From NCBI GenBank assembly GCA_019058315.1, contig JAHPZH010000002.1:1325910-1389909 (forward strand): a DNA stretch of 64,000 bases, written 5' to 3'. This stretch comes from Candidatus Helarchaeota archaeon. Lineage in GTDB: Archaea > Asgardarchaeota > Lokiarchaeia > Helarchaeales > RDOG01. Position 1 is the first letter of the stretch, and every line of letters starts with the position of its first letter. Of this stretch, positions 1 through 64,000 are shown one piece after another. A program made the translations under genes and the position numbers. The notes beneath the pieces were generated by a model. That model made no database searches and was not told the origin of the DNA. It saw only the letters and a program-made list of their open reading frames with translations.

Positions 1-1
1 G

Positions 2-1195
2 AGCAAGATTTTGAAGATATTTTAAGATGTTTTTAACTTCTTTAGGAATATGACCTGATTTAATCGTAATCTTTTTTAATGCCGCTCTTAATTGAGAAAA
101 AAGCGAGATTACACTTTCATTATCAAATTCTATTCGTTTGAGGGGCTCCACAGAGTGTTGAATTACTTCATTTAACTTCTTTTGAGTTTTAATAATGTTT
201 TGTTTAAAATTTTCTCTAAAATTTTCTGTTATTTCAGTATTTTGCGCATTTACTTTATTTGATATTTCTTGAAAAGATTTCAATAAAGGATCAAAATAGT
301 CATAAAAAATGTCACTTAATAAATTAAGATCTTCTTGAAAAATAACACCAAAGTTTAATTCTTCAAAAAAAACATCAATCTCTTTAATTGCTTTAAAAGC
401 TTCTGAGGTAAAACGTTTTAAATTTTCTAGAGTCTCTGAAAATACTTCAATTGAATTTAAAATTACTTTAATTTCTTCACGATTATTAAGAGCAACCAGT
501 TCATTTATTTTATCTATAATTTCGGAATATTCTACTTTTTTTGAGTTGAGTTTATTATAAATTGTTTCCAATTGTTCTTTATTTTCGATAATTTTTTCTT
601 TGTCAGATTCGAATGACTCTAGAAAACTTTCTAATTCTTTTTTAATGGTTTTAAATTCGGTTTTTTTTCCTCTTCTATTGTCATTAATATAATATAGAGG
701 ACCAATTAGAAGAAGGTAAATATCATCTGATTTTTTAATGATTTCAGGAGGTACTTTTTCAAAAATCTCCCCTAATTTACCAAGTGAGTTATAAATTTTT
801 GATATGCGATTTTGACTTATATCTTTAAATTTATCAAATGGCCCAACAATTTCTGGCGTTTTTTCGATTATTTTATTTAGGAAATCTTGAAATTTATCAA
901 TATTTTGTTTTAGATGTAAGGAGAAATCTTTAATTTCACCAGAAACCTCCTCAATATCTTTTGACAGTTCGAATGAAGAGTTAATAAATGGTACAAAATT
1001 TGTTAAAATTTCCTTTTTTAATATCAATAAATCCTCTTTAAAAATTGCCCCCAAACTTAATTCTTTGATTTTTTCTTCAGCTCGTTCAATAATATAATAA
1101 ATTTTATTCACTATCTTCTCGGAATTAATCAGATTATCTTTAACTGGTTTGAGCGAGCTTAATTCAAATTCATATTTAGTAAACTCTAATTTCAA
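2..1195 (-). CDS. Long alpha-helical/coiled-coil hypothetical protein, truncated by the window edge
   Basis: Absent from the ORF track. Read manually as an open frame from TTG at 1195 (LKLEFTKYEFELSSLKPVKDNL...) to the edge (...KEVKNILKYLQNLA). Rich in K/E/I/L/F. Start codon uncertain. Confidence 0.75.
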   Translation of the reverse strand, partial: MKLEFTKYEFELSSLKPVKDNLINSEKIVNKIYYIIERAEEKIKELSLGAIFKEDLLILKKEILTNFVPFINSSFELSKDIEEVSGEIKDFSLHLKQNIDKFQDFLNKIIEKTPEIVGPFDKFKDISQNRISKIYNSLGKLGEIFEKVPPEIIKKSDDIYLLLIGPLYYINDNRRGKKTEFKTIKKELESFLESFESDKEKIIENKEQLETIYNKLNSKKVEYSEIIDKINELVALNNREEIKVILNSIEVFSETLENLKRFTSEAFKAIKEIDVFFEELNFGVIFQEDLNLLSDIFYDYFDPLLKSFQEISNKVNAQNTEITENFRENFKQNIIKTQKKLNEVIQHSVEPLKRIEFDNESVISLFSQLRAALKKITIKSGHIPKEVKNILKYLQNLA

Positions 1196-1257
1196 ATAAT
1201 GCCCATTCCATTATAGGAATTTTATTGCAAAAATAAAAAAAAAAAATAAAAAATAGT

Positions 1258-3420
1258 TTACTTAAAGGCTCTTGCTTCTATATGCTTTAAACTATAGTCT
1301 CCACCTTCACCATGGATATCATAAGTGATCTCTACTTCCTGACCTGGTTGTATTTCCTCAATTGTCCAAGTTAATAAGTTACCATCATCTTTACCTGTTG
1401 ATTCATATTCCATGCTTGACTCTAAGATATTGAAATTTATTGGAACAAAATCTGAAATTTTGATATTTGTTTTAACTGAATCGCCTTTATTCTTGTAAAG
1501 TAAAAGAATGCTGTAATCGTCTTTTTCGGCACCAGGACGAACGGATTTACCAATTCTGGTTCTTCTTCTCTCATGAACTACAGTTATTGGTTCAGGTTCT
1601 ATATATGCCTCAAGCACACCACCTGGTGGTTTTGTATAACCTTGGAATAGCACTGGGGCATCATATCTAGCGTCCTTTGCAGGTCTTACGGCATTTAATG
1701 GATATTTTACATTAATAGTAGAATTATCTATCATTGCTCCAGTATTTTCAAGTACATCTACAACCTCTATTATCATTTTCCTTTCTCTTGAAATATCATC
1801 TGGTCCGAGATCTGGTTCGAAGGAAACAGAAAAATCTTCTACTGGGACTGGTTTCTTCTGTCCTTTAATGTCAAAAGAAATTTCTAATTCACTTTTTTCT
1901 GGATTTCTAAAATCAGTTGGGATGGTATCTTCCAATTTGATAATATCAATTGGAGCATCACCTTTAATAGTTGCTATTATTGTGGCATCAAGGGCTTCAG
2001 GACGATAGCTTCTTAGAACATTCTTGCTGAAATCTTTGATTCCTTCAACAGCTAATATTTGTAATTCTAATGATTGCATAGTTGAGCTCATGGAAAGTCT
2101 TTCTTCAGTTCTTGGTATAACCGTGTATTCAACTAATTCACTGAATGTGGGTTCATCTTCAGACTCAAGATCCCAAGGTTCTGAAACCCATTCAGCTTTT
2201 GGATTTACAACTGCATTAGGTTCTACAGCTACAACTTCGAATTCTGTGTTTTCATCACCAGAAATAAACTGGAATTTTTGAAGTGTCATTGGGAATTCAG
2301 ATCTATTTTCAAAGATGAATTGACAATCCCACATATCAGGTTGATCATCTCTTTCATCTCTGTCAACAAAAAAGATTTCTTCGCTAAGTCCATCAACAAA
2401 TTCAGGTTTTAAACCACTATAAGTTCCAGCTTCTAAAGTGTATTTAACTTTTAGCTCTCCACTAGTTAAAGTTTTAATTTCTTTAGGTTCAACTTTGGCC
2501 TTCAGTTTCAATTCGGCAGTTTCACCAGCTTCAAGTTCTTCAACTTTCCAAACTATGGCTTCCACACCTTCTATGTCTTCCTTTGAAGCTTTACCTTTGC
2601 TTGTATCAGAAGCTTTAAAATCCCTAAAGTCTTCTGGAATTATCTTTGCCAACTCTACTAAGGTAACTGTGGAGTCACTTGTGTTTTCCATGGTTATTAC
2701 AAAATTTACCTCTTGCGCTTTTCCCTCTTCACTTAAAACAAATGTACTACTTTCATCTTCAGTTTCGGGAAAAGTATCTACTTTTTCTGAAATTACAACT
2801 GGTGGTTTATCTTCAGCGCTTACTGAAATTTTGTAATCTTTAGTCCACTCTTCTTTTGGCTCAAGATCTGGGATGTGGAATTTTTTCTCTTTTAGATCTG
2901 TACTTTCTCCACCACCCAACTCTATGTCTATATCCCAAATCCTACTTTTATCAGCGTCATTTATAACTGCAATTTGACCAATAACAGTTGAATCAATAAT
3001 TTCTCCATCATGTTTTTGTTTAAAATCTACAGTTTCTTCGACCTTTACTATATATTTGCTCTCAATTGCTTCTTGCTCTTTAGTTGTTGGAGTAGCCATC
3101 TCAGAGGGTACCCCTACTGTTGCTGCAGCAGATACTGGTGCTCCAACTTCAATTCCTTCGCGAACTGCAATTCTATTGAAAAACTCGACTAATTCGTCTT
3201 TATTTAGGAAACTTATCTTTTCCTCTCTGATTCTCTTTTTTGCAAATGTATCCTTAAGCGTATCTTGATTCTCATTATTTAAATCTTTAATTAGATCTTT
3301 ATATTTCTTCTCAAGATCTTTATAATTAATTAATGAATTTACAACGAGTGTGTCTCCACTTAACTCAACATCTGCAAAATCGAAATTCCATCTTTTATCG
3401 GGAATTTTCTTCCACCTCAT
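1258..3420 (-). CDS. Acidic soluble multi-beta-sandwich protein (mu-homology-domain-like / DUF11 Ig-like modules)
   Basis: 720-aa ORF with repeated [I/L]x[D/K]xxP...WxIxxLxPGx(3)xxY-type modules. No signal peptide or TM segment. Confidence 0.6.
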   Translation of the reverse strand: MRWKKIPDKRWNFDFADVELSGDTLVVNSLINYKDLEKKYKDLIKDLNNENQDTLKDTFAKKRIREEKISFLNKDELVEFFNRIAVREGIEVGAPVSAAATVGVPSEMATPTTKEQEAIESKYIVKVEETVDFKQKHDGEIIDSTVIGQIAVINDADKSRIWDIDIELGGGESTDLKEKKFHIPDLEPKEEWTKDYKISVSAEDKPPVVISEKVDTFPETEDESSTFVLSEEGKAQEVNFVITMENTSDSTVTLVELAKIIPEDFRDFKASDTSKGKASKEDIEGVEAIVWKVEELEAGETAELKLKAKVEPKEIKTLTSGELKVKYTLEAGTYSGLKPEFVDGLSEEIFFVDRDERDDQPDMWDCQFIFENRSEFPMTLQKFQFISGDENTEFEVVAVEPNAVVNPKAEWVSEPWDLESEDEPTFSELVEYTVIPRTEERLSMSSTMQSLELQILAVEGIKDFSKNVLRSYRPEALDATIIATIKGDAPIDIIKLEDTIPTDFRNPEKSELEISFDIKGQKKPVPVEDFSVSFEPDLGPDDISRERKMIIEVVDVLENTGAMIDNSTINVKYPLNAVRPAKDARYDAPVLFQGYTKPPGGVLEAYIEPEPITVVHERRRTRIGKSVRPGAEKDDYSILLLYKNKGDSVKTNIKISDFVPINFNILESSMEYESTGKDDGNLLTWTIEEIQPGQEVEITYDIHGEGGDYSLKHIEARAFK

Positions 3421-3818
3421 TTATTTAAATTTATTTTATTATCCAAATTTTTCTTTTTTTTATTTTTTCGGATTATTATGAATCTTAATTTCTTTTAATT
3501 TAGGTTTTATGTCGATTTGGATATTCTAATATTATAATATTCCGATATATAAATTATACTATAATTTATAAATTCATGTTAAAAAAGAAAATGAATTATA
3601 TTATTAAAATACATAAAAAATTTTTTTATTTTCTCTTATTTAACAAGTAAATGGAAAGTTAGTAATAATTTCCGAGATTTCTCTATTCAATTCTAATTTA
3701 AATTAACTATATAAAAAGAACTTTCTTATTCTTTTTATAATAATAAATAAATATAAAAAAATGTAATTAACTTTTTTATAAGACTAATTTAAATAATAAA
3801 AAATAATTAAGAAAAAAA

Positions 3819-4625
3819 ATGGCTATTAAAAAGGAAGATACCCAATCTTATTCTGAGATAATTAACCAGATTTCACAATTAAAATCATTAATTCACGAAG
3901 TTCAAGAATTAAACTTGAAAAATTTAAATGAACAATTCAATCTATTTGAAAATCAATCCCTGAAAAAGAAAATATTTGGAGAATATCAAACTTATTATCA
4001 GAATCTAAGAGAAGATCTTTCCAATCAAATTAAAAAGGAATTAGAAACATTAGAATCAGGTCTTGAACCATTTAAAAATTATGAAAATTTTATTTCATCA
4101 ATAAAAGAAATAAAAAGCCATATATTAAAAGATTTAAATGCTGAATTTAACCGTTTTAAGCAGATGTTTGAAAATATTGAGGCAAAAATCTCCCATATAT
4201 TTAATGAACAATTAAAAACTAGCGCCCTTAAAACATTTGTTGAAACCATCGTTTCTAATATTATATCAGAAGAATTTAATCAAGTTAGGCAATTTGAAAG
4301 AAGATTTGCAATAAAAATCGATGATACTATAAATAAAAGATTGGAAAAATTATCTGATATTTCTAATATTCCAGATATAACTAACTTATCTGTAAAGGAT
4401 ACTGCTCAAAATATTTCTAAAGGTCTAATAAATGCTTTAAATAAATCAGAATCTAAATTTTCAGAAGTTCAGAATGTAATAATGAATTCTTATGAGGTAT
4501 TAAAGGAAACTTTTATAGAAGATACTTATAAAACTGAACAAAATAAACTTTATGATAAAATTTTTAAGCACCTAGATTCTTTAGAGAAAAATTTGAATGA
4601 ATTTTTAAGAAATGTTGAAAAATAA
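3819..4625 (+). CDS. Coiled-coil/helical-bundle hypothetical protein
   Basis: 268-aa ORF with heptad-like I/L/F pattern and very few Gly/Pro. Confidence 0.7.
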   Translation: MAIKKEDTQSYSEIINQISQLKSLIHEVQELNLKNLNEQFNLFENQSLKKKIFGEYQTYYQNLREDLSNQIKKELETLESGLEPFKNYENFISSIKEIKSHILKDLNAEFNRFKQMFENIEAKISHIFNEQLKTSALKTFVETIVSNIISEEFNQVRQFERRFAIKIDDTINKRLEKLSDISNIPDITNLSVKDTAQNISKGLINALNKSESKFSEVQNVIMNSYEVLKETFIEDTYKTEQNKLYDKIFKHLDSLEKNLNEFLRNVEK

Positions 4626-4920
4626 TCTCATCTTACCTCAAATAGATAAAATTATAACACTGTTTAGTTTTTATTGATAATTAATATAAAAAGAAAATTA
4701 CTGAAATAAATTTAAACTACCACCTAAAAAATAATTATAATAAAATAAACAATATGAAATTTAAAATAAAGTTTATAACCATTTAATGCAAGTAGAAAAT
4801 AATTTGCTTAGACTTTTCCATCAAAATTAAGCAAAATTTTCTTCTAAATTCATAAAATGATTGTAAGTAAAAAAATAAACTTAAAACTTGCTAAAAAATA
4901 AGCAAGGAAAAGGTATTTGC

Positions 4921-7900
4921 ATGAAAACTAATAAAAAAATCCTATTTTCTATTTTAATGGCATTTAATACCTTTTGTTCCCTAATTTCATTTTTCAATAT
5001 GAATTCATTATTTTTACTAAACAATCTTAGTGGGATTAATGGAATTAATTCAAATTCTGAAATTTTTAACCTTCACAGTGACAATTATCAAATAACAGAA
5101 CAATGGCTAAAAAATCCTACATTCGATTCTCCAATAAGCCCAAATTGGACACCCACGACATCTGGTGAATTAACTGACTTTGAGCTTTTAGGAGGTTCAG
5201 GACTTGCTAATTATACAGTAATCGGAGAGCAAGGAACTGAAATATTTGAGCGTAATTTTTCGGAAAGTGGTTGGATTAAGATGCATAACCCGGATTTTCC
5301 CTCTTATCCGAGTGAAGTAAAAGCAACTTCCTTTGAGGGAATCGATTCAGATGGGATTTTAGCCAATCATTCGTGGGATGAAACAGTAGGAGATCAAGTA
5401 GGACAAGATCCAAGTGTCCTCTGGAAACGTAATGAATCTTTTACAAAAGATATGAGTGATTATGAAATCAGTTCTGCATCTATAACAGCAGTTTTCAATG
5501 TAAGTGCTGATTCTAATATTGATAGGGAAAACGATCCGGAAGGAAATTCTGGTTATACTTGGGATCATGTTCTATTTTTTATTAAATTATCAGATATTAA
5601 CGCAAGTCGCAATTATCTTGTAGCTTATTATCAGTTTGAAAACGATACAACTCTTAACGATACTTATATGAAAACATTTCATGAGGAAAATCTAATTTTT
5701 TATTTGTCCTCTATATTTGAACAAGGGACCGATTTTACAATAACAGTAGGTATCAATTTCTTCTGCGAAGACAACATGGATCCACAAGACACCGATACTT
5801 GGTATTATGCGAGAATAAAATCACTTAATTTAACATTTTCTTACAAAAAAATAATAAATCAAGACACACGTGGATATTGGATCCAAACAAGTGATAAATT
5901 AAATGTAACTGGTAAAAATTTTGAAATTGATGAAGCTAAATTGTATTTTCAATACCGGGTTGATCCATCATGGCCTATCGAATCTCCGAATTCAGAATTT
6001 ATAATAAAAGTAAATAATAATACTTATTCTGAAACCATCAAACTTTCAAATTTACCTAATACATTAGAAGAAGCAAGAATTAATGGTTTTGATGTAAAAC
6101 ATCTTTTGGTAAAATATGATAATGTATCCGTATCATTGGAAGTAAGTCTTGCTGATACTTTTAATTTATCAACTAATAAGACTATATCTATCGATAATGT
6201 TAGATTAAATATAACCTTAACAGTTTTAGAAGAGAAAAGCAAGCGTAAACCACCATCTTTGATCCTACCGACAAGCGGCGAGGATTGGACATGGTTAATT
6301 ATTTTACTTAGCATTTTATTAACTGCTATAATGCTCGCTCAGGGTATTTATACATTTCGTGTTAAACGTCCTCCTATGATTCGTAAAATTAGAAAACTTA
6401 AAAAGAGAATCAAGAAAAACAATTTAAAAAATCCAGTTCAAGTACAAAAGAGATCAACAATCATTCAGAGAGTTTTAAGTTATAAATTAAAATCATCCCA
6501 CTTTGCATATGCCTCTAAACCATTAAAGCCGAAAGTTGAAAAGAAATTAAAACAAAAAAGACCTAAAAAAGAAGGTAATCTTAAATTATTATTATTCTTT
6601 GCATTATTTGCATTTCTATTATTTATAATCTCCTCGTCAGCGATTACCAATGGATCATTAGATCCCAATATATTGCCTGCTATCCGAAATTTTATTTTAC
6701 CTAAAAATTCCAATTTTGATCTTCAAAGTAAAGACACTCATGAAACTAAACAATGGATAAAGAATCCATTATTCAATTCACCAATAAATCAATATTGGTC
6801 AACTTCTAAAGGAGGAGATTTAACCGATATGGAGTTAACTGAAGATACTGGCTATGTCAATTATGTTGTTATGGGGGATAATAGGACTGAAAATTATATT
6901 AACAATCCTCCAGAAATTAATAATTGGACTATGGTGCATGATCCTGATCATCCAACTTTTCCAAATGAAACATTATCTGGAACCGAAAATGCTTGGAGTG
7001 GAATTGTAGGAGATGGGGCATTTTCAAATCATAGTTGGAGAGAAGGAGGGCCAAATCAATTAGGACAAGATCCGAGTGTTTTGTGGAAACGAAATATTAC
7101 ATTACCAGTTAATTTTACTGATTATGAAATAACTTCAGCTTCACTTTCTACTAACATAAACGCTAGTCCACTTTCAAATGTTGAGAATGCCGGTGATGGA
7201 TCATATCAGGGAAGAGGAGATTACGTACGCTTTTTCATCAGAGTATCTGATTTAAGTGGAAATATTACATATGAAATTGCCAATTATCTCCATGAAGGTG
7301 ATAGTGACCTTTCTGATACGCCAATGAATAATGTGACTGACACTGATCTTATGTTTTTTTTAAGTTCAGTATTACAAGAGGATGGTTATAATTTTACATT
7401 AACTATGGGTATCAATTTTTGGTGTGAAGATAATGAAGGGACTGATAATGATGAGTGGGAATATACATACATAAAAGAATTCAACCTACATTTTACATAT
7501 CATAAAAAAATAAATCAATTTACATATGCTCGTTGGGATCAAGTAGGAGATAGATTAAATGGTCGAGATTTCAGAATAAATGAAGCAAAATTATATTTTC
7601 AATATAAAACTGATACAAATTGGACCCATTATTCCAATAATTCAGAATTCAGAATCGTCATTAATAGTAGTACACATTCGGAAACAATAAAATTAACATT
7701 GGCAAATTCAACATTTCAAGATGCGAAATTTATTGGTTTTGATGTTACGAATCTAATGATAAAAAATGATAATATAAGAGTCTCATTGGAAGTTTATATA
7801 GCAGACAATTTTCCTTTAGAAGAAAACTTAACTATATCTATCGATAATGTCTCCTTATATATTAGTCGAACCATTATAATACCTCCTGATCTAAGTTCAT

Positions 7901-15622: not shown

Positions 15623-17203
15623 TTATTTTTTTTGATTATTGCGTGCGCGAATCCTTATCAATGTATCAGATGGTTCATTCGATTTTTCGGGATAATCTAA
15701 AGTATAATGGAGTCCTCTACTTTCTTTTCTTAAAAGCGCAGAATTAATAATAATCTCAGCAACATCTGCAATGTTTCTCAGTTCAATTAAATCTGAGTTA
15801 ATTTTAAAATCTCGGTAAAACTGAGCTATTTCCTCCTGCAAATTCTTTATTCGTCTTTTAGCTCTTAATAATCTTTTATCTGTTCTTACTATTCCTACAT
15901 AATTCCACATAAGACGTCTAACTTCTTCCCAATTAAATGAAACTACTACCATTTCATCGCTGTCTACTGTTGAATTAGGGATCCATGAAATTACTTCACA
16001 AAAACCTATTCCTTTCTTTATTTGCTCTATACATTTATTAGCTGCATTATGTGCACAAACCAAAGCTTCAAGAAGCGAGTTTGAAGCTAATCTATTTGCA
16101 CCATGAAGACCTGTACAAGCCACTTCTCCTATTGCATATAAATTTTTAATATCTGTCTCCCCTGAAGTAGTAGTTTTAACACCTCCACATGCATAATGTG
16201 CTGCTGGAATTACCGGAATTGGTTGTTTAGTCATATCAATTCCAAAGGATAAACAAGTTTTATAAATATTGGGAAATCTTTTTCGAATAAAATCAGAATC
16301 TTTAAAGGAAAGATCCAAAAAAACACAATCATCACCGCTTTTTTTCAACTCATTATCAATTGCACGGGCAACAATATCTCGTGGAGCTAATTCTTTTAAT
16401 TCATGATATTTTTCCATGAACCGATTACCACTATTATCTAATAAAATTGCTCCCTCTCCTCTCAAAGCTTCGGAGATTAAAAAAGACTTTGCATAAGGAT
16501 GATATAGGCAAGTAGGATGAAATTGAACAAATTCCATATTAGCAATAGACGCCCCAGCTCGATAAGCCATAGCTACCCCATCACCACTTGCAATATCCGG
16601 ATTAGATGTAAATAGATAGACTTTTCCGATTCCTCCAGTTGCTAAAACAGTAATTTTAGCACAAATTTCTACTACTTCGCTGTCCTCTTTATTTAACACA
16701 TAACACCCAATACATTGTCCATTTTCAGTAGCTAAATCAATAGCGATAAAATTTTCATGAATTTCAATATTCTTATTGTTAGATACTGCTGTTAATAAGG
16801 CTTGCTCAATTTCCCGTCCTGTAAAATCAGTGGCATGTAAGACTCTTCTATGAGTATGCCCTCCCTCTTTTCCAAGATCATAATCTTTTCCATCTTCACT
16901 TTTTGAGAATTGAACTCCTAATTCAATTAATTCTTTTACTCTTATAGGAGCTGTTTTAATAATTTCTTCAACGACTTCTCGTTTACACAGTCCATCTCCT
17001 GATATTAAAGTGTCTTGTATATGCGAATCAAAAGAATCAAGGGGTGACATAACAGCAGCTATCCCTCCTTGTGCATAATTTGTGTTTGACTCGGCCTTTT
17101 CCTTTTTTGTAATTATCATCACTTTACCATGATTACTGACTTTCAATGAAAAAGTCAATCCAGCAATACCAGATCCGATAACTAGGAAATCGGTTTCTAT
17201 CAA
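15623..17203 (-). CDS. nadB: L-aspartate oxidase
   Basis: GSGIAG FAD motif, NTNYAQGGIA, EGGHTHRRVLH, QFHPT, SEALRGEG, AAHYACGG, GLHGANRLASNSLLE, ESRGLHY. Confidence 0.97.
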   Translation of the reverse strand: MIETDFLVIGSGIAGLTFSLKVSNHGKVMIITKKEKAESNTNYAQGGIAAVMSPLDSFDSHIQDTLISGDGLCKREVVEEIIKTAPIRVKELIELGVQFSKSEDGKDYDLGKEGGHTHRRVLHATDFTGREIEQALLTAVSNNKNIEIHENFIAIDLATENGQCIGCYVLNKEDSEVVEICAKITVLATGGIGKVYLFTSNPDIASGDGVAMAYRAGASIANMEFVQFHPTCLYHPYAKSFLISEALRGEGAILLDNSGNRFMEKYHELKELAPRDIVARAIDNELKKSGDDCVFLDLSFKDSDFIRKRFPNIYKTCLSFGIDMTKQPIPVIPAAHYACGGVKTTTSGETDIKNLYAIGEVACTGLHGANRLASNSLLEALVCAHNAANKCIEQIKKGIGFCEVISWIPNSTVDSDEMVVVSFNWEEVRRLMWNYVGIVRTDKRLLRAKRRIKNLQEEIAQFYRDFKINSDLIELRNIADVAEIIINSALLRKESRGLHYTLDYPEKSNEPSDTLIRIRARNNQKK

Positions 17204-17228
17204 CTGAACACCTTAAATTCATGAATCA

Positions 17229-18029
17229 TTATTTACCTTTAAACTTAGGTTTTCTTTTTTCAAAAAATGACATAACTCCTTCTCGATAATCATTTGTTTT
17301 CGCCATTTTTATTTGTGTCTGCCTTTCTTCCTCGGCTTGTGCTTCTTCAGATTGCTTAAAATAATTATAAAGCATCTTTTTCGTAGCTTGTACCGCTAAT
17401 GGTGGTCCAGCAGCTATTTTTTTTGCATATTCCATTGTCGCGGTTTCTAATTCTGCTTGAGGAACAATTTTATTTATTAAACCAAGATCTAAAGCCTCCT
17501 TTGCAGAGATGCTATCACCAATTAGGCAAAGTTCAGCTGCTTTCTTAAGACTAACTAATTTTGGTAAAATTAATGTTGAATGTCCTGCGGCTATTAAACC
17601 TACTTTGACAAAACTCACACTAAAATTTGAATTATCTGCAGCAATCACAATATCACATGCTAGGGCAAGAGTCATCCCTGCACCAATTGCAAATCCATGA
17701 ACTGAAGCAATAACTGGCTTAGAAATCTTTTGAACTTTGGGAATTGCAGTATAAATGGCTTTTAACAAATTATTCATATAAATATCAGGATTATCATCTA
17801 AAGTATTCCTCATCTCTTTTAAATTTCCACCTGAACTAAACCCTTTTCCAGCACCTTTCAGTACTATAACTCTTACATCAGAATCTTTATCACATTCGTC
17901 TAAAGCTTTATGCAATTCAGTTGAAATCACAACACCTAAAGCATTGCGATTTTTAGGTGCATTTAATGTGATAATTGCTATATGTCCCTCTTTCTCAACA
18001 ATTAATTCTTCATAATTCAATTTAATCAT
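17229..18029 (-). CDS. Enoyl-CoA hydratase/isomerase (crotonase) family protein
   Basis: FSSGGNL, PVIASVHGFAIGAG, ACDIVIA and C-terminal EKRKPKFKG. Confidence 0.92.
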   Translation of the reverse strand: MIKLNYEELIVEKEGHIAIITLNAPKNRNALGVVISTELHKALDECDKDSDVRVIVLKGAGKGFSSGGNLKEMRNTLDDNPDIYMNNLLKAIYTAIPKVQKISKPVIASVHGFAIGAGMTLALACDIVIAADNSNFSVSFVKVGLIAAGHSTLILPKLVSLKKAAELCLIGDSISAKEALDLGLINKIVPQAELETATMEYAKKIAAGPPLAVQATKKMLYNYFKQSEEAQAEEERQTQIKMAKTNDYREGVMSFFEKRKPKFKGK

Positions 18030-18158
18030 CTAACCTTATTGATTTGAGTTTTTTAAATATCTAATTATTTCTGTAATTATACATATTATTAATTTTAGAA
18101 TTTAATAAAAAAACTTGAAATAATAAGCTTAAAATGTAAAATATTAATTTATTATTAA

Positions 18159-18440
18159 TTATTCTTCTTCTTTTCGACGATAATAAGCAACTATAGCGAT
18201 TAAAACAACAACTATGCCTATTAGAACGCCTATATAAATGTACCTAGGATCTATATAAAATTCAGGTAACCAATCCTCCCAAGTACGTGGATCCCTCGGA
18301 TTTGGAAGTTCAGGTATAACCGGGGGAACATATTCAATTTTGGGATAAGGTTCTATTAAAGGGTAAAAAAAGAACCACAATATAAAGGAAAAAAATATGA
18401 TTCCGAGAAAAAATAATCTAAAAAATATAACATCTTTCAT
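18159..18440 (-). CDS. Small two-TM membrane protein with Pro-rich loop
   Basis: 93 aa. N- and C-terminal hydrophobic helices with a YYRRKEEE tail. Confidence 0.6.
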   Translation of the reverse strand: MKDVIFFRLFFLGIIFFSFILWFFFYPLIEPYPKIEYVPPVIPELPNPRDPRTWEDWLPEFYIDPRYIYIGVLIGIVVVLIAIVAYYRRKEEE

Positions 18441-18494
18441 AATCTTCAGATCTCTAAAAACCTTTAAGAATTATTTTTTAATTTTATTAAAAGT

Positions 18495-19760
18495 ATGAAG
18501 ACTGATAAAAGTTATCAAAATTATATGCTCGAATTTATTGAACGAATATGCAGAGACATTGGACCTAGATTGGCAACCACAGAGAAAGAATACCAAGCCA
18601 TTGATGAGATTGAGAAGGAATTAAAAGATTTTTCAGACGAAACCATTCGAGACGAATTTTATTGCACGAATAAAGCCTATCCTGGTGGATTTACTCATGT
18701 GGCAGGTGTCTTATGCATTATAGGCTTTTGTTTCTTTCCAACCCCATTATCCATTTTAACAACAATTTTATGTGCATTAGGTATTTTAGTGCTTATATTA
18801 GAACTAATGGTTCTGGTAGAATTCATTGATTTCTTATATCCCAAGAGGAAATCATTCAATATATTTGGAAAAATTAAGCCCATATCTTCTCCTAAAAAGC
18901 TAATAATCTTTGGAGGACACTCAGATTCGGCATATAATTTTCCATTTACAAAATATGGAACAAAAATGAATACGATGATGTATTTAGGAATTGGATTGGC
19001 AGTATATGCGATTTTATTGTCTCCAATTAAATTTATTCTTCAATTTATTATCCAAGATTTTGTAATTTGGGAGTTAATGTTTACTGGAATACCAATTTTT
19101 ACATTTACAATAATAGATGTTATATTTTTTATTCCTTTCATAGCTTGGTTTCCATTTTTTTTATATATTATTATAAGATTTGTAGGAAAAACATTAGTTC
19201 CTGGTGCAAATGATAACCTTTCTGGGGTTGCAGTTGCTTTAGCTATTGGAAAATATTTAGCAGCAGACCATCGCCCTCAAAACGTCGAAGTATGGATTGG
19301 GTCTTTCGGAGCAGAAGAAGTAGGACAACGAGGATCTAAAGCATTTGTAAGAAAATATGGAAAAAAGGGAATTTTAGATAATAGTTTAAGTGTAGCTCTT
19401 GAATCTGTTGGGGGTGGTGAAGGTATTGGTATTCTAACAACAGAGAAGATGTATTTTACCACTCATTATAAGGAAGTTTACGAACCAATGTATGAAGCAT
19501 TTCAAAAATATGAAAGCGAAAATAAAGGAGTTGTCCCTGGTCAACTACATGAGGCGGTATTTGCAGGAACTGATGCAGTCCGATTTTCAAAAAAAGGATA
19601 TCCCGCTTGTGCTGTTGTCGGCGGGGCTATTGAGACGTTATTTCTGAAAAACTGGCACTCACCAGCCGATATTCCTGAGAATTTAAATAAGAGATTAATG
19701 AGAGATGTTCTAGAAACATGCTTACATTTCATTGAATTAATAGATCAGAGGATATCATAA
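18495..19760 (+). CDS. Membrane-embedded M28/M20 family zinc metallopeptidase
   Basis: GGHSDS, PGANDNLSG, AEEVG, TDA and NWHSPAD motifs, interrupted by two hydrophobic hairpins. Confidence 0.88.
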   Translation: MKTDKSYQNYMLEFIERICRDIGPRLATTEKEYQAIDEIEKELKDFSDETIRDEFYCTNKAYPGGFTHVAGVLCIIGFCFFPTPLSILTTILCALGILVLILELMVLVEFIDFLYPKRKSFNIFGKIKPISSPKKLIIFGGHSDSAYNFPFTKYGTKMNTMMYLGIGLAVYAILLSPIKFILQFIIQDFVIWELMFTGIPIFTFTIIDVIFFIPFIAWFPFFLYIIIRFVGKTLVPGANDNLSGVAVALAIGKYLAADHRPQNVEVWIGSFGAEEVGQRGSKAFVRKYGKKGILDNSLSVALESVGGGEGIGILTTEKMYFTTHYKEVYEPMYEAFQKYESENKGVVPGQLHEAVFAGTDAVRFSKKGYPACAVVGGAIETLFLKNWHSPADIPENLNKRLMRDVLETCLHFIELIDQRIS

Positions 19761-19962
19761 TTACTTTTTATTAAAAGAAGACTGATAAATTTATCAAAAG
19801 AATATTGAGATATTTCTGACCACTTATTTTAAATTTAAATTAGTATAATACAAAAGCAAAAAAGTAAGGGATTTTAATTCTTAGATATAGATTTTGGATA
19901 TCATATATGAAGAGATGAGATTCAAGTTTTTTTTTAGAAAAAAATAAAAGGAGAAGATTAAG

Positions 19963-21417
19963 TTGGATGAGTGTATTCATAAAGTCGCAAAATCGATTAT
20001 GGACACGATGGGGAAAATTACAGGTGTTAGAGTTTATGTTTCAATTGCAGATCATAAAGGAGACATAATTTATTCCGATTCTGCATTTGATAATTATAAA
20101 GATTTTATTAAAACATTTGTCCAAGTAAACTTTAAATATCTTCAAAAAGGGGACCATTCCATCCCTCTTAGCTCAGAAAATATAATCTTTTTCAAAAGTT
20201 CCGACAATTCTATGATAATATTATATAACCCAAAGGGAAAAATAGGGCAATTATTAACATTCAAAGGTATAATGGACAATTATACCAATTCTCTTGAAGA
20301 GTGTACCTTACAAATTGAGAGTGTTCCAATAAAAGAAATTGAACAACCTCTAGGTATACCTCTTATAGAAATAAAAGTTCCAATTTTCTCTCTCAAAGAG
20401 AAATTATATAAAAATTTAATACCTGTTCTCGAGAAAAAAGTTAAGGAACAAAAGAAATTCAGTTTAACTGAAGGTATTGTTCTTAATAAGTGTGATGGCA
20501 ACCAAAATCTATTTAATATTATAAAAAGTGTGGAACTTAAAGAAGATGAAGTTCTAAATATTCTAGATACTTTTTCAGAAAAAAACCAATTGTGTTTTAA
20601 AGAATTCGAAATTTTAAAAGTAAATTGTCCTCTTTGCAAAAATCATACAACTTTATTTTTACCTGAATTTATTTTGGATAAAGTTGAAAATAAATTACGA
20701 GTTCAACTTGATCCAGAAGACTGTGATCATACTTTTGTGGCATTGATTGATAAAAAATTAAGAATTAAAACCAAAGCAATTGAGAGCTTGTCTAACTCTA
20801 GCGATGAATTGGATACTTCAAAATTATCCATAAAAAATTTAATTTCTTTCTTAGGTGAAGATCTATTCTTCAACATTTTTCATGCAATTTTTATCCAGTT
20901 GAAAATAGTGTTTATAGGAGAAGAACCAGTTATTAGAGATATTACTCAATTTTTTAAAAAAATTTTTCCGCAAATAAAATATGAAGAAGATATCATCTGT
21001 ATTAATCAGACCGAATTTAAAAAGAATTTCAAAAAATATAAAAAAAATCTCATTATTGACTTTAATTCTCATATAATTGTTAACCCATTTCAAGAAGATT
21101 TGTTTGATTTCGAATCAAAATTATTAAAAAACGTATTAAAAATCGAAGATGAAAATTTACAAATTTTAACAACTAATTCAGAATTTGAACACTTAATTTT
21201 ATTGACTGAAAAAATTTTAAAAGATATTGAATTTTTTCAAACTATATCAGAGGATGTTTTAATAAAAAATGTAGAAACATTGCATGGAATTAAACTCAAT
21301 CGTTATGAAATTCCTTTAATCAAACAAATTTCTAATATTTATTATGGTACTGATATTTCTAAAAAAATTACCAGCACAATCTCTAGTCAAGTAAGTAGCT
21401 GGTTCGATAAATGGTAA
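19963..21417 (+). CDS. Multidomain hypothetical protein (roadblock/longin-like N-terminus, CxxC...CxH zinc site, DENN-like C-terminal region)
   Basis: SIADHKGDII alpha/beta N-terminus, CPLC...CDHTF and FHAIFIQLKIVFIG. GGAG RBS before the TTG start. Confidence 0.5.
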   Translation: MDECIHKVAKSIMDTMGKITGVRVYVSIADHKGDIIYSDSAFDNYKDFIKTFVQVNFKYLQKGDHSIPLSSENIIFFKSSDNSMIILYNPKGKIGQLLTFKGIMDNYTNSLEECTLQIESVPIKEIEQPLGIPLIEIKVPIFSLKEKLYKNLIPVLEKKVKEQKKFSLTEGIVLNKCDGNQNLFNIIKSVELKEDEVLNILDTFSEKNQLCFKEFEILKVNCPLCKNHTTLFLPEFILDKVENKLRVQLDPEDCDHTFVALIDKKLRIKTKAIESLSNSSDELDTSKLSIKNLISFLGEDLFFNIFHAIFIQLKIVFIGEEPVIRDITQFFKKIFPQIKYEEDIICINQTEFKKNFKKYKKNLIIDFNSHIIVNPFQEDLFDFESKLLKNVLKIEDENLQILTTNSEFEHLILLTEKILKDIEFFQTISEDVLIKNVETLHGIKLNRYEIPLIKQISNIYYGTDISKKITSTISSQVSSWFDKW

Positions 21418-21504
21418 ATAGTATGATAAAAAAATTATTATAATAAAATGAAAAGAGGGGATATATTAAATTCGAATATATAAGTTTTAGAAAAAATGGA
21501 ATAA

Positions 21505-21903
21505 ATGAGAAAAATGGGATTTATAAAATTTCTAAATGGTATAATGAGAAGACTTTTACTTACAAATACGCAATTGGATTCCATTTCTCAAGAAAAATCT
21601 GATGGAAATGTTATACAAGATAAAATGACTTTAAATATTCAGACTTTTACAAATATGATGTTTAATGATTTCTTTCAAATACAAGGCTATTCTGATGAAA
21701 CATATCGACAGCTTTTTCAAGAAATTAACAATATTTTAAAGGAAAATCCAGTTCTTGCACCAACACTATTTGCACATTTAAAGAGATTTAGCGATTATTC
21801 AAGAGCAATGCATAAAAATTTGCGAAAATACCTAAAAGAACAATTAGGAGATCTCTTGGAAGAAAAAACAGATTTAGAGACTTCTGAAGGTTCTCTGGAT
21901 TAA
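21505..21903 (+). CDS. Hypothetical helical protein
   Basis: 132-aa ORF filling an otherwise empty interval. Start uncertain. Confidence 0.55.
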   Translation: MRKMGFIKFLNGIMRRLLLTNTQLDSISQEKSDGNVIQDKMTLNIQTFTNMMFNDFFQIQGYSDETYRQLFQEINNILKENPVLAPTLFAHLKRFSDYSRAMHKNLRKYLKEQLGDLLEEKTDLETSEGSLD

Positions 21904-22014
21904 CTAAATAATTTAAATAATTCGTTCTTTATGCCATCAAAACCCATTTTTAGATAAATTTTTATTATAATACATAATTTTTTATTTAATTTCTAATACT
22001 TGGGATGATATAAT

Positions 22015-23139
22015 ATGAAAGTGAAATTTGGAATTGAATTATTTTTTAGTCATAGTTATGATTTTGTAAGGAAAAAATTAAAGTCGGCGGTAAAAGAGGG
22101 TTGGGACTCGGTCTGGCTTCCTGATCATTTACGTGGAATGCCCCCTGGGTCTATCGATGATTTTCTTTGCGTATGGCCAATGTTAGGGTCATTTGCGGAG
22201 TTAGCTCCAGATATGACATTTGGAGTCGGTGTAACTGAACCACATCGTCTTCATCCAGCGAGCCTTGCCCAAACTACAACTACACTGGATCATATAACGA
22301 ATGGTAAATTTATTTTAGGAATTGGTGCGGGTGAAGCGATGAACTTAAAATGTTATGGAATTGATCATAGCTACGCAGTTTCAAAAATGAGGGAACATAT
22401 GGAGATAATGCATGAATTCTGGCATTCAGAAGGAAAAGAAATAAATTTTGATGGTCGGTTTTATCACCTAAAAAAGGCAGTCTTACTTCCTCCTCCCATA
22501 CAACGATCCAAAGATGGAAAACCTCACGTACCTATTTGGGTGGCTGGTAATGGCCCTAAAACCAAACAGATGACCGGTGAATTAGCAGATGGGTGGATAC
22601 CATTGCTCTCTTCTCCTAAACTTTATAAAGAAGATCTTGAAGATATTAAAAAAGCAATGGTTAAATCAAATCGAGATCCTAAAGATTTTACTGCAGGTGC
22701 CTATAGCCGAATATACATAAACAACGATGAAAAAAAGATTAAACAACATATAAATGGTCAAAAAATGGGTCTAATGATGGCTCCCCGCGTATTAAAATGC
22801 CATGGTTATTGGAAGGAAGAATATTGCGAGCTTTACGATGAAATTGGATTAAATCCAAATAGATTATCCATATTAGAATATGATTCGAATGATTTAAAGA
22901 AAATAAGGATAGATAAACTATTTCCAATAATCAAAGATATTCCAGATGAAATGGTTAGAGAACAAGGATTAATAGGCAATGAGGAAGAAATAATAAAAAA
23001 ATTTGAAAAATATATCCAATCTGGAGCAGAATATATTGTCTTAGAAATTTTAAACGGAGCTTCAAGAAAAAACGCACCTTTTACATACTTCGACGTCTCA
23101 AAAATATTAGCAGAAAAAATAATACCACAATTTCAGTAA
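22015..23139 (+). CDS. LLM-class flavin (probably F420)-dependent oxidoreductase
   Basis: DSVWLPDH, TLDHITNGKFILGIGAG, VPIWVAGNGPK and GELADGW. Confidence 0.9.
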   Translation: MKVKFGIELFFSHSYDFVRKKLKSAVKEGWDSVWLPDHLRGMPPGSIDDFLCVWPMLGSFAELAPDMTFGVGVTEPHRLHPASLAQTTTTLDHITNGKFILGIGAGEAMNLKCYGIDHSYAVSKMREHMEIMHEFWHSEGKEINFDGRFYHLKKAVLLPPPIQRSKDGKPHVPIWVAGNGPKTKQMTGELADGWIPLLSSPKLYKEDLEDIKKAMVKSNRDPKDFTAGAYSRIYINNDEKKIKQHINGQKMGLMMAPRVLKCHGYWKEEYCELYDEIGLNPNRLSILEYDSNDLKKIRIDKLFPIIKDIPDEMVREQGLIGNEEEIIKKFEKYIQSGAEYIVLEILNGASRKNAPFTYFDVSKILAEKIIPQFQ

Positions 23140-23217
23140 TAACTCATTTTCAATCTTTAAAATTTAAAAATCTCTTTTGGATTGTAACTATACATAATTA
23201 AATTTGAGTTAAGTAAA

Positions 23218-24006
23218 ATGACAAACACATTAGATTTATTCAAATTAGAAGATAAAGTTGCAATAGTTACTGGTGGCGCAGCGGGGATTGGTATTGATAT
23301 ATGCCAAGCATTAGCAGATTTCGGTGCTAAAATAGTAGTTGTAGGGCGTGGAAAGCATGGTTCCGTGGATGATATTGCGAAAAAAATTTTAAAAAATCAT
23401 AATACAGAAGCTATTGGTGTAAAATGTGATGTCGGAGACAAATCATCAGTTGAAAGTATGGTTAAGCAAGCTATAGATAAATTTGGAAAGGTGGATATAT
23501 TAATAAATAATGCTGGAATAACCTGGGGCACACCTTCCGAAAAAATGGCATTAGATGATTGGGAAAAAGTAATTAGAACTAATCTAACTGGTTCATTCCT
23601 TTGTTCTCAAGCAGTTGCACAAGACATGATAGCCCGAAAACAAGGTGGGGTTATATTGAATACCTCAAGTATTTGGAGTATTAGAGGTGCAAATTGGGGT
23701 GCAGTAGGCTATGCTAGTTCAAAAGCGGGTTTAAATGGGATGACTCGCCAACTTGCTGTCGAATGGGCAAAACATAAAATCCGTGTTAATGCAATTTTAT
23801 TGTCGTTTTTTCCTTCAGCTATGTCAAATTTCTTTATTGATAATTTCAAACGAATAATAAAAAGATCGACTCCATTAGGCCGAATTGGCTGTCCAGATGA
23901 TTTTAAAGGGTTAGTAATAGCATTGGTATCAGATGCGGGTGCTTTTGTAACGGGTCAAACTCTAGTAATAGATGGCGGAACAAGTATCGCAATGAGTGTA
24001 GGCTAA
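23218..24006 (+). CDS. Short-chain dehydrogenase/reductase (FabG/gluconate 5-dehydrogenase-like)
   Basis: TGGAAGIG, NNAG and catalytic YASSK. Confidence 0.93.
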   Translation: MTNTLDLFKLEDKVAIVTGGAAGIGIDICQALADFGAKIVVVGRGKHGSVDDIAKKILKNHNTEAIGVKCDVGDKSSVESMVKQAIDKFGKVDILINNAGITWGTPSEKMALDDWEKVIRTNLTGSFLCSQAVAQDMIARKQGGVILNTSSIWSIRGANWGAVGYASSKAGLNGMTRQLAVEWAKHKIRVNAILLSFFPSAMSNFFIDNFKRIIKRSTPLGRIGCPDDFKGLVIALVSDAGAFVTGQTLVIDGGTSIAMSVG

Positions 24007-24064
24007 TTTAACAAATCTAAAAATTTATTTTTTATTCTAATTTGCACTTAGAACTTATTCTAAC

Positions 24065-24937
24065 TCACAAAATTTCAGTCAGATCATATTTTTCTAAACC
24101 TAACTTACCCTCAAAAGTAGCTGCAGTAATTTTTAGAACTCCTTTCATATCTTTAATTTCCTCTATACCACGATTTAGAGCTTGAAAGAGAGTCATAACA
24201 TCAATACTATCAACAACAATTTGATAACCTGCCGTTTCTGGTAACATTTCAGTATCTTTAACTTTTTTCTGCAAGTCGGGACAGAATCTATGGTCAAATG
24301 TTCCCTTTTTTTTCATAAAATCATAATTAAGAGAGTCTAATTTAATTATAAATTTAGTCATTCCACCCGAAAAAGGACAAATTACGCCCTCTGTATCTTG
24401 AATCACCTCAGTGAATTCCATTCCTGCCTTTAATGCAACATCCTTCTTTCCAATTATAATTATATTAGTGCTTACTCCTTCAATAATGCCAAATGTTGAT
24501 TCTAAAAGCATATTTCCTTCCATTGTCGGGAGACTCCAGACTTCACGATCCTTAAAATTGCCTTTTTTTTGGAATCCATCACCAAATAAACTAATTGCTT
24601 TTCCAATTTCTAATTTTTTCACATTTGGATCTTCAATCATCGCATCATAAACAGATATAGTAGGACAAGGAAGGAGGTTTTGGAAGATTCTTCTAGCTAG
24701 TTCTTGTTCTAATAATTTTTTATTAGGTGCACAAATCATCATTATTACTCCTGGTCGATTGTCAATTGTGTTTTCTGATCGAATATCTACTCCCGCTTCA
24801 ACTCCTTTCTTATTTCCAAATCCAGAGGCTGCCCGAGCCCCTGTCAAAGCCCATTCTTGAGATATTGCAGTAATAAGTATTCTGGATATCCAAAGAGGGT
24901 ACAATTCCCCTTTTCCTTCAATTTTTATTTCACTCAT
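24065..24937 (-). CDS. Divergent formyltransferase (Ftr)-like paralog
   Basis: Collinear with the adjacent Ftr (RILITAISQEWA, EAG, RPG, FGDGFQKK, PTMEG, FCP, GKLG) but lacks the GGNF/SGSK/E motifs. Confidence 0.8.
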   Translation of the reverse strand: MSEIKIEGKGELYPLWISRILITAISQEWALTGARAASGFGNKKGVEAGVDIRSENTIDNRPGVIMMICAPNKKLLEQELARRIFQNLLPCPTISVYDAMIEDPNVKKLEIGKAISLFGDGFQKKGNFKDREVWSLPTMEGNMLLESTFGIIEGVSTNIIIIGKKDVALKAGMEFTEVIQDTEGVICPFSGGMTKFIIKLDSLNYDFMKKKGTFDHRFCPDLQKKVKDTEMLPETAGYQIVVDSIDVMTLFQALNRGIEEIKDMKGVLKITAATFEGKLGLEKYDLTEIL

Positions 24938-24973
24938 TAAATAACTCCAAAAAATTTTTAAAAAATGAAAAAA

Positions 24974-25927
24974 TTAAAGCCCTAAGACTTCTTTTAGATG
25001 GATATTATGCTTACCAAGTTTTCCCCCATAGTTACCTGCTGAGATCTTTTTAATTCCAGGAACTTTAACAGCCGCTTTGATACCTGCTGCCGTAGCCTCC
25101 TTTAATAAATCTAAACTCAGACCATTAAATACTAGCTCTAGAACGCAGTTAACATCAGAAGGTACACTTGAGCCCTCTACTTCGCCTTTTAGTGTAGGAC
25201 AGAACAAGTGATTAGTGGAGGCGTGCAAGAATTTTGAATATTTTAAAGAACCAGTTTTTGATCCTGAACGACAAACTCCTCCTGGAAAGCTTGCTATTAC
25301 TCCTTTTATTTTAATCATTTCATCTGCTGCAGCTTTAGCCGCTTTAAGCGTATTTCCGGCATTATCACCCATTATAAAGAAATTTCCGCCTGCAATTCCC
25401 TTTTTGGCTTTGAACTTTTCTTCAATAATAAACTCACCCTCCATGACTGGGATTTTCCAGATTGTCCTTCCAGCTAATGTGTCTTTCTTTTCAAAACCAT
25501 CTCCAAAGTAACGCAACATTCCACCCGTATTAAAAACAGCAGGTGCTGGCACCTTAGTTCCATCTTTTTGTTTCTTTTGATATATGTCAGCTTCCATTCC
25601 GAGCCAATCAAAAGCAGCTGAAGTTGGTGCGGTGAGTACACATTGACCCATCCTATTCATTAAGGCTTTTCCTAAATTAGCTCTTTTAGAACAAAGCATC
25701 ACAGCAATACCGGGTCTACCATCTGGTGTGTCAGACTTTGGAACAATAGAGTCAAATCCTGCTTCACAATCGCAAGCAATTGTACTAACTGCGAAACCAC
25801 TAAAAGTTGATGCAATTATTACAGCCCAATCTTCATCAATGGCAGTTATTAATGGTCTTACACACCATATATCAAAAGCCTCTGCATAAGTATCATCTAT
25901 ATCTACTCCATTTAATTGTAATACCAA
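24974..25927 (-). CDS. ftr: Formylmethanofuran:tetrahydromethanopterin N-formyltransferase
   Basis: IDDTYAEAF, CDCEAG, TPDGRPG, GQCVLTAPT, GGNF, RSGSK, ASTNHLFCPTL and SAGNYGGKLG. TTG at 25927 with a GGAG RBS is preferred over 25969. Confidence 0.96.
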   Translation of the reverse strand: MVLQLNGVDIDDTYAEAFDIWCVRPLITAIDEDWAVIIASTFSGFAVSTIACDCEAGFDSIVPKSDTPDGRPGIAVMLCSKRANLGKALMNRMGQCVLTAPTSAAFDWLGMEADIYQKKQKDGTKVPAPAVFNTGGMLRYFGDGFEKKDTLAGRTIWKIPVMEGEFIIEEKFKAKKGIAGGNFFIMGDNAGNTLKAAKAAADEMIKIKGVIASFPGGVCRSGSKTGSLKYSKFLHASTNHLFCPTLKGEVEGSSVPSDVNCVLELVFNGLSLDLLKEATAAGIKAAVKVPGIKKISAGNYGGKLGKHNIHLKEVLGL

Positions 25928-26045
25928 AATATCAACTCCAAAGTAAGTAAATCGATTACTATTTCTCAATTATTTTTTAATATCTATTTTTTTAATTACA
26001 AATATAAATTATTAGTAAAATTGATTATTATAAAAAGGTGTATTA

Positions 26046-26579
26046 ATGAGAAATAGAACTCGTGTTCTTTGCTTTATTCCATTAATTCTTTTAATTAGTT
26101 TTGGAGTTTGGAATTATTATTATGGTTGGCGTCCTCCAGAATTTTCTCCTGACTTATTTCATACTGTAAGTCCAGACTTAATAACTATAAAAAAGCCTGG
26201 ATCGTATGAAATTTTTCACAATCTAATTATCAATGGTCGTATTATTTTTATGGAGTTTATAGAAGGGAAGGTACAATTATATCTTCAAGGAATAATTCCT
26301 TTAAGAGTAAATTGCTGTTTTCCACAAGCTCTTGAATATAGAATTGGAGATGACGTTTATCTCAAAGGTTGGTCATATTTTTATTTCAATACTAGTTTGG
26401 GTTTAAATTCAGACATATTGGATGGCTATTTCTTAGCGATTGAAGGACATAGGCTTATTTCTTATAAAGTTCCAATTTCATTTATCGGTTTAGCTTTAGT
26501 TTTGTTAGTCTTATTCACATTATTCAAAATGAAACGAGATCTTAGCTTTGAAAGGAGAGGAGGTGGAAACATTGCCTGA
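26046..26579 (+). CDS. Membrane-anchored hypothetical protein (N- and C-terminal TM, possible OB-fold)
   Basis: Two hydrophobic termini flanking a beta-rich segment (YRIGDDVYLKG). Confidence 0.6.
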   Translation: MRNRTRVLCFIPLILLISFGVWNYYYGWRPPEFSPDLFHTVSPDLITIKKPGSYEIFHNLIINGRIIFMEFIEGKVQLYLQGIIPLRVNCCFPQALEYRIGDDVYLKGWSYFYFNTSLGLNSDILDGYFLAIEGHRLISYKVPISFIGLALVLLVLFTLFKMKRDLSFERRGGGNIA

Positions 26580-27150
26580 TTGGTTGACTCATATTGGTGT
26601 TGCATATTTAATCATTTGGTTAATAAGTAAAATTGATAAATACGATTCAAAATGCAGAGCATATTATATTTTCTTTTTTATCGGAAGTGTAATGCCAGAT
26701 CTCGAACGGATTTTAGCCTTAACAGCGGAATTATTTCAGAATTACCAACTGAAAGAGTTTTTTATAGTCGTGTTTACTACGAGTTTTCATACAATTTTAG
26801 GAGTTATTTGTGTTTCACTAGCTATGACCTCTTTTTTCCCCAATGAAAACCATAAATTGGTTTATTTATCATTTTTATTAGGTGGATTATTACATTTATT
26901 ACTAGATGGTATGATGTGGCCTTGGTCTGGTATGGGTTTGTTCTTATTCTTTCCCTTTTTAACAGGTCCAAGAGGTGCTTTTTCGTTTCATTTAGCCTGG
27001 CCTGAAAGTCTGGTTCCCTTAATTATTACATCTATTGCGGTGGGGCTGACATTAATTATTGATTTAATTCAAAAAAAATCATTAATTTCTTTAACTCCTA
27101 TTAAAAATCTATTTCAAAATAATAAAATGCTTAAAAAATCAGCGGAATGA
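26572..27150 (+). CDS. Membrane-bound metal-dependent hydrolase (YdjM-like)
   Basis: PDWLTH, GSVMPDLE, FHT and LHLLLD motifs. TTG at 26572 follows GGAGGTG. Confidence 0.85.
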   Translation: MPDWLTHIGVAYLIIWLISKIDKYDSKCRAYYIFFFIGSVMPDLERILALTAELFQNYQLKEFFIVVFTTSFHTILGVICVSLAMTSFFPNENHKLVYLSFLLGGLLHLLLDGMMWPWSGMGLFLFFPFLTGPRGAFSFHLAWPESLVPLIITSIAVGLTLIIDLIQKKSLISLTPIKNLFQNNKMLKKSAE

Positions 27151-27154
27151 CAAA

Positions 27155-27781
27155 ATGAAAAAATCTCCTTCAAAGTTAGCGGAAGAATTCTATGATAAAA
27201 TTGTAAATCTTCATCATGAAGAATTTAATTATGATTTAATTCAGTATAAAAAATGGTTAGATTTGCTAATATCTATGATGAATAAGGGAAGTAAAATCCT
27301 TGATCTAGGTTGCGGAAATGGTAGGGCAGTAAAATATTTTATTGATAGAGGATATAAGGGAGTGGGTATTGATCTATCTGATGAAATGTTGAAACTAGCT
27401 AGAGCAAATGTGAAAAATGGAGAATTTTATAAGAAAGATTTTACAAAACTCGATTTTGGAAATGAATCCTTTGATTCAATTATCTCATTTTTCGCATTAA
27501 ATCATATCGAGAAAGCAACATTTAAACAAATAATGGCAGAATGCAAAAGAATATTAAAAAAAGATGGTTTTCTACTGCTTGGCATGGTTAGAGGTTCATC
27601 TGAAGGATATTGGGTCGGATTTTATGGACAGAATATGCAACTTTATGGTGCGGGTTATACAAAAAAAGAGCTCTCTGACATATTAAACTCAGAGGGTTAT
27701 AAAATTCTCAAATCTGAGATAGAACATTTTAAGGGGAAATATTTTGAAGAGGATCAAATCTTTCTTTTAGGAAAAAAATAA
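27155..27781 (+). CDS. Class I SAM-dependent methyltransferase
   Basis: ILDLGCGNG, GIDLS, FDSIIS and RILKKDG. Confidence 0.92.
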   Translation: MKKSPSKLAEEFYDKIVNLHHEEFNYDLIQYKKWLDLLISMMNKGSKILDLGCGNGRAVKYFIDRGYKGVGIDLSDEMLKLARANVKNGEFYKKDFTKLDFGNESFDSIISFFALNHIEKATFKQIMAECKRILKKDGFLLLGMVRGSSEGYWVGFYGQNMQLYGAGYTKKELSDILNSEGYKILKSEIEHFKGKYFEEDQIFLLGKK

Positions 27782-27802
27782 AAAGAATCTAAAAAATTAG
27801 AG

Positions 27803-28864
27803 CTATGGTAGGCTCATATCCGAATTATCTTCATCATCTTTTACTATTTCTAATTCAATATCTTCAGGAACATCTTCCTTTTTTTCAGGTTCCTTCTTTT
27901 CAATTGATTCAGTGATCTTTTTAGGTTCTGGCTTTTTTAATTTCTCTTTTGCTATTAATTCCATCACTTCTTTCTTTGCATTTTCTTCTGCATCAATATA
28001 TTTTTGTAGAGCCTCCATTTTTTGTGTATACTCAATTTTTCTGATGGAATATAATTTATTTATAGTTGGAAATTTTTGTAATTTATCTGTTGTTTCAATA
28101 GATTTCTCACAATTTTTAATGGCTTGTTTAAAATCATTTTTCCTGATAGCTTTTTCAATTCTATCAACATAATTACGTAAATCGTTTTCTAACTTCGGCA
28201 CAGTCTTTAATTCTGCAGCTTTACCTTTAAATTGACTCGATAGATCTGTTTCCCCTATTTCATCAAGCAATGCTGCAGCTTTTTCATAATTTTCTGCAGC
28301 CACTACATGGTTTTTCTCATCTAATAATTTTTCAGCAGCAATTAATATTGATGATAATTTACCTGGTATTTCCCCTGCTTTAGCTAATAATTTCTGTGCT
28401 GCTGCAAATTCACCCTTATCTAATAAAATTTTTGCTTTATTACTAATCTTTTCTTTAATTTTTTCTTCTGAGTAAACAAATTTCCTAGCGGATATCATTT
28501 CATCATAAGTAGTTTTTACGAGATCCCCAAGATAAGGATTGTTTAATTCACCTCTGATATCCTTTTCTACTTTTCTTAAAAAAGGGAAGAATTCTTTGCT
28601 TGATTCCTCAGGGTTCAAAATTAACAATATCATTACTCTTCGGAGGACATCCTTCTCTTTAAATTGAAAAAAATGAGATGCGATATTAGTTCCCTCTAAT
28701 TGAAATGAAATATCTGTTTCTGGAGGAACCTTTCCTGAATGAATCATAAAAGTTTGCATAGATAGGTCAGATAGTGAAGATTTAAAATCGAAATCTGGAT
28801 ATTTTGTTTTAACAATTGGTCCTTTTAGTTGATCCCAATCAACTATAAAAATTCCTAAAGGCAT
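27803..28864 (-). CDS. Longin/uDENN-like domain plus TPR/helical region and acidic tail
   Basis: MPLGIFIVDWDQLKGPIVKTKYP N-terminus and TPR-like AAENYEKAA. ATG at 28864 lies 1 nt after the GTPase stop. Confidence 0.6.
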   Translation of the reverse strand: MPLGIFIVDWDQLKGPIVKTKYPDFDFKSSLSDLSMQTFMIHSGKVPPETDISFQLEGTNIASHFFQFKEKDVLRRVMILLILNPEESSKEFFPFLRKVEKDIRGELNNPYLGDLVKTTYDEMISARKFVYSEEKIKEKISNKAKILLDKGEFAAAQKLLAKAGEIPGKLSSILIAAEKLLDEKNHVVAAENYEKAAALLDEIGETDLSSQFKGKAAELKTVPKLENDLRNYVDRIEKAIRKNDFKQAIKNCEKSIETTDKLQKFPTINKLYSIRKIEYTQKMEALQKYIDAEENAKKEVMELIAKEKLKKPEPKKITESIEKKEPEKKEDVPEDIELEIVKDDEDNSDMSLP

Positions 28865-28865
28865 T

Positions 28866-29417
28866 TTACCCACCCACCTTATTTAATATTTTTCGTGCCA
28901 TTTTTTCAAAAATCTTATTAATATTTTCTCCAGTTTTTGCTGAAGTTTCTTCAAAATCTATGTTCATGTCTTTTGCAAGTTTTTCTCCATCTTTTCTTGA
29001 GATTTCTCTTTGATCTTGTAAATCTATTTTATTTCCGATTAAAAATCCTGTAAATTCTTTTTCTTTTTTAAATGAATTAGACTTTTTCAAATCTTTAAAC
29101 CATTTTGCAGTCTTGTTAAATGAATCTTCGCTTGTTATATCATAAACTAAAAAAAATCCAATAGCTCCTTCAAAGAATATCTTTCTTACTTTCATGAACT
29201 TCGACTGTCCAGCTATATCCCATATGTAAAGATCAACAGTCTTCCCAATATCACCAGAGTCATCGGCAAAAGCCAGCTCCTTCTTACTAACCTGACAACC
29301 AACTGTAGGAATATATAATTCTCGGAATTTCTTTTCCGTATAATTCAACATAAGGGTAGTTTTGCCTACAGCTGGTTCTCCAACCACGACTATCTTCCAC
29401 TTGTAATCAACAGACAT
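28866..29417 (-). CDS. Rab-like small GTPase (Ras superfamily)
   Basis: G1 GEPAVGKT, G2 PTVG, G3 WDIAGQ, G4 NKID, G5 ETSAK. No C-terminal Cys. Confidence 0.95.
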   Translation of the reverse strand: MSVDYKWKIVVVGEPAVGKTTLMLNYTEKKFRELYIPTVGCQVSKKELAFADDSGDIGKTVDLYIWDIAGQSKFMKVRKIFFEGAIGFFLVYDITSEDSFNKTAKWFKDLKKSNSFKKEKEFTGFLIGNKIDLQDQREISRKDGEKLAKDMNIDFEETSAKTGENINKIFEKMARKILNKVGG

Positions 29418-29515
29418 AGATTTTCGCTTTTTTGAAAACTTACATTTCTGTTAAAGTATTATAAAATAGAATATATAATGAGACATAAATTTATCTTTTT
29501 CTTAATTTTTTCATT

Positions 29516-29785
29516 CTATTTGATCTTTTTTTTATCTATCGGATTAAGATTGATTTTTATTGTTTTATTTCTAGATTTTAAGCCTTGGATAATCTTTATT
29601 TGGTTTTGCTGTACCTTAAAATGATCAGCAATTAACTTGATTAATTCTTTATTAGCTTTTCCCCTTTCAGGTCTTGATTTTACCCATATTTCGAACAATT
29701 TATCAGAAATTTCTTGAATTTTTTGTTGTTTTGAATTGGGTTTTACTTTTACCTCTATTATTTTTTCCATTTTTAATGTCTCCAT
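29516..29785 (-). CDS. DUF167/YggU family protein
   Basis: VKVKPNS, PERGKANKELI and GLKSRNK. Confidence 0.9.
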   Translation of the reverse strand: METLKMEKIIEVKVKPNSKQQKIQEISDKLFEIWVKSRPERGKANKELIKLIADHFKVQQNQIKIIQGLKSRNKTIKINLNPIDKKKIK

Positions 29786-29807
29786 CGAAATTGAATTATA
29801 ATATTAC

Positions 29808-31157
29808 TTATTCTTTCTCAACTCTTCTTTTTAATTCCTCTTGAATTCTTTCAATATTTGGAATAATTGATTTCCTCATAGAGAGTAAGAAGAGAAAAGC
29901 GGATGGAAAACAGATTAACATAAAAAGAAAATAAGTTCCAGAATAATTTAATGGTGTGTAAAGAGCAAGTATTGTAAATATCGGTATAAATATGGCAGTT
30001 GCAGCGGTATTAGCTAATAACATTATGGAGTTTGTTGTTGCCCTTACTTCTGGAAAATTAACATCTGCCACAATAACACCGGTATTGGGGTGTGTGCCAA
30101 TGATAAAAAAGGAGCCAGTTGCTAATACAATTGCAAAAATATAAAATAATATAACACCTGCTGGATAATTAAATGTAAATGGTATTAAAAATGCAGGAAT
30201 TATAAAACACATACCTATTCCTAATATTTTTATCATCACTTTCAATCGCCCATCTTTTGTTTCACGAAATTTTCTATCTGCCACATTTCCCCAATATATT
30301 TGACCCACTAATTGGATTCCAAATATTGAAAACATCATTAATGTTGCTAGTCCTGTTTGAACTCCATGTTGAACATTTAGAAATAAAATAAAGAGTTTTC
30401 CAAGAGTAGAATTAACAATAATTAGTAGAAAGTAAAAAGAAAATAATTTTAGATTTATTGGCCTTCTAAAAAAATCTAATGTACCATCTAGAGTAAGGGT
30501 ATAATCATAAGTTTCTCCTCGCTTACGCAATTCTTCTAATCCTTCATCTTGTGCACCTCTTTCTGGTTCCTTTAACGTTAATGTTAATCCACAATAAAAA
30601 AGACCTGCGAAAAAGTCAAATAAATATGGAAATTCTAATGGGAAATTACTTCCATATATTAAAGAGGGAATTATTCCTGATACGGTCATTCCTAATCCTA
30701 TAGCAGCAGTACCAGCAATACCCATCCATCCCATGACACCTCCTCTATCTTTAGAAGGAACAAAATCTACTAATAGAGTAAAAACTGCTGGACCCAAAGC
30801 AGTATTTATAACGACTGCTAGAAATCTCATTAGTCCAAATAGCCAAAATTCAGTCCGTAAAGAAATTGTGAAGACTGTAAGGAGACTAACTATCGATCCA
30901 GATAATATCATTAAAAAAATTAAACGGACTCTATTAACTTTATCTGCAATAGCTCCCCATAAAGGTAAAAAAACAGCTCCCGCAATCGCCATTATAGAAA
31001 TTAAAAACGCTATTGAGAGTTGATTGACCCCAAAAACTTCTCCCATTTTTAATAATAATGGAGCATCGAATCCTGCATCTGTAGTCATTATTACGCTTAG
31101 AAAAATGAAATATAATAAATGATGCAAGGTAAAGATAGGTTTTTTTGAGTTTTCCAT
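29808..31157 (-). CDS. MFS transporter
   Basis: About 12 TM helices; motif-A-like WGAIADKVNR and WGNVADR. Confidence 0.9.
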   Translation of the reverse strand: MENSKKPIFTLHHLLYFIFLSVIMTTDAGFDAPLLLKMGEVFGVNQLSIAFLISIMAIAGAVFLPLWGAIADKVNRVRLIFLMILSGSIVSLLTVFTISLRTEFWLFGLMRFLAVVINTALGPAVFTLLVDFVPSKDRGGVMGWMGIAGTAAIGLGMTVSGIIPSLIYGSNFPLEFPYLFDFFAGLFYCGLTLTLKEPERGAQDEGLEELRKRGETYDYTLTLDGTLDFFRRPINLKLFSFYFLLIIVNSTLGKLFILFLNVQHGVQTGLATLMMFSIFGIQLVGQIYWGNVADRKFRETKDGRLKVMIKILGIGMCFIIPAFLIPFTFNYPAGVILFYIFAIVLATGSFFIIGTHPNTGVIVADVNFPEVRATTNSIMLLANTAATAIFIPIFTILALYTPLNYSGTYFLFMLICFPSAFLFLLSMRKSIIPNIERIQEELKRRVEKE

Positions 31158-31289
31158 CTAAATCAGAATTTATTTTAAATCTATAATAATTTGTAATGCA
31201 AAATTGATATAATTAATATTAATCGTATATTTAATAACAACTTAAAATTGAAATTATTCAAATAACCAGATTTCTGTAGGTTATCTTTT

Positions 31290-31832
31290 ATGACGAAAGA
31301 TAAAAAAGACTATAAGAAATTACTTAAAGCAGCCTTTGATGATAAAGTAAATCATGTAGTTTATTTATTAAAATTTCTGGATTCAAAAGGGGGTCCAGAT
31401 TTAATTAGAGAATATTATGCTGAAGCCATTCCAAATTTTGTTAAAAAATATTCTGCACCTGGAGAGACAATTAAAAAACTCTATAAATTTTGGCTTAGAA
31501 GAAATCCTGTTGATAATTTAAAAAAAGTAATTGACTCAATTCGGGAGGGCAGCGAATTTTATCTACCTCTTGAAAATTTTAGAATTTCGCAGGAAGATGA
31601 GGGAAATGAACTAGTCTCAGATATCAAATGCAAATATCTAAAAAATATCACAAAACAAGCAAAAAAATTTCAGTGTAATTTCGATACACGAGAATATTAC
31701 TGTAAAAACGCTTGTATTCCATTACTTAACATATTATATTCCGAACTTTTTTTAGATTTGAGAGTAGAATTAACTAAAAAAGGATGTATACAAAAAGTTA
31801 GAATAAATTTGGAATTACTAAATAAAGAATAG
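31290..31832 (+). CDS. Hypothetical protein with ATC-hydrolase/V4R-like Cys pattern
   Basis: KCKY...YCKNAC...GCIQKVRI. Confidence 0.5.
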   Translation: MTKDKKDYKKLLKAAFDDKVNHVVYLLKFLDSKGGPDLIREYYAEAIPNFVKKYSAPGETIKKLYKFWLRRNPVDNLKKVIDSIREGSEFYLPLENFRISQEDEGNELVSDIKCKYLKNITKQAKKFQCNFDTREYYCKNACIPLLNILYSELFLDLRVELTKKGCIQKVRINLELLNKE

Positions 31833-31904
31833 AATAATATAAGATATAAAAATTTGTCAATAATAAGGTTAAATTAATTTAAAAAAGAAAAAAGAGATTT
31901 AAAA

Positions 31905-33029
31905 TTAATCTACGTATTGGTTGACTTTTCTAATCTGATTTTCAGCTTCATCCATTATCTTTTTAATAACTTCTGCAACGGTAGGTAAACTATAGACTCC
32001 ACAGACGGTCTGTCCACAAAGAACTGCTCCGTCCTCAACATTTCCTTCGTATACTAAGTCATATGCTCTCAAATCTTTCTCAAAATCTTCTGATCTCTGT
32101 GCTATACTGCCGCCCATCTGCTTCTCCATAGCGATTCGTTCTTCTTTGGACATTGTAAGTTTGTGACCCATAGCGTATTTATTTCTTAATAACCTAATAG
32201 GTCCAAATGCTCCATCACACATCATTGTGTCGGCATCTTTAGCTTTTACCAAAGCATCCTTAAAATTCTGATGAAAGTCGCCATCGCTAGTTGAAATGAA
32301 TCTCGTACCCATTTGAACGGCGTCTGCCCCTAAGGCTAACGCACTTGCCAATGTCTTCCCATCCATCATTCCACCACCGGCTACAATTGGTAAATCCGGA
32401 AATTCGTCTCTTGTTTCCGGGATCAGAACTGAAGTGCACACACCCTCATACGATTGATGTCCACCACCTTCATATCCAACCGCAACTACGCCATCACATC
32501 CTGCTTTGACCGTATGTTGAACTAGGCCAAGAGAAGGACTGACATGAAAATGTAATAGGTCAGGCTTACCATCTTTATAATATTTCTCTCTATTAATTAT
32601 TTTATTAGGAGGAGCTGGGTTTCCTGCAGAAGTTACAATTAATCTTAAGCTTTCCTTCAATTTTTTACTTTTTTCACGTGCTTTAATGACAGTTCTTATT
32701 ATTTGAGGTGCATCTACCTGAATCCTTGCAACACGAATATTACAACCGATTATAGCTCCATCGTTAAGGTTTTCCTCAATATAATTTAAGTCGTGTTCCA
32801 TTTTAGCTTTAGGGGATACAACTTCTCCATGTTCTCTATCAATAAGGTGAGTCTTTGGGTTCACGGGAGTAAGGATACCCCAATGACTCGTGAGACCTAC
32901 TCCACCGTTATTTGAAACTAAAACAGCAGTTCTATAAGTAGAAAATGGTCCCATACCTGCTAATACTATTGGATGTCGACAACCTAATAGTTCAGTAAAT
33001 TTTGTTTTGATAACCAATTTATTCACCAT
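31905..33029 (-). CDS. Nitronate monooxygenase / FabK-like FMN oxidoreductase, paralog 1
   Basis: PIVLAGM, TSAGNP, GYEGGGH, VAGGG and GADAVQMGTRF. Confidence 0.9.
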   Translation of the reverse strand: MVNKLVIKTKFTELLGCRHPIVLAGMGPFSTYRTAVLVSNNGGVGLTSHWGILTPVNPKTHLIDREHGEVVSPKAKMEHDLNYIEENLNDGAIIGCNIRVARIQVDAPQIIRTVIKAREKSKKLKESLRLIVTSAGNPAPPNKIINREKYYKDGKPDLLHFHVSPSLGLVQHTVKAGCDGVVAVGYEGGGHQSYEGVCTSVLIPETRDEFPDLPIVAGGGMMDGKTLASALALGADAVQMGTRFISTSDGDFHQNFKDALVKAKDADTMMCDGAFGPIRLLRNKYAMGHKLTMSKEERIAMEKQMGGSIAQRSEDFEKDLRAYDLVYEGNVEDGAVLCGQTVCGVYSLPTVAEVIKKIMDEAENQIRKVNQYVD

Positions 33030-33091
33030 TTTGCTTATATCTAAAAACTTCTTCTTTTAACTTTAATAGAAAAAGAAATTTGTTTATGTTC

Positions 33092-33120
33092 CGTTACGTA
33101 GTAAATTATAAAAATTTAAT
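33092..33120 (-). promoter_or_regulatory. Putative TATA-box promoter motif of the 31905-33029 gene
   Basis: Minus strand ATTAAATTTTTATAATT-N6-GTAACG, duplicated upstream of the paralog. Confidence 0.55.
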
Positions 33121-33179
33121 CATCCATTTCGCAAGATTGAAAAAAAGTAGTAAAAAAATAGATGCGAGGGGTTAAATGG

Positions 33180-34289
33180 TTAATCTACATATGTATTTAT
33201 GAGTTTAATCCTTGCTTCAGCTTGTTTCATCATTTTATCCATCAATTCTTTTACGGTAGGTAGGTCACGAATGCCGCAAATAGTCTGTCCACACAAAACA
33301 GCACCATACTCCATATCTCCCTCATATGTTAGTTCATATGCCCTTCCATCTTTTAATAACTGTTGCGATAAATCTTGATCTATGCCATAAGCTTTTTCCT
33401 GTTTAACCTTTTCTTCTTTTGACATAATTGATCTGTGTGATAAAGCATATTTGTTCCTTAATATGCGAATTGGACCAAATCCACCTTGGCAAATCATAGT
33501 ATCAGCATCTTGTCCTTTAACAAGTGCATTTTTAAAATTAATGTGAAAGTCGCCATCAATTGTAGCTATAAATCGAGATCCCATTTGAATACCGTCAGCT
33601 CCCAAAGCCAATGCGCTAGCTAAGGTGTTTCCATCAAAGAAACCGCCTCCAGCGACAATAGGTTTATCAGGAAAGGCATCTCGCGTCTCAGGAATTAATA
33701 CTGATGTACAAATTTCTTCATAAGATTGATGTCCACCACCTTCAATACCCACAGCAACAACTCCATCACACCCTGCTTTTATCGTGTTTTTAACCAATGC
33801 AAGAGAGGGGCTGACATGAAAATGGTAAAGGTCAGGTTTTCCATCTTTGTAGTATTTTGGGTTTTTAATTATTTTATTAGGTGGTACAGGGTTTCCTGCA
33901 GATGTAACTACAATCTTAACACATTCTTTAAGCTTTTTACTTCTCTCACGCTCTTTAACAATTGTTCTTACTACTCTCGGAGCATCTACTGACATCCTAG
34001 CAACACGCACATTACAACCAGCAATAGCACCATCATTTAAGTTTTCCTCAAAGTATTTAAGATCGTATTTCATTTTTTTAACACTTGAGATTGTGACGCC
34101 GTTTTCTCTATCGATTAAAAATCCTTTGTCCGGATTAACCGGTGAAATTACACCCCAATGAGAGGTCAGACCGACTCCTCCGGCATTCGAAACTAATGTA
34201 GCAGTTTTATAGGTTGTAAAAGGTCCCATACCTGCCAGCATTATAGGTCTTTCACATCCCAATAGTTCAGTAAATCTAGTTTTAATCAT
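33180..34289 (-). CDS. Nitronate monooxygenase / FabK-like FMN oxidoreductase, paralog 2
   Basis: Same motifs as paralog 1; full-length tandem paralog. Confidence 0.9.
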   Translation of the reverse strand: MIKTRFTELLGCERPIMLAGMGPFTTYKTATLVSNAGGVGLTSHWGVISPVNPDKGFLIDRENGVTISSVKKMKYDLKYFEENLNDGAIAGCNVRVARMSVDAPRVVRTIVKERERSKKLKECVKIVVTSAGNPVPPNKIIKNPKYYKDGKPDLYHFHVSPSLALVKNTIKAGCDGVVAVGIEGGGHQSYEEICTSVLIPETRDAFPDKPIVAGGGFFDGNTLASALALGADGIQMGSRFIATIDGDFHINFKNALVKGQDADTMICQGGFGPIRILRNKYALSHRSIMSKEEKVKQEKAYGIDQDLSQQLLKDGRAYELTYEGDMEYGAVLCGQTICGIRDLPTVKELMDKMMKQAEARIKLINTYVD

Positions 34290-34386
34290 ATATATCCCAT
34301 TTCCTATTTTTCATCTTTAAATTATCGTTTTTTAAATATTAAAGCTCCCTTTTTTTCCGTTTAAGGAAAAAAAATTGATTATTTCT

Positions 34387-34416
34387 CGTTACATTAGACA
34401 ATTATAAAAATTTAAT
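34387..34416 (-). promoter_or_regulatory. Putative TATA-box promoter motif of the 33180-34289 gene
   Basis: Minus strand ATTAAATTTTTATAATT-N7-GTAACG; the 17-mer is identical to 33104-33120. Confidence 0.55.
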
Positions 34417-34540
34417 TAGTAATATTTGTTAGATTTTTAAGTTAAGAAATACATATGAAGTTGTTAAATTTAGCAAATTTTTTAACTTTTTTTAGTATAA
34501 TTAGGTTTAATAGGGCAAATTTAAAAATTGAGGTATTAAA

Positions 34541-35827
34541 ATGGACTATAGCCAAATCCAAGAAATTTTAGAAGGTAAATGTACAGATAAAGAAGTTAAT
34601 ATTCGAGGATGGGTCTGGAGAGCCAGATCTTCTAAAAAAATCTGTTTTATCATTATAAGGGACTCAACTGGTAGGATCCAAGTTACATTTGAGAAGGAAA
34701 TTAACCCTGAATTATTTGAATTGGCAAAAAGTGTTACAATCGAATCATCTATTGAAATTAAAGGAGTTGTAAGAGAGGATAAAAGAAGCCCAGGTGGCTA
34801 TGAAATTCATGGAAACGATTTAAAACTAATATCTCTCGCCCAAGTTTTCCCGATAACTAAAGATCAAAGTGTAACTTTTTTAATGGATAAAAGACATTTA
34901 TGGGTTCGTAGTAGGAATATTGCTGCAATTTTAAAAATAAGAGCAGAAGTATATAAGGCATTTAGGGACTGGTTTGATAATAATAATTATATTGAAGTCC
35001 ACGGACCAATGTTTACAGGGTCCGCTGTAGAAGGTGGCAGCACTCTTTTTGATCTAAAATATTTTGATAAAAAAGCCTATTTAACTCAATCATCTCAATT
35101 TTATTTAGAAGCAATGATTTTTACGTTTGAAAAGGTTTGGACTGTAGCACCATCTTTTAGAGCAGAAAAGTCCCGTACAACTAGACATTTAACGGAATTT
35201 TGGATGTTAGAAGCCGAAAAAGCCTATTCGGATCTGGAAGATATTATGAAAGTTGAGGAAGAATTAGTAGGGTATGTATGCAAAAGAGTTGCTGAAAGAA
35301 AAGAAGAATTAAAGGATTTAAATGTTAAGCCCAATACTATTGCTAAAATTGTTCCTCCGTTTGAAAGAATTAGCTATGATAAAGCAATTGAAATTCTACA
35401 AGGAGATGGTGTTAAAGCTGAATGGGGAGAGGATCTTGGCACAGAAGAAGAAAGAATTCTAACATTAAAATATGATAAACCAATTTTTGTTTATGATTAT
35501 CCCAAAAAAGCTAAAGCGTTTTATCATTATCCTGATCCTCAAAATCCAGAAAAAGTAAAATGTGCAGATTTATTAGCACCAGGTGGATATGGCGAAATCA
35601 TAGGTGGGGGTCAAAGAATTGATGATGAAGAAATTTTACTTCAAAGAATAGAAGAAGAGCAATTGCCAGGAGATTATGAATGGTATATCGATTTGCGAAG
35701 ATATGGCTCAGTTCCACATTCTGGGTTTGGACTTGGTGTAGAACGAGTTATTAGATGGCTATTAAAATTAGACAATATTAGAGATACAATTCCCTTTCCA
35801 AGAACTATTAATAGAATTTATCCTTAA
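34541..35827 (+). CDS. asnS: Asparagine--tRNA ligase
   Basis: OB-fold RGWV...RDSTG, RHLWVRS, VEGGSTLF, YLTQSSQFYLE, FRAEKSRTTRHLTEFW, GEIIGGGQR and GFGLGVER. Confidence 0.93.
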   Translation: MDYSQIQEILEGKCTDKEVNIRGWVWRARSSKKICFIIIRDSTGRIQVTFEKEINPELFELAKSVTIESSIEIKGVVREDKRSPGGYEIHGNDLKLISLAQVFPITKDQSVTFLMDKRHLWVRSRNIAAILKIRAEVYKAFRDWFDNNNYIEVHGPMFTGSAVEGGSTLFDLKYFDKKAYLTQSSQFYLEAMIFTFEKVWTVAPSFRAEKSRTTRHLTEFWMLEAEKAYSDLEDIMKVEEELVGYVCKRVAERKEELKDLNVKPNTIAKIVPPFERISYDKAIEILQGDGVKAEWGEDLGTEEERILTLKYDKPIFVYDYPKKAKAFYHYPDPQNPEKVKCADLLAPGGYGEIIGGGQRIDDEEILLQRIEEEQLPGDYEWYIDLRRYGSVPHSGFGLGVERVIRWLLKLDNIRDTIPFPRTINRIYP

Positions 35828-35874
35828 TATAAAAATAAGGAAAAAATGAAAGGTTAAAAAAATTATTCATCTAT

Positions 35875-36543
35875 TTATTTTTCAACTTCGAATTCAGCTT
35901 TTTTTGTTGTTTCTTCGCCGTCTTTTCCTAATGATACAACTTCAAACTCGACTATTTTCTTCTTAGGTTCTTCAGGTTCGGGTTCTTTAACTTCTATTTC
36001 TGGTTCTTTAACCTCAGGTTCTGGTTCTTTAATTTCAGGTTTAGGTTCTTTAACCTCAGGTTCTTGTACTTCTATTGTCTTTGCTAAACCGGAAATCCCG
36101 GTCACATCTGGAAAATCACTTGGCTCTTCTCCCTCATCAACCATTATGGTTTGTGCGCCATACATTTTCTCGCTGGTTTTCAAACGTGTTGCAGCCGTTC
36201 CTGCTCTATAAACTTCTCCAGGAGAAGTATATTTTCCTTTCCATATATAGATTTTAGTTTGGATCTTATCAGCGACGAGACAAACACGATCACTATCAAG
36301 ACAATCTGTTGAGACCATATTATCTTGTACCATATAGAAAATTTTCAATTTCGCTTCTTGGTCTTCTTTTACAGGTTTAAATATGACTTCTTGAGAAATT
36401 TTTATTTCAGTTTTGGGTTTTTCACCAGATCTTTCAGTATAATGACATGCTGGACAACTTTTAATGCCCTCTGACTCTATCATCGGAGAAGCACATCGAG
36501 GGCATAGTTTCTTAGGTGGGGGAACTCTTCTTCTAAGCACCAT
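35875..36543 (-). CDS. Zn-ribbon plus single gelsolin-like domain plus EPE/K repeat tail
   Basis: CPRC...CPAC and the gelsolin pattern LDSDRVCLV...IYIWKG...AA..L...VDEGEEPSDF. GAGGT RBS. Confidence 0.8.
   Translation of the reverse strand: MVLRRRVPPPKKLCPRCASPMIESEGIKSCPACHYTERSGEKPKTEIKISQEVIFKPVKEDQEAKLKIFYMVQDNMVSTDCLDSDRVCLVADKIQTKIYIWKGKYTSPGEVYRAGTAATRLKTSEKMYGAQTIMVDEGEEPSDFPDVTGISGLAKTIEVQEPEVKEPKPEIKEPEPEVKEPEIEVKEPEPEEPKKKIVEFEVVSLGKDGEETTKKAEFEVEK
35975..36066 (-). repeat. Intragenic 21-bp (7-aa KEPxPE[V/I]) tandem repeat
   Basis: GGTTCTTTAA at 35981, 36002, 36023 and 36044. Confidence 0.9.
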
Positions 36544-36674
36544 CTTAAATACCTCAAATTGAGTTTTTTGCCTTAAAAATTTGGTTTTTAATAATTATAA
36601 AATAATCATCCATTTTATTTTAATATTAACTAATTCAAAATATGCATTTTAGATGTTGAAAAACTAGAAAAAAT

Positions 36675-37154
36675 TTAATCTAACTCTTGTTCCATTACAA
36701 TAAAACTTTCTGAAAAGCCAAATTTTTCATATAATTTAATGGCTTCTTTTACATCTCTTCTTGCATTAACTCTAACAATGGATACCTTTTTCTTCTTACA
36801 AAAACTCAGTGCGCTTTCAATTAATTTTGAACCAATTCCTTTTGTTCTGTAATCTGATTCAATGATAAAATTATAAATTTGACCAAGAATTTGCCCAGAA
36901 TACGGATCTCGTCCAATATCTACCAAAACCATACCGATAATGTCCCCACCATCATCTGCTATAATAACACTATCTGGGGAAGATTCTAACTTATATTTGA
37001 GATCTAATTTCCAAGGTTTTTCGTAAAATACTACTTTAAATCTCTCACACAAACCTTTCATGAGTTTAGTTAAATGATCCATGTCATCCAATTTGGCTTT
37101 TCTTATTGTAATCAAAAAGAACACCCAATCCTTTTTTTTAAGATTCCAAATCAC
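36675..37154 (-). CDS. GNAT family N-acetyltransferase
   Basis: YRTKGIGSKL acetyl-CoA motif and AIKLYEKFGF. True start may be about 13 codons downstream. Confidence 0.9.
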   Translation of the reverse strand: MIWNLKKKDWVFFLITIRKAKLDDMDHLTKLMKGLCERFKVVFYEKPWKLDLKYKLESSPDSVIIADDGGDIIGMVLVDIGRDPYSGQILGQIYNFIIESDYRTKGIGSKLIESALSFCKKKKVSIVRVNARRDVKEAIKLYEKFGFSESFIVMEQELD

Positions 37155-37394
37155 AAATTTTACCAGTGTATGAATATATTATCATTGCTATTTAAAATAA
37201 TACTCTAAAATTGAGAATTTAATCTCATAAGGAGGATTTTAGTTGGATTTACTTTAGGAAAAGAAAATTATTATTTTCCCTTTAAATTGACAAAAAATCC
37301 AAAGATTTTAAGGATTTAATATATTAAATTGAAATAGAAAAAATCAAATTAAAATTTAATCTTTGGCAACATAATTAAAAGAGCGATCTTTTAA

Positions 37395-38597
37395 ATGCAA
37401 GATAAAAGTAATGACCTAAATAAAGAATATTTGTCAATAAATATTGATATTAAAAGAACCTTACATAATAAAGAATTAGAAATTATAGCTGCTTTGGAGA
37501 AAAAATTTTCTAATAAAGATTTCTTTTTTAAATTAGAGGATTCTAAGGTCAATTTTTTCCTAAAATCAATTAATTTACAAGATTTCAAAGAATTTGTAAA
37601 TCATCTATTAAAAAAATATGACACCGAAAGTAAACATTCCAAATTATTTCATGATATTATATCAAAAATCGAAAATATAAAGAGTTATGGGATTAAATCC
37701 GGAAAAAGAATTTATGTTACATATAATCAAGAGAGAAAAGTTCAAAATAGAAAGAAAAAAATTTTACAAAGAGGCTCATTCTTTTATGCTCAAGATAATG
37801 AATTTACTAAAGAGGTAAATGTCCTCCCAGATAAATTTTTGAATAAAATTATATGTGCGGATAGTCTTGAAATTCTAAAACAATTACCAAATAATTGCAT
37901 CGATTTAGTTTTTACCTCACCACCTTATAATTTCGGATTAGGTTATGATACAACCGAAGATGGAATTGATTGGGAGAAATATTTTGAAAAATTATTCGAT
38001 ATTTTTAAGGAATGTATAAGAGTTGTTAAATTTGGTGGCAGAATAATAGTAAACATCCAACCTTTATATTCAGATTATATTCCTAGCCACCATATTATCT
38101 CAAACTTTTTTATAAAGAATAAATTAATCTGGAAAGCGGAAATTTTATGGGAAAAGCATAATTATAACTGTAAATACACTGCCTGGGGAAGTTGGAAGAG
38201 CCCTTCAAATCCTTATATGAAATATACTTGGGAATATTTGGAAGTTTTTTGTAAAGGAGAGATGAAAAAGGAGGGTAAAAAAGAAAATATCGATATAACA
38301 GGCGATGAATTTAAAAAATGGGTAGTAGCTCAATGGTCTATAGCACCAGAACGAAATATGAAAAAATATGGTCATCCTGCGATGTTTCCAGAGGAATTAG
38401 TTAGAAGAACACTTAAGCTTTTTAGTTATAAAAATGATATTATATTGGATCCTTTTAATGGGGCTGGAACTACTACATTAGTTGCAAAAAAATTAGGCAG
38501 GAACTTTTTAGGAATTGACATTTCTAAAAAATATTGCGAAATTGCAAAAAAAAGATTAAAACTACCCAAAACGCTTGAAAAATTTTACAGCAATTAG
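37395..38597 (+). CDS. Site-specific DNA methyltransferase (N4-C/N6-A, beta class) with N-terminal extension
   Basis: Motif IV FTSPPYN precedes HPAMFP and motif I DPFNGAGTT. Confidence 0.92.
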   Translation: MQDKSNDLNKEYLSINIDIKRTLHNKELEIIAALEKKFSNKDFFFKLEDSKVNFFLKSINLQDFKEFVNHLLKKYDTESKHSKLFHDIISKIENIKSYGIKSGKRIYVTYNQERKVQNRKKKILQRGSFFYAQDNEFTKEVNVLPDKFLNKIICADSLEILKQLPNNCIDLVFTSPPYNFGLGYDTTEDGIDWEKYFEKLFDIFKECIRVVKFGGRIIVNIQPLYSDYIPSHHIISNFFIKNKLIWKAEILWEKHNYNCKYTAWGSWKSPSNPYMKYTWEYLEVFCKGEMKKEGKKENIDITGDEFKKWVVAQWSIAPERNMKKYGHPAMFPEELVRRTLKLFSYKNDIILDPFNGAGTTTLVAKKLGRNFLGIDISKKYCEIAKKRLKLPKTLEKFYSN

Positions 38598-38695
38598 ATT
38601 AATTATGAAAACTTTTTTTTACATAATAAGTATATTTACTAAAAGTATAATTTCAATTATAAAGAATTAACATATTAGAATATAAGGCGATCTAA

Positions 38696-39874
38696 TTGGC
38701 ACAACCATATCTAAGCCCAAGAATATTTTATGGCTATGGAAAATTAAAACAATTAAAGTATATTAGAGGAAATAAAATTCTTATTGTTACTGATAAAGTA
38801 ATAGTTGATTTAGGTTTTATTGATAAAGTGACAAAACAGTTAAAAAAATCAAAGACCCCTATGGAATACAAAATATTTGATGAAGTAGAACCCGATCCCA
38901 GTGATACTACTGTATTAAAAGGAGCTGAAATAGCACAAGAGTTTAAACCTGATTGGATTATCGCGATAGGTGGTGGAAGTTCAATGGATGTTGCAAAGAT
39001 GATCTGGGTTTTATATGAGAATCCGGAAATCCAAATAATCGAAATTAATCCATTACAAAGAATAAAATTGGGAAAAAAATCAAAATTAGTTACAATTCCT
39101 ACAACTAGCGGAACGGGGGCAGAAATTACATTTGGTTGCGTTATAACAAATGCCAAAACTCATAATAAAATGACTTTAGCAAATTTTGCCATTACACCAA
39201 ATTGGGCTATAATAGATCCCAATTTAGCCTTAACTATGCCACCAAAACTAACTTTAGCCACGGGTATTGATGCATTAACTCATGCAGTCGAGGCATATGT
39301 AAGCCCTTTAAAAAATGATTTTTCAGATGGACATTGCTTAAAAGCAATTCAATTGGTTTTTAAGTGGCTTCAAAGGTCTTATGAAAGTGGTAAATCAGGG
39401 ACACCTGATAAAGAAGCAAGAGAAAAAATGCATTATGCAGGTACAATAGCCGGTCTTGGTTTTGGTAATTCATCTGGTGGAATAGCACATGGAATAGGTC
39501 ATAGTATTGGAGCTGTTCTTGATCTGCAGCATGGATTTTGTGTGGGTATTTTACTTCCTTATACTATAGAATATTTAGACTCTACATCTAGAATGAATTT
39601 TGAAGAAATTGTAAATTTATTACAATTACAAAATGGTAAAAATGCCACTGAAATATTAGCAAATAACATAAGGAAATTATTAACGAGTTTAAATGTCCCC
39701 CTAAATTTCAAGGATTTCGGAGTCAAAGAAGAAGATTTTAAAAGTAAATTTGAAAAAATTCTACAATTTTCAAAAATTGATTTATCAACTAAAACTTGTC
39801 CACGAAAAGCCACAGATGATGAATTAAAAAAATTAATTGAATATTCTTATTATGGAAAATCAATAGATTTTTAA
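38696..39874 (+). CDS. Iron-containing alcohol dehydrogenase
   Basis: GGGSSMD, PTTSGTGAE, DALTHAVE and AHGIGH...HG. Confidence 0.94.
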   Translation: MAQPYLSPRIFYGYGKLKQLKYIRGNKILIVTDKVIVDLGFIDKVTKQLKKSKTPMEYKIFDEVEPDPSDTTVLKGAEIAQEFKPDWIIAIGGGSSMDVAKMIWVLYENPEIQIIEINPLQRIKLGKKSKLVTIPTTSGTGAEITFGCVITNAKTHNKMTLANFAITPNWAIIDPNLALTMPPKLTLATGIDALTHAVEAYVSPLKNDFSDGHCLKAIQLVFKWLQRSYESGKSGTPDKEAREKMHYAGTIAGLGFGNSSGGIAHGIGHSIGAVLDLQHGFCVGILLPYTIEYLDSTSRMNFEEIVNLLQLQNGKNATEILANNIRKLLTSLNVPLNFKDFGVKEEDFKSKFEKILQFSKIDLSTKTCPRKATDDELKKLIEYSYYGKSIDF

Positions 39875-39971
39875 AAATCTTAAAAGGAAATCCTCTTTTT
39901 TATCATTTTTTTAAATAACAATTTTTAATAATATAAATGAGGATTTTTTATCATTAACGAAGGTGAATAAA

Positions 39972-40808
39972 ATGGTAAAAATTGGCATAATTAAATGCGG
40001 AAATATAGGTATATCACCAGTTCTCGATCTATTATTTGATGAGATAGCAGAAAGAGAAGATATAACTTTTAGAGTGGTCGGATCAGGACCAAAACTGACC
40101 CCAGAACACTGTGAAGAGGTCACAAAGCTAATGTTAGACATCAAACCAGACTTGATAATGTTTACAAGTCCAAATACATCCTTACCTGGACCAAAAAAAT
40201 CGAGAGATATGATTCAAACTACTGGAATTCCTGCAATTTACTTTTCAGATCAGCCTGGAAGAAAAGCAAAAGAGGTTAAAGAGGAAATAGCTGGAAGAGG
40301 TATGGGATATTTCATTATAAAACCCGATGCAATGATAGGTGCTAAGAGACCATTCCTAGATCCTGTTGAAATGTGCCTCTATAATACCGACGTGTTGAAG
40401 GTATTAGCAATTTGTGGTGTAGTTAATTTAATTATAGCTGAAGTAGAAAAAGTGATTGACCAATTGAAAGCTGGTTCTAAACCCGAACTACCACAGATAG
40501 TAATTAATCGGAATAAGGCGTTGGAAGCTGCACGATTTTCAAATCAATATGCAAAATGTAAAGCTTCTGCTGCTTTAGACGCGGCTGAAACAGTGTCAGG
40601 CATCAATGTTGAAGGCTGTTTTATGGTAAAAGGAAGAGAAAATTACTTGCCAGTTGTAGGATCAGCTCATGAATTGATGCGTGCTGCTGCAAAATTAGCA
40701 GATGAAGCAAGAGAGATTGAAAAAGCAAACGACTCGGTTCTTAGAAGACCACACGCGAAAGATGGTAAAATTTTAGAAAAAAGAGAATTTCTGGCAAAGC
40801 CAATCTAA
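39972..40808 (+). CDS. mtd: F420-dependent methylene-H4MPT dehydrogenase
   Basis: KCGNIG, DEIAEREDI, GSGPK, SPN, DAMIGAKRPFLDPVEM, AHELMRAAAKLADEAREIEK and RRPH. ATG at 39972 follows AGGTGA. Confidence 0.96.
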   Translation: MVKIGIIKCGNIGISPVLDLLFDEIAEREDITFRVVGSGPKLTPEHCEEVTKLMLDIKPDLIMFTSPNTSLPGPKKSRDMIQTTGIPAIYFSDQPGRKAKEVKEEIAGRGMGYFIIKPDAMIGAKRPFLDPVEMCLYNTDVLKVLAICGVVNLIIAEVEKVIDQLKAGSKPELPQIVINRNKALEAARFSNQYAKCKASAALDAAETVSGINVEGCFMVKGRENYLPVVGSAHELMRAAAKLADEAREIEKANDSVLRRPHAKDGKILEKREFLAKPI

Positions 40809-40827
40809 TTATTTATTTTTTTATTTT

Positions 40828-41514
40828 TTATTTTATTGGGGATTTTAAGGGTTTTTTCAATTTTTCAACGATTTCTGGCCAGAAGGGTTCGGTAAATTCA
40901 CCCTTATATTTAATTTTAGTACGTTTCAATTCAATTGCACCTTCACCTGGACAAGCATGTACACATGCTCCACAATAAATGCACTTATCTTTATCCACCT
41001 CAACCTTTTGAGCTTTCTCCCAACCTTTTTCAGCTTTTGGAATTGTTATAGCTCCCGTGGGACAAACCACATAACAAGTGCTGCAGCCACCAGGACAATA
41101 CTCAGTGTGAAATTCAATTTCCCCCTCAAAATAAGATTTTGCTTTTCTACCCTCCTCTTTAAGATCAACCAATTCCATATCTAGCTTAGGAAGTGCCTTT
41201 TGATCAACTAATTGAAGCTTTTTTTCACCATCGATCTTAAGCGATAATGCTCCAAATGGACATAGATGATCGCAGGTACCACAAAGTGAACATTTTTCTT
41301 TATCAATTATCACTGAGGGTACTATTGTTTGGTGCCTTGAATGAGCACCGACTGGTCCACGGAAAATTGCCTCCTTTGGACAAACAATTCTGCAAGTATT
41401 GCATCCTGTACACTGATTTAAATCGTGAATAAGTTCAATATTCATTGTTAATAATCTAAGTTTTACTTTTTGTTCATTTTCGTCGATTATTCGGGTTAAT
41501 TTAGGAACACTCAT
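40828..41514 (-). CDS. Polyferredoxin, short FwdF-like (4 x [4Fe-4S] motifs)
   Basis: Four CxxCxxCxxxCP-type motifs; lies between mtd and fwdDB. Confidence 0.82.
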   Translation of the reverse strand: MSVPKLTRIIDENEQKVKLRLLTMNIELIHDLNQCTGCNTCRIVCPKEAIFRGPVGAHSRHQTIVPSVIIDKEKCSLCGTCDHLCPFGALSLKIDGEKKLQLVDQKALPKLDMELVDLKEEGRKAKSYFEGEIEFHTEYCPGGCSTCYVVCPTGAITIPKAEKGWEKAQKVEVDKDKCIYCGACVHACPGEGAIELKRTKIKYKGEFTEPFWPEIVEKLKKPLKSPIK

Positions 41515-41765
41515 TCTTTCTCCTCCTTTATTTCAATGTGGATTGCGTCTTGTGAACACGCCTCTAAACACACACCGCAACCATCGCAAAGGTCGGGATT
41601 TTCGATAACTGCATGCCCATTTTTAATTACAATAATAAGATCTTTCTCACCCTTTTCGATAGCTTGCGCATTAATAGGACATGCGGTGTGACAGTCCCCA
41701 CATCCGGTGCATTTCCGAAGTAAGATAATTGGTTTATAAATTCGGATTATTTCTGTCTCCGACAT
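41511..41765 (-). CDS. 2x[4Fe-4S] ferredoxin, FwdG-like
   Basis: CTGCGDCHTACPIN and NPDLCDGCGVCLEAC. ATG at 41765 follows AGGTGA. Stop overlaps the next start. Confidence 0.85.
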   Translation of the reverse strand: MSETEIIRIYKPIILLRKCTGCGDCHTACPINAQAIEKGEKDLIIVIKNGHAVIENPDLCDGCGVCLEACSQDAIHIEIKEEKE

Positions 41766-41985
41766 AGTAATCACCTAAAATTTGACTCAATTAAACAATT
41801 TCAAATAATTATATAATTATTTTTATTAGCTGTATTTTTCATTCATTTTAAAATAATAAAGATTTCTCTCTTTCCAATCTTAAAATAAGGAAAACGAATA
41901 GGACGTAGTCTTACTTCTAACCAGACCTCTTTTTTGATTTTTTCGCGTTATTTTAGTCTATTAAAAAAATAGAGAAATATTGATA

Positions 41986-42132
41986 TTAACCCGTATTCCA
42001 AGCTTCACTTTTTAATAAATCTCTTACTGCTACCCTAATTGCTTCACTACGATTCGGATATCTTTTTTGCTGGACTAATTTCTCGAGGTCTTGAATATAT
42101 GTATCTGGCAAATGTAGAGTTACTAATTTCAT
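41986..42132 (-). CDS. Ribbon-helix-helix (CopG/CdrS-like) transcriptional regulator, 48 aa
   Basis: Below the ORF-track cutoff. Manual translation MKLVTLHLPDTYIQDLEKLVQQKRYPNRSEAIRVAVRDLLKSEAWNTG contains the RHH signature NRSEAIR. Confidence 0.9.
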   Translation of the reverse strand: MKLVTLHLPDTYIQDLEKLVQQKRYPNRSEAIRVAVRDLLKSEAWNTG

Positions 42133-42369
42133 TCATATCGCCTTTTTCTAATTGCATTATTATCTTAATTCTGTATTACTGACAGACTTTTTCTTATATT
42201 TTTGTAAGGAATATCCGGATATCATCGAAATAATTTATGCCTTTTCTATATACATTAGAATTTTAAGAAATGAAAACATTAAAATAAAAAATTTTCATGT
42301 TTATTTAGAATCTAACTATAAAATGGTTATTGCAAAGAGGAAATTTTTGTAATATCAAGAGGTTATGAC

Positions 42370-42624
42370 TTGTCGACATTTGAGATTAAAGTAGATAATA
42401 GTAAATGCACTGGCTGCTCTCTTTGCATAAATACATGTCCAATTAACCTCGAAATTGAACCTCAGTTAAAATATGGTGAATCACCTAAAACAGACAAAGT
42501 AATCTTCAGATTAATCAACGGGAAATGTAGAGTCCTAAATCCCCAATTATGTGAAAATAAACAGTTTAAGTGTAACCTTTGTGAAGTGATTTGTACAGGT
42601 AAAGCTATAACTCTTATTACATAA
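42370..42624 (+). CDS. Ferredoxin, second FwdG-like copy
   Basis: CTGCSLCINTCPIN and an atypical CENKQFKCNLCEVIC. GAGG RBS. Confidence 0.8.
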   Translation: MSTFEIKVDNSKCTGCSLCINTCPINLEIEPQLKYGESPKTDKVIFRLINGKCRVLNPQLCENKQFKCNLCEVICTGKAITLIT

Positions 42625-42817
42625 TTAAAAATTTTATATAAACCTAAAAATAGTAATTGTGGTTTTAAACTGCTATTAAGTTAATTAAAATTAATTGTTT
42701 TTTTTTTAAATTTAATTAAAAATTAATCTGATATTTTAGATAGTTTTATTAAGCGAAGTTTTTAATATAAAGTTACAACTCAGAAAAATATTTGATAATT
42801 GAATGGAGGTATGGTTT

Positions 42818-43093
42818 ATGGCTTCTAAAGCAGCAGTTGTTGCTCTTTCATGGGTAGCTTTCGGATGCATCGCACTAGGTATGGCTCTAACAGCAGTTGG
42901 AAATATGATGAACAGAAACCGAATTGACGATGTTATATTTTTCCAGTTTTGGATAAGCTATTTTATTGGATTTATTTTGCTATTATCAATGCCAGGTGCT
43001 CCTTTGGTTTCATTGGGATTATTTGTTTTAGGTGCTGGGCTTGTAATCTTACTAGTTGGGGCAATATTAGCTAGTACATCAGAGTCGATTTAA
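42818..43093 (+). CDS. Small three-TM membrane protein
   Basis: Hydrophobic ORF with GGAGGT RBS before ATG 42818 and a T-tract downstream. Confidence 0.7.
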   Translation: MASKAAVVALSWVAFGCIALGMALTAVGNMMNRNRIDDVIFFQFWISYFIGFILLLSMPGAPLVSLGLFVLGAGLVILLVGAILASTSESI

Positions 43094-43363
43094 AAAAAGC
43101 AATATTCTTTTTTTTTTATTTCTTAAAAAAATAGTTAAATTTTATATTTAATTAGTATATTTATCTATTTTTTATTCGATTTCATTTGTATCTTTATAAT
43201 CTTATTTTTTATTATTGGGATTAATTTTTAAAATATACAATCGTATAAAAAAATTGACAAAAAATTAAAAAGAAAATTCGTAAATTGGATATTAATTTAT
43301 AGTTTTAACCCAATGACCAAAAAATTTGAGTTTGGGTTTAAAAATCATTTTGGAGTTTATAAT

Positions 43364-43753
43364 ATGCTTGATGTAATCTTAATGTCGGGCAGAACAATAA
43401 ATCAAGGCAGATCTCTAGAAGGTGGTAAACTTGGTGATGAAGCAATCATTGCCACCGGTTCAGTTTTCATGGATCAAGAAGATATGAAAGCTATGAAAAT
43501 TTTAACGGGAACTTTAGTAAAAGTAAAGACCGAATTTGGGGAAATAGTTGTTCGTGCTCGAACTAGTCCTGAACAACCTCACAAAGGTATTATTTTTATC
43601 CCTATGGGGATTTATGCTAATGCTGTAATAGATCCAGAAACAAATTCTACAGGAATGCCGACATTTAAAGGAATAAAAGCAACTGTAGAGCGAGTTGTTG
43701 GGGAAAAAGTTTTAACCCCTGCTGAGATTATTGCAAATTATAAAGCGGAGTGA
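43364..43753 (+). CDS. fwdD: Formylmethanofuran dehydrogenase subunit D
   Basis: SGRTINQG, FIPMGIYAN and TGMPTFKG. Overlaps the fwdB start. ATG at 43364 follows GGAG. Confidence 0.93.
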   Translation: MLDVILMSGRTINQGRSLEGGKLGDEAIIATGSVFMDQEDMKAMKILTGTLVKVKTEFGEIVVRARTSPEQPHKGIIFIPMGIYANAVIDPETNSTGMPTFKGIKATVERVVGEKVLTPAEIIANYKAE

Positions 43754-45069
43754 GTAAAATGGCTGAAAAAATCATATCCGATGTGACTTGTGCCTTTTGT
43801 GGTGCATTGTGTGATGATTTAGAAGTAGTAATTAAGGATAATAAGATTATAGAAACTCGAAATGCTTGCACGATAAGTACAGCAAAATTATTTGCATGTA
43901 ATAATTGGGAACACCGTATTACCAAACCATCTGAAAGGGTAAATGGAGAAATCAAAGAAATTAAGCTTGAAGAAGCCATAAATAAAACAGCTAAAATTTT
44001 AGTCGATGCAGAAAGACCGCTCCTGTATGGGTGGGCCAACACTGACAATGTTGCCATTGGTCTAGGTGTTGAGCTTGCGGAATTAGTTGGTGGAGTTTTT
44101 GACAATACTGCTACGGTATGTCATGGACCAAGTATTTTAGCAGAACAAGATGTAGGTGTTTCGACTACAACTCTTGGAGATGTAAAAAGTAGAGCCGATA
44201 TGATTCTATTCTGGGGTTGCAACCCTATGGCAGCTCATCCAAGACATTTAGCACGTTATTCCATTTTTCCCCGTGGATTTTTTAGAGATAAAGGAGTCAA
44301 AGAAAGAGAAATGATTGTCATTGATCCACGATATACCGATACAGCTAAAATTGCAGATAAATTTATAAAAGTCGAGCCCAACAAAGATTATGAATTAATG
44401 AGTGCAATTAGAGCTGTCTTAAACGGATTAGAACTAAAAGAGGAAGTAATCGCTGGGGTAACTAAAGAAGATATTATTGAACTTGCTGAAAAACTTAAAA
44501 AATGTAGTTTTGGAATAATTTTCTTCGGATTAGGACTTACTATGAGTAGTGCAAAGCATAGAAATATAGATATTGCTATTTCTCTTACTAGACAATTAAA
44601 TAAATATACCAAATGGCTTATTATGCCAATGCGGGGACATTGGAATGTAACAGGCTCCAATACTGTTCCAACATGGCATATTGGGTATCCATTTTGTATT
44701 GATTTTTCATTAGGTTATCCACGATATGGTCCTGGAGAATATTCTTCAAATGATCTATTATATAAAGGGGAATGCGATGCAGCATTAGTTGTAGCCTCAG
44801 ATCCTGCTGGAAATTTCCCAAAAAAGTCCGTTAAGAACCTTGCAAAAATCCCTGTAGTAACTATTGACCCTCATCATACTCCAACAACTGAATTAGCACA
44901 AATTCTAATTCCCGCAGCAGTAGTTGGAATAGAAACAAGTGGTACTGGGTATCGTATGGATCATGTTCCACTTCATTTGAAAAAGTTGATTGAACCCCCT
45001 GAAGGAAATCTACCAGATGCTGAAATTCTGCGAAAAATCATAGATGCAGTTAAAAAACTGCAAAAATAA
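43750..45069 (+). CDS. fwdB: Formylmethanofuran dehydrogenase subunit B
   Basis: CAFCGALCDD, TVCHGP (Cys ligand, not Sec), WGCNPMAAHPRH, PMRGHWN and YRMD. Confidence 0.96.
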   Translation: MSKMAEKIISDVTCAFCGALCDDLEVVIKDNKIIETRNACTISTAKLFACNNWEHRITKPSERVNGEIKEIKLEEAINKTAKILVDAERPLLYGWANTDNVAIGLGVELAELVGGVFDNTATVCHGPSILAEQDVGVSTTTLGDVKSRADMILFWGCNPMAAHPRHLARYSIFPRGFFRDKGVKEREMIVIDPRYTDTAKIADKFIKVEPNKDYELMSAIRAVLNGLELKEEVIAGVTKEDIIELAEKLKKCSFGIIFFGLGLTMSSAKHRNIDIAISLTRQLNKYTKWLIMPMRGHWNVTGSNTVPTWHIGYPFCIDFSLGYPRYGPGEYSSNDLLYKGECDAALVVASDPAGNFPKKSVKNLAKIPVVTIDPHHTPTTELAQILIPAAVVGIETSGTGYRMDHVPLHLKKLIEPPEGNLPDAEILRKIIDAVKKLQK

Positions 45070-45131
45070 ATCTTATAAACTCAAATTTCTCTATCTTTTT
45101 ATTGAATTATAAATAAATAGTGTTAGAATTA

Positions 45132-45917
45132 TTATGATTGATATTTCTCTATAAATTTCTTTGTTCCTATTTTTTTCTCCGTAGTTCCTGCTGCATTAAT
45201 TTCTGATGCTTCGTTTTCTATAATCATTCCATCTTTTAATGTGGAATCTTGACATTTTTTAAAACAAGCTTTAATCATTGACATTGTAGGAGGGTTTTTT
45301 TTCGATAAAGTCGTAGCAAAGTCTAGTCCTTCTTTATACATTTCCTCTTTTGTCTCAAATGTTTTAGTAACCAAACCAAATTTATCAGCTAACTCCCATT
45401 TAATATGTTCACCGGTCATTAAAATATATCTTGCATCAGAATCACGACAAATTTTTGTAGTAATTGTCATACCTCCATGTGTTGGAAACATAAAATTATA
45501 GTTAATTTCTGGAAGACAAAAGGCAACATCTTTTAGAACAAATCTAAAATCACATGCAAAGGGTACGAGACAACCAATCCCTATGGCATATTTTTGAACC
45601 AAACAAATTGTTGGTATGGTCATATAATATATGAGTCTAATGAACTCTTGTCCAACACTTCTATAAATATTCAAAACTTCCATGCCTGAACTCATTTCTT
45701 TTAAATGAAATCCTGCGGAAAATGTGTCTCCATTTGCTTGAATAAGTAGCGCACGAATATTCGAGTCATTTTTGACTTTAAGTAGAGCATCTCGAAGCGC
45801 TACGACTTGTTCTTTATCGAATAAATTCATTTTTCCGTTATTGAGCGTAATTCGAGCAACTTTACGAATTTTTTCATAAATTACTTTTTCAGAACTTTTT
45901 TCACTCATAATTTTCAC
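45132..45917 (-). CDS. Enoyl-CoA hydratase/isomerase family protein
   Basis: FSAGFHL, AIGIG, ACDFRF and LPEI. Confidence 0.88.
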   Translation of the reverse strand: MKIMSEKSSEKVIYEKIRKVARITLNNGKMNLFDKEQVVALRDALLKVKNDSNIRALLIQANGDTFSAGFHLKEMSSGMEVLNIYRSVGQEFIRLIYYMTIPTICLVQKYAIGIGCLVPFACDFRFVLKDVAFCLPEINYNFMFPTHGGMTITTKICRDSDARYILMTGEHIKWELADKFGLVTKTFETKEEMYKEGLDFATTLSKKNPPTMSMIKACFKKCQDSTLKDGMIIENEASEINAAGTTEKKIGTKKFIEKYQS

Positions 45918-46004
45918 TTCAATAGGTAAAATAATATTAATTATAAATAAAGAAACAGTAATTTAATTCTAATTTTAAATTTTTTTAATAACTAGAAATG
46001 AGGT

Positions 46005-46568
46005 TTGTTTTTGGCAAGAGAATACTACATGATGATTGAATTACGAGAACACGCAGAACCAATAACACAAGACGAACTTGATAGTATTCTTGAAAAACAT
46101 TATGAATTTATAAATTCGGGTGGAGCTGGGGGTAGATGGGAAACATTTGTAACTGAACCCGATCTAAAAAAGGGATTAATTCTTGGAGTCTATGTTGGGG
46201 CTAAAGGTTCTAATGGTGAACAATTAAAATTAAGCCACAAAAATCTCGAAAAAGTAAATTTAGAAAACATATTCTTACAATATGGGGATTTAGTCGGTGT
46301 TCTTTGCAGAAAACAAAGTTTAAAAGATAGTAGTCTTGAAGGAAGCTTACTTACGGATTCAGACTTTTCAGGATCTAATTTTGAAAATGCAAATTTAACT
46401 AATGCAGATTTCTCAAGATCTAGAATGGTTCATTGTAACTTTAAAAATGCCAATCTCACTGGAACAGACCTTGAAGATGTAGATTTAACAGGTTCTGACC
46501 TTCGTGGCGCAATGATTGATGGTACTAGTTTTAAGAATACAATAATGAAAGATATTTTAAAGGATTAA
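46005..46568 (+). CDS. Pentapeptide repeat protein
   Basis: SDFSG SNFEN ANLTN ADFSR... ANLTG TDLED VDLTG SDLRG. Confidence 0.92.
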   Translation: MFLAREYYMMIELREHAEPITQDELDSILEKHYEFINSGGAGGRWETFVTEPDLKKGLILGVYVGAKGSNGEQLKLSHKNLEKVNLENIFLQYGDLVGVLCRKQSLKDSSLEGSLLTDSDFSGSNFENANLTNADFSRSRMVHCNFKNANLTGTDLEDVDLTGSDLRGAMIDGTSFKNTIMKDILKD

Positions 46569-46602
46569 ATAGAGAAATTTTATTTTTAATTGGACAAATT
46601 GA

Positions 46603-47619
46603 TTAAACATTTGCTCGTTCAAAAAATTTTATTAATTCTTCTTGTAACTGAGCAAATTTTGGATATTTAACCTTAATTTTGTAAATATTCATCCCGACTA
46701 AATTTTTAATATCTTTATCATGATTTGAAATCTTAATTTTATTAATAATTTCATCTACTATTAGAAAATCAGCTTGAAATTGCGTATAATGAATTATACA
46801 AGTTCCTTTTTTAATTTTTATAAAATTACGAAATACATTATTTGCATCCCTTTTTCTAAAATTCCATGTTTTTTGGCGATACTCATTTTCAATCTCTTTC
46901 AAAGCCTCTATTTCCGAATCTTTAAGGTCATCTTCAACTAATTTAGTTTTCAAAGTGGTTTCATAAGCGTTTTTCAATCCTGATATTGCTTCATCAACAG
47001 CTATTTGACGATTTAACTCTTTATTGAGTGTTGTAATATTTTTTTCTAATTGGTTTTCCACTAAATCTTTAAATTTATTGCTAGGAACGTTTAAAATTTT
47101 GGAAAATTTTTCATAATCAAAATCTAGAAGTATATTACCAACCATTACGCCTGCATTTTCAATCGAAACTGCGCCATTTCCTGAAATTTTTTTGTTATTT
47201 ATTTGAATTTCATTAAAAACTATTTTGGAATTCAGATTTAAATCCTTTAAGAATTGGTTTGGCCCTTTTAGAGCAATTGAGTATAAATTTTTAATAGGCG
47301 ATGGGAATCCAAATCCGTTAAGAATTACATTATAAAATACTTGATCTTTTTCTAAAAGGACTAGTCCTCCCCCTGCCAATCGTCTTACTAATGCAATTTT
47401 ATTTTTTCCACAAAAATCTAAATTTACTTCTTGATAAAAATTCTGATGATATCCACAACTTATTGAACTTTTATTTGTTGTAGTTAAAAGAATAATATTA
47501 GTTTGTGGAGTCTTGGAAATTTCCAAAGCTAACGCATGATATATAGCTTGAACTCGAATAGGTTCTAAATTCTTTAATATAACTAAACGCCACTTTGCTT
47601 TTTCAGAAAGCATTTTCAA
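46603..47619 (-). CDS. lplA: Lipoate-protein ligase A family protein
   Basis: SCGYHQ, RRLAGGG, KKISGNG and ITTL. Directly downstream of the lipoyl carrier gene. Confidence 0.85.
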   Translation of the reverse strand: MKMLSEKAKWRLVILKNLEPIRVQAIYHALALEISKTPQTNIILLTTTNKSSISCGYHQNFYQEVNLDFCGKNKIALVRRLAGGGLVLLEKDQVFYNVILNGFGFPSPIKNLYSIALKGPNQFLKDLNLNSKIVFNEIQINNKKISGNGAVSIENAGVMVGNILLDFDYEKFSKILNVPSNKFKDLVENQLEKNITTLNKELNRQIAVDEAISGLKNAYETTLKTKLVEDDLKDSEIEALKEIENEYRQKTWNFRKRDANNVFRNFIKIKKGTCIIHYTQFQADFLIVDEIINKIKISNHDKDIKNLVGMNIYKIKVKYPKFAQLQEELIKFFERANV

Positions 47620-47684
47620 GTCAGATTATTTTTTTTAAATTAGTACAAAATTTTAAAAAATAAAAAAAAAGCGATAGTTTTTAG

Positions 47685-48113
47685 TTATTCTTTTTTGACA
47701 TTTTTGGCAATTTCTTCTTTTACCCAAGCTTGAAAATCCGGATTGTTCACTCGAAATAAATCATTTAACTCATCTTTATTATCTGGTTTTATTTTACAAA
47801 TCCAACCTTCACCATAGGGTGAACTATTCATAATAGTTGCATCATCATCAAGTTCTTCATTTGCTTCTGTAACTATGCCATTGACTGGGCCATAAATTCT
47901 ACCTACCCATTTTCCAGATTCAAGACTTGCGAATGGTTTTCCTTTTTTAACTTTTGTATCCTCATCCGGGAGTTCTACATAAATAAACTCCCCTGCAAGC
48001 TGTTGGGCATAATCGGTTACACCTAAAGTTAAAACATCTCCATCATCTCTTACCCAAAAATGATGCTCTGTATAATAAAGATCGTCTGGAAAATCAAATT
48101 CATCAATTTTCAT
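47685..48113 (-). CDS. GcvH-family lipoyl carrier protein (LbpA-like ESGKWVG motif)
   Basis: LYYTEHHFWV, GVTDYAQQLAG, lipoyl-Lys in ESGKWVG and NSSPYGEGW. ATG at 48113 follows GGAGGAG. Confidence 0.92.
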   Translation of the reverse strand: MKIDEFDFPDDLYYTEHHFWVRDDGDVLTLGVTDYAQQLAGEFIYVELPDEDTKVKKGKPFASLESGKWVGRIYGPVNGIVTEANEELDDDATIMNSSPYGEGWICKIKPDNKDELNDLFRVNNPDFQAWVKEEIAKNVKKE

Positions 48114-48124
48114 TACTTCTCCTC

Positions 48125-48424
48125 CTACATACATGATACAATTTTATTTTCAACTACTAAATCTACAAATCCATCATAATCTATGAGCTTAACATAATCA
48201 TTGAGATCTTTTATAGCTCGTGCTTCTAAGTCTGCTTTTAAAGCATAGACCGCAATTCCATTTTTTTTAAATTTATCTATAATGTCTTCTGTAACTATTC
48301 CTTTTTTCGCTGCAATTACTGCATCTTCGATTAATATAACTTTTGAATCACTTGCTTTTTTTAAATTTGAGCACTGTTCCAAATCTCTCGTATTTAAGGG
48401 GGATTTACCCATTACATATAACAT
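48125..48424 (-). CDS. dsrH: Sulfur relay protein DsrH/TusB
   Basis: LIEDAV, VYALKADLEAR and IDYDGFVDLV. Third gene of an E-F-H triplet. Confidence 0.88.
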   Translation of the reverse strand: MLYVMGKSPLNTRDLEQCSNLKKASDSKVILIEDAVIAAKKGIVTEDIIDKFKKNGIAVYALKADLEARAIKDLNDYVKLIDYDGFVDLVVENKIVSCM

Positions 48425-48433
48425 TTTATCACC

Positions 48434-48793
48434 TCAAAACGGAATTATATGATCGAATTGGCTTAAAACTTTTTCAAAATTATCTGGTGTGCACACTTGA
48501 GCATCGATTGTTAATTGATCCACTGTAATATTACGCTCTTTGAGAGATTGTCCGCATACATAGAACTTTTCGATATCCATCTCTTTCAAATCGGGTAATA
48601 CTTGTCCCAATGCTTTCATTTCTATTGCATCAGGTTTCTGATCCTTTAATGCAACAAAAACTCCATCATGTATAAATAAGACTTCAACATCTACTTCAAA
48701 TGAAGCAAGCCCCATAATAGCCCTAATTGCTTCTGCTGCATATACCGTTCCATAAGGGGATTTTCTTATCATAATCAGTACTTTTTTTGGCAT
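48434..48793 (-). CDS. dsrF: Sulfur relay protein DsrF/TusC
   Basis: RKSPYGT, EAIR, LFIHDGVF and SLKERNI. Confidence 0.88.
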   Translation of the reverse strand: MPKKVLIMIRKSPYGTVYAAEAIRAIMGLASFEVDVEVLFIHDGVFVALKDQKPDAIEMKALGQVLPDLKEMDIEKFYVCGQSLKERNITVDQLTIDAQVCTPDNFEKVLSQFDHIIPF

Positions 48794-48796
48794 ACT

Positions 48797-49165
48797 TTAA
48801 CCTCCAAATGTAATAAATCTGTCAGACTCCTCTACAAAATCAGCTAATTTTCCTAAACCAACAATTTTCGTATTTTCTATTGCTGCATCTTTTGTTAAAC
48901 CTCTGAATTTAGAGCACGCCACACAAGCATAGACTTTAACACCTTGAGCTCCAATTTCCGAAAACATTTTTGCAATATTTCTTTCCCCAGGTGGAACAAT
49001 CTTCTTATTAATATTATTTACTCCATCTGTGTAAAAGAAGACCCCTGTTATTTCATGACCTTTTTTAAGAGCTGCTTTAATGAAATGATATGCAGTATCA
49101 CTTGCTTGATGCTGATAAGGACCCGTTAATACCATTATTCCTATTTTCATTTTTTTCATTTCCAT
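48797..49165 (-). CDS. dsrE: Sulfur relay protein DsrE/TusD
   Basis: TGPYQHQASDTAYHF, FFYTDGV, active-site region ACVACSKFRG, GLGKL and DRFITFG. Confidence 0.9.
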   Translation of the reverse strand: MEMKKMKIGIMVLTGPYQHQASDTAYHFIKAALKKGHEITGVFFYTDGVNNINKKIVPPGERNIAKMFSEIGAQGVKVYACVACSKFRGLTKDAAIENTKIVGLGKLADFVEESDRFITFGG

Positions 49166-49192
49166 AAGTTTGTTATTTTTTCAATTTTTAAT

Positions 49193-49702
49193 CTATAATG
49201 ATAAACAAGTAGGCGATTCAGCAAGATTAAAACGAATATCTTCTTTAAAAGTTCTCAAGATAGCGTGAGAAACTATCTTTTGAATTCCCTCAATTTGTGC
49301 AATTCTTCTTGATAATTTAGCTGCACTTTCTGCATCTACACATCTAGCCAAGCAAGCAAGTTGAAAATCGCCTGCAACCTGGTGAATATAGAGTAATTCG
49401 GGTACACAAGTTATAAGTTCTTTAGCAATTTTATTAATATCTGTTTTAGGATTTGTTTCTATAAAAAAACAAATCGGATAATTAAGGTTCAAAAAAGATG
49501 GATCAACAATTGTTGTATACCCTATGATAATATTTTTACTCTCTAACTCCTTGATCCTTCTTCTGACTGTTGAAAAAGAAATATCTATATTCATTCTCTT
49601 TTTTAACAATCTAGCTATTTCCCTTGGAGAATATCGCGAATCTTCTTGTAATAATTGAATAATTGCTGTATTCGTTTCATCCATCATTGAAAAATCTCTC
49701 AC
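49193..49702 (-). CDS. Lrp/AsnC family transcriptional regulator
   Basis: LLQEDSR...STVRRRIKELE...IIIGY HTH plus a RAM domain (VAGDF). Confidence 0.93.
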   Translation of the reverse strand: MRDFSMMDETNTAIIQLLQEDSRYSPREIARLLKKRMNIDISFSTVRRRIKELESKNIIIGYTTIVDPSFLNLNYPICFFIETNPKTDINKIAKELITCVPELLYIHQVAGDFQLACLARCVDAESAAKLSRRIAQIEGIQKIVSHAILRTFKEDIRFNLAESPTCLSL

Positions 49703-49882
49703 TTTTTTTTATAGATAAAGTTAACTTGATTTATCATTATTTTTTGATAAATAGTTTTTCTTGGTACAAACAATGTTTTTTAACTATAAAAAGTATTTCA
49801 TTTGAAACAAAACCTTATAAATAAAAAATCGATTGATTCGATAGTAACATAATTTTGGATCAAAAAATTTAGTGGTGATAAA
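49703..49882. promoter_or_regulatory. Divergent promoter region between the lrp-dsrEFH-gcvH-lplA and dsrE2-hdrCBA-tusA units
   Basis: 180-bp AT-rich gap between divergent genes. TATA-like TTATAAATA near 49815 and several short palindromes. Confidence 0.6.
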
Positions 49883-50311
49883 ATGTTAAAAAAAATGGCT
49901 TTCATTGTTGGTAGCAAATCTTTTGAAAAAATGATGATGCCCTTAATAATTTCACAAACAGCTGATGCAATGGATGTAGAGGTTGATATATTTTTTACAT
50001 TCTGGGGATTACAATTATTGAAGAAAGGAGCCGCTGACAAAGCAAAAGTAGAAGGTATGCCATTTCCTATGAAAGGGATGGCTGCTTGGATGTTTAAAAA
50101 GAAATTGAAAAAATTTGGAACTGACAATCCCAGTGAAGTAATAAAAGAACTTGCTAGTAACGGTAACATTCATCTATACGCATGTAATATGACTATGGAA
50201 TTGATGGGCGTTAAAAAGGAAGATTTAATTCCTGAAGTCGAGAAAGTATTAGGAGCAGCTAAATTCTTGGAAATTTGTGAGGACGCAGATCAAGTTCTAG
50301 TCTTCGCATAA
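49883..50311 (+). CDS. DsrE2/DsrE-like (YrkE-type) sulfurtransferase
   Basis: IFFTFWGL and HLYACNMTMELMG with the conserved Cys. GGTGA RBS. Confidence 0.88.
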   Translation: MLKKMAFIVGSKSFEKMMMPLIISQTADAMDVEVDIFFTFWGLQLLKKGAADKAKVEGMPFPMKGMAAWMFKKKLKKFGTDNPSEVIKELASNGNIHLYACNMTMELMGVKKEDLIPEVEKVLGAAKFLEICEDADQVLVFA

Positions 50312-50339
50312 ACTTTTTTTATATTAGAGGTGTTAAATC

Positions 50340-50864
50340 GTGAGTCAAACAGATAACTCAAAAATAATTCAATCTGAAGAATTAGATCCAAATTTTAAAT
50401 ATGAGGTGGCTAAAGAACATGGAGGAGAACAAATTAAATTTTGTTTTCAATGTGGAACATGTGCAGCAGGTTGTCCTATTCGCACAATAAATGGGGATTT
50501 TAATCCTCGCACCATAATACGTAAAGTTCTATTAGGTATGAGAAAAGAAGTTTTGTCAGGGAAAGAAATTTGGATGTGTAGTAATTGTTATATCTGTTAT
50601 GAAAGATGCCCCCAAAACGTTAAATTTACTGATATTATTTTTGCACTCCGTAATATTGCGGCTAGGGAAGGTTATACTCACCCCTCATTTGTAAAACAAG
50701 CTGACCTTATTCGTAATATGGGGAGATTATACGAAGTTACAGAGTTGGAATTAGATAAAAGAGAGGATTATAATCTACCTCCAATTAATCCAACCAATGA
50801 TGATTTAGATAAAGTTTTTGAAAAAACCAAAATTGAGGATAAATTAAAGAAAAGTAGGGATTGA
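50340..50864 (+). CDS. hdrC: Heterodisulfide reductase subunit C
   Basis: CFQCGTCAAGCP and IWMCSNCYICYERCP. Confidence 0.94.
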   Translation: MSQTDNSKIIQSEELDPNFKYEVAKEHGGEQIKFCFQCGTCAAGCPIRTINGDFNPRTIIRKVLLGMRKEVLSGKEIWMCSNCYICYERCPQNVKFTDIIFALRNIAAREGYTHPSFVKQADLIRNMGRLYEVTELELDKREDYNLPPINPTNDDLDKVFEKTKIEDKLKKSRD

Positions 50865-50865
50865 A

Positions 50866-51759
50866 ATGAAGAAATATTCAATATTTATTGGTTGTACTAT
50901 TCCTGTAAGAGCAATGAATTATGAAATCTCTTCTAGAAAAATATTAGAACATTTAAAAGTTCCAATTCAGGAAATCGAAGAATTTACTTGTTGTGGTTAT
51001 CCTGTCGAATCGGTTGATGAAATTAGTGCTTTAACTGCTTCCGCTAAAAATTTAGCACTTGCAGAAAAATATGATACTACAATAATAACTTTATGTAGTG
51101 CTTGTACAGGAACATTAACTAAAGCAAAGACAATCCTTGATGAAAATGAAGAATTGAGAAAAAAAGTAAATGAGAATCTTGAAGTTTTAGGATTAAAATA
51201 TACTAAAAAGGCTGAAATTAAACATATTGGTAAATTTATACTCGAAGATATTGGTCCAGAAAAATTAAAAGAATTAGTAGTTACTCCATTAACTGATTTA
51301 AGAATCGCTCCTCATTATGGTTGTCATTTTAATAAACCATCAAATATTTTTAACAATTTTGACGATACAGAATATCCTACTTCTCTGAAAATAATAATAG
51401 AGGCTCTTGGAGCCACTTATGTTGAATATGAAAATTTAATGCAATGTTGTGGTGGAGCTGTATTAGGAGTTGATGAGAGTCTTTCATTAACTCTAGCAAG
51501 AAATAAACTACAACATATTAAAGATGCTGAAGCTGATGCAATCACCTTAATTTGTCCTTTTTGTTACCTAATGTATGATGTTAATCAAAAAAGAATAGAA
51601 AAAGATAGTGAAGAGAAATTTAAAATTCCCGTCTTATTTTTACCACAATTAATTGGATTAGCATTTGGAATTGATCCCAAAGAATTGGGATTAAAATTGA
51701 ATCGAGTAAAGCCCAAGGAAATTCTAGCAAAGATAGAAATGTTAAGTGGAGGTAAATAA
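50866..51759 (+). CDS. hdrB: Heterodisulfide reductase subunit B
   Basis: Two complete CCG domains: GC...TCCG...CSAC and HYGCH...QCCG...CPFC. Confidence 0.95.
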   Translation: MKKYSIFIGCTIPVRAMNYEISSRKILEHLKVPIQEIEEFTCCGYPVESVDEISALTASAKNLALAEKYDTTIITLCSACTGTLTKAKTILDENEELRKKVNENLEVLGLKYTKKAEIKHIGKFILEDIGPEKLKELVVTPLTDLRIAPHYGCHFNKPSNIFNNFDDTEYPTSLKIIIEALGATYVEYENLMQCCGGAVLGVDESLSLTLARNKLQHIKDAEADAITLICPFCYLMYDVNQKRIEKDSEEKFKIPVLFLPQLIGLAFGIDPKELGLKLNRVKPKEILAKIEMLSGGK

Positions 51760-54700
51760 TTTGAAAGATTTAGTTGGTGCTGTATTAGTTGTAGGAGGCG
51801 GTATAGCCGGAATTCAATCATCATTGGACCTAGCCGATTCTGGATTTAAAGTATATCTGGCAGAATCATTACCAAGTATTGGAGGTAAAATGGCCCAATT
51901 AGATAAAACGTTTCCCACTAATGATTGTAGCATGTGTATCTTGGCCCCTAAAATGGTAGCTTGTTCTAGGCATCCTAATATTGAAATTATGACTTATTCT
52001 GATATAGTTGATTTCAAGGGTGAACCTGGAAATTTTAGTGTAACCGTCAATAAGAGGGCAAGGTTTATTGATGAGTCAAAATGTATTGGCTGTGGAACAT
52101 GTGCAGAAAAATGTCCTGTGAGAAAAAAGGTTTTTAATAAATTTAATGAAAATTTGGAATATAGAAGAGCAGCATACAGATTATTTCCTCAAGCAATACC
52201 TTCTACCTTTTTAATAGATAAAAATAATTGTATTTTTTTCAAAACGGGGAAATGTAAAGCATGTGAAAAATTCTGTCCTGCAGATGCAGTCGATTTTGAG
52301 CAGAAAGATGAATTAATTACTTTAAATGTTGGATCTGTAATTATTTCTTCTGGTATGGGAGTATTTAACCCTTCAAAATTATCTAATTTTGGATATGGAA
52401 TTGTTCCAGATGTCGTTACAAGCATAGAATTTGAAAGAATTTTAAGCGCTTCTGGACCTTATGGAGGACATATTTTACGACCTTCGGATAAAGTACCGCC
52501 TAAAAAGATAGCCTTCATTCAGTGTGTTGGCTCACGAGATAGATCTATTAACAGAAATTTCTGTTCAGCAGCCTGTTGTATGTATGCGATTAAAGAAGCA
52601 ATAATTGCTAAAGAACATGAACCCGATTTAGATATAACTATATATTACATGGATATAAGAGCATTTGGTAAAGATTTCGAAAAATATTATGAAAATGCTA
52701 AAAATATTGGAATAAAGTTTATAAGATCCCGCCCTACATCTGCTCAGAAACATGGAAACCAAATTAAAATAATATATGAGGATGATACAGAAGAACTTAA
52801 AGATGATTTATTTGATTTAGTAGTCTTATCAGTAGGGTTTCAACATAATGAAAAAATACAAGAAATTGATAATATATTTAATTTACAAACAAATGAGTTT
52901 GGTTTTACAAAGACTGATTCATTTAATCAAATGAAAACAAATACTAAAGGCGTATTCGCTTGTGGAATTAACTCAGGACCTAAAGACATTCCAGAAACTG
53001 TAACCCAAGCTTCCGCCGCTGCTGGTTGTGCAAGTGCTCTTTTAGCACCAACGAGAGGCAAATTAGTTAAACCTAAAGAATTACCTGAAGAAATTGATGT
53101 AAGAGGGCAACCTCCTCGAATAGGCGTCTTTATTTGTCACTGTGGAATTAATATCGGCAGTGTTGTAGACGTACCAAATGTTGTGGAATATGCAAAGACT
53201 CTACCAAATGTAGTCATTGCTGATGAGAGCCTTTATACTTGCTCCGCAGATTCACAAAATTCAATTAAAGAGAAAATCAAAGAGTATAATCTAAATCGTG
53301 TTGTCATTGCTAGCTGCACGCCCCGTACTCATGAGCCACTGTTCCAAGAGACTATAAGAGAAGCGGGTTTAAATCGACACCTATTTGAAATGTGTAACAT
53401 CCGGGAGCAAGATTCATGGGTGCATATGAAGGAGCCAGAAAAAGCGACTCAGAAAGCAAAGGAATTAGTCCGAATGGCTACCTTAAAAGCAAATAAGATT
53501 GAACAATTACAAAAAATCTCTCTTGATATTGTTAAAAAAGTCCTTGTAATCGGGGGAGGTATTGCCGGAATCACTGCAGCATTAGAAGCCGAAAAACAAG
53601 GATACCCAGTTTATTTGATTGAAAAAAAGGAAAAATTGGGTGGTTTACTTAATCAAATTCATATATTGCTAGATGATGAAGACCCTCAGAAATATCTAGC
53701 AGATAGAGTCGAAGAATTAAACTCTAGCAAAAATATACAAGTTTTTCTAAATTCAGAATTAATTGAACTAGGAGGATTTGTAGGAAATTTCAAAGCTAAA
53801 ATAAAAACAGGAGATAAAATTGAAGAATTAGATGCAGGAGCAGTTATTATCGCTACTGGAGGCGAACTATATAAGCCTATTGAATATTTCTATGGAAAAG
53901 ATGAGCGTATAGTTACTGGTCTAGAATTTGAAAAACTTATGTATGATAATCAAATAAAAGGGAAAACTTTCTGTTTTATTCAATGCGTAGGTTCACGAAA
54001 TGACCAAAATCCTTATTGTAATAGGATTTGTTGCTCGGAGGCAGTGAAAAATGCTATAAAAATTAAAGAAAAGATACCTGATTCAAACGTATTCATCCTT
54101 TACCGAGACTTACGTGTATATGGTTTAAATGAAAAATATTATGGAAAAGCAAGAGATATGGGTGTTTTTTTCATAAATTACGAACAAGAAAATCCTCCTG
54201 AAGCTAAACTTGAAAATGGAGTATTAACTGTCGAAGTGTATGATAAAATATTGAAGAAATATATCAATATTAAACCCGATAATCTGATCTTGAGCGTTGG
54301 TATTGATCAGAGAACGAATTCTAAACCAAATTTTGCAGAACTTTCACAAAAATTGAAGGTTCCTTTAAATAAAGAAGGATTTTTCTTGGAAGCACATATG
54401 AAACTAAGACCGGTGGATTTTGCAACAGATGGAATTTTTCTGTGTGGAACGGCCCATTGGCCAAAGCTGATACCTGAAACAATTTCACAAGCTATTGCTG
54501 CAGTGTCTAGAGCAAGTACAATCTTAAGTAAGGATTCAATCGAAACAGAAGGTATAGTTGCAAGAGTAAATCCTGTTCGATGCACGGCTTGTGGACTTTG
54601 TGTTGAAAATTGTCCTTATAATGCAATTGAATTACAAGAAGTAAGAGGAAAAAAGATCGCTGTTGTTAATGAAGCTCTTTGTAAGGGTTGTGGAACTTGC

Positions 54701-54790
54701 TCCGCAAATTGCAGATGTTCTGCGGTTGATCTACTCGGTTTTACGGACGAACAAATATCATTAATTATAAATTCACGAGCTATAGCTTGA
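51746..54790 (+). CDS. hdrA: Heterodisulfide reductase subunit A-like protein with two FAD modules
   Basis: GGGIAG twice, LDKTFPTNDCSMC, QCVGSR twice, GVFICHCG and ferredoxin motifs. Confidence 0.95.
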   Translation: MEVNNLKDLVGAVLVVGGGIAGIQSSLDLADSGFKVYLAESLPSIGGKMAQLDKTFPTNDCSMCILAPKMVACSRHPNIEIMTYSDIVDFKGEPGNFSVTVNKRARFIDESKCIGCGTCAEKCPVRKKVFNKFNENLEYRRAAYRLFPQAIPSTFLIDKNNCIFFKTGKCKACEKFCPADAVDFEQKDELITLNVGSVIISSGMGVFNPSKLSNFGYGIVPDVVTSIEFERILSASGPYGGHILRPSDKVPPKKIAFIQCVGSRDRSINRNFCSAACCMYAIKEAIIAKEHEPDLDITIYYMDIRAFGKDFEKYYENAKNIGIKFIRSRPTSAQKHGNQIKIIYEDDTEELKDDLFDLVVLSVGFQHNEKIQEIDNIFNLQTNEFGFTKTDSFNQMKTNTKGVFACGINSGPKDIPETVTQASAAAGCASALLAPTRGKLVKPKELPEEIDVRGQPPRIGVFICHCGINIGSVVDVPNVVEYAKTLPNVVIADESLYTCSADSQNSIKEKIKEYNLNRVVIASCTPRTHEPLFQETIREAGLNRHLFEMCNIREQDSWVHMKEPEKATQKAKELVRMATLKANKIEQLQKISLDIVKKVLVIGGGIAGITAALEAEKQGYPVYLIEKKEKLGGLLNQIHILLDDEDPQKYLADRVEELNSSKNIQVFLNSELIELGGFVGNFKAKIKTGDKIEELDAGAVIIATGGELYKPIEYFYGKDERIVTGLEFEKLMYDNQIKGKTFCFIQCVGSRNDQNPYCNRICCSEAVKNAIKIKEKIPDSNVFILYRDLRVYGLNEKYYGKARDMGVFFINYEQENPPEAKLENGVLTVEVYDKILKKYINIKPDNLILSVGIDQRTNSKPNFAELSQKLKVPLNKEGFFLEAHMKLRPVDFATDGIFLCGTAHWPKLIPETISQAIAAVSRASTILSKDSIETEGIVARVNPVRCTACGLCVENCPYNAIELQEVRGKKIAVVNEALCKGCGTCSANCRCSAVDLLGFTDEQISLIINSRAIA

Positions 54791-54878
54791 TATGATTTAT
54801 TAAAATGTATTAAAATGAATAATAATATTAAAAATTTCATGGGTTTTATCCCAGATTTAAAATATGAGGTGATTTTAA

Positions 54879-55109
54879 ATGGTTGAAAAAGATGAAACAT
54901 TAGATTGTTTAGGGCTATTATGTCCGGCACCTATAGTTAAATTATCTAAAAAAGTTAAAAAAATGGAATCTGGAAAAATATTAGAACTTATCGCAGATGA
55001 TGAGGGTGCTCTAGAAGACGTACCTGCCTGGTGCCGAAAAACAGGAAATGAACTAGTGGAAAGTAAAACTGAAAATGGTGTCTATAAGTTCTATGTCAAA
55101 AAAACATAA
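54879..55109 (+). CDS. tusA: TusA/SirA family sulfurtransferase
   Basis: LDCLGLLCPAP (CPxP), ADDEGA and DVPAWC. GAGGTGA RBS. Confidence 0.93.
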   Translation: MVEKDETLDCLGLLCPAPIVKLSKKVKKMESGKILELIADDEGALEDVPAWCRKTGNELVESKTENGVYKFYVKKT

Positions 55110-55130
55110 TTTCCTTTTTTTTATTTTTTT
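55110..55130 (+). terminator. Putative archaeal oligo-T terminator after tusA
   Basis: TTTCCTTTTTTTTATTTTTTT immediately after the stop, followed by a 230-bp gap. Confidence 0.5.
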
Positions 55131-55359
55131 ATGTCAATAAATTAGATGCCTTCTTAGAGTTTTACAAAGACATTTCCAATAATTTAATCATTTTTTGAAA
55201 TTAATTTTTTTAAATATATTCTAAAATTAGAGCTAATTATTATTAATTTTCTATATTTCTACTAATGAAAATTAAATAATCAAATAATAATTAAAGATAG
55301 TTTACTTTGTTAATTCAAGAAAATTTTATTAGATTCTTATTTTCAAAAAGTGGCTATCT

Positions 55360-58300
55360 TTGGCGAATAATATTCTTGTGCTAGGTGGTGGAATAAGCGG
55401 AATACAAGCTTCACTCGACCTAGCTGAAATGGGGCTGCGCGTTTTCTTAGTTGAATCTTCTCCAAGTATTGGAGGTAGAATGGCTCAGCTAGACAAGACA
55501 TTTCCGACCAATGACTGCTCTATATGCATTCTTGCGCCAAAAATGGTCGAATGTGCACGCCATCCAAATATAACCATCTTATCCTATAGTGAGCTTAAAG
55601 AAGTTAATAAAAAAAATGATGTTTTTACAGTTAAAATATTAAAGAAGCCACGTTATGTTGATGAAATTAAATGTACTGGTTGTAGAGACTGTTTCACTGT
55701 ATGCCCCATAGAAGTACCAAATGAATTTGACCAAAATCTTAGAAATAGAAATGCAATTTATATTCCTTTTCCACAAGCAGTCCCTAACATCGCCACAATT
55801 GACAAAGAAAATTGTATTAATTGTGAGGCATGTTCAAAAAAATGTAAAACTGATGCCATTAATTATGATCAAAAACCTGAATTGATTGAACTAGAGGTTC
55901 AATCCATAATTGTTTCTATTGGCTTTGATTTATTTGATCCGAGTAAAATTTTACAATATGGTTATAAAAAATTTAAAAATGTTCTAACTTCTCTTGAATT
56001 TGAACGATTATTAAGTGCTTCTGGACCAACTCAAGGTGAAATATTAAAACTTTCAGATGGAAAATCACCTAAACACATTACTTTTATTCAATGTGTAGGT
56101 TCAAGAAGCACTAAATACCAACCTTATTGTTCGAAAATATGTTGTGTCTATACAACGAAAGAATCCATTGTAGCCAAGGAACATAATCCAAACATTCAGA
56201 TTTCCATTTTATATAATGATTTACGTGCATTAGGGAAGGGTTTCCGGGAATTTATTAATCGTGGAGAAATAGAATACGGTATAAATTATATTAAAGCACT
56301 TCCTGGGGAAATTTCAGAGGATCCTATAACTAAAAAATTATACGTGTCTTATGAAAACATGGATACGGGAGAATTTGAGATTCTAGAAACTGATATTGTT
56401 GTATTAGCTCCCGCAATGGTTCCAAAAAAAGATATTGAGCAAATATCTAATATTTTAGGTATTAAACTTGATAAATATGGGTTTTTTAAATGTGAACCAT
56501 ATTCTCCATTAGTTACAGATATTCCAGGTATCTATGTGACTGGGACCTGTTCTGGTCCTAAGGATATTCCGGAATCTGTAGGAGAAGGAAGTGGTGGGGC
56601 AGCAAGTGCTTTAGTTCCAAATGAACAAGAACATCAACCAATCCCTGAAAAACAACCAAAGCTGGAAAATACCTCACCAGCCCAACCAAGGATAGGTGTA
56701 TTTATCTGTCATTGTGGAGTAAATATCGGTGGAATTGTTGATATAAAAGAAGTGGCGGATTATATCAGATCTTTAAATAATGTCGTTTTTGTTGCTGAAA
56801 ACTTATATACTTGCTCAGAAGATACTCAAAAAATAATTAAAGATAAGATTAAGGAATTAAATCTTAATAGAGTGATTGTTGCTTCTTGTACCCCAAGCAC
56901 CCATGAACCTTTATTTAGAAAAACTTGTGAAGAAGCTGGACTAAACCCATACTTATTTGATCTAGCAAATATTCGTGAGCAAAATTCATGGGTTCATCAA
57001 AGAGAACCAGAAAAGGCAACTGAAAAGGCCAAAGATATAATTCGAATGTATGTTAAACGATCACAATATTCTAGTCCTTTAACTAAAATTAAAACAGAAG
57101 TCACTTCATCGGCATTGGTAATTGGGGGTGGGATTTCAGGCTTAATTGCTTCAAAAACCATTGCTAATAAAGGATTTAAAGTATTTTTAATTGAAAAAGA
57201 GGATAAATTGGGAGGTTTAATAAAAGATCTTTATAAATTATATCCAAATGAGAAAAATCCTGAAGATATATTAAACCCTATTATATCTGATGTGATAAAA
57301 AATAAAAATATAGAGGTTTTAACGTCTACTCGAATTGAAAATATAACAGGATCAATTGGTAATTTTGAAATTTTAGCGTTTAAAAATAATAAAGAATTCA
57401 ATTTCAATGTAGGTACAATTATCGTTGCGATTGGTGCAAATGAATCAAAACCAGATGGATTGTATGGTTACAAAAAAAATGCTAACGTTTATACACAGTC
57501 TGAATTTGAACAAATTCTAAGTTCAAATAAAGTAAAAAATGATGAAAAAATTGTTATGATTCTTTGTGCTGGAGTTGGGAAAGGAGAGAAAATTGCATAT
57601 TGTTCCTCCATCTGCTGCATGGAAGCATTTAAAAATGCCTTAATTCTAAAAAAACAAGCTCCTAATTCAGAAATCATTATTTTATATAAGGATATTTGTG
57701 TATTTGGAGATGGTGAAGAAGTATATAGAACAGTTAGGGAAGAAGGTATTCAATTTATAAAATATAATGCGAAAGAGGATATAAAAATTCTCGAATCTAA
57801 AGGAATTAAGATAAATATTTCAGTTTTTAATAGTTTTCTGAATAAAGATGTAAAAATTGTAGCGGATCGAATTGTTTTATCTACTCCAATGATACCAGCA
57901 ACAGATACTGAAGATTTATCAAAATTACTGAGAGTACCTTTAGCTTACAATGGATTCTTTTTAGAGGCACATGTAAAACATAGACCACTCGATTTTACAA
58001 ATGATGGAATTTATCTTTGTGGATCTTGTCAAAGTCCAAAATCTATCTCCGAATGTATCGCACAAGCTAAAGGAGCAGCAGCTAGAGCTCTAATACCTTT
58101 AATTAAGGGCGAGGTTGAAAGTGAAGCAATAATATCAGAGGTGAATCCCGAAATTTGTGTGGGTTGTGAAATTTGTGAATTACATTGTCCTTATGGTGCA
58201 ATTACTGTCCAAAAAGATGAAAATGAAGATCTTAAAGCTCAAGTTAATCCAAGTTTATGTAAAGGCTGCGGAATTTGTGCAGCAAGCTGTCCTGTAGATG

Positions 58301-58797
58301 CAATAACAATGAAAAATTTCACAAATGAGCAAATTCTCTCTATGGTTCAAACTGCAAAACAAGATTCTTCATTAAAAGATGAGACTATAATCATAGCTTT
58401 TTTATGTAATTGGTGTTCTTATCAAGGAGCTGATAATGCGGGAGTAAGTAGATTTCAATATCCAACATCAATAAGACCTATTAGGGTAATGTGCACGGGA
58501 AGAATAAGTATAAGCCATATTTTAAATGCTTTTAAAGCAGGTGCTGATGGTGTACTTATCGCAGGCTGCCATCCGGGAGATTGCCATTATGTGGACGGTA
58601 ATTTAAGTGCAGAGAGAAAAGTAAACTTAGCGAAACAGTTATTAAATAAAATAGGAATTAACGAGCGAAGACTTCGCCTAGAATGGATATCTGCAAGTGA
58701 AGGTAAAAAATATGCATCTGTTGTAAAAGACTTTCTTAACGAGTTAGAAGAATTAAAGACCAAAAAGGAAATGGTTGTGAGGGTTAAAGACTATTGA
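55360..58797 (+). CDS. hdrA: Double-module HdrA fused to C-terminal MvhD
   Basis: LDKTFPTNDCSIC, two GGGISG motifs, and C-terminal AFLCNWCSY...RVMCTGR...GCHPGDCHY. Confidence 0.94.
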   Translation: MANNILVLGGGISGIQASLDLAEMGLRVFLVESSPSIGGRMAQLDKTFPTNDCSICILAPKMVECARHPNITILSYSELKEVNKKNDVFTVKILKKPRYVDEIKCTGCRDCFTVCPIEVPNEFDQNLRNRNAIYIPFPQAVPNIATIDKENCINCEACSKKCKTDAINYDQKPELIELEVQSIIVSIGFDLFDPSKILQYGYKKFKNVLTSLEFERLLSASGPTQGEILKLSDGKSPKHITFIQCVGSRSTKYQPYCSKICCVYTTKESIVAKEHNPNIQISILYNDLRALGKGFREFINRGEIEYGINYIKALPGEISEDPITKKLYVSYENMDTGEFEILETDIVVLAPAMVPKKDIEQISNILGIKLDKYGFFKCEPYSPLVTDIPGIYVTGTCSGPKDIPESVGEGSGGAASALVPNEQEHQPIPEKQPKLENTSPAQPRIGVFICHCGVNIGGIVDIKEVADYIRSLNNVVFVAENLYTCSEDTQKIIKDKIKELNLNRVIVASCTPSTHEPLFRKTCEEAGLNPYLFDLANIREQNSWVHQREPEKATEKAKDIIRMYVKRSQYSSPLTKIKTEVTSSALVIGGGISGLIASKTIANKGFKVFLIEKEDKLGGLIKDLYKLYPNEKNPEDILNPIISDVIKNKNIEVLTSTRIENITGSIGNFEILAFKNNKEFNFNVGTIIVAIGANESKPDGLYGYKKNANVYTQSEFEQILSSNKVKNDEKIVMILCAGVGKGEKIAYCSSICCMEAFKNALILKKQAPNSEIIILYKDICVFGDGEEVYRTVREEGIQFIKYNAKEDIKILESKGIKINISVFNSFLNKDVKIVADRIVLSTPMIPATDTEDLSKLLRVPLAYNGFFLEAHVKHRPLDFTNDGIYLCGSCQSPKSISECIAQAKGAAARALIPLIKGEVESEAIISEVNPEICVGCEICELHCPYGAITVQKDENEDLKAQVNPSLCKGCGICAASCPVDAITMKNFTNEQILSMVQTAKQDSSLKDETIIIAFLCNWCSYQGADNAGVSRFQYPTSIRPIRVMCTGRISISHILNAFKAGADGVLIAGCHPGDCHYVDGNLSAERKVNLAKQLLNKIGINERRLRLEWISASEGKKYASVVKDFLNELEELKTKKEMVVRVKDY

Positions 58798-61700
58798 CAA
58801 ACAATGAGATAATTAAAAAATACAATAACCTATTAATTATAGGCGCAGGACTTGCAGGCATGGAATGTGCCCTCGATCTCGCCGATGCGGGCTATAAAGT
58901 CTATTTGGTTGAAAACAAGTCCTCTATTGGGGGAAAATATGCACAAATATATAAAATATTTCCTTATGACGAATGCGGTGCCTGTATTTTAACACCTAAA
59001 ATGAATCAAGTTGGTAAACACCCCAATATTGAAAATATTACTCTTGCAGAAATAAAAGGTGTGAAAGGGTCTCTAGGAAATTTTGAAGTTACTATTTTAA
59101 AACATCCAAGGTATGTGGATGAAGATAAATGCACAGGATGTGGGAAATGTATAGAAACCTGTCCTGTGGAAGTTTCAAACGAATATGATCTGGGATTATC
59201 TAAAAGAAAAGCAATTTATCTAGATTTTGCACAACAAATACCATTCGTAGTTACTATTGATAAAGATAATTGCATAGATTGTAGAATGTGTGTTCAAAGA
59301 TGTAAAGCTGAAGCAATAGACCATGATATGAAGGAAAAAGAAATTATATTACAAGTTGGGGCAATTATTATCAGTACAGGTTTTGAAGAATTTGATCCCT
59401 CTATAAAAGAAGAATACGGGTTTAAACGTTATAAAAACGTAATTACAAGTTTAATGTATGAAAGAATGACTCATCCGGCAGGTCTGGACAATATATCACG
59501 TCTATCTGATGGTAGAAAACCAAGAAGGGTAGTCTTTGTTAATTGTGTAGGAGCAAGAGACGAAAGTATTGGAAACTTATATTGTAATAAAGTATGTTGT
59601 ATGTTCTCAATGAAAAATGCAAGGAATTTACGATTGCATGAACCAGATGCGGAAATTATTATTTGCTATATTGATATAAGGGCTGCTGGCAAATTATTCG
59701 AAAGATATTATCGCTCTACTTTAGAACAATATGGAATCAAATTTATTAGGGGTAGAGTTAGTGAAATTTTAGAAGATCCTAATACAAAAGATCTGACAGT
59801 TCGTCTAGAAGACACAGAAGGAGCTGAACCGATCTCTCTTGAGAATGTAGACTATGTAATTTTAAATTGCTCATTTGTACCTTCCGAAGGAACTAAAAAA
59901 ATGGCAGAATTCTTTAATTTAGAACTCGGCTCTGATGGATTTATCCAAGATTTTCATTCTAATATAGGAGCTATTGAAACAAAAATACCTGGAGTTTATG
60001 TAATCGGAACTGCTCATGGTCCAAAGGATGGTACGGATGTAATTGCCGAATCAAAGGCTGCAGCTTCAGCTTGTACTGCAGATCTTCCTCCATTGTCAAG
60101 AGATTTAAAGGAAAAAATAATCGAAAAGAAAGAAATTGATGAATCTAAACTAAGAGTGGGTGTATTTGTTTGTCATTGTGGAGGGATTATTTCACATACT
60201 GTTGATGTTAAAGAATTGGTTGAGAAATTAAAAGAAGATCCTGATATTGAATTTGTTCAAGATTACATATTCATGTGTTCTAGTCCTGGTCAAGATTTAA
60301 TAAGAGAAAGTATAAAGAAATATAATTTAAATCGAATTATTGTAGCATCTTGCAGTCCACTTATCCATGAGCCTACATTTCGCGGTTGTGTAGAATCAAC
60401 TGGGCTTTCACGCTTTTATTTCGAGGGTCCTATAAATATTAGAGAACAATGCGCCATGGTACATAAGGACTACCCCGAAGATGCCACCACGAAGGCTTTG
60501 GCTTTAATTAAAGGTGGGGTAGCGAGAGTTTCACGCTTAAGAGAGGTCCCTATAGAAAAATTGGATGTAAAAAAATCAGTTTTAATTTTAGGTGGAGGGG
60601 CTTCAGGGATAACTGCTGGAATTGATTTAGCCAAAAAAGGATTAACTGTTTATATAATCGAGAAAGAAGAGGAAATTGGAGGTAGATTAAATAAATTATA
60701 TAAATTATTTCCCCATAAAGATGATGCACAAGAAATTTTGAAAGAATTAAAAACCAAAATAAAGCTTTATAAAAATATAATTATACACACATCAAGTAGA
60801 ATTACAAATTTTTCCGGTCGCATTGGGGATTATAATGTTAAAATTAATAAAAATGGAAAAGAAATAGAATTAAATGTTGGTTCTATAATCGTTTCTATTG
60901 GTACTAAGGTTTATACGCCGGAAATTGGCGAATATTGCTTTGGAGAAACTAAAAATGTTATCACCTCTTTAGATCTTGAAGAAATGCTCAAAAATGACTC
61001 TTTAAAAGACCCTGTATCTATAGCTTTTATTCAATGTGTTGGTTCAAGAGCGTATCCTGGGGAAAAAGGGCACATTCATTGCTCTAGAGTGTGCTGTAAT
61101 TCAGCTATTAAAAATGCTGAAATTATTAAAGAGAAATTTCCAAATTCTAACGTATTTATTTTATACAAAGAGTTTTTGAGAGTATATGGCCGTTTTATGG
61201 AAGAAAAATATATCGATACGCAGATGAAGGGTGTTAATTTTATCAGATGGCTTAAAGATAAACCACCCCAAGTAGAAGTTGATTCGAAATCGAATAAGAT
61301 TATGATATCTGTATATGATTCACTATTGCAAGATGAGATAAAAATTACGGCAGACTACCTCGTTTTATCAGTGGGTCAAGAATCTCCAGAAGATTTAGAT
61401 AATTTATGCAACATTCTTGGGATAACAAAATCCATTGATGGGTTCGTTGAAGAAATGCATATTAAATTTCGCCCAGTTGAAACTAAGGTTCCTGGAATTT
61501 ATTCTTCATCCTCATTTCCCAAAGACATAGCTGATTCTATCGCTCTTGCTCGTGGTGCAGCAAGCAAAGTCGCGATACAACAGAAGGGTATTGAATTAGA
61601 ATTAACAACTGCTGAAGTGGATGAGTCAGTTTGTGTTGGTTGTGGATTATGTGAGGCTGTTTGTCCATATGAGGCGATAAAAATGGTCGCAATAAAACCT

Positions 61701-61844
61701 GGCAAAATAATCTCGGTAACTGATACAATAAAATGTCAAGGATGTGGTACATGCGTAGCATCTTGCCCCATAGGTGCAAGAGATCACAGATGGTGGCGTG
61801 ATTCTCAATATCTTGCTCAAATAGACGCAATATTAAATGAATAA
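58794..61844 (+). CDS. hdrA: Double-module HdrA-like protein (divergent)
   Basis: GAGLAG, IFPYDECGAC, GVFVCHCG, GGGASG, QCVGSR and terminal ferredoxin motifs. 4-nt overlap with the upstream gene. Confidence 0.9.
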   Translation: MTNNEIIKKYNNLLIIGAGLAGMECALDLADAGYKVYLVENKSSIGGKYAQIYKIFPYDECGACILTPKMNQVGKHPNIENITLAEIKGVKGSLGNFEVTILKHPRYVDEDKCTGCGKCIETCPVEVSNEYDLGLSKRKAIYLDFAQQIPFVVTIDKDNCIDCRMCVQRCKAEAIDHDMKEKEIILQVGAIIISTGFEEFDPSIKEEYGFKRYKNVITSLMYERMTHPAGLDNISRLSDGRKPRRVVFVNCVGARDESIGNLYCNKVCCMFSMKNARNLRLHEPDAEIIICYIDIRAAGKLFERYYRSTLEQYGIKFIRGRVSEILEDPNTKDLTVRLEDTEGAEPISLENVDYVILNCSFVPSEGTKKMAEFFNLELGSDGFIQDFHSNIGAIETKIPGVYVIGTAHGPKDGTDVIAESKAAASACTADLPPLSRDLKEKIIEKKEIDESKLRVGVFVCHCGGIISHTVDVKELVEKLKEDPDIEFVQDYIFMCSSPGQDLIRESIKKYNLNRIIVASCSPLIHEPTFRGCVESTGLSRFYFEGPINIREQCAMVHKDYPEDATTKALALIKGGVARVSRLREVPIEKLDVKKSVLILGGGASGITAGIDLAKKGLTVYIIEKEEEIGGRLNKLYKLFPHKDDAQEILKELKTKIKLYKNIIIHTSSRITNFSGRIGDYNVKINKNGKEIELNVGSIIVSIGTKVYTPEIGEYCFGETKNVITSLDLEEMLKNDSLKDPVSIAFIQCVGSRAYPGEKGHIHCSRVCCNSAIKNAEIIKEKFPNSNVFILYKEFLRVYGRFMEEKYIDTQMKGVNFIRWLKDKPPQVEVDSKSNKIMISVYDSLLQDEIKITADYLVLSVGQESPEDLDNLCNILGITKSIDGFVEEMHIKFRPVETKVPGIYSSSSFPKDIADSIALARGAASKVAIQQKGIELELTTAEVDESVCVGCGLCEAVCPYEAIKMVAIKPGKIISVTDTIKCQGCGTCVASCPIGARDHRWWRDSQYLAQIDAILNE

Positions 61845-61850
61845 AAATAT

Positions 61851-62276
61851 ATGGTGTTAAAATTTCCCCCTAAACAACCAGTAATTTTAATGTTTGCCTG
61901 TATGAGATGCAGTTATACTGCTTCAGACCTAGCGGGAACATTAAAAATTCAATACAATCCAATAGTTCGTATTATAAGGGTTCCTTGTACGGGAAGAGTT
62001 GATATTATTCATATATTGCGAGGAATAGTTGATGGTGCTGATGCAGTTCTCGTAGTTGGTTGTCATAAAGGGGATTGCGGATTTATTTCAGGAAATCTAG
62101 CTGCTGAAAGACGAGTGAAATTTGTAAGAAACTTATTAAAACAGATGAATATTAATCCTGATCGCGTTCAAATGCACTATGTTTCAGCCGCAGAAGCAAA
62201 TGAAGTAGTCGAAATTATAGAAAAAGTAGCTAAACAGGTTGCAAAAATGGGTCCCTCACCGTTTAGAACAAAATGA
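61851..62276 (+). CDS. mvhD: MvhD/FlpD-type [2Fe-2S] protein
   Basis: FACMRCSY, RVPCTGR, GADAVLVVGCHKGDC, GN and SAAE. Confidence 0.92.
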   Translation: MVLKFPPKQPVILMFACMRCSYTASDLAGTLKIQYNPIVRIIRVPCTGRVDIIHILRGIVDGADAVLVVGCHKGDCGFISGNLAAERRVKFVRNLLKQMNINPDRVQMHYVSAAEANEVVEIIEKVAKQVAKMGPSPFRTK

Positions 62277-62292
62277 AATGGAATTGATTTGA

Positions 62293-62580
62293 TTGGACGA
62301 AGAGAAAGAAAAATTAAACAAAATCATAAAACAATTGGAAAAAACAAAGGACAAGGATAGTAATGATTGGAAAAAAATCACTACAGAACACAAAGAAGAA
62401 TTTGAAGTAATAAAGAAATCATATCGTGAAAAGCAAAATGAGTTGAGACAACTAATCCAAGATAAAAAAACAGGAATTGTAATGGGAGAAGAATTTGATA
62501 AAAGACTTGATGAATTACAGAACGAATTAACTGAACTTGAATTCAAAATTTATAAATTAAGAATAGGCAGAGGCAGTTAA
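62293..62580 (+). CDS. Small charged coiled-coil hypothetical protein within the hdr operon
   Basis: 95 aa, K/E-rich, with tight spacing to both neighbours. Confidence 0.65.
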   Translation: MDEEKEKLNKIIKQLEKTKDKDSNDWKKITTEHKEEFEVIKKSYREKQNELRQLIQDKKTGIVMGEEFDKRLDELQNELTELEFKIYKLRIGRGS

Positions 62581-62585
62581 AAATT

Positions 62586-63881
62586 ATGCAAAATAAAGCA
62601 ATTATTATCGGAAATGGACTTGCTGCATTACAAGCAGCAATTGAATTAGCTGATTTAGGGGTCAAAGTAAGTCTCATTTCCAATCAAGACTCTTTAGGAG
62701 GTAATGCCAAGAATTTATACAAGGCATTTCCAACAGATGATTGTTTTTACTGTATTAGTTCGATAAAGGAAAAATGTGGTATTAGAAAATGCTTTTATCG
62801 TGCAGGAATATGGGAACATCCAAATATTGTAGTTTATTTAGATTCACAAATTTCAAAAATTGAAGGTGAAATAGGAAATTTTAAAATTGCCCTTAAACAA
62901 AACCCCCAGTATATTGACCATAATAAATGCATTCAATGTGGGGAATGTGAACGTATATGCCCAATATTAATGGATATTGATGATGAATTGGGAATTAGAA
63001 AAAGAAAAGCAATTTATCATAGATTACAAAATATTCCATATTCTTATTTCATTCAGAGAGAATATTGCGATTCAAATTGTACAAAATGTGAAGAAATCTG
63101 CCCTATAAATGCTATTAATTTAAATTCCTCATCTGAAAATCATAATTTAACAGCTAGTATAATCATAATCGCCAGTTCTTATTCCGAATATAACCCTTCT
63201 GAATTAAAAGAATATCATTACGGTGAGTTTCCTAATGTTATTACTCAAGTTCAATTAGCTAGAATGTTAGATCCTACTGGTCCGACTCAAGGAAAATTAG
63301 TAAGAATGACCGATTTAAAACCAGCAAAGAAGATTTTAATGTTACAATGCGTCGGATCACGGGATGACAATACAAATAAATATTGTAGTGAGATATGTTG
63401 CACTTTTGCGTGCAAACATGCCGAAATTATAAAAAAAGAACGTGAAAATCAAGCGCAAATAACTATTGTATACAAAGATATTAGAACAGATGGATTTTAT
63501 GAGATAAATTATAGAAATTGTAGAGAATTGGGAATTGATTTCTTAAAAGGTCACATATCTGATATTGTAGAAAAAGACAATACATTACAAATTTTAGTTT
63601 TTGATGTTATTTTAAATAGGCATATCGAATTTGAAGTGGATTTATTAATTTTAACTTGTGCTTTAGTTCCCTCCGATCTTTCTAAATCGATTATGAACCA
63701 ATTTAATATCGAATTAAAGGAAAATGGATTTCCCAATACGAGTTTTGATCTAATTGAAAGTTCAAGAAAGGGAATATTTCTATGCGGTTCTTCAATTAAG
63801 CCAATTTCAATTCCAGAATCAATTAATCTGGCAAAGGCAGCTGCATTTAAAGCATTTCAAAGTTTAAGGAGTGATAGTTGA
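62586..63881 (+). CDS. Single-module HdrA-like flavoprotein (divergent)
   Basis: GNGLAA, AFPTDDCFYC, two ferredoxin motifs and QCVGSR...CSEICC. Confidence 0.85.
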   Translation: MQNKAIIIGNGLAALQAAIELADLGVKVSLISNQDSLGGNAKNLYKAFPTDDCFYCISSIKEKCGIRKCFYRAGIWEHPNIVVYLDSQISKIEGEIGNFKIALKQNPQYIDHNKCIQCGECERICPILMDIDDELGIRKRKAIYHRLQNIPYSYFIQREYCDSNCTKCEEICPINAINLNSSSENHNLTASIIIIASSYSEYNPSELKEYHYGEFPNVITQVQLARMLDPTGPTQGKLVRMTDLKPAKKILMLQCVGSRDDNTNKYCSEICCTFACKHAEIIKKERENQAQITIVYKDIRTDGFYEINYRNCRELGIDFLKGHISDIVEKDNTLQILVFDVILNRHIEFEVDLLILTCALVPSDLSKSIMNQFNIELKENGFPNTSFDLIESSRKGIFLCGSSIKPISIPESINLAKAAAFKAFQSLRSDS

Positions 63882-63885
63882 AAAA

Positions 63886-64000
63886 ATGGATAGAGATTCT
63901 AGCAAAATTCCGGTTTTTATTTGTACTTGCGGAGACAAATTAAAAGAAAAATTAGATTATGAAAAAATAAGAAAAGAAATTCAGGAATTTCATTCTCCCA
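63886..64000 (+). CDS. Start of a further HdrA-related gene (partial)
   Basis: MDRDSSKIPVFICTCGDKLKEKLDY matches the GVFICHCG...D domain start of the other HdrAs. Open to the window edge. Confidence 0.75.
   Translation, partial: MDRDSSKIPVFICTCGDKLKEKLDYEKIRKEIQEFHSP

What the first reader, a model, noticed from the sequence alone, without database searches (positions are those of the whole stretch)
1300..10443. Giant membrane protein and neighbouring soluble protein end in the same domain
Seen: the C-terminus of the 720-aa protein (about 1300-1569) aligns by eye with that of the 1903-aa protein (about 10165-10443). The former reads RTRIGKSVRP...YSILL...NIKISDFVPINFNI...DDGNLLTWTIEEI...EITYDIHGEG and the latter PLVDILRFVEP...LITFY...EIHIKEIIPENLKI...EDGKTIQIWKIVPEL...EFGYICSGEG. 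By TM count and the positive-inside rule the latter should be cytoplasmic, at the tip of the repeat stalk. Inference: a homotypic docking or co-polymerisation module tethering the soluble protein to the membrane.
Basis: partly seen in the sequence, partly recalled or inferred. Interest (0 to 1): 0.7.

Follow-up and report, generated by a model that had tools for sequence, protein, structure and literature searches.

The report
Giant's tail domain: shared, but elsewhere
In this Asgard archaeon the giant membrane protein ends in a real shared domain, but its partners are two soluble proteins encoded about 4-6 kb outside the window, not the 720-aa neighbour, which ends in a different, ordinary DUF11-type beta-sandwich.

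Summary
The by-eye alignment sits at the stated coordinates, and it is the best local alignment a profile comparison finds. It is not above chance: BLASTP E 0.16, shuffle z 1.9, hhalign probability 0.25-10%.

The two C-termini belong to two separately conserved families.
- The giant ends in a ~150-aa 'FGYICSG' domain (CTD). This genome has true CTD copies (E 1e-31 and 1e-40) at the ends of a 521-aa and a 256-aa soluble protein just upstream of the window.

The CTD family is tiny: 18 clusters among 1.84 billion proteins; every source name seen is an Asgard label. The 720-aa family was found in 198 of 251 sampled genomes of the phylum, almost all without a CTD.

Weak signals suggest the CTD is a very divergent DUF11-like sandwich. 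Docking is untested. Another reader of this scan noted the three-protein domain on an overlapping window.

The parts
1258..3420 (-). 720-aa soluble protein (P0001). Layout: small N-terminal alpha/beta domain, disordered linker, complete mu-homology domain, pilin-like sandwich, C-terminal DUF11-like sandwich.
   Evidence: ORF. Pfam DUF11 at 55.4 bits and Adap_comp_sub at 33.1 bits against a cut-off of 31.6. AF2 model pLDDT 83.5. No TM segment, max KD19 1.06.
2071..3069 (-). Mu-homology domain of P0001, residues 118-450.
1303..1572 (-).
   Evidence: Pfam DUF11 E 3.9e-5, 24.4 bits against a cut-off of 24.6, on the isolated segment. hhalign 97% to the internal DUF11 (233-315), 98% (E 2e-13) to p521 middle domain 1, about 90% to p521 middle domain 2.
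4888..10599 (+). Giant membrane protein (P0002). 1903 aa from the TTG; the database copy is 1892 aa, consistent with a start at the ATG at 4921.
   Evidence: Four TM helices at 18-36, 469-487, 568-586 and 1016-1034. Two outside modules are 46% identical over 431 aa. Sequons 17/0/16/0.
8137..10086 (+). Cytoplasmic stalk: about 20 copies of a ~30-aa helical repeat (LPxEKLLxLDxSxLLTDEMINxIA), residues 1084-1733.
   Evidence: Self-HMM scan finds 22 segments, with an ~87-aa super-repeat in the middle. A helix is predicted in the one repeat that was modelled.
10120..10578 (+). 'FGYICSG' C-terminal domain (CTD), residues 1745-1897.
   Evidence: AF2 gives an 11-strand sandwich plus a terminal helix, pLDDT 70. 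Paralogs in the own genome at E 6.8e-40 and 9.1e-31. hhalign 100%, E 1e-60, to the p521 CTD. No Pfam hit at E<=10 and no PDB sequence relative.
2..1195 (-). N-terminal 398 codons of a 757-aa protein that runs off the window start. It combines a helical N-terminus with a Rag/Gtr1-type GTPase and lies directly downstream of P0001.
   Evidence: Full ORF L007:332-2605(-). Pfam Gtr1_RagA E 2.2e-24, Arf 4.4e-15.
3819..4625 (+). 268-aa protein upstream of the giant. It travels with the giant in a Helarchaeota-labelled MAG.
   Evidence: tblastn 42% identity next to the giant's ortholog in L009. No Pfam family above cut-off.
10605..11516 (+). TPR protein (303 aa) immediately downstream of the giant; conserved with it.
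   Evidence: Pfam TPR_12 at 7e-80. Ortholog beside the giant's ortholog in L009, 52% identity.
11534..12655 (+). 373-aa protein of unknown family; conserved with the giant.
   Evidence: 61% identical ortholog directly after the giant's ortholog in L009. No Pfam or PDB relative.

Best explanation
The two C-termini are both small Ig-like beta-sandwiches of the DUF11/CLIPPER kind, but they are members of two different, separately conserved domain families.

Shown:
- The 720-aa protein belongs to an MHD-containing family found in most sampled genomes of the phylum. Its last domain is a near-canonical DUF11-like sandwich.
- The giant's last ~150 aa form a distinct domain, the 'FGYICSG' CTD. It has a sandwich core plus three extra strands and a terminal helix carrying an F-x-P-E-L-H motif.
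- In this genome three proteins end in the CTD: the giant, a 521-aa soluble protein (p521) and a 256-aa soluble protein (p256).
- p521 and p256 lie at the end of the minus-strand gene run: MHD protein, Rag-like GTPase protein, 789-aa coiled-coil protein, p521, p256.
- p521 carries both kinds of domain: two DUF11-like middle domains related to the 720-aa protein's C-terminus, then the CTD.
- The giant holds its CTD in the cytoplasm at the end of a ~650-aa helical-repeat stalk.

Inferred (about 0.3):
- The CTD is a protein-binding module that puts one binding surface both on a membrane-anchored stalk and on soluble members of the MHD/Rag/coiled-coil set.
- It would act either by CTD-CTD association or by binding a common third partner, so that the soluble set can be brought to the membrane.
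- The 720-aa protein would be linked to the giant only indirectly, through p521.
For: True sharing of the CTD:
- Own-genome search gives E 6.8e-40 (50% identity) and E 9.1e-31 (40% identity) in ORFs of 256 and 521 aa.
- hhalign of giant CTD against p521 CTD gives 100%, E 1e-60.

The CTD is a separate family:
- A CTD profile run against 1.84 billion representatives returns 18 proteins, all giant-, p521- or p256-type. None is an MHD-family or DUF11 protein.
- No Pfam hit for the giant's CTD segment or 17 p521-type CTDs at E<=10.

The 720-aa protein's C-terminus is DUF11-like:
- Pfam gives 24.4 bits.
- hhalign gives 97% to the internal DUF11 and 98% and about 90% to the two p521 middle domains.
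- tblastn matches p521 192-276 to the C-terminus of ortholog P0012 at E 1.5e-7.

Distribution:
- The MHD family is in 198 of 251 sampled genomes of the phylum, with matches running to profile position ~705 of 710. The CTD is in 3 of 251, and only the window's own genome matches strongly.

Gene context:
- MHD, coiled-coil and p521 genes are kept together in a 72% and a 47% relative.
- A natural fusion of coiled-coil and p521 exists (P0058, 1075 aa).
- The giant travels with the 268-aa, TPR and 373-aa genes on another contig in the 72% relative.

Location:
- Topology and sequon distribution put the CTD inside the cell.
- All other locus proteins lack TM segments.
Against: - A weak but systematic signal links the two families, so 'different families' may mean two branches of one superfamily.
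- The MHD-C-terminus HMM scores 24 of 28 CTDs above every reversed control, at up to 10.7 bits.
- The CTD profile hits the canonical DUF11 C-terminus of a distant MHD-family member (G018) at 20-27 bits, E 3e-6 per genome.
- No direct structural superposition of the two domains could be run.
- Nothing here measures binding, so the functional part rests on architecture and gene order only.
- The giant and the MHD operon are adjacent only in this genome and an 88%-identical relative. In the 72% relative they lie on separate contigs.
Confidence: 0.75

Rival explanations
1. The C-terminal domains of the 720-aa protein and the giant are the same domain. They dock or co-polymerise homotypically, tethering the 720-aa protein to the membrane.
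For:
- Strand order matches in the two AF2 models.
- Both domains are cytoplasmic.
- The genes are divergent neighbours here and in an 88% relative.
- There are weak cross-family HMM signals.
Against: - Similarity is not above chance for this pair.
- The CTD HMM scores this subfamily like reversed sequence.
- The giant's tail matches the internal DUF11 of the same protein as well as its C-terminus.
- The 720-aa family keeps this domain in ~195 sampled genomes with no CTD.
- The genes lie on separate contigs in the 72% relative.
Confidence: 0.07
2. The CTD is a very divergent offshoot of the DUF11/CLIPPER superfamily. The resemblance the reader saw would then be real but ancient common ancestry, shared equally with every DUF11-like domain of the locus, and it would imply no specific pairing.
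For: - CTD against the internal DUF11 and against the C-terminal DUF11 give the two best hhalign P-values (0.0027 and 0.0032), over the same motif.
- The CTD profile hits a canonical DUF11 (Pfam E 1.8e-16) in G018 at 20-27 bits.
- Reciprocal HMM scores are above the reversed controls.
- In p521 the CTD is the third sandwich in a row after two DUF11-like ones.
Against: - No single comparison reaches significance for the families as wholes: probability is 11% at best.
- Pfam DUF11 does not hit the giant's CTD segment or any of the 17 p521-type CTDs even at E<=10.
- The low-complexity K/E/I-rich composition may inflate weak scores.
Confidence: 0.5
3. The resemblance is convergent or chance. Any two 7-strand sandwiches from an AT-rich genome will show alternating hydrophobic patterns with a proline-bearing turn. 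The CTD would then have no evolutionary link to DUF11.
For: - Pairwise statistics are at chance level.
- Foldseek finds nothing at E<=0.001, and the Atlas shape search stays at TM 0.47 or below.
- The top structural matches are a mix of MHD, pilin, alpha-2-macroglobulin and CBM folds.
Against: - The signal is systematic across 24 of 28 CTDs.
- Apart from the query genome's own three copies, only two loci hit the CTD profile across 251 genomes, and one is exactly the C-terminal DUF11 of an MHD-family protein.
Confidence: 0.35

Closest known systems
DUF11 / CLIPPER domain (Pfam PF01345)
   Same: Both are ~7-strand Ig-like sandwiches with the h-x-h-x-D-x-h-P ... W ... G-E signature. The 720-aa protein's C-terminus matches at 24.4 bits, and the whole protein matches at 55.4 bits.
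   Different: The giant's CTD gets no PF01345 hit at E<=10. It has one extra N-terminal strand, three extra C-terminal strands, a terminal helix, and its own invariant FGY-C-G and F-x-P-x-x-H motifs. From memory, DUF11 is mostly known from cell-surface proteins. Here all copies are cytoplasmic.
Mu-homology domain of AP mu subunits, delta-COP and muniscins (Pfam PF00928)
   Different: The protein is not a mu-adaptin. No structural alignment reached its N-terminal domain, and three more sandwich domains follow the MHD. The CTD match covers one sub-sandwich only and is tied with unrelated folds. The presence of the mu C-terminal domain in Asgard archaea is already published (PMC10307638).
Appendage ('ear') domains of adaptins and GGAs
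Cohesin-type docking modules
   Different: No dockerin-like partner was identified and the system is cytoplasmic. This is an analogy only.

Membership tests
'FGYICSG' CTD family (defined here) | Significant match to the CTD profile over ~150 aa. | tested here: met
   Giant 230 bits, p521 217 bits. p256 E 6.8e-40. hhalign 100%.
'FGYICSG' CTD family (defined here) | The same test applied to the 720-aa protein's C-terminus. | tested here: not met
   Best CTD-HMM score on P0001 is -2.2 bits, and at most 0.2 bits on its 19 relatives; reversed controls reach 0.7. It is absent from the 18 hits among 1.84 billion proteins.
DUF11 / CLIPPER (PF01345) | Pfam HMM match at or above the gathering score. | tested here: met
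   For the 720-aa protein: 55.4 bits against 24.6, in two stretches. The C-terminal segment alone gives 24.4 bits.
DUF11 / CLIPPER (PF01345) | The same test applied to the giant's CTD. | tested here: not met
   No family at E<=10 for P0002:1740-1885. No PF01345 hit among 17 CTD members.
DUF11 / CLIPPER (PF01345) | Profile-level relation of the CTD to bona fide DUF11 domains. | tested here: inconclusive
   hhalign 2-11%. The CTD profile hits a canonical DUF11 in G018 at 20-27 bits. Reciprocal scores are weak but above controls.
DUF11 / CLIPPER (PF01345) | Ig-like beta-sandwich fold of about seven strands. | tested here: met
Mu-homology domain (PF00928) | Pfam match above cut-off and a full two-subdomain MHD fold (720-aa protein). 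| tested here: met
Mu-homology domain (PF00928) | The same test applied to the giant's CTD. | tested here: inconclusive
AP-complex mu subunit | N-terminal longin domain preceding the MHD. | tested here: inconclusive
   The structural alignments to full-length mu chains start at model residue 93-118. The N-terminal domain (1-90) was not folded or searched on its own.

The most novel reading that the evidence does not exclude
The CTD is an Asgard counterpart of an adaptor 'ear': a cytoplasmic beta-sandwich binding platform. Variants would end a giant transmembrane receptor-like protein, soluble partners of an MHD / Rag-GTPase / coiled-coil operon and, in another lineage, a HEAT / Adaptin_N-like protein. 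The locus would then encode a primitive membrane-adaptor system in which the giant is the membrane anchor or cargo, and the CTD-bearing proteins bridge it to the MHD protein.
Probability: 0.1. Interest if true: 0.8.

Novelty: new variant of a known kind. Interest (0 to 1): 0.4.

Why it matters

What replaces it is a narrowly distributed, unannotated cytoplasmic domain. It ends three proteins of one locus: one on a long membrane-anchored stalk, and two encoded in the same gene run as an MHD protein, a Rag-type GTPase and a coiled-coil protein.

If the CTD proves to be a binding module, it gives a concrete and testable handle on whether the MHD and GTPase proteins of Asgard archaea are recruited to membranes. 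That question bears on the origin of eukaryotic trafficking.

As it stands this is a domain-family definition plus a hypothesis, not a demonstrated mechanism.

Tried and rejected
- **Complex prediction.** Giant CTD (A6) with p521 CTD (A5) returned 'no answer', score 0.00 in two runs with controls not run. This is neither support nor evidence against binding.
- **Foldseek of the CTD model against PDB.** Nothing at E<=0.001.
- **ESM-Atlas shape search of the CTD model.** TM 0.47 or below, mixed families.
- **Sequence search of the CTD profile against PDB chains.** No hit at E<=10.
- **Pfam on the giant's outside modules and stalk.** Only sub-threshold or repeat-driven hits such as CelTOS and Sulfotransfer_4. 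I take these to be artefacts of the 30-aa repeat.
- **Atlas feature search of the outside module.** It gave only leads (0.84) to ~535-aa Promethearchaeota proteins, possibly single-module forms.
- **PDB search of the 373-aa neighbour.** Nothing.
- **Literature.** Searches for Asgard with mu homology domain, PF00928 or MHD found no paper on this protein family or locus. Only the domain-level report in PMC10307638 turned up.

Full report
**Setting.** The window is AT-rich, about 30% G+C. It lies at C5:1325910-1389909 of a 5.8-Mb, 12-contig genome. Source names on the homologs of the 720-aa protein are all Asgard labels: Hodarchaeota, Helarchaeota, Sigynarchaeota, Lokiarchaeota and Promethearchaeota. 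The finding concerns two divergently transcribed genes:
- 1258-3420(-) encodes a 720-aa protein (P0001).
- 4888-10599(+) encodes a 1903-aa protein (P0002). The database copy is 1892 aa, consistent with a start at the ATG at 4921.

**Checking the observation.** The quoted strings are at the stated places. Residues 617-706 of P0001 map to 1303-1572, and residues 1760-1852 of P0002 map to 10165-10443. The similarity is weak on every test:
- BLASTP of the two tails gives 16.9 bits, E 0.16 for a single comparison, 24% identity over 121 columns.
- A local alignment scores 34 against 25.8 +/- 4.4 for 2000 shuffles, z 1.9, with 129 shuffles as good.
- The giant's tail scores higher (40) against windows of P0001 around residues 160-300 than against its C-terminus.
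- hhalign of the giant's tail family (4 sequences) against the P0001 family (19 sequences) gives probability 1.5%. That alignment lands on P0001 250-296, the internal DUF11.

The AF2 models agree that both segments are all-beta, and seven successive strands fall in the same order along that alignment.

**What the giant's tail really matches.** I searched the window's own genome with P0002:1740-1885. Besides the giant itself, two strong matches lie just upstream of the window:
- E 6.8e-40, 50% identity, at the end of a 256-aa ORF (p256).
- E 9.1e-31, 40% identity, at the end of a 521-aa ORF (p521).

P0001 did not appear even at E<=10. The only other hit, E 0.27, lies in a 602-aa ORF on contig 3. 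One search shows that ORF is a paralog of P0001, and the hit falls at its C-terminal end.

The fetched upstream region (L006) shows one minus-strand gene run:
- P0001.
- A 757-aa protein with a helical N-terminus and a Gtr1/RagA-type GTPase (Pfam E 2.2e-24).
- A 789-aa coiled-coil protein.
- p521.
- p256.

The eight-sequence CTD alignment has invariant I-P, Q-x-W-K, F-G-Y-x-C-x-G, F-P-x-E and F-x-P-x-x-H positions.

**Domain-by-domain profile comparison.**

| Comparison | hhalign probability | E or P value |
|---|---|---|
| Giant CTD vs p521 CTD | 100% | E 1e-60 |
| P0001 C-terminus vs p521 middle domain 1 | 98% | E 2e-13 |
| P0001 C-terminus vs p521 middle domain 2 | 89-92% | about E 1e-6 |
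| P0001 C-terminus vs its internal DUF11 (233-315) | 97% | E 2e-10 |
| Giant CTD vs P0001 C-terminus | 2-10% | P 0.003-0.024 |
| Giant CTD vs P0001 internal DUF11 | 11% | P 0.0027 |

The last two rows are at the same level as each other. p521 thus contains both kinds of domain, side by side and distinguishable. This is the clearest sign that they are two families.

tblastn confirms the first link independently. p521 192-276 matches the C-terminus of the P0001 ortholog P0012 at E 1.5e-7, and P0001 642-698 matches the equivalent domain of a p521-like protein in another MAG.

**Size and range of the two families.** The CTD profile, run against 1.84 billion representatives, returns 18 proteins. 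All have giant-, p521-, coiled-coil-p521 or p256-type lengths and architectures, and none is a DUF11 or P0001-family protein. Among 251 sampled genomes of the phylum:
- The CTD profile found only the window's genome strongly, plus two weak hits.
- The P0001 family was found in 198 of 251 genomes, and in 72 of 89 high-quality ones. Matches nearly always run to profile position ~700-706 of 710, so they include the C-terminal domain.

A domain kept by nearly 200 genomes that have no CTD cannot owe its existence to docking on the giant.

**Is the CTD a remote DUF11?** Several weak signals point that way.
- The two best non-CTD hhalign P-values are both to DUF11-like domains over the I-K-E-x-I-P motif.
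- An HMM of the P0001-family C-terminus scores 24 of 28 CTDs above every reversed-sequence control, at up to 10.7 bits against 0.6 or less.
- Across the 251 genomes, one of the two foreign hits of the CTD profile is the C-terminal domain of a distant P0001-family member. This is G018, at 20-27 bits and E 3e-6 per genome. Pfam calls that domain a canonical DUF11, E 1.8e-16.

Against this:
- Pfam DUF11 does not hit the giant's CTD segment or any of 17 p521-type CTDs at E<=10.
- The CTD HMM scores P0001 and its 19 close relatives like reversed sequence.

I put about even odds on a distant superfamily link. Even if it is real, it is shared with every DUF11-like domain of the locus and singles out no pair.

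**The two proteins.**

P0001:
- It is soluble, with max 19-residue hydropathy 1.06.
- Its model (pLDDT 83.5) has a small N-terminal alpha/beta domain and a disordered linker at 92-106.
- The C-terminal DUF11-like domain follows.
- The presence of the mu C-terminal domain in Asgard archaea has been reported, 'not fused' to other AP domains (PMC10307638).

The giant:
- It has TM helices at 18-36, 469-487, 568-586 and 1016-1034, with K/R-rich flanks on the predicted inner side.
- Its two outside modules are 46% identical over 431 aa.
- N-x-S/T sequons number 17 and 16 in the outside modules, none in the 76-aa loop and none in the 864-aa tail.
- The tail holds about 20 copies of a 30-aa helical repeat over residues 1084-1733, followed by the CTD.

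**Gene context elsewhere.**
- In an 88%-identical relative the whole arrangement is syntenic.
- In a Helarchaeota-labelled MAG (72% identity) the run of MHD protein, helical protein, coiled-coil and two CTD-bearing p521-like proteins (918 and 518 aa) sits on one contig. The run of 268-aa-like protein, giant, 373-aa protein and TPR sits on another.
- In a 47% relative the order MHD, coiled-coil, p521 is kept, with a second p521-like gene nearby.
- One database protein (P0058, 1075 aa) fuses the coiled-coil protein's C-terminal part to p521.

p521 is therefore the usual bearer of the CTD and a steady companion of the MHD protein. The giant carries the CTD in only two 50%-identity clusters.

**How it most likely works (inference).** The same terminal sandwich sits on a membrane-anchored stalk and on soluble proteins of the MHD/Rag/coiled-coil run. 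The simplest reading is a shared binding module. Either CTDs associate with each other, or all bind one partner, which would bring the soluble set to the giant's cytoplasmic tip. I give this about 0.3. The only computational test available, a complex prediction of giant CTD with p521 CTD, gave no verdict (listed under tried and rejected only).

**Verdict.** The CTD is an unannotated, lineage-restricted variant of a common sandwich fold.

Noticed in passing
L012:4466-6889 (-) (G031:C68, another Asgard family): An 807-aa protein with HEAT repeats (HEAT_2 5e-19) and a sub-threshold Adaptin_N match (26.2 bits against a cut-off of 37). It ends in a weak, full-length CTD-like match (22 bits) that includes an L-P-x-L-H terminal motif. 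The layout is solenoid plus terminal sandwich, reminiscent of adaptin trunk plus ear.
   Followed up: partly
window 2-1195 (-) continuing to G000:C5:1324831 (L007:332-2605): A 757-aa protein directly downstream of the MHD gene. A ~450-aa helical N-terminus is fused to a Gtr1/RagA-type GTPase (E 2.2e-24). In the 72% relative the helical part is a separate 459-aa gene, and Arf-like GTPase genes lie upstream instead.
   Followed up: partly
P0058 (1075 aa, database protein): A natural fusion of the C-terminal part of the 789-aa coiled-coil/winged-helix-like protein with a complete p521, including its CTD. This is a Rosetta-stone hint that the two work together.
   Followed up: no
P0055 (349 aa, database protein): A p256-type protein whose CTD is interrupted, after the FGYICSG motif, by a ~70-aa insert that looks by eye like a helix-turn-helix.
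   Followed up: no
window 4888-7950 (+): The giant is an internal tandem duplication of a [TM - ~420-aa sequon-rich outside module - TM - basic segment] unit, 46% identity over 431 aa. A feature search points to ~535-aa Promethearchaeota proteins that may be single-unit forms, at score 0.84, which is a lead only.
   Followed up: partly
window 12670-13737 (-) and 13807-14871 (-): Two adjacent ~355-aa paralog-sized genes with sub-threshold DnaJ-type CXXCXGXG / BSD2 cysteine-rich zinc-finger matches. They are also present in the syntenic relative.
   Followed up: no
G000:C3:593127-594878 (-): A second, 602-aa member of the MHD/DUF11 family in the same genome, E 2.5e-88 to the family profile. It was not reported by the PF00928 scan of the genome at E<=1.
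   Followed up: no
L006:2348-4312 (-) and L006:9068-10660 (-) (upstream of the window): Two secreted or anchored proteins made of many ~45-aa 'PQICSDGAGGAIITW.D.R' repeats, each with a C-terminal TM segment. They look by eye like a beta-propeller-type surface repeat family.
   Followed up: no

Follow-up and report, generated by a model that had tools for sequence, protein, structure and literature searches.

A divergent locus of a Helarchaeota archaeon encodes a putative heterodisulfide reductase dependent on a lipoyl carrier and served by a persulfide relay

Results and Discussion

The locus described here lies in a window of 64,000 nt (the whole stretch of DNA that was analysed, JAHPZH010000002.1:1325910-1389909) from the genome of the anaerobic Asgard archaeon Candidatus Helarchaeota archaeon (GCA_019058315.1), which is 94% complete; the genome-wide absences given below hold within that completeness. 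It spans positions 46603-55109 and, as the initial annotation had claimed, consists of eleven genes in two divergent units sharing one gap of 180 bp (49703-49882, between lrp and dsrE2), with all open reading frames at the positions given there. The minus-strand unit starts with an Lrp/AsnC-type regulator (lrp, 49193-49702; HTH_24, HTH_AsnC-type and AsnC_trans_reg domains) and continues with dsrE (48797-49165; TIGR03012, 89.9 bits against a cut-off of 89.25), dsrF (48434-48793; TIGR03010, 96.7 bits against 94.15), dsrH (48125-48424; PF04077 and TIGR03011), the gene of an H protein (47685-48134; GCV_H, PF01597 at 6e-40), in the following called the carrier, and lplA (46603-47619; 338 aa, PF21948 LplA-B_cat at 5e-30). 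Since homologues of the H protein start there, its first residue is more likely the Met at 48113. The plus-strand unit comprises dsrE2 (49883-50311; PF13686 at 3e-31 and a match to NF047629 DsrE2 under its cut-off), hdrC (50340-50864; 4Fe-4S dicluster domains), hdrB (50866-51759; two CCG domains), a two-module hdrA (51746-54790) and tusA (54879-55109; PF01206 at 1e-26, CPAP motif). Spacing between neighbouring genes is -14 to 88 bp in both units. Domain and family scans also uphold the described bracketing of hdrCBA by sulfurtransferases, with dsrE2 and tusA on either side and dsrEFH divergent, and the key residues are intact, namely the cysteines of DsrE, DsrH and the TusA CPAP motif, the ten cysteines of HdrB and the lipoyl lysine. 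Further downstream on the plus strand follows an hdrA array (55360-63881) consisting of an hdrA-mvhD fusion (55360-58797), whose FlpD (MvhD) domain was found by domain scan, and of hdrA (58794-61844), mvhD (61851-62276) and hdrA (62586-63881), which were recognized from translations and tblastn likeness. The array probably supplies electron-input modules, and we infer that it is part of the same system from its same-strand adjacency as the sole basis.

Contigs from other studies (sediment assemblies), about 96-97% identical, cover positions 48527-50217, 49623-52119 and 46876-48427, and the metagenome contig L322 from a relative (56-84% protein identity) shows hdrA-hdrB-hdrC-dsrE2 divergent from lrp-dsrE-dsrF-dsrH-gcvH. 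As independent contigs bridge the 180-bp gap and the relative keeps the same divergon, the arrangement is no assembly artefact. The lrp gene of L322 has an unchanged position at 56% identity, and conservation of the intergenic region between the window and L322 is only patchy; in the bacterial clusters an ArsR-type regulator stands in place of Lrp. That the two units might be unlinked in relatives had been named as a possible objection, and the linked divergon of L322 speaks against it. The idea that both units form one system also gains from the co-occurrence of their components in L322 and in clusters from Chloroflexota, Bacillota and Spirochaetes.

The three DsrEFH proteins of the window clear the cut-offs of TIGR03012, TIGR03010 and TIGR03011, and tblastn detected a single genomic copy each of dsrH and dsrF. 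In the alignment with 2hy5, Cys81 of DsrE matches Cys78, the active-site residue of Allochromatium DsrE, and Cys18 of DsrH matches Cys20 of DsrH (2hy5_C). DsrE scores higher against its Allochromatium counterpart (87.6 bits) than against E. coli TusD (47.9 bits), and its nearest relatives (55-66% identity) belong to dsrEFH-tusA-dsrE2 clusters of Anaerolineae. Among the 34 closest DsrE loci tusA is found in 28, dsrE2 in 25, arsR in 21, a CCG protein in 12, and the carrier and lplA in six each. The closest DsrEFH relatives from Chloroflexota and Bacillota have tusA, dsrE2, CCG/HdrA/MvhD genes, the carrier and lplA alongside, and one Chloroflexota chromosome holds arsR-dsrEFH-tusA-dsrE2-CCG protein-hdrA-mvhD-FeS-FeS-NAD/FAD protein-carrier-lplA in a single run, whereas many Anaerolineae loci contain the relay with neither an Hdr gene nor a carrier nearby. 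A Bacillota MAG encodes an ArsR-TusA fusion followed by dsrE-dsrF-dsrH-carrier-lplA in the order of the window and, directly after lplA, by two radical-SAM genes; using the window HdrB as query no HdrB was matched in this MAG.

The carrier has the GCV_H fold with the lipoyl lysine (Lys75) within ESGKWVG, and E72, G74, K75, W76 and G78 are invariant in the carrier alignment. This ESGKW site matches the ESAKW/ESGKW of LbpAs beside Sulfolobales-type sHdr loci and not the canonical ESVKA-type. In the H-protein tree the canonical GcvHs are located on one side and the window carrier on the LbpA side (SH-aLRT 93, a moderate support), and the split persists without the motif columns (SH-aLRT 92), which suggests with moderate support that the window protein is of the LbpA type and not a canonical GcvH. 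LbpAs carry two conserved cysteines near the N and C termini, some archaeal LbpAs excepted (PMC6067878). Both are absent from the window carrier, whose only Cys is at position 112, and no Cys is invariant in the carrier alignment; the protein is acidic like GcvH (pI 4.4). The adjoining lplA encodes one of several Lpl paralogues of the genome, and the pair of W-type gcvH and lplA was seen again in Jordarchaeia, other Asgard, Bacillota and Chloroflexota loci. The initial annotation had listed gcvP, gcvT, dsrC and dsrAB as missing from the window, and this extends to the genome: no match to GDC-P (PF02347), GCV_T (PF01571), DsrC/TusE (PF04358) or the sulfite reductase domain NIR_SIR was found in it, while control genomes matched the former two. 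Thus, with gcvP, gcvT and dsrC absent, both the H protein and DsrEFH lack their usual partners.

The gene neighbourhoods of the 79 best loci with an E[ST]GKW motif, which were fetched through the carrier type, tie the LbpA-type carrier to Hdr/CCG genes in many anaerobes. Within 4 kb of these carriers hdrC-like genes occur in 60/79, hdrB in 38/79, hdrA in 28/79 and mvhD in 19/79 of the loci, whereas no hdr gene was present within 3 kb of canonical ESVKA gcvH in about 50 loci. The nearest carrier homologues in Desulfobacterota directly follow hdrC-hdrB, one Asgard family has the carrier between mvhD and hdrC downstream of a double hdrA, in Actinomycetota it comes after a fused Fer4+CCG protein, and metagenome contigs add further cases. 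Because sulfurtransferase genes are missing near most carrier-hdr loci of Desulfobacterota, Actinomycetota and the Asgard family that has the carrier embedded, the carrier-Hdr link does not depend on the relay.

HdrB contains two CCG domains with ten cysteines (C10, C42, C43, C77, C80, C153, C194, C195, C230 and C233), the ligand set for two noncubane [4Fe-4S] clusters, all of them invariant in an alignment of 29 members. HdrCB had been described as canonical and methanogen-type, a label that does not hold, as HdrB scores 263 bits with TIGR03288 (CoB-CoM HdrB; cut-off 345.15) and HdrC 122.8 bits with TIGR03290 (cut-off 160). The genome encodes about 45 CCG-domain proteins and 12 HdrB-type paralogues; among the latter the window HdrB ranks seventh with TIGR03288 and another one passes at 425.8 bits. 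The double-module nature of HdrA was confirmed (1014 aa, two Pyr_redox_2/FAD modules plus ferredoxin domains), and the protein shares 37-39% identity along its entire length with the double HdrA of Asgard hdrA-mvhD-gcvH-hdrC-hdrB operons. We also reconstructed the HdrB phylogeny that had been suggested as a check. The window HdrB falls into a 99/99 clade together with HdrBs encoded next to LbpA-type genes and groups with none of its 11 genomic paralogues, while sHdrB1 and sHdrB2 each form a 100/100 clade apart from it; with a carrier of the LbpA type this fits the notion of a system parallel to sHdr-LbpA. Members of the carrier-linked clade are mostly bacterial, from lineages that are not known to make CoM or CoB, and the tree is biased since the carrier served as the bait for most of the bacterial HdrBs. 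For two HdrBs from Jordarchaeia that belong to this clade no carrier lies within 7 kb, and carrier-lplA pairs are located elsewhere in those genomes.

Among known systems we first compared the locus with sHdr-LbpA (type I shdrC1B1AHC2B2 and type II shdrC1B1AHB3-etfAB-emo; Hyphomicrobium, Aquifex, Acidithiobacillus, Sulfolobales), in which LbpA is essential for sHdr and whose clusters carry tusA and dsrE2 (PMC6067878; bioRxiv 10.1101/2023.12.18.572138). Both share a lipoyl carrier with an ES(G/A)KW site from the LbpA side of the tree, a gene for a lipoate ligase adjoining that of the carrier, TusA and DsrE2-type transferases on either side of the hdr genes and a CCG-type HdrB as presumed catalytic subunit. 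In contrast to sHdr, the window has a single hdrC and a single hdrB (two each in the fetched type I loci), neither sHdrH nor EtfAB, a two-module HdrA of 1014 aa plus MvhD modules where the sHdrA of the comparison loci has 365-367 aa, an HdrB of a separate clade, DsrEFH where sHdr has DsrE3, an acidic carrier without the two LbpA cysteines, and a strictly anaerobic host in which no sulfite reductase domain was found. The locus is therefore best read as a variant of the sHdr-LbpA kind and not as a member, as judged from gene content and trees. With the methanogen HdrABC-MvhAGD (CoM-S-S-CoB:ferredoxin reductase; PDB 5ODC and relatives), which gives the best PDB matches, it has in common HdrC, a two-CCG HdrB with all ten cysteines, an HdrA-type flavoprotein and MvhD modules, but the window HdrB stays under the equivalog cut-off and belongs to a clade of mostly bacterial members, the two modules of HdrA are fused into one protein, a canonical HdrB is encoded elsewhere in the genome, and no linked hydrogenase or formate dehydrogenase was identified. 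FlxABCD-HdrABC of Desulfovibrio, for which DsrC has been proposed as disulfide substrate, is likewise a soluble Hdr from a non-methanogenic context together with a small protein bearing a redox-active dithiol/disulfide, and, as a further resemblance, HdrA of the Chloroflexota version of our cluster is followed by MvhD, two FeS proteins and an NAD/FAD protein. Here, however, a lipoylated H-protein paralogue would serve as protein substrate, Flx genes are absent from the window and no dsrC was found in the genome. The relay resembles DsrEFH-DsrC-TusA of Allochromatium vinosum and TusBCD-TusE of E. coli in its E-F-H triplet, the retained active cysteines of DsrE and DsrH and a nearby TusA, but the genome lacks the DsrC/TusE acceptor and DsrAB and the gene after dsrH is that of the lipoyl carrier. 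A GcvH-family gene beside hdr genes of a non-methanogenic archaeon is also known from the Ehe hydrogenase cluster of Ca. Culexarchaeia (HdrA2B2C2 + GcvH), for which it was suggested in passing that GcvH may carry a disulfide as partner of HdrB (PMC9723716). Ehe is built around a membrane hydrogenase, though, and no sulfur relay or ligase was reported with it (PMC9723716).

Taking the gene content, trees and synteny together, we favor with moderate confidence that the locus encodes a heterodisulfide reductase that depends on a lipoyl carrier and has a persulfide relay of its own, an anaerobe-type counterpart of sHdr-LbpA. LplA would lipoylate Lys75 of the carrier, and the two noncubane clusters of HdrB would reduce or oxidize the dithiol/disulfide of its lipoyl arm instead of CoM-S-S-CoB. 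TusA, DsrE2 and DsrEFH would hand sulfane sulfur, in the form of protein persulfides, to the dihydrolipoyl arm or take it up from there, and the two-module HdrA with the neighbouring HdrA/MvhD proteins would link the reaction to ferredoxin and to a second carrier of electrons. The least secure step of this model is its direction, which is most likely reductive: sulfane sulfur and the dithiol would give H2S and the lipoyl disulfide, which Hdr would re-reduce, yielding an electron sink or sulfide for biosynthesis. Compared with CoM-S-S-CoB (about -140 mV), however, lipoamide (about -290 mV) is a far poorer high-potential acceptor, and its use in classical bifurcation would be barely feasible.

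Alternatively, the carrier could be a mere dithiol/disulfide electron shuttle, a DsrC-like hub for HdrB and other CCG enzymes, with the relay supplying lipoyl synthases with sulfur for building or repair of the cofactor. The radical-SAM genes of the Bacillota MAG, which are maybe LipS1/LipS2-like, would suit such a role, as would a radical-SAM-lplA-radical-SAM cluster elsewhere in the genome of the window (contig C6; the locus itself contains no radical-SAM gene) and the many carrier-hdr loci with no sulfurtransferase nearby. However, five sulfur-carrier proteins are many for mere cofactor supply, and the arsR-dsrEFH-tusA-dsrE2 core frequently accompanies Hdr genes without any lipoylation gene. 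The same kinds of transferases deliver the substrate in sHdr systems (bioRxiv 10.1101/2023.12.18.572138), and ArsR-type regulators of such contexts sense sulfane sulfur in sHdr organisms (PMC12423496, PMC10451225), which points to a sulfur substrate. We therefore consider the shuttle unlikely, although worth keeping in mind. An oxidative run as in sHdr, in which carrier-bound sulfane sulfur would be oxidized to sulfite with HdrA passing the electrons on to ferredoxin or a different carrier, such as in the oxidative branch of sulfur disproportionation, seems improbable to us. It would agree with the LbpA type of the carrier, with the higher score of DsrE against its Allochromatium counterpart and with tusA and dsrE2 flanking the hdr genes as in many shdr clusters (bioRxiv 10.1101/2023.12.18.572138), but the sHdr architecture is missing, HdrB is located outside the sHdrB1 and sHdrB2 clades, and the lack of a NIR_SIR match in the genome argues against a sulfite-producing direction. 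Moreover, the host and all cluster-bearing relatives belong to strictly anaerobic lineages, and HdrA/MvhD are of the bifurcating type.

The genome also contains three mcrA-like genes, so that the organism probably makes CoM and CoB and, given these MCR homologues, the window Hdr may use CoM-S-S-CoB. The replacement of CoM-S-S-CoB in the whole organism, as initially suggested, was thus not borne out; since a canonical HdrB and mcrA-like genes coexist with the locus, a separate Hdr paralogue seems to be dedicated to it. That HdrCBA is simply one of several CoM-S-S-CoB reductases for MCR-type enzymes, with carrier and sulfurtransferases as unrelated neighbours, would also agree with the ten retained cysteines and with methanogen HdrBs as best PDB matches (E 1e-59 to 1e-62). 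We rate this as still less probable than the oxidative run, as it is the other HdrB that passes the equivalog cut-off, the clade of the window HdrB is mostly bacterial, and the linkage of carrier, relay and Hdr recurs across phyla and in L322, which rules against chance adjacency. Finally, it is very hard to credit that the H protein is an ordinary GcvH of glycine cleavage or that it relays lipoyl groups to the only 2-oxoacid dehydrogenase E2: the protein does pass the NCBIfam GcvH cut-offs (138.5 bits against 117 and 119.1 against 115.85) and the genome has one E2 and lipA, but these lie on contig C3, unlinked to the carrier, a separate canonical H protein of the ESTKA-type is encoded elsewhere, the window protein is on the LbpA side of the family split, and with neither P nor T protein found it cannot serve glycine cleavage here, an exclusive role in which had been named as a possible refutation.

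Conclusion

HdrABC-like genes are abundant in non-methanogenic anaerobes, and to our knowledge their disulfide substrate is known only in the cases of DsrC in sulfate reducers and of sHdr-LbpA in aerobic or microaerobic sulfur oxidizers. The joint recurrence of the parts of this locus in many unrelated anaerobes makes protein-bound lipoate a candidate partner of such Hdrs that can be put to the test. The Helarchaeota locus is a good test case, since a single divergon holds the full relay and since a canonical HdrB and MCR homologues share the genome, allowing two kinds of Hdr to be studied on one background. More tentatively, and with clear reservations, lipoate on LbpA-type carriers might be the general physiological dithiol/disulfide of a widespread HdrB/HdrD-like CCG clade in non-methanogenic anaerobes (Desulfobacterota, Chloroflexota, Actinomycetota, Bacillota, Asgard and other archaea), in the role that CoM-S-S-CoB has in methanogens and DsrC in sulfate reducers; together with the DsrEFH-TusA-DsrE2 relay the carrier might also hold sulfane sulfur, which would make the system an undescribed ferredoxin-coupled persulfide reductase. 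A conserved link of this HdrB clade with an LbpA-type carrier, its own ligase and a persulfide relay would give a concrete, testable substrate and could alter how Hdr genes are read in metagenomes.

Results and Discussion

Open reading frame listing and Pfam/NCBIfam scans recovered every gene that the initial annotation had named. On the minus strand these are lrp (49193-49702), dsrE (48797-49165), dsrF (48434-48793), dsrH (48125-48424), an H-protein paralogue, here called the carrier (47685-48134), and lplA (46603-47619). A gap of 180 bp separates them from the plus-strand unit with dsrE2 (49883-50311), hdrC (50340-50864), hdrB (50866-51759), a two-module hdrA encoding 1014 aa (51746-54790) and tusA (54879-55109), past which the same strand carries further hdrA and mvhD genes as far as 63881. 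The listed carrier frame begins 7 codons upstream of the Met (48113) used by nearly all homologues, and with a start at 48113 its 10-bp overlap with dsrH vanishes. Alignments and translations also bore out that the key residues are intact, namely the cysteines of DsrE, DsrH, TusA and HdrB and the lipoyl lysine: Cys81 of DsrE and Cys18 of DsrH correspond to Cys78 and Cys20 of the Allochromatium proteins, TusA has a CPAP motif, all ten HdrB cysteines are invariant (29 homologues) and the site of the lipoyl lysine reads ESGKWVG.

The gene arrangement is real, as seen from independent contigs and from a relative. Metagenome contigs that other studies obtained from sediments reach about 96-97% identity and run across both the divergent gap and the operon junctions, and the linkage of the two units is kept in L322, a 4.7-kb metagenome contig of a more distant relative with hdrA-hdrB-hdrC-dsrE2 facing lrp-dsrE-dsrF-dsrH-gcvH (56-84% protein identity). 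No RNA data set was among those listed as containing the 8.5-kb stretch. The intergenic regions of the window and L322 show patchy conservation only, and a convincing shared operator was not found between them. Next to the divergon lies an array (55360-63881) of three two-module hdrA of about 1000 aa, one of them MvhD-fused, a free mvhD and a 431-aa hdrA, and past the window end the same contig, C5, has another hdrC-hdrB pair (C5:1394208-1395586). No hydrogenase or formate dehydrogenase could be assigned as its electron input (window 55360 to C5:1395586). On the other side, a 439-aa molybdopterin-oxidoreductase-domain frame with an overlapping 146-aa frame ahead of it (43313-45069) is short compared with a formate-dehydrogenase-type catalytic subunit.

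The lipoylation site splits the homologues of the carrier into two kinds, canonical ESVKA and E[ST]GKW[VT]G (W-type). Because the papers on sHdr-LbpA, the Hdr-like system of sulfur oxidisers with the lipoate-binding protein LbpA, do not print the LbpA motif, we read it from Sulfolobales-type sHdr loci in Thermoproteota genomes, from which the reference LbpAs were taken; a DsrE2 family scan of 300 genomes was used solely for locating these loci. Their gene order is dsrE3A / dsrE2B-tusA-hdrC1-hdrB1-hdrA(365 aa)-hyp-hdrC2-hdrB2, and in two of them the H-protein paralogue adjoining lplA has the site ESAKWIG or ESGKWAG. A tree of 113 H proteins puts the canonical kind on one side of a branch and the W-type proteins together with the Sulfolobales-type LbpAs on the other, with an SH-aLRT of 93 (92 without the motif columns), which is moderate support below the tool's mark of 95 from a quick search and a short alignment. 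Typical LbpA has two terminal cysteines (PMC6067878), both of which the window carrier lacks, and it is acidic (pI 4.4) in contrast to the Sulfolobales LbpAs (pI 6.6-9.0). On sequence grounds the carrier is an LbpA-family protein of a distinct, anaerobe-associated sort, the tree split being moderate. An exact-sequence look-up gave no record for the carrier and two homologues, and the ESM Atlas returned nothing but generic 'glycine cleavage H' clusters.

The closest carrier homologues (42-55% identity), from about 20 Desulfobacterota MAGs, are encoded directly after hdrC-hdrB, whose products share 40-49% identity with those of the window and which are preceded by split HdrA and MvhD genes; one Asgard family shows the order double hdrA-mvhD-carrier-hdrC-hdrB. 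A degenerate W-motif pattern matched at least 599 stretches in a species-level genome collection, and within 4 kb of the best 79 of these at least 599 loci we found hdrC-like genes in 60, hdrB in 38, hdrA in 28 and mvhD in 19, the genes being arranged in three or more different ways. Not one of some 50 loci with canonical gcvH had an hdr gene within 3 kb. An Actinomycetota MAG (L213:2060-8699) has larA, a GlcD-like FAD oxidase, a fused Fer4+CCG protein, a W-type carrier and a RACo-like activase in a row, which suggests a lactate-linked CCG enzyme using such a carrier.

The window HdrB belongs to a clade of 20 sequences (UFBoot 99 / SH-aLRT 99) in which 17 adjoin a carrier, with the caveat that most of these HdrBs were gathered via the carrier. 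Outside this clade fall the 11 other paralogues of the host genome, canonical HdrB, sHdrB1 and sHdrB2. Two Jordarchaeia members have no carrier within 7 kb, and carrier-lplA pairs are present elsewhere in their genomes. A pattern scan with a single HdrB protein yielded no more than six loci, from Jordarchaeia, Nitrososphaeria and Freyarchaeota, which is not enough for an unbiased census. A complex prediction for HdrB, HdrC and the carrier, run on alignments of HdrB and carrier, reached 0.31, where the mark is 0.32, without controls and counts neither way on binding.

The relay, meaning DsrEFH, TusA and DsrE2, has its nearest DsrE relatives (55-66% identity) in Anaerolineae and other Chloroflexota MAGs. 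Their loci, many on short contigs, contain tusA (28/34), dsrE2 (25/34), an ArsR regulator (21/34), a CCG protein (12/34), HdrA/MvhD (9/34), a W-type carrier (6/34) and lplA (6/34). One complete Chloroflexota chromosome combines arsR, dsrEFH, tusA, dsrE2, a Fer4+CCG protein, HdrA, MvhD, two FeS proteins, an NAD/FAD protein, carrier and lplA in a single run. A Bacillota MAG locus, L137, places an ArsR-TusA fusion divergent from dsrE-dsrF-dsrH-carrier-lplA and two radical SAM genes. This 180-aa fusion (L137:3829-4371, with a Guaymas-type sample name) has an ArsR-type HTH and a TusA domain and is a candidate regulator sensing persulfide via its own TusA domain. In DsrEFH sets further removed from that of the window (Magnetococcales, Nitrospinota, Proteobacteria), such neighbours are missing, with one exception. 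Parts that keep company in several phyla are thus brought together in the window as one divergon.

The host genome (5.8 Mb, 12 contigs, about 30% G+C; 94% complete, 6.6% contaminated) has no match to GDC-P, GCV_T, DsrC/TusE or the NIR_SIR sulfite-reductase domain, all of which matched in control genomes, so that the absence of gcvP, gcvT and dsrC first noted for the window holds across this assembly. The host belongs to the phylum of Jordarchaeia and is therefore an Asgard archaeon: three genomes reached via named Jordarchaeia loci have match coordinates identical to those of genomes marked as sharing its phylum. It carries a single E2 acyltransferase gene with lipA adjoining it on contig C3, and several Lpl paralogues, one within a radical SAM-lplA-radical SAM cluster. 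Starting from the observed gene content and residues, their conservation, the type of carrier, the clade of HdrB and the linkage across phyla, we propose that the LplA ligase would lipoylate the carrier, that HdrB would act on its dithiol/disulfide arm, that the relay would swap sulfane sulfur with this arm in a host without DsrC/TusE acceptor, and that HdrA and MvhD would couple the HdrB/carrier reaction to ferredoxin and a second carrier. We favour the reductive direction, in which sulfane sulfur becomes sulfide, since the lineages involved are anaerobic and the search for a sulfite reductase domain gave none; this is the weakest step of the proposal. Lipoamide has a low potential, and classical bifurcation onto it is therefore questionable.

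The relay might instead supply lipoyl assembly, leaving the carrier as a pure redox shuttle, which we consider unlikely but worth keeping in mind. The radical SAM-lplA-radical SAM cluster of the host (C6:295206-297974) shares 34-35% identity with the two post-lplA radical SAM genes of L137 and may represent lipoate assembly of the LipS1/LipS2 type, alongside the route through LipA.

An oxidative direction as in sHdr appears rather improbable. The parts list of the locus is like that of sHdr-LbpA, but the locus differs in what defines that system, namely the architecture, the type of sHdrA, the lineage of sHdrB and the cysteines of LbpA. That the Hdr is a CoM-S-S-CoB reductase with unrelated neighbours we regard as very improbable. 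Three mcrA-like genes (frames of 602-612 aa; C5:377506, C3:198869, C11:316902) make the Asgard host look like an alkane- or methane-metabolising type, and it very probably uses CoM-S-S-CoB, with another Hdr serving it. It has about 45 CCG-domain proteins and 12 HdrB-type paralogues; only one of the latter, in the hdrC-hdrB pair at C3:48791-50151, exceeds the equivalog cut-off for CoB-CoM HdrB (425.8 bits vs 345). The window HdrB, seventh among the 12, reaches 263 bits and falls short of this curated test for methanogen HdrB, so the 'canonical, methanogen-type HdrCB' of the initial annotation was wrong in detail.

An ordinary GcvH or lipoyl relay is hardly credible for the H protein; the host has four H-protein paralogues, one of the canonical ESTKA type, and we reject glycine cleavage because its 94%-complete genome gave neither a P nor a T protein. 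Two divergent members of the four, one per strand, lie directly after a second hdrC-hdrB pair (C5:639737-642146) and keep the lysine in the sites QAGKGW and EAGKGV; a 2033-aa frame lies just upstream. tRNA thiolation by TusBCD is unlikely, given that TusE is absent and that the clusters are linked with Hdr and carrier.

Conclusion

Full-text literature searches, with subscription journals outside the coverage, gave no account of such an anaerobic Hdr/carrier/relay system beyond a passing suggestion, in a paper on Culexarchaeia, of GcvH as a possible disulfide carrier for HdrB (PMC9723716). To this the locus adds a complete relay and carrier within one conserved divergon, and an MCR-bearing host that also has a canonical HdrB and so provides an internal contrast.
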